Shown one piece after another: positions 1 through 32,000 of a stretch of 32,000 nt of DNA (positions are counted from its first letter, which is position 1; each line of letters begins with the position of its first letter). Origin of the DNA: Candidatus Electrothrix yaqonensis (GTDB lineage Bacteria > Desulfobacterota > Desulfobulbia > Desulfobulbales > Desulfobulbaceae); contig CP178758.1 of NCBI GenBank assembly GCA_047651235.1, positions 1,230,001-1,262,000 of the forward strand, in the 5' to 3' direction. The position numbers were made by a program, and so were the translations under genes. Below the pieces are notes generated by a model. It was not told where the DNA came from, did no database searches, and was given only the letters and a program-made list of their open reading frames with translations.

Positions 1-500
1 ACATGGACGACAAAAGGAATTTCCGTGATACCGCTTAAACTGATGCCCTCCGACATAAGGGCCAACCCGCCGCCCGAGGTTGTGACAAAAGCTCGGGCAC
101 CGGCATACCAAGCACCAAGTGCCATGTTCACGGCCGTAATTTCATCTTCAACCTGTTCGATAATACATTCTGTCTGCTCAGACCAGCCAGCCAGTTTGAC
201 CAACACCCCGGTTGCAGGCGACATCGGGTACGATGCAACATAACGCACGTTTGCCGCAATTGCGCCCATAGCCACAGCTTCTGTTCCGCTGATCAGCATC
301 TCATCCTGAACAGATGCATCTTTTTCTATATCGACCTCCAGGTATTCCGCTATCCTGGCAGATTCCTTGATCCCCTCTTTTGCGGCCTGGATATTTTCCT
401 GGATAATCTTTTCATCTTTTCCCTTAACAGAGGTAGAAAACTCTCGACAGAGACGATCTCCGGATTCGCTTGATTCAACTTTTCGCAGGCAGGGATTCAA
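1..500 (-). CDS. 2-oxoacid:ferredoxin oxidoreductase alpha-subunit-like protein, partial. It continues past the window start, and its 5' end appears truncated.
   Basis: Hand translation of the minus strand gives ...KGKDEKIIQENIQAAKEGIKESARIAEYLEVDIEKDASVQDEMLISGTEAVAMGAIAANVRYVASYPMSPATGVLVKLAGWSEQTECIIEQVEDEITAVNMALGAWYAGARAFVTTSGGGLALMSEGISLSGITEIPFVVH. This is the typical KorA/PorA-type pyrimidine-binding domain, preceded by the tail of a gamma-like domain. The frame is closed by TAG at 624-626, and there is no in-frame ATG upstream of 299. The only candidate start is TTG at 498-500. Confidence 0.6.
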   Translation of the reverse strand, partial: MNPCLRKVESSESGDRLCREFSTSVKGKDEKIIQENIQAAKEGIKESARIAEYLEVDIEKDASVQDEMLISGTEAVAMGAIAANVRYVASYPMSPATGVLVKLAGWSEQTECIIEQVEDEITAVNMALGAWYAGARAFVTTSGGGLALMSEGISLSGITEIPFVVH

Positions 501-823
501 TATCTTAACTTCACCGTATGATTTGTTTCTGCACAGGCTGACTGCGGTCAGCCGCTGAACGACAGAATCAAAAAAACAAAAAACTTTACTTTTTCTCCTC
601 TGTTCCGAGTAAAAAATACCCGTCTATCATCTGCATCAGAATCCCTCCTGTTCATTACGGGATGTATTGTCAGGTAGGAATGACAAACATTCTTTGTGAT
701 CCCCGGATACTGTCCGTAATACACGCTGTTTCTTTGTGCTGCCGTGCCTTTTTTTATTCAGGCATAATATTTGCTTAGTTATACTGTAGCTCAGTTTACC
801 GCTCTGGAGGAGACCCCCTGTTT

Positions 824-3169
824 ATGCAGACCTATCGCACTGAAAAAAGGCTCTTTATCGGAATGTTTGCAGTACTGCTTCTGGTATGGCCCCTGCTGCT
901 CTCCGTGCTGCTGTTCTGGAACACACAGCACATGAAAAAAACAACAATATCAATGGCTGAAAATAATGCCAGGATGATATGGGAAAAAGATACCCTGTAC
1001 CGCTCCTGGATCGTTTTTCACGGAGGAGTCTATGTCCCGGTTTCCGAACAAAACCCTCCGAACCCTTATCTTTCGATTGAACACCAGGATGTACAGATCG
1101 GAGGACGGGAATATACCCTGGTCAATCCGGCATATATGTTCCGGCAGATGTATGCCCAGAATCCGGAGCATCCGACAATCCGGGGACGCCTGACAAGCCT
1201 TGCGCCGATGCGGCCGGACAACGGGCCGACGGCGTGGGAGGAACAGGCGCTCCGCTCCTTTGAGCACGGTAATGAGGAGTACATAGAAACCGCCGACGTT
1301 AAAGGGAAATACTATCTCCGTTTCATGCGTCCTGTCAGAATGGAAAAGGCATGTCTGCGCTGCCATCAGGAAGAGGGCCGCAGGCTCGGTGAAATCAGAG
1401 GCGGCATAAGCCTCACGATTCCTTTGGAAGACCAGTTTTTCCTGTACAGAAAGAATGTCAGCAAACTCGGACGGGCTTTCTTGGCAATCTGGCTGGCCGG
1501 AACCGCGATTATTTGTGTAACCTACACCATTGTCCGCAGGATGCTCGGCACGCTTGTCCAGAGTGAAAAGCAGAAGACAACCATTCTGGACACACTGGAC
1601 AGGGTGGGAGTCGGATTATATATTGTTGACAGAACATTCCGGATCCGTTACGCCAACAGCACCATGAGCAACTGGTTTCCCTGTGAACCCGGATCAACAT
1701 GCCATGAGTCCGCCCACGGGCAGGAGCATCCCTGTACCTCCTGCTGCCTGGAACAGGTGGTGCAGGGTCATGAAACCATCCGGTATGAACTCAGCTTTCA
1801 GGAGCGGAGCTTTGATGTTGTCGCCACCCCTATTCTCCTGCACGACGGAACACCGGCAAAAATGGAAGTCAGACTGGATGTGACAGACCGAAAAAAGGCT
1901 GAACAGGAGCACCGCAAGGCAATCGAGCTGCAGAAGGCCAAAGAGGTGGCAGAAGCTGCAACCCAAGCAAAATCAATGTTTCTGGCCAATATGAGTCATG
2001 AAATACGCACGCCGATGAACACCATCCTCGGCATGTCAAAACTTGCTCTGGAAACCGACCTGACCCCGGAACAGCGTAATCTGATTTCCAAGGTGAATAT
2101 TGCTTCCGGCGCGCTCCTCGGCATTATTAATGATATTCTTGACTTGTCCAGAATAGAAGCAGGTAAGATGAAGTTGGAAACCGTTGAATTCCGCATACAA
2201 GATGTACTGGATCAGGTTGAAGATATTGTCCGGATCAGGGCTGAGGACAAGGGCCTGGTTCTGCATATCGACTGCGGAGAGAATATTCCAGAGGTGCTGC
2301 AGGGAGATCCCCAGCGCCTCCGTCAGGTGCTGCTTAATCTTGCCAATAATGCGGTCAAATTCACCGACACCGGCCATGTGGATATCAGGGTTTCCCGGCT
2401 GGAGCGAAAAAGCGGCAAGAGTAAGGTACAGCTGCACTTTTCTGTTGCAGACACCGGGATCGGTATGCGTCCGGATGAGCAGGATAAACTTTTTCACACC
2501 TTCAGCCAGCTGGACAATGCGGCTGCCCGGAAATATGAAGGCAGCGGTCTAGGATTGGTGATCAGTCAAAAACTGGTCAGCATGATGGGTGGTGAGATCC
2601 AAGTGGACAGCGAATTGAACAGGGGATCTGATTTTCACTTCACCTTGGAGCTGGAGCCGGGAAGTCAGAATCATCTGCCTGCAGAGCAGGCAAAATCAGT
2701 GGAGAACTCAGGGGAAAACATGCCGCAGTTGAAAGGAAAAAAAATTCTGGTGGTCGAGGACAATGCCTTTAATATGGAACTGGCAACCATTCTGCTCAGG
2801 CAGAAAAAACTTGCTGTTCTGCAGGCGGAAACCGGCAGGGAGGCCCTGCACATTCTGGAAAACAATCCTGTTGACTGTGTGCTTATGGATATGCAGATGC
2901 CGGTGATGGACGGCTGTACAGCCTGCCGGGCAATCCGCAGCAGCGGCAGGCTGCACAACCTGCCGGTTATCGCCATGACCGCAAATGTTATGCGGACAGA
3001 TATAGAAAAATGCAGGGAAGCCGGTATGAACGATCATATCGGCAAGCCGCTGAATGAAAAAGAACTCTTCCGGACGTTGACCAGATGGTTGACCGAGAGA
3101 AACGGAAATTCCGGACCTGACTCTATTGACTCTGTTATTCCTGACAGCGCAGAAAAGCCGCCTGTATGA
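824..3169 (+). CDS. Hybrid sensor histidine kinase/response regulator: N-terminal TM, CXXCH sensor domain, TM, PAS-like, HisKA, HATPase_c, REC
   Basis: 781-aa ORF with ATG at 824 and GGAGGAG upstream. CLRCH motif lies in the periplasmic-type domain (DUF3365/Tll0287-like heme c signature). H-box is [11 protein letters not shown] boxes are present ([22 protein letters not shown]). C-terminal receiver domain (ILVVEDN...[14 protein letters not shown]...MTANV...K). Confidence 0.9.
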
Positions 3170-3716
3170 CCAGCGGAGCAGCAAAGCGGGCAGCAGGATT
3201 GCCCCATTCATCATAGCCCATACTGATCCACTCGCCCTGACTGACCCATTCCTCATAGGCAAAATTCCAGCCGCTCCAGTAATCCCGGCATCTGTACGGC
3301 TGAATCGGACCGTAATAGGAAAAGACCGGTTCATCACTTTCTTCAGCAGCCCGGCGGGCACCTCCGATGAGCAGCATGTCGGCCCCGCGCGACATGGCCT
3401 CCTTTTCGGTCATCTGGGCAATAGCCTGCCCGCTGAGACCTTCCGGGATATGGACAAGAAGATAGGCGAAAACCCGGCAGCTTACCGGCACCTGGTCTGC
3501 CTGAAAAGTCGGAACCACCTTGCTTGAGGGAGGGTATCTGATCCCTGTATAGCTGTCTCTCTTCCGCCAGACACTGGTCAAGGAGTTCGGCAGGGCAGCC
3601 AGCTCACCCCACAGAGATATGGTCTTGTTTTCATTATCCCGGGCACAGCCGGAAAACAACAGAGATGCTGCACTGAGAACGGCAGCAAAGAACATATTGC
3701 CTTGTTTGTTCATCAT
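3135..3716 (-). CDS. Lipoprotein of unknown function, distal gene of the T6SS operon
   Basis: ORF 3135-3779. The likely start is the tandem ATG at 3716/3713, giving [24 protein letters not shown], a lipobox (LFSG-C). I recognise no family. Its 3' end overlaps the convergent kinase gene by 35 bp. Confidence 0.6.
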
Positions 3717-3802
3717 GTTTTTTTTTGCAAAGTCCAAGGAGTACCAAGGGGAATACCCGGCCCTTGAGACAAAGTTCATTCGTCAGATTGATTCAGGCTC
3801 AT

Positions 3803-4864
3803 TCATGCGCTCCGCATTCCGGGGCCATGAGTACGTATTTTTCCGTAGCCCCTGAGTTTTACGCGACCGTTTGCCGGACTTTTTTCCCCGGAAAAAAGCC
3901 ATGTGTTCCAACCGAGACTTGCCCGGGACGTATGACCAAGCCGGCAGGTCTCCATATCTTCCTGTCTGATTTCCAGCTGCAGATTCCAGAGCAATGATTT
4001 ATCACAATAGAAACGTACGCATTCCAGCAGCAGCCGATGACCTTCCCGGTCAGGAAGCAGTTCCTGCAGGCGTGTACCGTTCAGTGGGCCGAGATGCAGG
4101 AGAAATTTTCCCATCCTGTCCCGAACCAGAGACCCGATATGAGCATCCTCACCGAGACGGGTGTTGGTCATACCAAGAAAACAGCGCTGATCTGGTGTGA
4201 TGACAGCCTGGTACTCCACGCATTGCTGCACATTGACACTAGGTTCCTGCAGCATATCAGAGACCAGGACCCGGAGGCCTTCTGCGGATCGCGGCTTCTG
4301 AACACCAAGTCCGATATAGGGAAGAAAACGACGATCATGGTCAAGAAATTTACGGGTATCCTGACGGGCAATCCCCAGCAGGCTGAACAGCATCAGATAG
4401 TTTCTGTTGCTTTCATCCTCGCTGAACCGATGGGCAATATTATACTTTTCCCAGGCCTGAAAATATGTATTATAAAATTGCTGATTGATGATGTCGAAAA
4501 ATTCCCGGGTGGCATTTCTGCCTTCCCGTTCCTCGTCAATCAGATCCTCAGTATAAAAGGTCGGCAAAGGGGAAGAAGAGCCGTACAGTCCCAAAAACGT
4601 CGCTGTAATCCGAAAACGTGCCTGGCCTTCATCAATCTCTTCAACCCTGACGACATCGGTACCGGGAAAATCCAGACTGAGATTCGGTCGGACCCGAATC
4701 AGGCGGAACAGTTCCTCATTGCTCAGTTCTTTGCCCTGCTGTCTGCTCAGGTACAGTTTGAGCAGGCGGACGACCTGGATAAAAGGAAGCTGGTGTCCCC
4801 GCTCAAGCAGGAGCTGTCTGATATCTGTCAGAGCAGGGGAATGCTGCCGATTCTCGCTGGCCAT
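3803..4864 (-). CDS. tssG: Type VI secretion baseplate protein TssG
   Basis: 353-aa ORF directly after tssF, overlapping it by 37 nt, in the canonical tssE-F-G order. The N-terminus (LLERGHQLPFIQVVRLL) and overall size fit the TssG family. Confidence 0.85.
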   Translation of the reverse strand: MASENRQHSPALTDIRQLLLERGHQLPFIQVVRLLKLYLSRQQGKELSNEELFRLIRVRPNLSLDFPGTDVVRVEEIDEGQARFRITATFLGLYGSSSPLPTFYTEDLIDEEREGRNATREFFDIINQQFYNTYFQAWEKYNIAHRFSEDESNRNYLMLFSLLGIARQDTRKFLDHDRRFLPYIGLGVQKPRSAEGLRVLVSDMLQEPSVNVQQCVEYQAVITPDQRCFLGMTNTRLGEDAHIGSLVRDRMGKFLLHLGPLNGTRLQELLPDREGHRLLLECVRFYCDKSLLWNLQLEIRQEDMETCRLGHTSRASLGWNTWLFSGEKSPANGRVKLRGYGKIRTHGPGMRSA

Positions 4865-6570
4865 GCAAAATTCTCCCCGGTGTTGCTGTTGGTTATATTG
4901 AGCTGGGTGAAGCTGTTCATCCCTGCGTATTCACTGAAAAATTCGTCAAGCACCAGACCGAAAAGATAAAAGTCGCCAAGTCCGGCAAAATGATCCGCCC
5001 GGATACTCAGATGGAGACTTTGACCGCGCATCATTACTCCCCGCATAAGACGGTTTATCGACCGGACTTCATAGCTTTCTATGCCGCTGATCCGTTTTTC
5101 ATTAGCCTCGACCCGGCCCCGGTCACGGCCATGACTGAAAATATAGAGACGCAGTAATTTGCGCAGACTGTTCACATCACTCAGACTGAACAGGTTGAGC
5201 GAAAAATGGGAAAGAAAATACCAGAGCGTGTCACCGGCAATAGGCGGATCAATAGGCCGGGTCGGCTGCATCAGGTTTTTAAAGTCTATGAGTTCAGGCG
5301 TATCAGCCGTAGGGCGGTTGATCTCCCCCGGTTTAAGTTCAGCCGGAAGATCGCCGTCCGAACAGGTAAGGCGGACGGTCAGCGTCTCCTCAATCAGCGA
5401 TTCAGCTCCGGAAGGATAGGCAAACCGTAACGCCACTTCAGGGCGGTTATGTACAGCAGAAATCGAATGGAGCAGAGTGTAGCTGTTCCCGCCGCTTTTC
5501 TGGTCCCCGAAACCGATTTCCGGGGTATATTCTTTTTTTCGGACTGCTCCGCGGCTGAAACCGGTTACCTTGTCTACACTGTGGACTTCAGGCCGCCGAC
5601 CGTCCACCATGGCCGGAGTTATCCGTATTTTGTCCAGCCGATGATCGAGCAGAATAGGTTCAGCTTCATGCCGGAACAGATTGATTGCCGGGATGGTGGC
5701 AAGTAGAAAAGAATCATTCCCTATGGTTGCTGCAATGGCTTCAGGCAGTCTGTCCAGTTCAAAGGTTATAGTGAAATGCCGGGAATCTCCCCGCTGCCGC
5801 CATTGTTCAAGGCCGAACAGCTCAAGGTAAAGAAATTTATGCGGGAGAATAAAGTATTCTTGGAGCAGACGATAGCCGCCGAACGATCTGCCCGGATAGG
5901 GCAGCAGGCTGTTTTCCCGCTTCAGGGCCTCCGGTTTGAGCATTTTCGCATCAAGGGTGCGCGAATATTTTCCATCGCCGGAACGTAAAATAATACGGCG
6001 AAGATGGCGGCAGAGCACCATAAACAGATTGCTGGCTCCGGTATAGGAGCCGCCGAGAAAAAAAGACAACGAATCAGGATGCCATGTGGCAAGGGAGCCG
6101 CCGGTCAGCTCAAGGTGCAGGGTAATGGACTGACTGTGCGGCGACATCTCATCTTTTTCTACTTTTACCATCCGCAACGGGTTCACATCGCATGAGAAAC
6201 AGGTGCGGAACAGGCAGGATGTCTCTTTAATTTCAGCGGAACGCAGGGCAGTGCCTCCGGGAATTTTGATCATTTCCTGGAGACCGCTTTTCGGGGTAAA
6301 ACGTACAAGCGTCAGGGAAGGAACAGGACGCAGGCAATGAGGGAAGACCAATTCGGTAAGCAGATGGATAATTTCAGGCAGAGAATCATCGAGCTTCTGC
6401 TTCAGCAGTCCGGTGAGAAAGGCTGTCCCTTCGAGCAGCCGTTCCACATCAGGATCTGTGGACTGCCCGCTGAGCATAGAGGCGATTGCCGGATGTATAT
6501 CAGCGAATTCCCTAGCCAGGCTCCTGATATTGTGCAGTTCCTGCTGATAATATTTATTGAATTCGGACAC
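4828..6570 (-). CDS. tssF: Type VI secretion baseplate protein TssF
   Basis: 580-aa ORF. N-terminus FNKYYQQELHNIRSLAREFADIHP is the characteristic TssF opening. GTG start at 6570. Confidence 0.9.
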   Translation of the reverse strand: MSEFNKYYQQELHNIRSLAREFADIHPAIASMLSGQSTDPDVERLLEGTAFLTGLLKQKLDDSLPEIIHLLTELVFPHCLRPVPSLTLVRFTPKSGLQEMIKIPGGTALRSAEIKETSCLFRTCFSCDVNPLRMVKVEKDEMSPHSQSITLHLELTGGSLATWHPDSLSFFLGGSYTGASNLFMVLCRHLRRIILRSGDGKYSRTLDAKMLKPEALKRENSLLPYPGRSFGGYRLLQEYFILPHKFLYLELFGLEQWRQRGDSRHFTITFELDRLPEAIAATIGNDSFLLATIPAINLFRHEAEPILLDHRLDKIRITPAMVDGRRPEVHSVDKVTGFSRGAVRKKEYTPEIGFGDQKSGGNSYTLLHSISAVHNRPEVALRFAYPSGAESLIEETLTVRLTCSDGDLPAELKPGEINRPTADTPELIDFKNLMQPTRPIDPPIAGDTLWYFLSHFSLNLFSLSDVNSLRKLLRLYIFSHGRDRGRVEANEKRISGIESYEVRSINRLMRGVMMRGQSLHLSIRADHFAGLGDFYLFGLVLDEFFSEYAGMNSFTQLNITNSNTGENFAWPARIGSIPLL

Positions 6571-6669
6571 GTTTTTTCAGGGAAGGACAAGTGATTGGCG
6601 GGAACAGACGGAAAAGTCGCCCTCGGCTGCAGCGTGAACTTATATTATTTATATTATAATTATAAAAAA

Positions 6670-7083
6670 CTAACTGACTCCGACATGTCCATCTGTAGAA
6701 ACGACGGTCTCAAAGGTAACCGGCACATCCTCCTGTCCGGCCAGGACAGCTTCAATACGAAAACGGAGGCTGAAGGCATCTCTCTCGTTCTGGTTCATTA
6801 TCATACGAATCTTGGCCAGACGGGGTTCGTATTTCTGCACCACCTTCTGCAGAATCTGTTCAACGTTCTGTCTGATTTCCTGAACAGAATCTCCCGGCAC
6901 ATTGGTCAGGTCCGGGACCCCATAGTCCGGCAAGGTGGCCACGCTGCCCTGCCGGGTATTGAGCAGGCGCGAGAGGTGCTGAAGAACGGACCGGGTTTCA
7001 TCGGTTGCTGCCGACTTTTCCCGCTTTCCTTTCTCCTCTTTCTCCAGACGCGTTATACGCTCAAACAGACGTTCCCGCAACAT
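6670..7083 (-). CDS. tssE: Type VI secretion baseplate protein TssE (gp25-like)
   Basis: The ORF track starts at a TTG (7128). ATG at 7083 is preceded by AAGGA and gives MLRERLFERI..., typical of TssE. The LLNTRQGSVATLPDYGVPDL motif is gp25/TssE-like. Confidence 0.85.
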   Translation of the reverse strand: MLRERLFERITRLEKEEKGKREKSAATDETRSVLQHLSRLLNTRQGSVATLPDYGVPDLTNVPGDSVQEIRQNVEQILQKVVQKYEPRLAKIRMIMNQNERDAFSLRFRIEAVLAGQEDVPVTFETVVSTDGHVGVS

Positions 7084-7131
7084 ACCCCGTCCTTTTGATG
7101 AATATTGCAGCAGGTACTGAAAATCCAAGAT

Positions 7132-7168
7132 ACAACCGGGATGATATGTAACGCATCAGCCCGGTTGT
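7132..7168 (-). terminator. Stem-loop between hcp and tssE (possible intra-operon attenuator)
   Basis: Perfect 9-bp inverted repeat ACAACCGGG (7132-7140) / CCCGGTTGT (7160-7168) with a 19-nt loop, followed on the minus strand by a partly U-rich tract. It is flanked by the 8-bp direct repeat AATCCAAG (7122-7129 and 7169-7176). Confidence 0.4.
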
Positions 7169-7242
7169 AATCCAAGTACACATGCAGCGCGCTTTGATCA
7201 GCAGGGGAGCACATTAACCTCCGGTGTTTTTCTGCTCAGGAA

Positions 7243-7734
7243 TTACGCAGACTTCGGTTTTTTCCAGTCATCTTCCGATTCAATGCCGTCCGGGTTATAG
7301 GTCCAGACAATCTTCTCATATGAGAAGAGTACTTTCTCCATATCATGATATGGCTTATTCTCCGGAAGAAATGTCATCGGAGTGTACTCCTGCATTTCAA
7401 CAACAATAGCATTTTCCAACTTGATCGTAAAGTACTGTTCTTCTTTCCCTTTGTCGTTGATGCGATAAAACCACAGTTCAAATTCCGTAATTCGTTCACC
7501 GCTGCAACATATATCAAAAAGAAGAGGGCTTGCCTGATCCTTATGCTTGGTAATCCCCAGCGGTTGATGAATACGTTGTCCACTCGCCAGCCCGGTATGA
7601 GTATCTCTGGGGATTTCAACCGTATGGTCAAACGCATAGACCAGAATCATATCCTCGCGTCCGGCCTGGGTGCAATCACCTTTGACATCGCCAGTCTCTG
7701 AGCCCTTAAGTTTCAGATACATTGTATTAGCCAT
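7243..7734 (-). CDS. hcp: Type VI secretion tube protein Hcp (TssD)
   Basis: 163-aa ORF with strong SD (AAGGAGG) 6 nt upstream of the ATG. MYLKLKG...GDVKGD...HQPLGITKHKDQASPLLF is typical of Hcp. Confidence 0.92.
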   Translation of the reverse strand: MANTMYLKLKGSETGDVKGDCTQAGREDMILVYAFDHTVEIPRDTHTGLASGQRIHQPLGITKHKDQASPLLFDICCSGERITEFELWFYRINDKGKEEQYFTIKLENAIVVEMQEYTPMTFLPENKPYHDMEKVLFSYEKIVWTYNPDGIESEDDWKKPKSA

Positions 7735-7793
7735 TTGACTACCTCCTTTTCATTTGGGGTATATGGTAGGTGTTACCGCTTATGCGGCTCTGC

Positions 7794-9281
7794 TTATGAT
7801 TTATCCAGTTTACCTACAAGCGACAGGGTAAATGAAGCACCCATGTACTTGAAATGGGGCTGCAACCTCATGCCGACCCTGTACCATCCGGGTTCTCCGG
7901 CGACTTCGGATACTTCGATCTTGGCCTGACGCAAAGGCCGACGACTGCGGACTCCTGGACCGGGATTTTCCTGGTTCGAGACATACTGACCGATCCACTT
8001 GTTCAGTTCGTCTTCCAGTTCGCCCCGCTCCTTCCAGGTTCCGATGTTTTCCCGCTGAATCACCTTCAGGTAATGGGCGATACGGCTGACCACAAAGGTA
8101 TAGGGCAATTGGGTTCCGAGCTTATAGTTGAGTTCAGCCTGTTTCCCCTCTTCCGTATTGGGGAAAATTTTCGGTTGCTGAATGGAGTTGGCAGAAAAGA
8201 AGGCGGCATTATCGCTGCCCTTGCGCATGGTCAAAGCCATGAAGCCCTCCTCGGCCAGCTCAAATTCCCGCCGGTCAGAAATCTCGATTTGGGTAGGGAT
8301 TTTATTCTGCAGCTCACCCATGGCCTCAAATTGATACAGCGGAAGATCCTCTACTGCTCCGCCCCCCTGGGGGCCGATAATATTTGCACACCAGCGGTAT
8401 TTGGCAAAACTGTCCGTGATTCTGGCGGTAAAGGCAAAGGCGGCATTCCCCCAGAGAAAGGATCCGTCACTCTCGGAAACATCCTCGCTATAATTAAAAC
8501 TCTTCACAGGGATATTATCCGGCCCATAGGGAAGACGCAGGAGAAAACGCGGCAGAGCAAGCGCCACATTGCGTGAGTCTTCGGCCTGGCGCAGGGAGCG
8601 CCATTTTGTGTATTGCGGCCCTTCAAAAATGGAGCGCAGATCCTTCAGATTGGGCAGCCCGGAAAAATCTTCGAGTCCGAAAAAGGACGGCCCGGCTGCA
8701 GCTGTGAACGGAGCATGGGACATGGTGGCAATACTGGCAATATTGCGCAGCAGAGCAACATCCTGATTGCCGGGGCCGAAGTCGAAGTTCCCCAGCATCA
8801 TCCCGTAGGGCTGGCCGCCGAACTGCCCGTATTCTGCGGTGTAGCCAAGTTTATACAGGCCTGATTTGACAATTTCCGGTGAATCCTCAAAGTCATCGAT
8901 CAGATCCTGCTTACTGACGTTCAGCAGTTCTACTTTAATATTTTCCCGGAAATCCGTATGATCAATAAGGTATTTGAGCGAACGCCACGCCCCTTCCAGC
9001 TGCTGAAACTCTTTATTATGGAGGATTAAGTTCATCTGCCTGGATAATTTCTGATCCAGATCAGATATCATTTCATCAACCAGCCCCTGGCTGACCCGAT
9101 GTTCTTCCCGACCCGGCTGGAGCAGGGCATCAATAAATGTCTGCAGCCCAAGTCTGGTGACGTCATAGCCTTCATCACCCGGAGACAACTTGGTTTCACG
9201 GACAATCTCATCCAGCAGGGAAATGGATTCTCCTTCCTGCGCTGCCGCTTCCTGCGCAGTTTCCTGTTGTTTTTCAGCCAT
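7794..9281 (-). CDS. tssC: Type VI secretion contractile sheath large subunit TssC
   Basis: 495-aa ORF directly downstream of tssB. Size and sequence (LLDEIV...EGAWRSLKYL...) fit TssC/VipB. Confidence 0.93.
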   Translation of the reverse strand: MAEKQQETAQEAAAQEGESISLLDEIVRETKLSPGDEGYDVTRLGLQTFIDALLQPGREEHRVSQGLVDEMISDLDQKLSRQMNLILHNKEFQQLEGAWRSLKYLIDHTDFRENIKVELLNVSKQDLIDDFEDSPEIVKSGLYKLGYTAEYGQFGGQPYGMMLGNFDFGPGNQDVALLRNIASIATMSHAPFTAAAGPSFFGLEDFSGLPNLKDLRSIFEGPQYTKWRSLRQAEDSRNVALALPRFLLRLPYGPDNIPVKSFNYSEDVSESDGSFLWGNAAFAFTARITDSFAKYRWCANIIGPQGGGAVEDLPLYQFEAMGELQNKIPTQIEISDRREFELAEEGFMALTMRKGSDNAAFFSANSIQQPKIFPNTEEGKQAELNYKLGTQLPYTFVVSRIAHYLKVIQRENIGTWKERGELEDELNKWIGQYVSNQENPGPGVRSRRPLRQAKIEVSEVAGEPGWYRVGMRLQPHFKYMGASFTLSLVGKLDKS

Positions 9282-9298
9282 ATTGTTTCTCTGCTCCT

Positions 9299-9784
9299 CT
9301 ATTCTTCAATATTGAGCTCTGCCAGCAGCTTCGCTCTGGCCTCTTCATCATCAATGATGGACGCAAGTTTTTTCTTGAACGTCGGGACATTGCCCAAAGG
9401 TCCTTTAACGGCCTTGAGTGCTTCCCGCAGTTCAAGCAGCTGCTTCAGTTCCGGAACCTTTTCCACTATCGCATCTGGAGTAAAATCTTTAATGGACTTA
9501 AAATCAAGCTCAAGAGTCATCTCCGCATCAGGCTCGCTGGAAAGTGTGTCCGGCACAACGGTCTTTAATTTTAACTGCTGTCCGGCAAGCACATCATTGA
9601 AATTATCCTTGTCAATATTGATGGGTTTACGGTCTTCAACAGCCCGATCATCCTCACGCAGAGTAAAGTCCCCCATCACCAGCACTTTCAGCGGCAGCTC
9701 AACCTCTTCCTTGGCATCTCCGGTTGCAGGTTTATAGACAACGTTAACCCGTTCCTTCGGTGCAACAGATCCTTGCTGACCCAT
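9299..9784 (-). CDS. tssB: Type VI secretion contractile sheath small subunit TssB
   Basis: 161-aa ORF. KERVNVVYKPATGDAKEEVELPLKVLVMGDFT is the TssB/VipA signature. SD AGAGGGA upstream. Confidence 0.93.
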   Translation of the reverse strand: MGQQGSVAPKERVNVVYKPATGDAKEEVELPLKVLVMGDFTLREDDRAVEDRKPINIDKDNFNDVLAGQQLKLKTVVPDTLSSEPDAEMTLELDFKSIKDFTPDAIVEKVPELKQLLELREALKAVKGPLGNVPTFKKKLASIIDDEEARAKLLAELNIEE

Positions 9785-9825
9785 ATTGTCCCTCTTTATT
9801 CCAAAATTAATATCATTGTTTGTTT

Positions 9826-9855
9826 AAAATAGCACCAAAAATAAGGTGCTGTCAA
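9826..9855 (-). promoter_or_regulatory. Candidate sigma70-type promoter for tssBC-hcp
   Basis: On the minus strand: TTGACA (9855-9850), an 18-nt spacer, then TATTTT (9831-9826), in the AT-rich 124-bp gap between tssA and tssB. The spacer itself forms the hairpin AGCACC-N8-GGTGCT. Confidence 0.3.
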
Positions 9856-9908
9856 TCTCTATCTTTCTATCTGATTATTATTAACCGACACAAAGTGGTG
9901 TCTCAATG

Positions 9909-11549
9909 CTATATTAATGCCAGCATCTGCTCCGGCGCAAGCAGGGCAAGACGATCCGCAACCTGTTTTCTTTTCTGTATAATTTTTTCGTCATCTTCCC
10001 CGATATCGGCCTTGAGCAGACATCGGCAGGCTTCGAGCAACCCTTGCGCAGCCAGTTCCGGCTCCCATGCTTCCAGCTTGTGACGGTCAATACGCATAAG
10101 CAGATTTTCTGCAAATGAAAGGGCCATATCTGTCCGGTCAGCTTGGAAAAGCAGGCGACAGAATCCCACATCGTACATAAACTCCCTGCGGGGAGACCCG
10201 GCACTCTTTTTCTGCTCCGCCAACCAGATCAGAGCATCCTGGATACCGGAACCGGCATTGAGACGAACTGCCTCCTCCACATCCAGTGCAACGTCCTGTT
10301 TTTTCGCGCTGGCCGAAGCGGCTTCAGGAGCGGAGGAAGCTGCTCCTGTCTGCACAGCCGGGGTAGAGGCAAGCCAGTCTTTGGTCTGCTGCGAGGCAAA
10401 GGGACGTTCGTCGCTGAAGGACAGCGACTCGATACCGGCCAGCTGGAGAGCATACAGTCTGGTCTCATTCTCCACAGCCTGAGCAGCAAGCATATGCCCC
10501 AGTCCTTTTAACGCCCTGAAACTGTAGTAACTCAGGTCCAGCCAGAACAGATGCTCCCTGACTCTGGACTCCGCAGCCTCCAGCAGATCCTCCCAGTTTT
10601 CAGCCCGGAACATCGTTTCAAGGATGGAAACAACCTGCTCGTTCGGCGGGGGTACCATCGTGACGCCATTTGTTGCCGGCGGCAGCTCGTCAAGTTCACT
10701 CCAGGCAACGAAACGGTTCAACTGATACGGCAGTGGCCTTGCTGTATTCGCCTGAAAGATATGCGTAGCGGCACGTCCAAGTAGGTCCAAGCCTTGGCGG
10801 AGATAAACGTCAGCATCGCCCTCATCCCCTTCCGGAACAGACACCGGCGGCGGAGACGGCTTCGGCTTGGGCTTCTCCTTCTTTTTGGGTGGTTCAGGGG
10901 CCGCCTTGGCAGGTTCTTCCTTCGGCTGTTGCTCAGGTTCAGCCGGTGCTTCCTCTTGTATTTCTTCCGGTTCCGGCTCAGGTTCAGGCGGCGGAGCTTC
11001 TTCGTCCACCAGCCGGGAGACCATATCTTTCAACGGCCTGAGCATAGGCCCGTCTTCCAGATTTTCTGCGATCAGGGCGTCAATCCCGTCAAGATCATCA
11101 AGCAGCTGTTGCCGCTGCTCTCCGGGCCACGTTTCGTTTTCCTGCTCTGACAGGAGCTGCTGCAGTTTGTCAACCCACCAGTTGAGGATGTTGATGCGCC
11201 CTTTTTTCCGTTTTTTCGGCGGGTACATCTTGTCCCACCATGTTTCCTGCAGATTCCGGAGAATATGGACGCCGACAGCAAAGCCCTGCAGACCGTCGGT
11301 ATACAGAAGCGCTACGTTCAGATAACAGGCTACGACGAGATTTTTGGATTCATCCCGCAGGATGGTAACGCCAAGTTCAGCAACCCGCGACCAGTTGACC
11401 CCCCCTTCAGCCGTGGGTGAGGAGAGTTTTTCCAGCTCACCGGTTAATTCCTCAAAGTTCGGCTCGTAACTGACATCAATACCGACCGGTGAATCTCCTT
11501 CTATCGGGGCTTCGCCGATATTTTTTATCTCTTCTCTATGCACAGGCAC
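9909..11549 (-). CDS. tssA: Type VI secretion protein TssA (ImpA_N family) with a long Pro/Glu/Lys-rich linker
   Basis: 546-aa ORF with a GTG start. The N-terminal ImpA-type motif is PIEGDSPVGIDVSYEPNFEELTGELEKL. It sits between tssM and tssB. Confidence 0.8.
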   Translation of the reverse strand: MPVHREEIKNIGEAPIEGDSPVGIDVSYEPNFEELTGELEKLSSPTAEGGVNWSRVAELGVTILRDESKNLVVACYLNVALLYTDGLQGFAVGVHILRNLQETWWDKMYPPKKRKKGRINILNWWVDKLQQLLSEQENETWPGEQRQQLLDDLDGIDALIAENLEDGPMLRPLKDMVSRLVDEEAPPPEPEPEPEEIQEEAPAEPEQQPKEEPAKAAPEPPKKKEKPKPKPSPPPVSVPEGDEGDADVYLRQGLDLLGRAATHIFQANTARPLPYQLNRFVAWSELDELPPATNGVTMVPPPNEQVVSILETMFRAENWEDLLEAAESRVREHLFWLDLSYYSFRALKGLGHMLAAQAVENETRLYALQLAGIESLSFSDERPFASQQTKDWLASTPAVQTGAASSAPEAASASAKKQDVALDVEEAVRLNAGSGIQDALIWLAEQKKSAGSPRREFMYDVGFCRLLFQADRTDMALSFAENLLMRIDRHKLEAWEPELAAQGLLEACRCLLKADIGEDDEKIIQKRKQVADRLALLAPEQMLALI

Positions 11550-11583
11550 CTGTCAGCTGTTCATTCCGTTAATATATCGGTGG

Positions 11584-14500
11584 TCAGTTGAAAATAACGT
11601 CTCCATGCTGCTGTTCCGGCAGAGCGATAATTCTCGGAACGACCGGTTTCAGTTCCAGCAGCCGTAAGACCTCCTCCTGTCCGCTGACAGAATAGGTCAG
11701 GACAATATTCTTGATATTTGTGCTCTTGAGATGACCGGCTTCATCAGGAAAATCTTCAGGTGTGAAGCGGAGAGCGCCGTCAATAAAATCATTCAGAAAA
11801 TGAGCAAAGGCCATGTGCCCTCCGTAATGTTTCCGCAGGGTGGCACCGGGGAAATCAATGGTCAGATTGACATCACTGCATTTATCCGGTGACCAGGTAA
11901 AAATCTGCGTCCGCGGATAATTATCGTTTTCCAGCACGATTTCATCCTCAGCGCATTGGACAGTAATGACTGAAGAAGACGGCTCCTCAGTGGCATCTCT
12001 GTTGACCTCCATAGGCCGGTTGGTTATCTCGACACGATAGTCGGCCTGTCTGTTGATCACCACAGAATTTCCCTGATCAAGGAAGGCATACAGGGCAGGT
12101 TCAAGCAGCAGAGATCTGCCGAATGCACTCCGTGACTGATATCCATGTACGGTATTCTGCAGAAACGGCCCGCCGCTGCCTTTGACGAATTTCCAGACAG
12201 CTCCGTTTTCTTTTTCAAACAGGAAGCCGACCCGTTTATGTTCATTCAGCACCGCTTCTGACGGAGCAACCACCTGCTCCATCCATTGGTCCTGAAAAAC
12301 TGCAGCACTTTCTTTGAGCCCGAATTCTGTCAGAAAATCAAACGGTCCTTCCACAAGCCGCCAAGCAAAAGAATTTTCATATTTCCCTTTGGCCAGTCCA
12401 TGCAGGATCCCTGCAGTCTTATATGCCTTCCCGTATAACGACACGTCATCGCCGGGATTGACAGCCTCACGGAACCAGTTGCTCACCACCTGAAATGTTT
12501 TTTCTTTATATGGGGTGGCAGCCTCCAATGCATTCAAGGCCTTTCGGTATTCATTCCACGCTGCAGCCAGATTGTCCTTGGAACCGGCATAATTTGCTTG
12601 TTTCTTTCCTATGCCTGTTTTGGTTGCGATTCGTTCGGCTTTGTTCAATCCGAGTTTGCTTTTTATCTTGCTGAATCTACTGGTCACCTTGGCTGCTGTA
12701 GCGGAAAGCCCTTTTCCTTCCGTTTTCCGAATTGTGTCAGCCTGCTGCCGTATCTCCTCAAATGCAATGACTGCCTCGGCCCACGGCGGCGGATTCACTT
12801 TTTTTCCGTTTTCTTCATACTGGAGAAAGTCCTCATCAGCAGCAAAACTTTCCACTTCCTCCGCCATTTTTTCGATCAGGGTAAAATACGGATTCGACGC
12901 CTTGGTCATCCGGATAGCCGCTTCACGCCATTTTTCCCCGTGGTATCGGGGCAAACTTGGAGATAAGTCAATTTCAGTGTCATCCTGATCAGAGGATACA
13001 GATTCCGTTTGCAGGTGCGGGCTGTTATCTTCCTTTGCAGCAAAAATCTCCTCTTCAACAAGAGAGTTACGCGCAACGGAGAAATTCTCGGCAAAATTAT
13101 ACCAACGGGCAAAGAAAACAGTTTCATACGACTGACGGAAACGTTGGCGTAAGGCTTCAAGTACTTTTTCTCCGACCCATTCTGTTTTTGAAGACTGCTC
13201 AACAGCATCTTTTGTAGACAAAGAACCTGCAACCGGACGCCGCTTCATCGCTTCTGCAGTCATCTTGAAAAATGCATGAATGTTGCTCCGTCCCTCTCCG
13301 GTAAAGGCGCCGTCCACAAAAAAGATATTATACTGCTGCAGGATCTTATGGGACCAAAAATCACCTAAGCCGATAGCCTCAGTTTCTGTAATAAGAGGAT
13401 GATACAACCAGGAAACATCATCCGTCCTGTGCGCCAGCAATTTCACCAGATCAGCCTGAAGAATCTTCAGCCGGGATGCAGCAGTGTTTCGATCTTCAGT
13501 CCAAAAGAGATAATGTTTATTCAGGTCAGCAAAAGAACCGGCGACTTCCGAAGAAATAGTGCCATCCGGAAAATGCAGGATACGTGCCGCAGCCGGACTG
13601 AAGCCTGAACTGATCTCTTCGATAGCCTCTTCAGCCAAGTATTTCTGCAGCAGATAAATATACTCGACACCGAAGTCGGCATAATCGGCAAACAGCTCAT
13701 TCGAGGTATGCTCATTCACTCTGCTGATTGAGTGGGCCAAACGACTTTCCAGGGGCTGCTGAAGAACAGACTCAAAGCTGTCACAGTACCGTTTTTTCAA
13801 CTCCTGTTCGGTATTGACCGCATGGCCGAAGTGAATATTCGATAACCTGTTTGACCGGTTCAGATCCTCCAGTTTGATGATCTCCCGCCGTAATTTTTCC
13901 AGCTCCAGGACGTCTGCATTGAATTCCTTCTGGTCGGTCGGTACCTCCGAAGGAAAATACGTTGTTTCAGTAATCTCCTTGGCACTACTCAGGCTGTTCT
14001 GATTATTGATGAAGGAGATTCCCACCAGACCGGCCCAGAAAAGACAGAAAAGCCACCAGCTCATCAGGCCGAAACTTCTGGTCATTCTCCGCCAAAGCAC
14101 GAACTCCTTAACCGGTTCAAGCCGTTCCCGACCGTCAGCCAGAATGCGGGAAAAAAGCTCTGTCAGGAAAAACGGTCGTCCGCTGCCTGCCAGCTTGATT
14201 TCCCGATCAGGTGACGCAGAGAGCGGAGCCCGACCGCTGCCAAAATAGATTCCGGCGAGATACGGTGTCTCCTGAAACCGGTTTTCCGAAAAAACAGGCT
14301 CAAGAAAGCTGCTCAACCCGCTGCGCAGCTGGTCAAAACTTTCCGGGAAAACAAGAAAATCTGGTTGATATGATCTGCCAGCAAGTACGTATTCCCTGCG
14401 GATCTCCCGCAGGCGTTCCCCGGTCTCCCGCATGACATCATCCAGCACTTCCTGCCAGAAGGGCGTGCCCTTGCGGTTCCAGTACCCCATTACCTGATCG

Positions 14501-15324
14501 TGATCTGAGGAGTCAATACTGTCGGCAAATCCGATAAATCCGGGTACCAGATCCATCTTGGTGATAATCACACGGACCGGAATCTTATACCCGATGGTCC
14601 GCATCAGATTATCAACACGGTTCCGCAGCAGCTGGCCCTGTTTTTTCAGCAGATCTCCGGCAGCTTCCCTGATCAGATCAGCGGAAATAAATAAAAGGAT
14701 ACCGTTGAGCGGCTCCCTTTTTCTGTGTTTTGCCAGCAGGGTGAGAAACCGTTTCCACTCATCCTGATCACCGGTTCCCTCTACAGGGAGAGCATACCGA
14801 CCCGCAGCGTCCAGAACAACAGCCCTATTGAGAAACCACCAGTCGCAGTTTCTTGTTGCTGCGGCCTGACCGTCCTGTTCTGTTCCGGCAACAGAGGCAG
14901 CCAGCCCGAAGTTGCTTATCGCGGTCGTTTTTCCCGTACCTGCCGCACCGATGGCCAGATACCAGGGAAGGACATAGACTGGATTTCCTCTGCTCCGCAG
15001 ATGAGAATCACGCAGCAGGGCAAGATTGGCATGCCAGCTTTTTTCCAGTTCCTTGACCTGGAGCGAATCCGGGGCAGCATCTTCATCAATGATCTGTTCC
15101 TGATCGACAATCTGCTCGACCAGTTTTTTTCCTCTGCGCCGGACCAGATATTTCTTCAGAAACAGCGTAAAGAAAAAACAGGCAATAATACCGGCGCCTA
15201 CAGCCCCGCCGAGCCATGGCGGCCAGTCCAGAAACGCAATTCCCAACCCGGCAACAGCTGCCGCCAGCACAACGACAGCAAGAAAAAGAAGAAACCAGAA
15301 AAATTTTTTCAGCAACCTGTTCAC
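11584..15324 (-). CDS. tssM: Type VI secretion membrane complex protein TssM (IcmF-like)
   Basis: 1246-aa ORF. N-terminal TM segments, Walker A GAAGTGKTT, then a long IcmF-like C-terminal region. It follows tssL. Confidence 0.9.
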   Translation of the reverse strand: MNRLLKKFFWFLLFLAVVVLAAAVAGLGIAFLDWPPWLGGAVGAGIIACFFFTLFLKKYLVRRRGKKLVEQIVDQEQIIDEDAAPDSLQVKELEKSWHANLALLRDSHLRSRGNPVYVLPWYLAIGAAGTGKTTAISNFGLAASVAGTEQDGQAAATRNCDWWFLNRAVVLDAAGRYALPVEGTGDQDEWKRFLTLLAKHRKREPLNGILLFISADLIREAAGDLLKKQGQLLRNRVDNLMRTIGYKIPVRVIITKMDLVPGFIGFADSIDSSDHDQVMGYWNRKGTPFWQEVLDDVMRETGERLREIRREYVLAGRSYQPDFLVFPESFDQLRSGLSSFLEPVFSENRFQETPYLAGIYFGSGRAPLSASPDREIKLAGSGRPFFLTELFSRILADGRERLEPVKEFVLWRRMTRSFGLMSWWLFCLFWAGLVGISFINNQNSLSSAKEITETTYFPSEVPTDQKEFNADVLELEKLRREIIKLEDLNRSNRLSNIHFGHAVNTEQELKKRYCDSFESVLQQPLESRLAHSISRVNEHTSNELFADYADFGVEYIYLLQKYLAEEAIEEISSGFSPAAARILHFPDGTISSEVAGSFADLNKHYLFWTEDRNTAASRLKILQADLVKLLAHRTDDVSWLYHPLITETEAIGLGDFWSHKILQQYNIFFVDGAFTGEGRSNIHAFFKMTAEAMKRRPVAGSLSTKDAVEQSSKTEWVGEKVLEALRQRFRQSYETVFFARWYNFAENFSVARNSLVEEEIFAAKEDNSPHLQTESVSSDQDDTEIDLSPSLPRYHGEKWREAAIRMTKASNPYFTLIEKMAEEVESFAADEDFLQYEENGKKVNPPPWAEAVIAFEEIRQQADTIRKTEGKGLSATAAKVTSRFSKIKSKLGLNKAERIATKTGIGKKQANYAGSKDNLAAAWNEYRKALNALEAATPYKEKTFQVVSNWFREAVNPGDDVSLYGKAYKTAGILHGLAKGKYENSFAWRLVEGPFDFLTEFGLKESAAVFQDQWMEQVVAPSEAVLNEHKRVGFLFEKENGAVWKFVKGSGGPFLQNTVHGYQSRSAFGRSLLLEPALYAFLDQGNSVVINRQADYRVEITNRPMEVNRDATEEPSSSVITVQCAEDEIVLENDNYPRTQIFTWSPDKCSDVNLTIDFPGATLRKHYGGHMAFAHFLNDFIDGALRFTPEDFPDEAGHLKSTNIKNIVLTYSVSGQEEVLRLLELKPVVPRIIALPEQQHGDVIFN

Positions 15325-15330
15325 TCTGCT

Positions 15331-15975
15331 CTATCCCCCCAGGACCGCCCGCATGTGTACATCAAGACGATAAAAGAAGATACAGTAAATACCGATAAGG
15401 ACAGACAGAGGCACCAGGAAGAGAGCAAAGGAACGCAACATATACATTTTCGGAGGTCTGTACCCGTGCCGTTCGTTACTGCTGCGGTAACCGGCAGGAA
15501 ACAGTTTTTTCGACGGAGCCGAACCATTGTCCAGCCTGCTGTACAATGCTGCACGCCGTTCTTCCAGGGAAGCCGGATCGCCGTAGAACCGACCACGAAA
15601 ACCGAGAGCAAAACAGTAGGCAAAGACCTCCAGTAGCTGCTCATCCTGCCGGTCGGCTGCTTCAAGACGGTCATAGAATTCATCGCCGCCGTTATTGGTA
15701 TGAAACAGATGCCGCTGCAGCAGATGATTGCTCCACTCAGATCTAAACGGCAGGTCGGCACAGAGGATCGCCTCATCCATCCAGACGATAACGGCGAACA
15801 GCGCCTCTTCAAACTGCTGCTGATCATATCCGCGCTGCCTGCCGCATTCCCGGACTTCCTCAATAAGTCCGAGGCAATGTTCATGGACCTGACGGGCATC
15901 GGTATATTGCTCCGCATTTTCAGAAAGGCGGAGCACAAAGGCAAAAAGATCGCAGAAACAGTCAACGAGACGCAT
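15331..15975 (-). CDS. tssL: Type VI secretion membrane complex protein TssL (DotU family)
   Basis: 214-aa ORF with a DotU-like cytoplasmic domain and a single C-terminal TM (SFALFLVPLSVLIGIYCIFFY). It lies between tssK and tssM. Confidence 0.85.
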   Translation of the reverse strand: MRLVDCFCDLFAFVLRLSENAEQYTDARQVHEHCLGLIEEVRECGRQRGYDQQQFEEALFAVIVWMDEAILCADLPFRSEWSNHLLQRHLFHTNNGGDEFYDRLEAADRQDEQLLEVFAYCFALGFRGRFYGDPASLEERRAALYSRLDNGSAPSKKLFPAGYRSSNERHGYRPPKMYMLRSFALFLVPLSVLIGIYCIFFYRLDVHMRAVLGG

Positions 15976-15995
15976 AATCCTGCACCACTGTCTTT

Positions 15996-17381
15996 TCAGA
16001 CCCTGGTAATAACAAGTTCAATAACCGTATCATCCGGGGCTCCGTCCCAGTGGAGACAGAAGCGACCGTCTGTGGCCAGTTCTCTCCAGCGGGGATGATC
16101 AATATCAAGCTGAAAGCACCAGCTGTCCTCACGGCGGGCCATACCCAGCGGCGGAACATCCCTGTACTCCAGGGGAACGCCGCCCAAGGCACGGGAAACC
16201 ATCACCGGCATAACGTCACAATGCCCGACCTTGACATGATGGATCACGGTCTCGATAGTGCTTTCATCGCCGGAAAGCAGCCGGACCATCAGACAGTAGA
16301 TATTGCGCTGCCGCAGCGTTTCAGCAGGAATCTCGCAGGAGAACCGGTCATGTTTCCGGATCAGACTGATGATATTTTCAGAGCCCATGACAATGCCTTC
16401 CAGCAGCTCGCTGATCAGCCGCAGAGTCTCCTTGAAACAGGTTTCAAGGGCAAGATGATCATAGGACGGCAGAAGCGAGGTCCCGTCGCGCAGATGCCCC
16501 AAGGCGTTCATCCGATCGCTGAAGGTGCTCAGTTCGCCGATAAGCTGCCGCAGCACCGCATACAGCGTCCAGGGATGCACCCGTGGGGTCTCGATAAAAT
16601 GCTGCAGCAGGGTAAGGTACCGGTTCAGCGATTTCAGCGCGGAGAGATAATTCAGGTTGACGAGCGCCATATCCTTATAGGCATGGCTTCCTGTCGGCTT
16701 ATAGGTTTCCAGGACCCGGCAGCGTGCCTGGACATGCTCCCGGATCTGCTTGACAATCTGCAGCAGGTGCGGTGCTCCCCGAAGCATGAAGACCGGCGGA
16801 ATAAAATCACCGGCTGCCCGGATTTCCTCGCCTTTCATCCGCAGTCTGCCCGCAGGCAGGATCAGATATTCATCTTTATCCGTAAGCTCATCCTTCCAGA
16901 ACAGTTCCAGGCGATGATTGAGCAGATACATTGCCGCTGCCGGGCCGTTTTCATGCAGATCTTCATATTCCACCGGATCGGCATCTTTCTGATAGCGAAC
17001 ACCTTCAGGCGCTTTCTCGCCCTCGGAAATCACATTGCCCCTGAACCGGTCCCAATGCTTCAGGCCGATATAAAAAGGAAAGGTTGCCTCTTCGATAAAG
17101 GCCGCCTCCCGATCGGCAAAGGAGCGGGAAGGCAGGACAGCGTTCTTTCCCAGCACTGTCCAGGTACCGTCCTGAAAAATGGCCTCAAAGGCGGTCAGTT
17201 CGACTACCCGGTTCAGCAGAGCGGCTTCATTGATTTCTATGGACTGGATCCCCCAGAAATAGGGCTGCAGACAGAACTGGACCGGATAAAGCAGCGACTG
17301 CTGGTAGCGGTCAAGGTGCTGAAAATGCTGGGGCTGGAGAAAAAGCCCCTGGTGCCAGAAGATCGGCTGTTCAGGAACCAT
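15996..17381 (-). CDS. tssK: Type VI secretion baseplate protein TssK
   Basis: 461-aa ORF. N-terminus PIFWHQGLFLQPQHFQHLDRY is the hallmark TssK opening. Confidence 0.92.
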   Translation of the reverse strand: MVPEQPIFWHQGLFLQPQHFQHLDRYQQSLLYPVQFCLQPYFWGIQSIEINEAALLNRVVELTAFEAIFQDGTWTVLGKNAVLPSRSFADREAAFIEEATFPFYIGLKHWDRFRGNVISEGEKAPEGVRYQKDADPVEYEDLHENGPAAAMYLLNHRLELFWKDELTDKDEYLILPAGRLRMKGEEIRAAGDFIPPVFMLRGAPHLLQIVKQIREHVQARCRVLETYKPTGSHAYKDMALVNLNYLSALKSLNRYLTLLQHFIETPRVHPWTLYAVLRQLIGELSTFSDRMNALGHLRDGTSLLPSYDHLALETCFKETLRLISELLEGIVMGSENIISLIRKHDRFSCEIPAETLRQRNIYCLMVRLLSGDESTIETVIHHVKVGHCDVMPVMVSRALGGVPLEYRDVPPLGMARREDSWCFQLDIDHPRWRELATDGRFCLHWDGAPDDTVIELVITRV

Positions 17382-17940
17382 GTTGCACCTCCGTTTTCCG
17401 TATGACCCGCAGCCCGTCCCGTCCCAGAGTCAGACTGAGTCCGAGCAGGCTGATTTTGGCATTTTTCCAGATCTTGAACATACCGTGCCCTTCAGTCTCG
17501 TATTTGAGATCCTGGACAGAGACACAGCGGGAGGGCATCAGATCATAATACCCGGCAACAATCCCCACAAATTTGGTGTGCTCTGCCCGGTCAAGGGTGA
17601 GATTCCGGGTGCCGCCCGGCTCGATATAGAGTTTTTCCAGAGCCATAACACTGGGATCAAAAACCTTGGCTTCGAGTAATTTTCTCAACCCTTCCTTGTG
17701 CCCGGCAAGACGGTTGAATTCATTGATCTCCTTTAGCTGGTAAATCACCAGCAGCAGAGAGTTGGGATGGCCGTCCTGTGCATTGAGATCCGGAGCTGCA
17801 CGGTAGACAATATTGATGCCGTTTTCTCCGTATGTCCACTCCGGTTTCGGTTCTTCACCGGCGCAGGCCGGGAGCAGCAACAGACACAGAAAAAAAGGAA
17901 AGTATATTTTTTTTCCACTGAATATAATTTTTTCAACCAC
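17371..17940 (-). CDS. tssJ: Type VI secretion outer-membrane lipoprotein TssJ
   Basis: 189-aa ORF with a GTG start. Lipobox LLPAC. Its size, its position as first gene before tssK, and an 11-nt overlap with tssK all fit. Confidence 0.8.
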   Translation of the reverse strand: MVEKIIFSGKKIYFPFFLCLLLLPACAGEEPKPEWTYGENGINIVYRAAPDLNAQDGHPNSLLLVIYQLKEINEFNRLAGHKEGLRKLLEAKVFDPSVMALEKLYIEPGGTRNLTLDRAEHTKFVGIVAGYYDLMPSRCVSVQDLKYETEGHGMFKIWKNAKISLLGLSLTLGRDGLRVIRKTEVQHGS

Positions 17941-18357
17941 GTACTTTCATTCCTGATAAACAACGATAACAATATTTAATTACTATATTTTTATCCGCAA
18001 AGCAAAGGTCAGGCAAAGGATAAGAACGACAACCTTATTAAAGTTCTTAAAACATATTTGGGTTATTTTCAAACAAAAAAAGAAAGTCAGGCGGATTGAC
18101 GAAGATTCTGCCTGCTTGGCAGGCTGATTTCTATAGAGAAACAGGATGCCGGATTGAGCGGTTTCTCCGTTGTACGGGACGGGCTGTTCTTAGAAGCATG
18201 TTTTTCAAACAGCTTCTAAGTTTCATATTTCCGTATTGGTGGCTTTTGTTCAGGAATGACCGTCATGTCATTGTGGGCAGGGGAGACGGATTGCAGCGAT
18301 GAAATGACATCTGCTTTTGGTGGTGAGTTGCCGCAGCAGAAAAGTTATTGGCGGGCT

Positions 18358-18536
18358 AATGCCGAGTTGACCGGAATTTTCCTGGTATAATGGCCGCTTG
18401 CGGTTGATTATTGCGGGAAAATTTCGAGTCCAACGTTTGGTTCCGAAGGCGCGTAGCGCCGCAGGAATCAAATGTTGGGCCGGTACGGTCAACTCGGCAT
18501 TCCAAAGGCGTGGCCCGAAGGGGCGCGCCTTTGGAA
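18358..18536. other. Densely base-paired non-coding element (candidate structured RNA or palindromic element)
   Basis: A perfect 16-bp long-range inverted repeat, AATGCCGAGTTGACCG (18358-18373) / CGGTCAACTCGGCATT (18486-18501), encloses two nested hairpins (GGAATTTTCC...GGAAAATTTC and CCAACGTTTGG...CAAATGTTGGG, the latter with inner GGCGC-GTA-GCGCC). A second hairpin follows immediately: TTCCAAAGGCG...CGCCTTTGGAA (18500-18536). As minus-strand RNA, the apical loop of the second hairpin (18500-18536) reads UUCG (CCC-UUCG-GGG); a second UUCG in the enclosed region (18443-18446) lies at an internal junction. Confidence 0.4.
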
Positions 18537-18611
18537 CCATGTTGTGGGTGTGAAGATTCAGGAGGAAAAATAATCCTGTCGGAGTATGGTGGCGTATCCG
18601 GTTGGGTATAA

Positions 18612-18875
18612 TTATGAATAATGATACCGGCATGAAATGATCGTAATATATTGATCAGTCACAGCATAAACCAACCTGTTCTGTTCATCAATTCTGCGGG
18701 ACCAGAAACCAGATAAATTTTCCTTTAACGCTTCAGGCTTGCCGATTCCCCTAAAGGGATCACGCTTGACCGCATCAATCAGTTTATTGATCCTTTTCAG
18801 GGTCTTTTTGTCTTGTGACTGCCAATAGACATAATCCTTCCATGCTTCATCCGTCCAGGCAAGCTGTCTATTCAC
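18612..18875 (-). CDS. yoeB: YoeB/Txe-family type II toxin (mRNA interferase)
   Basis: 87-aa ORF. WTDEAWKDYVYWQSQDKKTLKRINKLI...NLSGFWSRRIDEQNRLVY...CRYHY is a classic YoeB sequence. It overlaps yefM by 8 nt. Confidence 0.93.
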   Translation of the reverse strand: MNRQLAWTDEAWKDYVYWQSQDKKTLKRINKLIDAVKRDPFRGIGKPEALKENLSGFWSRRIDEQNRLVYAVTDQYITIISCRYHYS

Positions 18876-19122
18876 GGATCAGCTCTCTTTCGTTTATCTG
18901 ACCGTTCTTATACTGCATGATAGATTTTGCCAAGTGTTCGGCATTGGCCGGTGTTTTGAGGAGATGCAAGGTTTCCATCAGGCTGTTGAAGACCTCCAGC
19001 GACATCACGACGGTATCCTCTCTGTCGCGCCTTGAAATAATTGTGTAATCGGCATCGTCGGTTACTTGATCCAGCACCGCTTTCAGGTTATTTCTTGCTT
19101 CGCTGAAATTCACTACTTTCAT
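18868..19122 (-). CDS. yefM: YefM/Phd-family antitoxin
   Basis: ATG at 19122 with GGAGG 5 nt upstream gives the 84-aa protein MKVVNFSEARNNLKAVLDQVTDDADYTIISRRDRE... The 210-aa ORF in the track is an artefactual upstream extension. Confidence 0.9.
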   Translation of the reverse strand: MKVVNFSEARNNLKAVLDQVTDDADYTIISRRDREDTVVMSLEVFNSLMETLHLLKTPANAEHLAKSIMQYKNGQINERELIRE

Positions 19123-19148
19123 TATCGCCTCCAGACTTGTTCTGTTTA

Positions 19149-19156
19149 TTGTACAA
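19149..19156. promoter_or_regulatory. Candidate YefM-YoeB operator palindrome (TGTACA core)
   Basis: TTGTACAA lies 27 nt upstream of the yefM start. The E. coli yefM-yoeB operator is built from palindromes with a 5'-TGTACA-3' core. Confidence 0.4.
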
Positions 19157-19210
19157 GTATAACTCGGCAGCATGCAATTAGCAAATGAATAGTCGTGACG
19201 GTGGACAGAG

Positions 19211-19373
19211 GGATCAGTTAAATGTGGATTTGTCGGGCCGGGCTGAACCGTGAGAACCTGTACAAGGCTTTTGCCGGAGAGGGTAATCCGAGATTTTCCA
19301 CGGTCAGCAGGGGCATCAAGGCATTGGGGTGCCGACTGGCTGTTGTGTGAAGGCGGGAAACAAAGGAGCCGGA
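19211..19373 (+). repeat. Repeat copy A (higA-3'-derived unit, right end truncated)
   Basis: Translates in one frame to GIS*MWICRAGLNRENLYKAFAGEGNPRFSTVSRGIKALGCRLAVV*. It contains the 50-nt core at 19282-19331, identical to copies C and E. Confidence 0.85.
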
Positions 19374-19528
19374 GGCATATCAATAACGAACAGGACGGCA
19401 CCGGGTGACTGCCGGATGGGAACGGGAAAGAATATCCCTCATTTTTTTTCTGTTGTTTCCGGCGCGGCTTTCCTGTATTATAAATACACAGGCCGCACAT
19501 AAGGTTAAGCTAACCTGGAGGAGATAAA

Positions 19529-19768
19529 ATGAACATTACGCTCTCAGCAGATCAGGAAATCATAAATAAGAGCCGCCAATATGCAAAAAAATGCGGCATT
19601 TCCCTGAACAGTATCATAAGAAGCTACCTAAAAGATATCAGCGGGGAAAATGACAGAAGGGAAAATGCCGAAGAATTTTCGCGGTTGGCTGAAACCGAAG
19701 CCGGTTGTTCTGAACCCGGATACAGGTTTGACAGAAATGAAATTCATGATCGGAGTCACAGAGCATGA
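19529..19768 (+). CDS. Antitoxin of a VapBC-type pair (small DNA-binding protein with MNITLS... N-terminus)
   Basis: 79-aa ORF with SD GGAGGAG upstream. It overlaps the downstream PIN gene by 4 nt (ATGA). N-terminus MNITLSADQEIINKSRQYAKKCGISLNSIIRSYL is typical of PIN-partner antitoxins. Confidence 0.8.
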   Translation: MNITLSADQEIINKSRQYAKKCGISLNSIIRSYLKDISGENDRRENAEEFSRLAETEAGCSEPGYRFDRNEIHDRSHRA

Positions 19769-20175
19769 AAAAAATTTTCATTGATACAAACCTGATCGTT
19801 TACGCCAATGACCGTCGAGACCCGCAAAAACAACAGAAGGCTATTGAGCTGATCAAAGAATTGATGGGTGTCGGATTGGGGGTTATTTCCTCACAGGTTT
19901 TGCAGGAATACGCCAATACAGCCCTCACGAAATTACATCAGAATCATACTATCGTTTTGCGACAGCTCAACCTTCTGGAATCATTTGAGGTTGTTCTCCT
20001 GAAGCCCGTTTTAGTCCGACGTGCGATAGAAATAAAAAGCAGCTACGGTATCAGCTTCTGGGATTCCTGCATTATCAGTGCGGCTGAAGCAGCCGGGTGC
20101 GACAGTATATACTCTGAAGATCTGAGTTCGGGACAATATTATTCCGGGATGAAATTGGTCAATCCTTTTTTATAA
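19765..20175 (+). CDS. vapC: PIN-domain toxin (VapC family)
   Basis: 136-aa ORF. MKKIFIDTNLIVYA carries the first acidic PIN residue. Later WDSCIISAAEAAGCDSIYSEDL is a typical PIN C-terminal motif. Confidence 0.88.
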   Translation: MKKIFIDTNLIVYANDRRDPQKQQKAIELIKELMGVGLGVISSQVLQEYANTALTKLHQNHTIVLRQLNLLESFEVVLLKPVLVRRAIEIKSSYGISFWDSCIISAAEAAGCDSIYSEDLSSGQYYSGMKLVNPFL

Positions 20176-20228
20176 TACCCTCAACAGGTTGCGGTTTGCA
20201 ACTTCAGCGATGTCGCGCCGGTGGGCAG

Positions 20229-20451
20229 CGGGATCAGTGAAATGCGAATTTTTGTCGAGCCGGGTTGAATCGTGAGAGCTTGTACAAGGCTCTTGCCGGA
20301 GAGGGTAATCTGAAGTTTTCCACGGTCAGCAGGGGCATCAAGGCCTTGGAGTGCCGACTGGCTGTTGTGTGAAGACGGGAAACAGAGGCGCTATATGCTG
20401 TTTTTGCAACAATTCCAATTCGGTGATCAATTGAGTCCGATCCCATTGATC
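20229..20451 (+). repeat. Repeat copy B (full-length unit with terminal hairpin)
   Basis: Encodes GISEMRIFVEPGLNRESLYKALAGEGNLKFSTVSRGIKALECRLAVV*. It then has the conserved tail with ATG-CTG-TTT-TTG-CAA-CAA and the hairpin GATCAAT-N13-ATTGATC (20425-20451). Confidence 0.85.
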
Positions 20452-20457
20452 TCTATC

Positions 20458-20868
20458 TCAAGACAGCGCAAGTTTAAACTTCTTTCTGCCCTTGATACGG
20501 TAGATGGTAAAATCTCTGTCTATGGTTGCCACGGTATTAAGACCGAGCTGTTCTGCAAGGTAGACAAGGCATGAATCGGCAAAGTCCATCGGAAGATCTT
20601 TATATTTTTCCGTCAGCTCCCTTATCCGCCCGAAGTCGCTGTTTTCAATATTCCGTATTTCTACAGCGCCTCTGTGTATCCATTCCAGGAAATCCAGTTG
20701 AGCCTGTCTGCTGAAGTCCAGCATATGCAGTGTTTCCGTCACAGATGCCAAGGTGGTGACCAGCGGGGTTCTGTTTGTGCGGATAAAATCGACCGCTACC
20801 TGATGATACCTGTCCGAGGCATCAAACAGGGCGATCATCGGGCCGGAATCCATCAGGATTTTTTTCAT
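20458..20868 (-). CDS. PIN-domain toxin (VapC-like)
   Basis: 136-aa ORF. MKKILMDSGPMIALFD...PMDFADSCLVYLAEQLGLNTVATIDRDF is a PIN fold signature. It is paralogous to the ORF at 22452-22868. Confidence 0.85.
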   Translation of the reverse strand: MKKILMDSGPMIALFDASDRYHQVAVDFIRTNRTPLVTTLASVTETLHMLDFSRQAQLDFLEWIHRGAVEIRNIENSDFGRIRELTEKYKDLPMDFADSCLVYLAEQLGLNTVATIDRDFTIYRIKGRKKFKLALS

Positions 20869-21107
20869 TTTCTTTTGGCCCGGATTTTGTCCTTTACAAG
20901 CTCTTTTCGTCGTCCAGAGAGGTCATCGCGACCGCTGGCGTGTTTGCCGAAAAGGTCTTGACCTGCATCCCAGGCGTTCCGAGGTTTGAGCCTGCCTATA
21001 TAGTCAAGAATGCTTCGTCGGATCAGTTCCGACTTTGAGAGTCCTAAGTTTTCCGCTGTGTTTTTCAGTAGCTGTTCCAGCTGAGGATCAAGTCTTAGGG
21101 TAATCAT
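20865..21107 (-). CDS. Ribbon-helix-helix (CopG-like) antitoxin
   Basis: ATG at 21107 with GGAGGTG upstream gives the 80-aa protein MITLRLDPQLEQLLKNTAENLGLSKSELIRRSILDYI... It overlaps the PIN gene by 4 nt. The 150-aa ORF in the track is an artefactual extension through repeat C. Confidence 0.85.
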   Translation of the reverse strand: MITLRLDPQLEQLLKNTAENLGLSKSELIRRSILDYIGRLKPRNAWDAGQDLFGKHASGRDDLSGRRKELVKDKIRAKRK

Positions 21108-21120
21108 ATAGTTCACCTCC

Positions 21121-21139
21121 GTATTACGGATTGTAATAC
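21121..21139. promoter_or_regulatory. Candidate operator palindrome for the RHH antitoxin
   Basis: Perfect inverted repeat GTATTAC-GGATT-GTAATAC, 14 nt upstream of the RHH antitoxin start. Confidence 0.4.
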
Positions 21140-21169
21140 ATTGAGAGGTGAATTGCAAGGAGGGTGGCA

Positions 21170-21399
21170 TGGCGCAGAAATGTCGCATTGGGATATCCGG
21201 CCGGAAAACAGGAAATGACCGAGGCGGTCGGAAAGGCAGGCTGAATCGTGAGAGCCTGTATAAGGCTTTTGCCGGAAACGGTAATCCGAGATTTTCCACG
21301 GTCAGCAGGGGCATCAAGGCATTGGGGTGCTGGCTGGCTGTTGCGTGAAGACGGAAAACATAGGAGCCGGATGCTGTTTTTGCAGCAATTCCGATTCCG
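21170..21399 (+). repeat. Repeat copy C (no terminal hairpin; preceded by an SD and ATG)
   Basis: AAGGAGG-N5-ATG at 21169 opens MAQKCRIGISGRKTGNDRGGRKGRLNRESLYKAFAGNGNPRFSTVSRGIKALGCWLAVA*. The core at 21280-21329 is identical to A and E. The tail is conserved up to about 21399. Confidence 0.8.
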
Positions 21400-21519
21400 A
21401 ATGTCAGCCGTAAAAATTGGATTGGATTAGTAAGAAAAATCTTGACGGATACCCTAAAATACAGCTAGACTGTCTAGGTGAAAGATGCTAAAAAGAAATA
21501 ACTGCAAGGAGAACAATAT

Positions 21520-21780
21520 ATGATAAGAAGAACAACTTGGGCACTTCAGGATGCCAAAAACAAATTCAGTCGAGTGGTCAACGAAGCACTCACGCACGGG
21601 CCGCAATATGTTAAGCGGAGAGGTGTTGATACCGTCGTTGTACTGTCGGTCCGTGATTATGAGAAATTGACCTCGCAGAAGCCCTCGTTTACCGACTTTC
21701 TGTTAAGTGCTCCAAAAATCGGCAATAATGCCGATCTGTTTGAGAGGCAGCATGAATATCCGAGGGAACTTGATTTATGA
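21520..21780 (+). CDS. Phd/YefM-type antitoxin
   Basis: 86-aa ORF. TWALQDAKNKFSRVVNEALTHGPQYVKRRGVDTVVVLSVRDYEKL is a typical Phd-fold N-terminal domain. It overlaps the PIN gene by 4 nt. Confidence 0.88.
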   Translation: MIRRTTWALQDAKNKFSRVVNEALTHGPQYVKRRGVDTVVVLSVRDYEKLTSQKPSFTDFLLSAPKIGNNADLFERQHEYPRELDL

Positions 21781-22199
21781 ACTATCTGCTGGACACATGC
21801 GTGATCTCTGAGCTGGTCAAACCTCGACCAAATACTGCTGTGACTGACTGGCTTGCCCGGACTCCTGCGGACCGCCTGTTTCTGAGTTCCCTCACAATAG
21901 GAGAGTTGAAACGAGGTATTACGCGGCTGCCCGAGTCAAAAAAGAAAAGCCACCTGATGATGTGGCTTGAGACGCTGCTGGCGGACTACAGTGACAGGAT
22001 TCTCCCTGTTGATAGTGCTGTGGCTGAAGCATGGGGGATTATGCAGGCGCGGGCGGAGGATTCAGGACAGAGGATGTCGATTATTGACGGGTACATTGCC
22101 GCCACGGCATCAGTATACCAGATGACTGTCGTGACACGAAATGAGGAGGATTTTTCTCCGAGTCATCAGGCAATACTGAATCCGTGGAAGATGCTTTGA
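21777..22199 (+). CDS. vapC: PIN-domain toxin (VapC/FitB-like)
   Basis: 140-aa ORF. MNYLLDTCVISELVKPRPN...SLTIGELKRGI...IIDGYIAATASVYQMTVVTRNEEDF is a classic VapC sequence. Confidence 0.9.
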   Translation: MNYLLDTCVISELVKPRPNTAVTDWLARTPADRLFLSSLTIGELKRGITRLPESKKKSHLMMWLETLLADYSDRILPVDSAVAEAWGIMQARAEDSGQRMSIIDGYIAATASVYQMTVVTRNEEDFSPSHQAILNPWKML

Positions 22200-22200
22200 G

Positions 22201-22433
22201 TCAGCTTGGAAGCCCACAGCAGGCAATGATGGCCGAAGTGGCCGGGTTGAATCGTGAGAGCCTGTACAAGGCTCTTGCCGGAGAGGGTAATTCGAGATTT
22301 TCCACGTTCAGCAGGGGTATCAAGGGCTTGGGGTGCCGACTGGTTGTGGTGTGAAGACGGGAAAGAAAGGAGCCGGATGCTCTTTTTGCAACAATTACAA
22401 TTGTGAGATCAATCGAGTCCGACCCCATTGATC
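22201..22433 (+). repeat. Repeat copy D (full-length unit with hairpin)
   Basis: It starts 1 nt after the vapC stop and encodes QLGSPQQAMMAEVAGLNRESLYKALAGEGNSRFSTFSRGIKGLGCRLVVV*. SD plus ATG at 22377 gives MLFLQQLQL*. Hairpin GATCAAT-N13-ATTGATC at 22407-22433. Confidence 0.85.
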
Positions 22434-22451
22434 AAGCAAATCCTCCACTGA

Positions 22452-22868
22452 TCATTGATGCGGAATGACCTCCAACATGGAACCGTCCGAAAGGCGATAG
22501 ATATAAAAATCACTGTCAACGGTAAAAATCCGTTTCATTTTTCCATGCTCCGCCAAGGCGACCAAGGATGCATCGGCCAGATCCATCGGCGTATCCTGAT
22601 ATCTTTTCATCAACTTATGCATTGTCTTGGTCTCTGAAAGGGTCGGCTCATGAAGTTCCAGCTTCATCTCCTCTACTAACTTCCAAAGAACAGCCTGATA
22701 ACGAAAGCCGCCGACCGCTCCGAGAATATGCATGGCCTCGGTAAAGCACGGCCATGTTGTCAGCATAGGTTCGGCAGGCAAGGTCTTCACGGTATCAATA
22801 CAACGTCTATGATGATTGTCCCTTTTATCAAGCAGCGCAATAAGCGGCCCGGTATCGGTTAATATCAT
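22452..22868 (-). CDS. PIN-domain toxin (VapC-like)
   Basis: 138-aa ORF. MILTDTGPLIALLDKRDNHH...PMDLADASLVALAEHGKMKRIFTVDSDF. Homologous to the ORF at 20458-20868. Confidence 0.85.
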   Translation of the reverse strand: MILTDTGPLIALLDKRDNHHRRCIDTVKTLPAEPMLTTWPCFTEAMHILGAVGGFRYQAVLWKLVEEMKLELHEPTLSETKTMHKLMKRYQDTPMDLADASLVALAEHGKMKRIFTVDSDFYIYRLSDGSMLEVIPHQ

Positions 22869-23155
22869 ATTTTTCCCTGTCGGCGTTTTGCCGCAAGGAT
22901 ATCAGCAAATCTTTTTCCGGTATTTGCGGACATCTGCGCACCACCCGGAACAACTTCTCCGCTGTCGATGGTGCCGATATCTCCTTTCAACATATCAGCC
23001 AAACTGTTCATCCCGGAATCTTCCTGTTTTTTTCTCTCTTTTTGAAAAAAGCATTCCCGAAGTGTTTTCAGAACAATTGATTCGACAGTTGCTCCCTGTT
23101 TTCTGGCCACCCGAATTAATACCTGCTCAATTTCCGGCGTTAAAGTTATATTCAC
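22865..23155 (-). CDS. Antitoxin partner of the PIN toxin
   Basis: 96-aa ORF overlapping the PIN gene by 4 nt. The N-terminus MNITLTPEIEQVLIRVARKQGATVESIVLKTL resembles the 19529-19768 antitoxin. Confidence 0.75.
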   Translation of the reverse strand: MNITLTPEIEQVLIRVARKQGATVESIVLKTLRECFFQKERKKQEDSGMNSLADMLKGDIGTIDSGEVVPGGAQMSANTGKRFADILAAKRRQGKI

Positions 23156-23295
23156 GAAAAATCCTCGCTATATTTGTTCCTGTTATTTTTTGCAGCAGGG
23201 TGATAGCCTGACCGCATACTACCCAACAGTTTGTTCTCTGCTGTTATGCTGCCATATTTATCTGTATGATGCAAGGTCGTTTCTGTTCAGGGGGG

Positions 23296-23513
23296 GGCGG
23301 CGAGGTGGCCGGAAAGGCCGGGCAGAACCGTAAGAGCCTGTTCAAGGCTCTTGCCGGAGAGGGTAATCCGAGATTTTCCACGGTCAGCAGGGGCATCAAG
23401 GCATTGGGGTGTGCCGACGGGCTGTTGCGTGAAGACGAGAAACAAAGGAGCAGGATGCTCTTTTTGCAACAATTCCAATTCCGGGATCAATCGAGTCCGA
23501 TCTCATTGATCCC
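23296..23513 (+). repeat. Repeat copy E (full-length unit; reading frame broken near the 3' end)
   Basis: Encodes ...EVAGKAGQNRKSLFKALAGEGNPRFSTVSRGIKALGC, then loses the frame and stop through a 2-nt insertion. Core at 23362-23411 is identical to A and C. SD plus ATG at 23455. Hairpin GGGATCAAT-N13-ATTGATCCC at 23483-23513. Confidence 0.85.
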
Positions 23514-23530
23514 TGTGACCCCTATTCCCC

Positions 23531-24139
23531 TTAAAATTCACCGCAGTAACCTTCATAATTCTCTGGATTACGTCTTGCCAGCCTAGGATGCTCATGGGCA
23601 AGACGCTCAGCAGAAGCAGGATCAATAGCTCCGCGATGATGTATATGGCCGTTCTTATGACTCAACTCGTGAATAACGGTTTTGGCACGTTGATGCTGAC
23701 TCATACGAAACCAACTTGGGCATAGCTTAATTCGAGTACCTGGAGAACAATATGCCACATTGTCCCCATTACACAGATACGAACGATTACCACTCTCATG
23801 CTGAATGAGAGCAAACCGTACATCTTTCTCGAATTCCTTTCGAATTCTTTCCATTCGGCGACGAGTTCGTCGTATCTGCGCATTAGTTAATTTACCTCTC
23901 CCAAACCACCGAACAACAATTGCATTCGCCCTCCACGCAGCTTTTCTTCTTCTACGCCGTCGTCTACCGCGTCCGGGCTGATTCCATATTTCTGCAAGAA
24001 CACGTAAACCTTCTATTGCCATCCTTTCCGCATCGTTCGCGGCATCCTCAATAGCCGTCCTCTGCGTGCCTGTAATCGGCCTATCACCGTTTCGATTTCT
24101 TCGTACCCTTATGTCTACCGTTGCCATGTCAAACCTCAT
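23531..24139 (-). CDS. M35/aspzincin-like zinc metallopeptidase domain protein, no signal peptide
   Basis: 202-aa ORF. A better-placed SD (GAGG) favours the ATG at 24127. HExxH motif in TVIHELSHKNG. The C-terminal ARRNPENYEGYCGEF resembles the NADSYxxF tail of the lysine-specific metalloendopeptidase family. The upstream LCNGDNVAYCSPGTRIKLCPSWF fits that family's pre-motif region. It also has an unusual GRGRRRRRRRK tract. Confidence 0.65.
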   Translation of the reverse strand: MRFDMATVDIRVRRNRNGDRPITGTQRTAIEDAANDAERMAIEGLRVLAEIWNQPGRGRRRRRRRKAAWRANAIVVRWFGRGKLTNAQIRRTRRRMERIRKEFEKDVRFALIQHESGNRSYLCNGDNVAYCSPGTRIKLCPSWFRMSQHQRAKTVIHELSHKNGHIHHRGAIDPASAERLAHEHPRLARRNPENYEGYCGEF

Positions 24140-24164
24140 GTTGATAATTGCTAATTAAAAATAT

Positions 24165-25241
24165 CTAGTTGCATTCCCCACTATCCCAATCGAAATGTTC
24201 ACAAAATAAATCATAGCCTGTATCCGTGCCTTTCTTGTCACATACACTATCATTTTTCTTCTTGAAGGCGGTTGACCTTCTGACACATTTACGGGAGCAA
24301 TCACGAATTCTTCCATCCCCGCAGGGAGCACCAACTTCATTCAGCTTATAGACAGAATCACGCAGGCATACAGCCATTACTTTACAGTCATTTGAAGAAC
24401 GACCACGATGCCGCTGAGACCAGCCGGATAAATCTGAATTTGGAAAATTCCAGTCCCCATCGTCTCCATCTGTACAATAGGAACCACCACTCAATACTTT
24501 AGCATCTTTGCAGCTTGTACTTCCGTTGCCATAACCTGTGTGACTTTCCGAACGATATACGCCTCTCCCCATCCAATGGTTTTCTTTTACACAAATAGCA
24601 TGAACTCTACAGTTGTTAGATGATGATCCACGATGCCATTCTTTCCAGCCCGCGAGAGATTCGTCTGGATAAGCCATATCTAAGTCGCCATCTTCACACC
24701 AGCTTCCTCCCCCAACAGCTTTGTAACCGGTTGGGCAGTCAACACTCCCTTTACCATAAAAAGTTTCTTTTTCCGTAGCTAAGATATCTTCTTTTCCAAA
24801 CCAGATAGGAGTTACGCAGTTGGATTTACAACCCGTTGATTTTGTTCAACTGACGGTTTGCAGCTCTAACAAGCGAACCTATTGTAACAACTGCGCTTCC
24901 TGTTTTCAACTGCGTAACTCCTACCAGATTTTAGGAGCACATACAGCATACACATTACAATCATTAGAGGAAGCTCCGCGATGCCATTCAGCCCACCCTA
25001 CAGGAACTTTGTATTTATACCCACTTTGTGATTCTGTGATAGGATACGTTACGTCAAGTTCTCCATCGTTACATCGTGAACCGCCTCCTAGTGCAAACAT
25101 ATCACTCGGACATCGCACCTCTCCTTGTCCATATTTTGTGAATTCTTTAACTATTATAAGATCTTGAGCAAGTGCTGTGTTGCCTATAATGGTATAAAAA
25201 ATAATGTACAAATAGGATTGAATAATCAATTTAGATTTCAT
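24165..25241 (-). pseudogene. Secreted cysteine-rich triple-repeat protein gene, interrupted by a 116-bp insertion
   Basis: ORF 24921-25241 has an SD (GAGGA) and a signal peptide (MKSKLIIQSYLYIIFYTIIGNTALA/QD). Frame 24165-24845 is the same frame. Removing 24807-24929 (123 bp) joins ...AVCAPKIW to FGKEDILATEKETFYGKG..., giving a ~318-aa protein. That protein has three copies of a module YG.G...C....(A/L).GG(G/S)..C.DG......(Y/F)P...(L/V).GW...HRG.SSN(D/N)C.V.A(V/I)C. Confidence 0.75.
24807..24922. mobile_element. MITE-like non-autonomous insertion
   Basis: Perfect 16-bp terminal inverted repeats AGGAGTTACGCAGTTG (24807-24822) / CAACTGCGTAACTCCT (24907-24922), flanked by the 7-bp direct repeat ACCAGAT (24800-24806 and 24923-24929). 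The interior has no ORF and has further partial palindromes. Its excision restores a continuous reading frame. Confidence 0.75.
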
Positions 25242-25346
25242 CACTTTCCTCTTAACTGCCTGATTTAATGGATACTGTTATATATAGTAATATTACTAAA
25301 ACATACTGTTTCAAAAAAGTAAACAGAAATCCGACATGGCAGAATG

Positions 25347-25406
25347 AAAAAGTATCCCTTTGGTATCACACCCCAAAATCAAACCCCGTAGCCATGCGGG
25401 TTGTAG
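25347..25406 (+). repeat. Intergenic direct repeat, copy 1
   Basis: AAAAAGTATCCCTTTGGTATCACACCCCAAAATCAAACCCCGTAGCCATGCGGGTTGTAGG. About 78-80% identical, with one indel, to 25609-25668. Confidence 0.6.
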
Positions 25407-25479
25407 GTTCGAATGCCGCCCCATAGGAATCAGGGGACAGACCCCAATTAAACAACAACGACTTCAATTTACTAAAGAT

Positions 25480-25578
25480 GATGGTCTGGTAAAAAGTCAG
25501 AAAATAGCAAGTCGCTGACGACAACTCAGTAAGTTAAGATACGATTTTCCGCAAAATTGGACTTTTTACTAAACCATC
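25480..25578. repeat. Imperfect 19-bp inverted repeat pair with a 61-nt spacer
   Basis: GATGGTCTGGTAAAAAGTC (25480-25498) versus GACTTTTTACTAAACCATC (25560-25578): 17 of 19 positions are complementary. It lies between the two direct-repeat copies. Confidence 0.5.
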
Positions 25579-25608
25579 AAAGATACATATTGAATTAAAA
25601 AAGTCAAT

Positions 25609-25668
25609 AAAAAGTACCCATGTCGGTATCACAGAGCAAAATCAGACCCCGCAACCATGCGAGTTACA
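25609..25668 (+). repeat. Intergenic direct repeat, copy 2
   Basis: AAAAAGTACCCATGTCGGTATCACAGAGCAAAATCAGACCCCGCAACCATGCGAGTTACAGA. Both copies keep a small hairpin, CG(U/C)A-NCCA-UGCG. Confidence 0.6.
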
Positions 25669-25705
25669 GAGTGAGGTTACAGGGTACGAGTGCTGTCACC
25701 AACCA

Positions 25706-25742
25706 GATAAAAAAAAGGGGCAAACCCAAAGGCAGCCCCTTT
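25706..25742 (-). terminator. Rho-independent terminator of the formate dehydrogenase gene
   Basis: The minus-strand RNA reads GGGGC-UGCCUUUGGGUUU-GCCCC followed by UUUUUUUU, about 50 nt after the stop at 25790. Confidence 0.75.
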
Positions 25743-25789
25743 CAAATACTCCACAGAGCAACCGAAATCACTCAGTTTTTACCTAAAAA

Positions 25790-28700
25790 TCACCCCACAA
25801 CCTCAACCCGAATAGCACAAAGCTTATACTCCGGCGTCCGGGAAAGCCGATCCAGCGCATCCAGAGTCAGCAGGTTAACCGGGGTCTCGGCATAGTTATA
25901 GGTAGTGAAAATGGTACCGGGCTGACTGCGCTCGGTGATCTCCGCCTTGATGGTGACCTCGCCCCGCCGGGAGGTGAGTTTCAGCATATCACCCGACTTA
26001 ATCCCCAGCCGCTCGGCATCTGCCGGGTTGACTTCGGCCAGAGCCTCTGGAGCGATATCATCAATCTCCTCGGTCTTGCCGGTCATGCTGACAAAGTTGT
26101 AGCGGGCATAATGGCGGCCCGTGGTGAAGAGCATGGGATACTCGTCATCCACCGGCTCTTTGGGCGCCATGTAGTCCTCCGGCACAAACAGGCCCTTGCC
26201 CCGGGTAAAGCTCTTAGTATGCAGAACGGTAGTTCCCGGATGATCAGCGTCCGGGACCGGCCACTGCAGGCCCTCGTCCTCAAGCCGGGCATAGGACATG
26301 CCGCAATACTGGGGCAGCAGCTCGCAGACCTCATCAAAGATATCCTCAGTCTTTGTGTAGCCCATTGCATAGCCCATACGCTCGGCCAGCTCGGTGAGGA
26401 TCAGCCAGTCCGGCTTGGCCTGTCCCGGCGGTTCCACTGCCTTGCGGATACGCTGTACCCGCCGCTCCGTGGAGGTGAAGGTGCCGTCTTTTTCCGCAAA
26501 ACAGGCTGCCGGCAGAACCACGTCCGCCTCTTTGGCCGTGTCGGTGAGAAAGATATCTTGGACAATAAGGAAATCCAGATGCCGCAGGGCCTTATGAACA
26601 TGGCCGATATTAGCATCAGCAATGGCCGGATCTTCACCAAACACGTACAGGGCTCGAATTTCATCCTGAAGGATATTATCCCAGACCTCGGTAGCTGGCT
26701 TGCCGGGCTGGCGCGGCATTTTCACGCCCCAGCGTTCTTCGTACTTATCGAACAGCTCATCATTGCTCAGACCGCCGTATCCGGGCAGGGTGTTGAACAG
26801 AGCGCCCATATCGCAGGCCCCCTGGACATTATTCTGACCGCGCAGCGGATTACAGCCGCCGCCTTCCACCCCGACCTTGCCGCAGAGCATGGCCATGTTG
26901 GCGATAGATTTCACCCGGTCCGTACCGGTATGGTAATGGGTAATCCCCATGCCGTGGTAAAAGGCATTGCGCCCCGGAGCCGCATACATCCGTGCTGCCT
27001 GTTCCATCTCGGCAACAGTCAGGCCGGTGATTTCCGCCACCTTCTCCGGCGGATAATTTTCCACCAGGGCTTTCAGTTCGTCGAAATCCTCGGTGCGTTC
27101 TGCAACAAATTGTTTGTCCCAAAGATCCTCTTTGAGGATGATGTGCATCAGGCCGTTGAGCAGGGCCACATCCGTGCCCGGCTGGATGCGGAGCCAAAGG
27201 TCGGCCCGTTCTGCCAGCTTGGTCCTGCGCGGATCAATCACCACCAGCTTGGCGCCCCGATCCAGGGCCTGATGGATACGCATCCCGATGGTCGGGTGAC
27301 TGGTATCCGGGTTGGAGCCGATCATAAAAAAGAGATCGGTTTTGTCATTGAGTACATCCGCAATGGAATTGGTCATTGCGCCGGAACCGAACGTGATGGC
27401 CAGACTGGCCACCGTGGGAGCGTGTCAAAGTCGGGCACAGTGATCGATATTATTCGTCCCGATCACCGTGCGCATAAACTTCTGCATGAGAAAATTTTCT
27501 TCATTGCTCGCCCTGGCGCAGGAAAATCCGGCAATGGAGTCCGGTCCGTAGTCCTTTTTGACCGCAGTCAGCCGGTCCGCAATAAAATCGTAGGCCTCAT
27601 CCCAAGATGCCTCCTGCAGCTCACCGTTACGGCGAATCAGCGGGGTGGTCAGACGTTCCTTGTCCTGAACAAAGTTGAAGGCGAACCGGCCCTTGACGCA
27701 GAGCGCACCATAATTGGGTGCCAGCTCCGGCTCCGAGGTGACCTCCATAATCGTGTCGCCCTTGACCTTGAGCTGCATCTGACAGCCAGCCCCGCAGTAG
27801 GGGCAGGTGGTGCGTACATAGCGCACATCTTCGTTGAGGATGGGGGAAAGCACGTCCTTCTTGCTGATCGTGCCGGTGGAGCAGCTGTCCGCGCATTGGC
27901 CGCAATGCACGCATTTTTCATTAAAGCGGAGAGAAATACCTGTGGCCAAGCCCTGCTCATCTTGGGAGGTGCAGCTCAGCTCCAGCGCGTCGTATGCACA
28001 GGCATTGACGCAGCGGCGGCAGTACACGCATTTATTCAGATCCACATTGAGCATGGGATGCGAACTGTCTAGGCTGTACGCCGGGGCACCGGCCATACCG
28101 GTTTTGTTCAGGTTGATGTCGCTGTCAATGCAGAGCTGCTTGAAGTCGCAGGTATCATAGGCCATGCAGCCGCATTCCAGACAGCGATCTGCTTCCCGCT
28201 TGGCTGCGGTCTCGTTAAAGCCCAGCCGGACTTCTTCATTGTCCAGCACTGCTGTTTCCGGGGTGCGGTCCGGCATGAGAGTGCGCTCCTGCTTATCAAA
28301 CCGTTCCAGCACCTTGGCATCTACAGCAGCAAAGGACTTGCCGCGCGTGAAGTTGAACCGGCTTTCCGCCGGAGCTTCAGCAATACCCATTACAGCGGCA
28401 TGGATATTTTCTGCGGCCTTGCGCCCGGAACTGACCACTTGAATCAGGGCGCGGGTGCCGCTGGCTGCCTCGCCTGCCGCATAGACCCCGTCCATACTAG
28501 TCATCGAAGTTCTGACATTGGCCTTGATCAGGTTTTTCGGGGTAAAGTCCACAGGAAACGGGGCATCGCCCTCGGTACAGGCCATCTGGCCCTGGGCATG
28601 AATGATCGTATCCACCAGCAGGACATCAAAGGCATCCGGAACCGGCTGCAGCTGCTGTTTTCCTCTTTTGTCCGGTTTCCCCAACTCCATCTGGGCCAGG

Positions 28701-29902
28701 ACCAGCTCCAGACCGGAACCCAGCTGCTTGATTTCACAGGGATCAACCATGAACAGGAACTGCACATTTTCCTTTGCCGCCTCACTGACCGTTTTGGGTG
28801 TGGCGGTGAGCTCGGATTCATCAGTGCGCAGGTTGACCAGGGTCACTGCTTTATAGCCCAGCCGGATCAGACTGCGGGCGCTTTCCAGGGCAATATTATT
28901 GCCGCCGATGACCGCTGCTGTTTTGCCTTTGTACAGCTCCCCGGTTTCTCCGGCATTGTACTTGCGGAGAAACTCCAAGCCTGGCAGCACACCGGGAAGA
29001 TCAGCACCCGGAATTTCCAGCGGCTGGTCAATCCCGGCCCCGGTCGTCAGCAGAGTGGCGTCAAACCGGCTGTTCAGCTCATCCAGAGTGATGTCCTGTC
29101 CCAGCCGATGATTGCATTTCACCTCAATGCCGAGTTTAAGAATGGTTTCGATTTCGTAATCCAGCACATTTTTCGGCACCTTGAACTCCGGCACGCCGTA
29201 ACGGAGCAGACCGCCCAGCTGTTCTTCAGCCTCAAAGATGGTCACCGTATGGCCGTTTTTTGCCAGATAATAGGCCCCTGATAACCCGGCAGGGCCGCCG
29301 CCGACCACGGCGATCTTTTTGCCGGTGGCAGGCTGCTGCTGAATATTGAGATCCACCTGATTGCTCATGCACCAGTCAGCAGCAAAACGCTTCAGGTGAT
29401 TGATGGCAATGGGATCATCCAGCAGAACCCGGCGGCAGCGGCTTTCGCAGAAGCGGCGGCAGAGCCGGCCTACGGAAAACGGCAGCGGATTTTTTTCCAT
29501 CACCAGACGGACCGCTTCCGCGTACTGGCCCTTGGCGATATGGGCGATATAGCCCTGCACATTGATCTGACCAGGACAGGTCAAGCTGCACGGGGCCTTG
29601 CAGTCGCCAAAATGAGCGGACGCCAGCGCAGCAAGCCGTTCCTGCCGGTGTGCTCTGACCTCCTCGCTGTCAGTAGTGATCTCCATGCCCTCTTCAACCG
29701 GCGTGGAGCAGGATGTGATCAGTCCTTCCCGGCCCTCACAGGCCACCATGCAGACCTCGCAATGGGCCTCATTCGGCAGTTTGTCAGAAAGATAACAGAG
29801 AGTCGGGATGGTGGTTCCGGCCTGACGGGCTGCTTCCAGAATGGTCGTGCCCGGTTCGACGGAAAGCTGAACGGCATCAATGGACAAACGGATTTTTTTC
29901 AT
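25790..29902 (-). CDS. fdhA: Selenocysteine-containing formate dehydrogenase catalytic subunit fused to 2Fe-2S ferredoxin, GltD-like FAD/NAD(P)H and 4Fe-4S domains (~1370 aa with UGA read as Sec)
   Basis: ORFs 27425-29902 and 25790-27412 are in the same frame and are separated only by TGA (27425-27427). Read-through gives [29 protein letters not shown], which matches the conserved Sec/Cys-His active-site region of molybdopterin formate dehydrogenases. The N-terminus has a 2Fe-2S Cys pattern, KKIAVVGGGPAGLSGAYYLAKNGHTVTIFEAEEQLGGLLRYGVPEFKVP (GltD-like), and CxxCxxC ferredoxin motifs. Confidence 0.88.
27391..27415 (-). promoter_or_regulatory. Candidate SECIS stem-loop
   Basis: The mRNA 10 nt after the UGA reads ACGGUGGCC-AGUCU-GGCCAUCACGU, an imperfect hairpin (7 contiguous bp plus a bulge) with a GU-containing apical loop. 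Confidence 0.5.
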
Positions 29903-30228
29903 GCGATTGATGTCTTTTTGAGGTCAGGGTTCCTGTAGAAATGAGACTCGTTTTCGCTGTATCTAACAAAATTTGCGATGAATGTCAATATCAGCTCCCG
30001 GCATCCTGCTGAAAGACCTGTCAGATTTTATGCTAACCAGCTGTCTTTTCTGACGGTATTTTTCGTATGGTCTCTCCGGGCCTCAACTGATCACCGGAGA
30101 AGGGCTTTCCTATTAAATTTTGCGTCTTCCGGCTGATCTCTCCATCTGCCCGGCTGGCGGTTGCCGAGCACCGTAGGGGCGAACCCCTGTGTTCGCCCAT
30201 GTCTACTCGAGTTTCTCCTGAAAAAAAA

Positions 30229-32000
30229 TTACGCTCCGCTGTGGGCCGCAATAATCTTCTCGGCAATATGCGAGGGCACTTCATCATAATGGGAGAACCA
30301 GACCCGAAAGGCACCGCGTCCGCCGGTCATTGAGGTCAGGTCCGGGGAGTAGAGCTGGATTTCGGCCTGAGGTACCTGGGCTTTAATTATCTCATATTTG
30401 TCGGTAGAATCCATGCCCAAGACCTTGCCGCGCCGGGAATTAAGATCGCCCATCACATCGCCGACATGCTCCTTGTCCACCCGGATTTCCATCTCCATGA
30501 CCGGTTCCAGCAGCACGGGGTTCGCGTCTGCAACTCCTTTTTTAAAGGCCAGTGAACCGGCGATTTTGAAGGCCATTTCTGAGGAGTCCACATTATGGTA
30601 TGAGCCGTCAATCAGGGTGACCCGGAGCCCTTCAAAAGGATACCCGGCAATAACACCTTTTTCCATGGCCTCCAGAATTCCCTTTTCCACGGCCGGTCTG
30701 TATTGCTGGGGAATAACCCCGCCCACGATCTTATCGACAAACTCGAAATGCTCGCCGTTGCTCAGCGGTTCCAGCTCAACGGTGCAGTCGCCGTACTGGC
30801 CGCGGCCGCCGGACTGCTTCTTATGTTTGCCCTGGGCAGTGGCCTTACTCTTGAGGGTCTCCCGGTAGGGAATTTTCGGGATGGACAGCTCCATCTCCAC
30901 AGAAAACTTTCGTTTGAGCCGCTCCCGGATCACCTCAATATGCACCTGCCCGACCCCGGAAAGCAGAACTTCGTGGGTCTGGGTTTCACGGGTCAGGTGC
31001 AGGGTCAGGTCCTCGTCAAGCAGACGGGTCAGAACAGAAAAAACTTTTTCCTCGTCTTTTTCCGCACTGACCGCATAGGAAATCACTGACGGTATGGGTT
31101 CCAGACGGTCATAGAGGATGGGTTTGTCCGGAGCACAGAGGGTATCGCCGGTCCCGGTCTCCTTGAGTTTGGCAACAGCCACAATCATGCCCGGCACAGC
31201 TTTTTCCACCTGCTGCTGCTCTTTACCCTGCAGGAGGAAAAGATGGCCGAAACGCTCAGACTCCTCTTTGCTGGCATTGTACAGGGTGTCGCCTTCCAGG
31301 GTTCCGGAGAGTATCCGGAAGACGGTCAGGCGCCCGGCAAAAGGGTCGGCCATAGTCTTGAAGACTTGGGCAGAAAACGGAGCATCAGCTGTTCCGGCCC
31401 GTTCGCTCAGATCCTTGGTTGCAGGATCAGTCCCGATCATTGCCGGACGCTGATCCGGCGAGGGCAGCAGGTCTACAACAGCATCCAGAATAAGGGAACT
31501 GGCCGCATTGTTGAGGCAGGAGCACGGAATGACCGGAGTCAGTTTTGCCGCGTGGACACCGGCAACCAGCCCGGCGACCAGCTGTTCCTGATGCAGTTCG
31601 CCTTCCTCCAGAAAGGTCTCGATCAGATCGTCATCCGTATCAGCCACATATTCCATCAGGTTTTCCCGTCTGGTGGCAACTTCGTCAACCATGTCCGCAG
31701 GGATTTCACCGGCCTTGACCGTGCCGTCTTCCTGGAACAGCAGGGCACGGTTGTTAACGATATCAACCACACCGGTAAATTCCTGTTCCTGGCCGAGCGG
31801 CAGGTAGAGCACCACCGGCTTTAGGGAAAAAGCCTGTCTGATTTCATCAACCGTCTTCTGGAAATTTGCCCGCTCCCGATCCATCTTGGTCACACAGATG
31901 AGACAGGGCAGGTGCCGATCCTGGATACAATCCACAAAACGTTCGGTCTGGTTCTTCACTCCAAGTACCGCACCCACCGTGAGCACTGCGCTGTCCGCCA
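30229..32000 (-). CDS. Elongation factor G-like translational GTPase, partial; the N-terminus lies beyond the window end
   Basis: The open frame runs to the window edge. VTKMDRERANF is an NKxD-type G4 motif region. Domains II-V are recognisable, and the C-terminal GGRGAFRVWFSHYDEVP resembles the EF-G C-terminus. Divergence from canonical FusA motifs suggests an EF-G paralog. Confidence 0.8.
   Translation of the reverse strand, partial: ADSAVLTVGAVLGVKNQTERFVDCIQDRHLPCLICVTKMDRERANFQKTVDEIRQAFSLKPVVLYLPLGQEQEFTGVVDIVNNRALLFQEDGTVKAGEIPADMVDEVATRRENLMEYVADTDDDLIETFLEEGELHQEQLVAGLVAGVHAAKLTPVIPCSCLNNAASSLILDAVVDLLPSPDQRPAMIGTDPATKDLSERAGTADAPFSAQVFKTMADPFAGRLTVFRILSGTLEGDTLYNASKEESERFGHLFLLQGKEQQQVEKAVPGMIVAVAKLKETGTGDTLCAPDKPILYDRLEPIPSVISYAVSAEKDEEKVFSVLTRLLDEDLTLHLTRETQTHEVLLSGVGQVHIEVIRERLKRKFSVEMELSIPKIPYRETLKSKATAQGKHKKQSGGRGQYGDCTVELEPLSNGEHFEFVDKIVGGVIPQQYRPAVEKGILEAMEKGVIAGYPFEGLRVTLIDGSYHNVDSSEMAFKIAGSLAFKKGVADANPVLLEPVMEMEIRVDKEHVGDVMGDLNSRRGKVLGMDSTDKYEIIKAQVPQAEIQLYSPDLTSMTGGRGAFRVWFSHYDEVPSHIAEKIIAAHSGA

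Follow-up and report, generated by a model that had tools for sequence, protein, structure and literature searches.

A variable toxin–antitoxin cassette array in cable bacteria, possibly integron-like, with a higA–vapC relic between cassettes

The stretch of the Candidatus Electrothrix sp. YB6 genome analysed here (32 kb, hereafter the window) carries five complete and mutually unrelated type II toxin–antitoxin (TA) pairs separated by ~200-nt repeats, of which five copies lie on the plus strand at ~1-kb spacing. The same chromosomal locus holds different cassettes in different orders in related genomes, and between-genome identity breaks at one margin of a composite, neutrally evolving repeat. 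We tentatively interpret the locus as a hypervariable, sedentary array of cable bacteria that may behave like an integron cassette array while containing no integron part. In this integron-like, attC-less array, cassettes would turn over by position-specific recombination in a relic-gene linker or by repeated integration at a higA 3' site.

Array layout and composition of the repeat

The array comprises TA cassettes C1–C5 and repeats R1–R5 (Table 1). A direct-repeat search recovered families at 19226-19429, 20248-20454, 21224-21430, 22230-22436 and 23306-23514, all on the plus strand, with start-to-start distances of 1022, 976, 1006 and 1076 nt. A profile derived from the full copies matched at 19234-19377, 20233-20453, 21220-21399, 22220-22434 and 23300-23513 and nowhere else in the window. 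Together with Pfam, both searches bear out the first-pass annotation, which had described five same-strand repeats, each paired with one complete TA pair. The two minus-strand PIN toxins, previously put at ~30% identity, share 35%, and the remaining PIN pairs 18–27%. The fully identical 50-nt stretches reported between repeats are present among R1, R3 and R5 (50–61 nt).

Table 1. Elements of the YB6 array from left to right, in window coordinates.
Element	Position	Strand	Content	Further features
L	18530..18611	+	Relic of a cable-bacterial vapC 3' end (…VECVKMQEER*) with the downstream hairpin of that vapC	Left boundary of the array; core-like motif at its start
C1	18612..19122	-	YoeB toxin 18612-18875; Phd/YefM antitoxin 18868-19122	PF06769, E 7e-42; PF02604, E 9e-22
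R1	19234..19377	+	higA' relic (stop 19348-19350) and start of vapC' fragment; core motif 19238-19255	Cut off at profile position 164
C2	19529..20175	+	DUF6364-type antitoxin 19529-19768; PIN toxin 19765-20175	PF19891, E 3e-8; PF01850, E 1e-12
R2	20233..20453	+	Complete; higA' (stop 20370-20372), vapC' 20375-20420, palindrome ~20423-20451, core 20260-20277	
C3	20458..21110	-	PIN toxin 20458-20868; ribbon-helix-helix antitoxin 20865-21110	PF01850, E 4e-7; PF01402, E 8e-6
R3	21220..21422	+	higA' (stop 21346-21348), longer vapC' 21351-21422, without palindrome; core 21236-21253	Right part with a signature common to repeats before C4 in other genomes
C4	21520..22199	+	Phd/YefM antitoxin 21520-21780; PIN toxin 21777-22199 (Pfam)	Promoter-like site 21442-21471 (promoter scan); tail 22200-22241, additional higA relic, codons ~38-52
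R4	22220..22434	+	Complete; higA' (stop 22352-22354), vapC' 22357-22405, palindrome ~22404-22433, core 22242-22259	
C5	22452..23155	-	PIN toxin 22452-22868; ParD-like antitoxin 22865-23155	PF01850, E 1e-7; PF09386, E 1e-3 (under cut-off)
R5	23300..23513	+	Complete but frameshifted; vapC' 23435-23480, palindrome ~23483-23513, core 23318-23335	Extra GT near 23409; closes the array on the right, ahead of an M35-like peptidase gene

The repeat is a composite scar, consisting of the 3' half of higA with its stop codon, a 50-nt internal fragment of vapC that joins 5 nt past that stop, and a 30-nt palindrome, the latter two forming its last ~80 nt. All five copies translate in one frame to ...AGLNRESLYKALAGEGNPRFSTVSRGIKALGCRLAV(V/A)*, with R5 frameshifted near its end. 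These peptides correspond to the C-terminal ~40 residues of a HigA-family antitoxin and match NCBIfam TIGR02684 (addiction module antidote protein; E 4e-8 to 5e-11) below the family cut-off and only from profile positions 37, 47 or 53 to 88 of 89; the N-terminal half of HigA is absent from them. Intact genes for 92-aa HigA proteins ending in ...AGLNRESLYKALAGEGNPRFSTVSRVIKALGCRLAVA were found in Electrothrix and Electronema, and the DNA of an intact higBA locus (L013) aligns with profile positions 6-141, many of the differences being synonymous; the progenitor family that had been proposed as a check is thus present in cable bacteria. Profile positions 138-189 match the interior of intact vapC genes (L030 849-898, up to 96%; also L031; E 1e-12 to 1e-17). 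The earlier derivation of the repeat from a higA 3' end therefore holds for its left two-thirds, but not for the repeat as a whole, the remainder being vapC' and palindrome. The L element likewise derives from vapC: window positions 18548-18611 align with L007 9129-9192, and 18550-18605 with the end of an intact E. laxa vapC (L031 10370-10425).

Variable sites are spread over codon positions as 16/19/18, pairwise divergence as 0.100/0.117/0.118, and nonsynonymous and synonymous changes stand at 51:29. The repeat thus evolves neutrally, as a relic and not a gene, and the earlier suggestion that it is selected as a peptide fails on this flat variation. That the fragments are expressed mini-proteins or regulatory decoys under selection is hardly credible: the frame is open in four of the five copies and the corresponding ORF of Rat3 overlaps a PIN stop codon, but synonymous changes are not in excess, R5 is frameshifted, helices 1-2 of the HTH domain are missing (the match covering only TIGR02684 positions 47-88, below cut-off), and the non-coding part is equally conserved (14% vs 11% divergence). 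Repeat identity is 87.3% within genomes vs 87.7–88.0% between genomes. This equality reveals no concerted evolution and disposes of the idea that the repeats are homogenised.

Variation of the array among related genomes

The arrays of YB6, GW3-4 and Rat3 all adjoin the same formate-dehydrogenase (FDH) gene, with 81–90% amino-acid identity in the right flank. Their contents differ: L,C1,C2,C3,C4,C5 in YB6; C1,HigBA,FitA/PIN,C5,C4 in GW3-4; and FitA/PIN,76aa/PIN,C4 in Rat3. Arrays punctuated by R also occur at other loci in E. gigas AU1_5 and in Desulfobulbus sp. TB, the latter carrying C4,76aa/PIN. C1 has a counterpart in GW3-4 (96% identity), C4 is present in five genomes in differing contexts, and C5, 96.3% identical in GW3-4, precedes C4 there and follows it in YB6. 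A single chromosomal locus therefore bears differing cassette sets and orders. The gain, loss and reordering of cassettes seen at this locus, common to three genomes, support the proposed exchange at the repeats. The contention that simple tandem duplication followed by drift does not explain the locus is also supported.

The ends of the arrays recur: those of YB6, Rat3 and E. gigas finish on the right with a complete repeat, and those of YB6, Rat3 and TB start with L. An E. gigas AW1 contig begins inside an intact-type higA 3' end, directly followed by three TA cassettes separated by a repeat family other than R. The strict alternation of cassette orientation noted earlier is real in YB6 (-,+,-,+,- for C1–C5, from Pfam-confirmed pairs) but absent from GW3-4 (-,-,-,-,+) and Rat3 (-,+,+); expected by chance in one of 16 arrays, it is coincidental.

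These comparisons also bear on the possibility that the repeats are bystanders, that is, one of several intergenic families of cable-bacterial TA islands with no role in cassette movement, the differences between genomes reflecting differential loss from a larger ancestral array. Other repeat families do separate TA cassettes in E. gigas AW1 (L019), E. laxa (L031) and L030, so that inter-cassette repeats may be a general by-product of turnover; in addition, the 29-nt palindrome is found in one unrelated contig, and conservation is roughly even along the repeat, with no sharply conserved block. We nevertheless regard both the lack of a role and differential loss as improbable, given that the repeat was found solely between TA cassettes at every recovered locus (5+4+5+2+1 copies), that the annotated YB6 fragments (XOF34793/796/799/802) are consecutive in one array, that two pairs of genomes show inverted cassette order and that identity steps coincide with the repeat margin.

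Breakpoints and the candidate exchange unit

Between-genome identity falls sharply at the left margin of the repeat, at higA codons ~52-56. Relative to Rat3, C4 of YB6 is 97.6% identical up to 22241, after which R4 drops to 88.9% (Fisher p 1.5e-6). Relative to GW3-4, the tail before R4 is 64% identical, R4 and C5 together 96.7% (R4 98.4%) and R5 85.5% (p 2.5e-8 and 1.8e-10 for the two steps), while C1 and its tail, at 95.9%, give way to R1 at 89.1% (p 0.003). A three-way alignment places the junction at R4 within 22241-22247, in the core: YB6 follows Rat3 until 22241 and then the C5-linked repeat of GW3-4. Only this C4|R4 junction could be pinned down to a few bases; mismatch density places the remaining two breakpoints within ~15–40 nt.

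In at least some cases, the repeat moves together with the cassette on its right and not with the one in front. C5 provides one clear case: the whole repeat accompanies the cassette behind it, and both ends of this unit coincide in two genomes. With C4, linkage extends only to the right part of the repeat, and Rat3 and TB have L, not R, before this cassette; other rearrangements thus occur too. The initial pairing of each repeat with the preceding cassette is not reflected in linkage.

The repeat is a dead composite made from native higA and native vapC pieces, and under the interpretation we tentatively favour it would act as the linker. The exchange unit would start at the short core (CCGGGYTGAAYCGTGAGA), span the remaining repeat and the next TA operon, and finish in a short tail whose few further higA codons lead up to the next core, with insertion, loss and reordering of units arising from recombination concentrated at the core. 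Such a layout is what small circular elements would leave on integrating into the 3' half of higA, each bringing its own copy of the gene end; repeated integrations would build a tandem array with repeats in one direction and cargo free in orientation. The reaction would be site-specific, and the recombinase catalysing it is presumably encoded at another genomic location. The TA pairs are predicted to act, probably, as stabilising or anti-phage modules.

A serious rival, to which we give a lower but appreciable probability, is homologous recombination alone. The linker would be a duplicated composite pseudogene scar whose ~200-bp direct repeats drive unequal crossing-over with no dedicated site or enzyme, and cassettes would be reshuffled as blocks are duplicated or deleted and as foreign array DNA is taken up via the flanking repeats. 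Exact stretches of the length shared by R1, R3 and R5 suffice for RecA; duplication did happen, as E. gigas retains a remnant of a second C4 copy; and the inversion of C4-C5 to C5-C4 could arise by block duplication followed by loss. Linker–cargo junctions are heterogeneous, some repeats being truncated or internally deleted, and the nearest neighbours of most repeats vary between repeat segments. Moreover, no recombinase was found in the window, as the first-pass annotation had stated, and the suggested search for one nearby was equally negative within ~7–10 kb of the GW3-4 and Rat3 arrays. Against homologous recombination, the three identity steps, which are independent, all lie at profile positions ~18–30 of a ~220-nt homology block (a clustering in the leftmost ~30 nt with a rough chance of ~0.003 under uniform placement) and avoid the most conserved central stretch (positions 46-105), in which RecA crossovers would be expected to cluster. 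The shared ends of the C5 unit, and the absence of the within-genome homogenisation expected from gene conversion alongside frequent homologous recombination, argue in the same direction.

Comparison with known cassette systems

The attC sites of integrons are built on an R''/L''-L'/R' palindrome that folds into a hairpin with extrahelical bases. The Electrothrix array resembles sedentary chromosomal integrons in its tandem ~1-kb cassettes between conserved same-orientation repeats, in TA cassettes lying either way round with their own promoters, and in a fixed locus whose content and order vary among relatives. GTTGAAT in the core of four copies also fits the GTTRRRY consensus, and to the left of the array there is a single attC-like palindrome of 53 nt (18428-18480). 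A canonical array, or a CALIN, with the repeats as unusual attC sites for an IntI integrase was nonetheless rejected and has very little probability. No RYYYAAC...GTTRRRY pair occurs in or beside any repeat even in a relaxed scan (mean of 0.02 hits in shuffled sequence), in agreement with the earlier statement that attC-like R''/R' sites are lacking. On either strand, the folding of repeats and tails is no better than that of shuffled sequences (z -2.5 to +0.8), and the window contains no IntI. Unlike attC sites, the Electrothrix repeats are ~200 nt of higA'::vapC' pseudogene with neither the palindrome nor the hairpin and extrahelical bases; exchange points lie at the left margin of the repeat, and more than one type of linker (R, L) is used by the same cassette. 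CALINs are clusters of attC sites without an integrase, and the Electrothrix array likewise has no adjacent integrase. The related literature includes the IntegronFinder paper (PMC4889954) and work on TA cassettes in chromosomal integrons (PMC13108822).

Of the three analogies first drawn, the closest is tandem accretion at an att site that overlaps the 3' end of a gene, as the identity steps fall at one position of the higA relic. Such accretion at gene 3' ends occurs with integrative elements and with cis-mobilisable elements lacking an integrase, as in tRNA-gene islands and ICESt1/CIME at fda. There as in Electrothrix, the direct repeats reproduce the 3' part of a target gene and accompany, in Electrothrix at least sometimes, the element on one side; crossover occurs at a fixed point within the gene, and a complete copy of the gene end closes the array. 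In contrast to these, the Electrothrix units are ~1 kb with a TA pair as sole cargo, no integrase-bearing partner element was seen, the gene end is fused to a second pseudogene piece, and the left, opposite end of the YB6 array has no intact higBA. Around the breakpoint, no inverted-repeat core of the tyrosine-recombinase type is obvious.

The pdif modules of Acinetobacter plasmids use XerC/XerD sites of 28 bp (11-6-11) in alternating orientation. Like the Electrothrix cassettes, they are small, include many TA pairs, are bounded by short recombination sites and are shuffled between replicons with no dedicated recombinase gene nearby, whereas the Electrothrix repeats are 200 nt long and of single orientation, with no dif-like sequence seen by eye. 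In orphan toxin/immunity arrays, which lie downstream of cdiA and rhs genes, variable toxin modules are likewise each preceded by a conserved-gene fragment that serves as a recombination handle, so that displaced modules accumulate. There, however, the toxin gene itself supplies the fragment, from its conserved 5'-proximal part and in frame with the module. In Electrothrix, an unrelated antitoxin gene contributes its 3' end instead, and each module is a complete type II TA operon that may face either way.

Array layout and composition of the repeats

A direct-repeat search of the window recovered five repeats (R1–R5), all on the + strand and spaced 976–1076 nt apart, and a profile of full-length copies matched the same five sites and no others in the 32 kb. 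ORFs identical to the first four repeats are annotated in Candidatus Electrothrix sp. YB6, at every third gene in a single run, which identifies the window as cable-bacterial DNA. Between the repeats lie five complete type II toxin–antitoxin (TA) pairs (cassettes C1–C5). In each, a small antitoxin gene and a small toxin gene lie side by side, and the families represented are known ones: YoeB, PhdYefM (twice), PIN (four times), RHH_1, DUF6364 and, with a weak match, ParD. The cassettes are only distantly related (18–35% identity among PIN proteins, 18–28% among antitoxins), and the repeats have exact runs of 50–61 nt in common. The first-pass annotation had described the repeats, the complete pairs, their divergence and the identical 50-nt stretches in these terms; its observation is real, with more structure than it saw. 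The strict alternation of cassette orientation that it reported is present in Electrothrix YB6 but is no rule: since other arrays are patterned -,-,-,-,+ and -,+,+, the alternation is a coincidence with a chance expectation of 1 in 16.

Features of the window and of related loci, with coordinates
Feature	Position	Strand	Remarks
Type VI secretion cluster	3803-17940	-	tssG, tssF, gp25-like tssE, hcp, tssC, tssB, tssA, IcmF-like tssM, tssK, tssJ; immediately adjacent to the TA array
Two adjacent hairpins	18425-18536
Hairpin with attC-like pair	18428-18480
L, vapC 3'-end relic	18530-18611		80 nt left of C1
C1		-	YoeB/Phd-YefM (Pfam)
R1	19226-19429	+	XOF34793
Core motif	19238-19255		listed with the other four cores
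C2		+	DUF6364/PIN (Pfam)
R2	20248-20454	+	XOF34796
C3		-	PIN/RHH (Pfam)
R3	21224-21430	+	XOF34799
C4		+	Phd-YefM/PIN (Pfam)
R4	22230-22436	+	XOF34802
C5		-	PIN/ParD-like (Pfam)
R5	23306-23514	+	2-nt insertion near end
M35-like metallopeptidase gene	23531-24139
Cys-rich gene	24165-24677	-
Cys-rich gene	24921-25244	-
FDH-like gene	25790-29902	-	formate-dehydrogenase-like
In-frame TGA	27425-27427		in FDH-like gene
Core motif or near-copy, L006	12154-12170		Electrothrix GW3-4
Core motif or near-copy, L008	8230-8248		Desulfobulbus sp. TB
Core motif or near-copy, L030	1054-1071
higA without start codon, L009	1040-1312		E. communis
PD-(D/E)XK (Rpn-like) nuclease gene, L009	1442-2296		E. communis
Divergent HigA' fragment, L011	25-119
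Group II intron reverse transcriptase, L011	889-2235
Palindrome, L012	13330-13358		IMG/VR contig 3300025033_000102
higA and defence-like genes, L016	1584-8960
330-nt repeat, L031	9350-9677; 16955-17283		E. laxa

A single frame in each copy reads ...AGLNRESLYKALAGEGNPRFSTVSRGIKALGCRLAV(V/A)*. Against NCBIfam TIGR02684 (addiction module antidote protein), the repeat peptides align only from position 37, 47 or 53 to position 88 of 89 (E 4e-8 to 5e-11), covering 36–52 C-terminal profile positions at 33–43 bits, under the 53.7 cut-off; they lack the N-terminal HigA half, as previously annotated. A full-length query matched about 150 intact 92-aa HigA proteins, the named ones coming from Electrothrix, Electronema and Desulfobulbus-type genomes; the sequences retrieved from among them have a C-terminus nearly identical to that of the repeat. 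An intact higBA locus, of the kind sought as progenitor, was found in L013. Its DNA matches repeat profile positions 6–141, many of the differences being synonymous, which identifies the left two-thirds of the repeat as a relic of native higA. Derivation from the higA 3' end, proposed for the repeat as a whole, applies to these two-thirds; the rest is a vapC relic (vapC'), with or without a palindrome. The next 50 nt (profile 138–189) match the interior of intact cable-bacterial vapC (codons ~48–66, GKRETKELDAVFATIPIL) at up to 96% identity (L030, L031), and the notion that the region after the higA stop is that gene's own terminator was dropped because the vapC interior matches far better. 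The vapC piece is ~22 nt longer in R3 and its E. gigas counterpart, and the remaining copies terminate in a 29–30-nt palindrome, GGGATCAATCGAGTCCGATCCCATTGATCCC / GGGATCAATCGAGTCTGATCCCATTGAT. L consists of the 3' end of the same vapC and a downstream hairpin. In Desulfobulbus sp. TB, the higA relic (higA') runs straight on into a vapC' with an internal deletion and then L, so the ancestor was a single higA'::vapC' scar.

The palindrome GGGATCAATCGAGTCTGATCCCATTGAT also occurs in an unrelated viral contig (L012), where it adjoins extra CCCATTGAT half-sites past the tail-fibre genes, with a sensor-like ORF as neighbour; the palindrome may be a more widely distributed motif that binds a protein. 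Other incomplete higA genes were encountered: in L011 a group II intron reverse transcriptase comes after a divergent HigA' fragment, and in E. communis a PD-(D/E)XK nuclease gene comes after a nearly full-length higA without start codon. A 570-aa member of a repeat-fragment protein cluster proved to be a clustering artefact.

Variation among 14 copies from five genomes marks the repeat as a neutrally evolving relic. Variable sites are spread over codon positions 1/2/3 as 16/19/18, pairwise divergence as 0.100/0.117/0.118, and codons off the consensus comprise 51 nonsynonymous and 29 synonymous changes. Conservation is roughly even along the repeat, divergence being 14% in the non-coding part against 11% in the 'coding' part, and a promoter and terminator scan gave no consistent signal in the repeats. 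Both selection and homogenization had been offered to explain the similarity of the repeats. The flat distribution over codon positions speaks against the former, and the latter is rejected because identity is no higher within genomes (87.3%) than between them (87.7–88.0%). That the repeat ORFs encode a functional mini-HigA is very hard to credit, given the partial helix–turn–helix match (TIGR02684 / PF21716), the scores below cut-off and the lack of a purifying-selection signal.

Cassette turnover and position of the breakpoints

The array was compared with those of E. gigas AU1_5 (L003), Electrothrix GW3-4 (L006), Rat3 (L007) and Desulfobulbus sp. TB (L008). YB6, GW3-4 and Rat3 have the same FDH gene to the right of the array (81–90% amino-acid identity), so the locus is orthologous in these three genomes. 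The order is L, C1, C2, C3, C4, C5 in YB6; C1, HigBA, FitA/PIN, C5, C4 in GW3-4; FitA/PIN, 76aa/PIN, C4 in Rat3; C4, 76aa/PIN in TB; and (C4 remnant), Y, FitA/PIN, C4 in E. gigas. Two genome pairs show inverted cassette order, and a remnant of a second C4 copy survives in E. gigas. The strain comparison suggested by the first-pass annotation thus revealed cassette sets and orders that differ between relatives at one FDH-flanked locus, as in integrons, and in function the array resembles a sedentary integron. The left flanks of GW3-4 and Rat3 at this locus differ from that of YB6, and other genes occupy their array-to-FDH interval.

Steps in identity were mapped by segment-wise identities, Fisher tests and three-way alignment. 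The Rat3 comparison and the first GW3-4 comparison concern the same junction, C4|R4, so the four comparisons represent three junctions, with three independent steps.

Identity steps between the window (W) and related arrays
Comparison	Left segment	Right segment	Fisher p
W vs Rat3	C4 + tail, 97.6% up to 22241	R4, 88.9%	1.5e-6
W vs GW3-4	tail before R4, 64%	R4 plus C5, 96.7% (R4 98.4%)	1.8e-10
W vs GW3-4	R4 plus C5, 96.7%	R5, 85.5%	2.5e-8
W vs GW3-4	C1 plus tail, 95.9%	R1, 89.1%	0.003

All three steps fall at profile positions ~18–30, one being resolved to 22241–22247 and two to ~15–40 nt only. The motif at this left margin, termed the core (CCGGGYTGAAYCGTGAGA, also written CCGGGTTGAATCGTGAGA / CCGGGYTGAAYCG), corresponds to higA codons ~52–56; homology extends 20–50 nt leftward of it, through the tails between cassette and core (higA codons 38/47–52), and ~190 nt rightward. 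From 22242 on, R4 equals the repeat that precedes C5 in GW3-4. It follows from the position of the steps that a repeat and the cassette in front of it are not inherited together. For C5, the clear case, the repeat is inherited with the cassette behind, and for C4 the linkage concerns the right part of the repeat only; in Rat3 and TB, L rather than a repeat precedes C4. Nearest-neighbour analysis by segment had too little resolution for crossovers inside the repeat.

The main rival to a position-specific process is RecA-dependent unequal crossing-over among the repeats, which would account for the deletions, for the imprecision of the linker–cargo junctions and for the remnant left by duplication. 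It explains neither the lack of homogenization nor the position of all three breakpoints at the poorly conserved left margin, away from the well-conserved centre; we regard it as less likely, if still a serious competitor.

A 19-bp palindrome, AGAGCCTGTACAAGGCTCT, was rejected as a recombinase core because mismatches start to its left and compensatory change is lacking. Close to the start of L, and again close to the 3' end of intact vapC, there is a near-copy of the core, CCGGTTGAATGCGTGAA, in another reading frame and protein context; it is recorded as a coincidence without explanation.

Relation to integrons and other cassette systems

The attC sites of integrons carry an inverted core pair, R'' (RYYYAAC) and R' (GTTRRRY), 50–160 nt apart, and fold as imperfect single-strand hairpins; an adjacent IntI tyrosine recombinase is found in complete integrons only. 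Exact and relaxed scans of both strands over 18000–24200 found no R''/R' pair in or beside any repeat. The reported absence of attC-like sites therefore stands for the repeats and their surroundings but not for the region left of the array, which holds the sole such pair (shuffles average 0.02 matches). When folded as DNA, neither the repeat halves nor the 128-nt stretches upstream of the cores did better than chance (z -2.5 to +0.8), yielding just a 7–9-bp terminal palindrome without compensatory changes. Among the 19 long candidate ORFs on either side of the array in the window, Pfam detected no recombinase, in agreement with the first reading, and the wider search for a nearby enzyme found none in the Pfam lists for ~7–10 kb on each side of the GW3-4 and Rat3 arrays. 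Without an R''/R' pair, folding above chance or IntI, membership of the integron family fails, and a canonical integron is about as improbable as a functional mini-HigA.

The suggested tandem accretion at a gene-3'-end att site agrees in part: a genuine host gene, higA, supplied the 3' part that the direct repeats copy, but no intact target gene lies at the left end in YB6, which holds a vapC relic and C1, and there is no integrase. No array end was found to carry an intact higBA, and no circular intermediate came to light. In L019 (E. gigas AW1), the contig is cut inside a higA 3' end and continues with three TA cassettes separated by a different repeat family. The pdif modules of Xer systems are flanked by 28-bp XerC–spacer–XerD sites in alternating orientation, whereas the present repeats are 200 nt long and co-oriented; no 11-6-11 dif-like site was seen by eye in them.

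The array runs from core to gene-end relic, cargo, short tail and next core, with a complete relic at its right end. Such a layout would result if elements that each bear their own copy of the gene end had integrated again and again into the 3' half of higA. Given this integration-like layout, the integron-like function and the failed integron membership, we tentatively favour recombination at a specific position, carried out by an enzyme whose gene lies elsewhere. The locus is a variant of the cassette-array theme, with integron-like architecture, accretion-like anatomy and a linker of traceable pseudogene origin. A bolder and less probable extension is a cable-bacterial form of cassette capture, in which a double-stranded core in the higA relic would replace the attC hairpin and an unlinked recombinase would shuttle ~1-kb TA (defence) cassettes at a fixed chromosomal array.

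We know of no settled account of the origin of integron cassettes and attC sites. Here, each stretch of the inter-cassette linker can be followed at base level to one of two native TA genes, higA and vapC, and the linker came to flank unrelated TA cargo recently enough (~12% divergence) for the process to be reconstructed. If recombination at the core is site-specific, an uncultured multicellular bacterium would possess an integron-like gene-shuffling platform that works by different chemistry; if cassette capture is real, it would be a second, independently evolved platform of this kind with its linker origin still readable. Were the recombination homologous only, it would still be a clear case of pseudogene scars organizing a hypervariable TA/defence island.

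Distribution of the repeat and genomic surroundings

REP and MITE families comprise many copies with terminal inverted repeats, scattered without regard to gene content. Among the recovered loci and annotated ORFs, all copies of the present repeat sit in TA arrays, and none lies elsewhere in the 32-kb window. A metagenome scan with the higA-core pattern gave 0 matches; the right-part pattern gave 11 loci, of which nine lack any match to the repeat profile, L021 has a weak one only and L030 proved to be an intact vapC. Of two viral-contig scans, one was without match and the other returned only the short palindrome. Three of the four genome-scan matches (Arthrobacter, Paenarthrobacter and Brevundimonas) contain ~25 nt of the repeat only and were set aside as unrelated. 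Most related matches lie on 1–5 kb contigs, and such repeats break short-read assemblies of cable-bacterial genomes. Searches of the literature on cable-bacterial TA systems and Electrothrix integrons yielded no account of this locus.

Other repeat families punctuate other TA islands: L019 carries CCCTGTGACGCAGGATAATCCCCC...GGCTTCGGGGG between HigBA, BrnTA and ParDE, E. laxa has two copies of a 330-nt repeat, and the L030 island contains another family. Inter-cassette repeats thus appear to be a general trait of cable-bacterial TA islands. This variety lends something to the view that the repeats are bystanders of such islands, which we nevertheless consider improbable. In L016, several defence-like genes in a row come after an intact higA without a called higB (zinc ribbon, Band-7, deaminase, radical SAM, Schlafen/AlbA_2), so intact higA genes may also border variable regions.

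The window contains no tRNA or tmRNA genes, and Rfam returned nothing relevant at the gathering threshold (whole window) or at E≤5 (17900–24200). Just left of the array, two strong adjacent hairpins (single-strand DNA fold -43.4 kcal/mol, z -7.45) share TTCCRAAGGCGYG, found nowhere else in the window; G.T wobbles on the + strand only in the hairpin with the attC-like pair suggest an RNA-level or strand-specific structure. The type VI secretion cluster lies to the left, and to the right follow the M35-like peptidase gene, the two small Cys-rich genes adjoining it and the selenocysteine FDH-like gene. The Cys-rich proteins have a common motif, GWxEWHRGxSSNxCxVxAVC, and no Pfam match. The in-frame TGA of the FDH-like gene lies in the motif NIDHCARL*HAPTV, at what we take to be the usual selenocysteine position, and the whole probably represents a single selenoprotein gene with flavin/Fe-S domains fused to it.

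Follow-up and report, generated by a model that had tools for sequence, protein, structure and literature searches.

Analysis of a 32-kb stretch of the Candidatus Electrothrix yaqonensis genome (referred to below as the window, with positions counted from its first base) identified a 118-bp MITE inserted into a gene encoding a secreted Cys-rich protein. According to its ends, this element is a miniature, non-autonomous derivative of the ISMesi2-like elements of the IS701 family. It was very probably inserted by a transposase supplied in trans, breaking the gene, and the insertion is evolutionarily young or still neutral.

The kind of element, the mechanism and the effect on the host gene are all of textbook character. 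As in other prokaryotic MITEs, the element is short, lacks a transposase gene, has inverted ends and is flanked by a duplication of the target site. The unoccupied site is represented at the protein level alone, by eight homologs that are continuous across the point of insertion.

The element and its ends

The features recognized in and around the element are as follows:

24806–24923, minus strand: MITE, non-autonomous ISMesi2-like IS701 derivative, 118 bp (boundaries from family-wide comparison and subfamily alignments)
24806–24822, plus strand: left terminal inverted repeat, TAGGAGTTACGCAGTTG, 17 bp, followed by G (IRR type)
24907–24923, minus strand: right terminal inverted repeat, 17 bp, followed by AAAAC (IRL type)
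24801–24805, no strand: left copy of the target-site duplication CCAGA (5-bp rule derived from the family)
24924–24928, no strand: right copy of the target-site duplication CCAGA (5-bp rule and start of a k = 31 contig)
24835–24850, no strand: internal hairpin GTTGA-TTTTGT-TCAAC, within the best-conserved internal block of the MITE subfamily
24881–24909, minus strand: promoter-like site, TTGAAA and TG-n-TACAAT separated by 17 nt (TG motif present, 10 of 12 consensus positions matched)
24921–25244, minus strand: 5′ part of the interrupted gene, signal-peptide-like N-terminus and repeat module 1 (106–107 aa)
24165–24805, minus strand: 3′ part of the interrupted gene, an open frame encoding modules 2 and 3 followed by a Cys-rich C-terminal tail
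23531–24127, minus strand: Aspzincin/M35-like metallopeptidase gene (PF14521), beginning 38 nt after the stop of the interrupted gene

The ends of the element indicate that the ancestral direction of the transposase was that of the minus strand, with the IRL-type end at 24923 and the IRR-type end at 24806. The 16-mer AGGAGTTACGCAGTTG is found at 24807–24822 (plus strand) and its exact reverse complement at 24907–24922. These are its two matches in the 32-kb window, even when three mismatches are allowed, compared to 0.18 expected by chance. With the terminal base pair included, the inverted repeats are perfect over 17 of 17 bp. Just inside them the two ends differ, reading GTTGG at the 24822–24823 end and GTTGAA at the right end.

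Folding of the 130-nt stretch gave −45 kcal/mol for the plus strand and −51.9 kcal/mol for the minus strand (z-scores of −5.5 and −7.2, respectively, relative to shuffled sequences). The internal hairpin at 24835–24850 repeats the inner portion of the terminal repeat (CAGTTGAA), and on this resemblance it may be a putative second transposase-binding site.

The window contains a single copy of the element, and similarity to transposases was found nowhere within its 32 kb. No Rfam 15 family was matched anywhere in the window at the gathering thresholds, nor within positions 24650–25080 at E≤1. Likewise, no match to the element was obtained by BLASTN against the PLSDB plasmids.

Distribution of the terminus in prokaryotic genomes

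A collection of 185,579 species-representative genomes was scanned with the end of the element plus two inner bases (AGGAGTTACGCAGTTGRA). The scan yielded at least 119 matching stretches, compared to approximately 35 expected by chance (an estimate from the size of the collection). The bacterial taxa among the matches listed are Armatimonadota, Poribacteria, Chloroflexota, Acidobacteriota, Cyanobacteriota, Desulfobacterota, Myxococcota, Chlamydiota, Nitrospirota, Bacteroidota and several gammaproteobacterial and betaproteobacterial lineages; the archaeal matches listed come from Methanothrix and a thaumarchaeon. The terminus is spread over at least a dozen bacterial phyla and the archaea, many of the matches being metagenome-assembled genomes, where some taxonomic labels may stem from mis-binned contigs. 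The source genome was not among the matches listed. Its presence in archaea is secured by the complete plasmid of Methanosarcina barkeri MS, which carries it.

At least 77 elements among the matches listed have an inverted second end within 1.3 kb, which rules out chance as an explanation. These paired elements fall into two size classes: most are 80–270 bp long, and about eight are 1.01–1.08 kb. In 67 of the 77, a terminal T...A lies outside the 16-mer, whatever the flanking sequence, and three more have C...G at this position; the inverted repeat is therefore 17 bp long (TAGGAGTTACGCAGTTG).

Perfect 5-bp direct repeats flank 29 of the 77 paired elements listed (including five full-length ones) and 6-bp duplications flank nine. 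Duplications of 7 bp were seen in a few cases, including the ISMesi2 copy on plasmid pMESIL01 and two Thermoflexus copies. The 29 sites with 5-bp repeats share a target preference of roughly AAW-N5-WTT, which is fitted by the target site in the window (AAA-CCAGA-TTT). Most of the short elements of other phyla have the ends alone in common with the window element.

Autonomous partners

The elements of 1.01–1.08 kb, which have the same ends and 5-bp duplications, each encode one protein of 331–334 aa. These proteins score 384–395 bits on the NCBIfam model NF049921 “IS701 family transposase” (cutoff 250) and also match Pfam DDE_5 and DDE_Tnp_1. TBLASTN of the partner transposase against the PLSDB plasmids retrieved 424 records.

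One such copy, on plasmid pMESIL01 of Allomeiothermus silvanus, bears the PGAP name “IS701-like element ISMesi2 family transposase”. It (L122, positions 211–1302) starts with TAGGAGTTACGCAGTTG and ends with CAACTGCGTAAGTCCTA, its 17-bp end being identical to that of the window element. The copies of pMESIL01, Gloeocapsa and the Methanosarcina barkeri plasmid have the same terminus at both ends and are 1.05–1.14 kb long; the latter two are flanked by 5-bp repeats. On the sequences of ends and transposases, the autonomous partner family can be classed as ISMesi2-like, within IS701, the partner elements having been seen in other genomes. The prediction of the sequence-only reading, that the inverted end could reveal an autonomous partner, was thus borne out.

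The transposase ORF of the full-length elements extends into one of the terminal repeats and terminates there with CCA ACT GCG TAA (P-T-A-stop), six bases from the tip. This coding overlap may add to the unusual conservation of the terminus. The IRR-type end, containing the transposase stop, continues with GTTGG, and the IRL-type end, upstream of the transposase, with GTTGA(A/G). The same inner difference is seen in the window MITE, which carries one end of each type, as expected of an internal-deletion derivative. The MITE also shares with these elements the 17-bp terminus, the usual 5-bp duplication and the A/T-flanked target, but differs from them in its length (118 bp, compared to 1.01–1.14 kb) and in the absence of a transposase gene. 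Its internal 84 bp do not detectably resemble the inner sequences of the full-length elements sampled. Judged by these comparisons, it is a miniature derivative that has kept only the two ends of an ISMesi2-like IS.

A more distant, autonomous relative is ISAba11 of Acinetobacter, compared here with the partner elements by IS family (IS701) and transposase: its transposase resembles theirs, 121 Acinetobacter plasmid records matching with less than 60% identity. Experiments have shown this well-known element to be active, and its insertion inactivates genes (PMC9771954).

Relatives of the MITE

Homology over the full length of the MITE (75–81% identity) was found in three copies within one 8-kb stretch of Desulfobulbaceae bacterium UBA5173 and in two copies in the cable bacterium Candidatus Electronema aureum GS. 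A pattern combining the conserved internal hairpin with the end recovered four 116-bp copies from four contigs of one sediment metagenome (L125–L128), again with 75–81% identity over the whole length. The 5-bp duplication is perfect in all four (TATCT, AGAAT, ATAAA and TTTTT).

The nine-sequence alignment of this subfamily has a mean column identity of 86%. Besides the ends, it conserves the hairpin CAGTTGAAC-AAAATC-AAC and an ATTACAG block. The sharing of this subfamily is suggestive of a window belonging to Desulfobulbaceae.

One of the Ca. Electronema copies adjoins a decayed ISMesi2-like transposase fragment (62% identity over residues 262–329), itself truncated by another IS. The Ca. Electronema lineage has thus hosted the partner family.

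Promoter-like site and downstream gene

The M35-like peptidase gene starts 38 nt past the interrupted gene, so the two are likely to be co-transcribed; it probably belongs to the same operon and is thereby exposed to polar effects of the insertion. A GAGG ribosome-binding site precedes the second ATG of the peptidase gene. An exact look-up of the 202-aa form gave no record, and the protein was matched solely from the second ATG (in a Logan contig).

The promoter-like site of the MITE starts from the IRL-type end and is directed towards the 3′ gene fragment and the peptidase gene. It is probably what remains of a promoter that served the transposase, and it may act on the downstream peptidase gene. 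Sigma-70-like promoters are known in Correia elements, MITEAba12 and other MITEs (PMC10969869).

It is conceivable, albeit rather unlikely, that the insertion has been retained for its effect on expression, the inward site driving the 3′ fragment and the M35 peptidase gene without recourse to the native promoter. The motif TTGAAA-17-TGtTACAAT does lie on the correct strand, and the subfamily alignment shows conservation in its −35 and TTACA blocks. Against this, promoter-like sites are no more frequent in the region than in shuffled sequences (4 found, compared to 4.5 expected), the last T of the −10 hexamer is missing in six of the nine aligned subfamily copies, and the conservation may merely reflect shared descent or transposase binding. 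Such a role would be compatible with the insertion of a MITE, to which it would add a function.

Contigs of the source sample and boundaries of the insertion

Several window proteins are recorded in the Logan assemblies of SRR31704081 and SRR31704082, the contigs of which are 100% identical to the window. The contig with the formate dehydrogenase (L133) starts at position 24894, i.e. 30 nt inside the right end of the element, and the contig that bears the 3′ gene fragment together with the peptidase gene stops at 24832, i.e. 27 nt inside the left end. Both junctions are thus present in independently assembled contigs (SRR31704081), and the insertion is not an assembly artefact of the window. 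The contigs also pass through the duplication into the element, so an empty allele was not assembled in the source sample. For the same reason a mixed population of empty and occupied sites in this sample was rejected, the contigs running 27–30 nt into the element, past the duplication.

Logan contigs are built with k = 31, each 31-mer being held once (PMC12424806). Breaks approximately k−1 bases into the element are expected of a repeat with several genomic contexts, which suggests that further near-identical copies exist in the source sample; presumably they reside in the source genome, where a transposase, predicted by the sequence-only reading to be active elsewhere in that genome, would also have acted.

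Two observations concern the breaks themselves. The left one, at 27 nt rather than 30, needs another copy sharing three flanking bases, and loss of read coverage over the strong hairpin is an alternative cause of such breaks.

These data also bear on the exact boundaries of the element. The sequence-only reading had placed 16-bp repeats at the ends of a 116-bp element, with ACCAGAT as a 7-bp target-site duplication. Perfect repeats do occur at those positions, and ACCAGAT is a perfect direct repeat (24800–24806 and 24923–24929) that abuts both 16-mers, so each of these sequences was correctly recognized. What had to be revised is the extent of the parts. Because the end is 17 bp long in most of the paired elements listed and the usual duplication is 5 bp, the element measures 118 bp, the terminal T...A belongs to it, and the duplicated sequence is CCAGA. 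The 7-bp repeat then consists of the 5-bp duplication together with a host A (24800) and a host T (24929) that happen to match the end bases of the element.

That the transposase made a 7-bp duplication next to 16-bp ends is very unlikely. Although some family members do have 7-bp duplications, those of the pMESIL01 and Thermoflexus copies are measured outside a 17-bp end, and the terminal T...A is kept by most of the paired elements listed, irrespective of the flank (see above). A 7-bp duplication would further need an A before and a T after the 5-bp repeat; among the 29 sites, A is found in 11, T in nine and both in three. With a target preference of AAW-N5-WTT, a host A and T can be expected to resemble a longer duplication at some sites. 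Finally, the start of contig L133 sets the repeat boundary at 24923|24924.

The interrupted gene

Translation of the minus strand gives ...NDCNVYAVCAPKIW*, with four stops in the host frame within the element, and continues in the same frame with ...IWFGKEDILATEKETFYGKGSVDCPTGY... up to the stop at 24165. The N-terminal ORF ends with ...CAPKIW followed by TAG, the first of these stops, located at the very end of the element and formed by the last three bases of its right terminal repeat (minus strand). The 3′ part has no start codon before the M at 24677 and no signal peptide. Exact-protein look-ups of the N-terminal ORF (with two alternative starts) and of the 170-aa C-terminal ORF returned no record.

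The two parts of the gene are separated by 123 bp, or 41 codons. Removal of these joins ...CCAAACCAGA to TTTTAGGAGC...; this rebuilt empty site is the same whether a 5-bp or a 7-bp duplication is assumed, and so the reconstruction of the protein is unaffected by that choice. A search of the JGI metagenome collection for a 24-mer that spans this site gave no match.

When the rebuilt protein (317 aa) was used as a query against a collection of 5.8 billion proteins, eight homologs were identified (E-values from 1e-126 to 2e-65), which are 44–66% identical over 71–100% of its length. All eight cross the junction without a gap and show the motif C-A/T-P-x-x-W-F there. Excision brings W106 and F107 together, and neither residue varies. 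In each of the three repeat modules, whether located before or after the insertion, the cysteines and the H-R-G-x-S-S motif are likewise invariant. Since the family-invariant residues have all been kept, neither half of the gene has been damaged further. The closest homolog is only 66% identical, and it is the intactness of the repeats and of both gene halves that forms the basis for regarding the insertion as recent. One unit of the 190-bp repeats was also folded as single-stranded DNA to examine a resemblance to integron attC sites, which was rejected (z = −0.5).

These results agree with the initial description of a non-coding MITE inside a single secreted-protein gene, given the four in-frame stops and the homologs spanning the junction, and with its view of the insertion as clean, the inverted ends and the duplication being perfect and the gene otherwise intact. 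The excision of 123 bp does join the halves in one frame, restoring a sequence that is continuous in the eight homologs. Where the gene had been called split “in frame”, the arithmetic holds (118 + 5 = 123) and the implied meaning does not: the spacing keeps the halves in register, yet it is without effect because of the in-frame stops.

The occurrence of two independently conserved genes on either side of a conserved spacer, named beforehand as a finding that would speak against an insertion, is contradicted by the same homologs. A pair of separate genes flanking a conserved intergenic palindrome, be it REP-like, a terminator or a regulatory hairpin, would account for the strong hairpin and for the two ORFs yielded by a mechanical ORF listing. 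It is nevertheless extremely improbable: the homologs are single proteins in eight of eight cases, with W-F invariant, the 3′ part has neither a start codon of its own nor a signal peptide near the junction, the same ends bound transposase-carrying elements elsewhere, and a T-run terminator was not detected at the element. A REP/BIME sequence or an intrinsic terminator was rejected as a candidate because the element is intragenic, is flanked by a duplication and has IS-type ends, and a terminator-like site was not called.

Hardly any probability attaches to a coding insertion in the manner of the Rickettsia palindromic elements, one that adds a peptide to a still-functional protein: in-frame MITE–ORF fusions are documented (PMC10969869) and the inserted 123 bp are a multiple of three, but the first codon of the element is a TAG and three more stops follow, so that readthrough of four stops would be required. 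An intein or intron was discarded in view of the small size, the in-frame stops and the lack of an RNA-family match.

Discussion

The explanation that we favor is the insertion of an ISMesi2-type MITE. A transposase of the ISMesi2 group, supplied in trans, would have cut the sequence CCAGA with a 5-bp stagger within a target that is A-rich on one side and T-rich on the other (AAA|CCAGA|TTT). The element would then have been joined at the cut, and repair of the gaps would have duplicated CCAGA. The interrupted protein is secreted, rich in Cys and made up of three modules, and the insertion point lies in the linker that joins the first module to the second. The gene product is now at most a 106-aa N-terminal fragment (signal peptide and one module), ended by the TAG of the element, and the 3′ part is deprived of the start codon and the signal peptide.

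Several small elements of other bacteria are comparable. Like the window MITE, the Correia elements of Neisseria, MITEAba12 of Acinetobacter and Nezha of cyanobacteria are small, with inverted ends and a target duplication; they lack a transposase and depend on one acting in trans, form a strong hairpin and possibly contain an internal promoter. The window MITE differs from them in deriving from another parent family and in having ends that span an unusually wide range of taxa. The Rickettsia palindromic elements resemble it in being palindromic, lying inside a protein-coding gene and having a length that is a multiple of three. They, in contrast, are translated together with the host protein, whereas the window MITE closes the frame with four stops.

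A 2024 review of prokaryotic MITEs (PMC10969869) makes no reference to IS701. In the searchable literature, no paper was found that contains the end sequence or the name “ISMesi2”, and none that treats ISAba11, IS701 and 5-bp together. IS701 and MITEs are brought together in passing mentions, and one Acinetobacter review treats them separately. This family of miniature elements may be undescribed.

A broader proposal, which we offer tentatively and consider possible rather than probable, is that TAGGAGTTACGCAGTTG marks an uncatalogued, pan-prokaryotic superfamily of MITEs that have arisen repeatedly and independently from ISMesi2-like IS701 elements, with a terminus conserved partly through its transposase-coding role. 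It would include a subfamily in Desulfobulbaceae and cable bacteria whose conserved inward promoter re-drives downstream genes.

For the source genome, the insertion marks a pseudogenised or truncated secreted protein and flags a possible polar or promoter effect on the neighboring M35 peptidase gene; it also shows that the lineage has experienced ISMesi2-type transposition. Annotation gains the exact limits of a repeat at which short-read assemblies break and which is now called as spurious ORFs. More generally, one IS701-group terminus is common to autonomous elements and to many unrelated miniature derivatives in distant phyla, and this 17-bp sequence is a convenient marker for the horizontal spread of a transposase lineage.

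Low-GC region containing the MITE

The DNA region at window 17500–25900 has a GC content of 0.37–0.50, lower than that of the T6SS and fdh genes on either side (0.55–0.60). Toxin-antitoxin (TA) modules, an M35 peptidase and the gene interrupted by the 118-bp MITE lie within this region, which looks like an accessory island with a complete type VI secretion cluster (3.8–18 kb) on one side and the fdh operon on the other.

Five copies of a ~190–200-bp repeat (mean column identity 81%) were identified in the window:

19226–19440, repeat copy 1
20248–20462, repeat copy 2
21224–21438, repeat copy 3
22230–22444, repeat copy 4
23306–23522, repeat copy 5

The copies are spaced approximately 1 kb apart and alternate with the TA modules (PIN, Phd/YefM, RHH), an arrangement (19226–23522) that resembles the layout of a cassette array. 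Translation of the repeat yielded the C-terminal portion of a HigA-like antidote protein (...RESLYKALAGEGN.RFST.SRGIKALGC), and attC-like folding was not seen in the one repeat unit tested (z = -0.5). Short-read contigs of the source sample are also interrupted within this region, at window 23380.

Genes at and next to the element

24165–25244 (-), MITE-interrupted gene (rebuilt product of 317 aa)
25790–29902 (-), formate-dehydrogenase-like molybdopterin oxidoreductase gene, with an in-frame TGA at 27425–27427

The protein family of the interrupted gene is very rare: only eight homologs of the rebuilt protein, several with lipoprotein-type signal sequences, were found among 5.8 billion proteins searched, and Pfam gave no match. 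The AlphaFold model (pLDDT 80, pTM 0.81) predicts three beta-rich modules, each containing Cys residues. Foldseek matched the modelled modules to two known domains: the Cys/His-rich domain at the C-terminus of PCSK9, and APC-beta, which occurs in perforin-like proteins of apicomplexans (E about 1e-8).

The TGA codon splits the oxidoreductase frame within the motif ...NIDHCARL-TGA-HAPTV and coincides with the active-site selenocysteine position; therefore, this region is probably not two ORFs but a single selenoprotein gene of ~1,366 codons.

Related elements and their termini

In Ca. Electronema aureum GS (accession no. NQJD01000006.1), the MITE subfamily is represented by a 100-bp copy that directly adjoins the decayed C-terminal remnant of a transposase of the ISMesi2-like type (residues 262–329, 62% identity; L105, 7008–7325 for the pair). 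The remnant is itself truncated by an IS30-like transposase gene. Short elements that share the termini of the MITE lie back to back or at most ~1 kb apart on contigs from Myxococcota, Poribacteria and Desulfobulbaceae, which suggests clustered or nested insertions of these MITEs:

L097, 7406–7780
L004, 6747–7243
L024, 5797–6799

The target duplications of the ISMesi2-like group vary in length. Most are 5 bp long, while 6-bp duplications flank 9 of the 77 paired elements among the matches listed. A few copies have 7-bp duplications, including the named ISMesi2 copy of plasmid pMESIL01 (TGGAGGA flanking L122 211–1302), and Thermoflexus carries 5-bp and 7-bp duplications within one genome (variable-length cases: L031, L066 and L122).

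The terminal inverted repeat contains the end of the transposase ORF (CCA ACT GCG TAA, i.e. P-T-A-stop), 6 nt from the tip, in the following ISMesi2-like elements:

L032, 6664–7708
L041, 3182–4257
L054
L122, 211–1302
L123, 252–1302

One end is therefore both coding sequence and transposase substrate, and this dual role may partly account for the near-invariant 17-bp terminus found across phyla.
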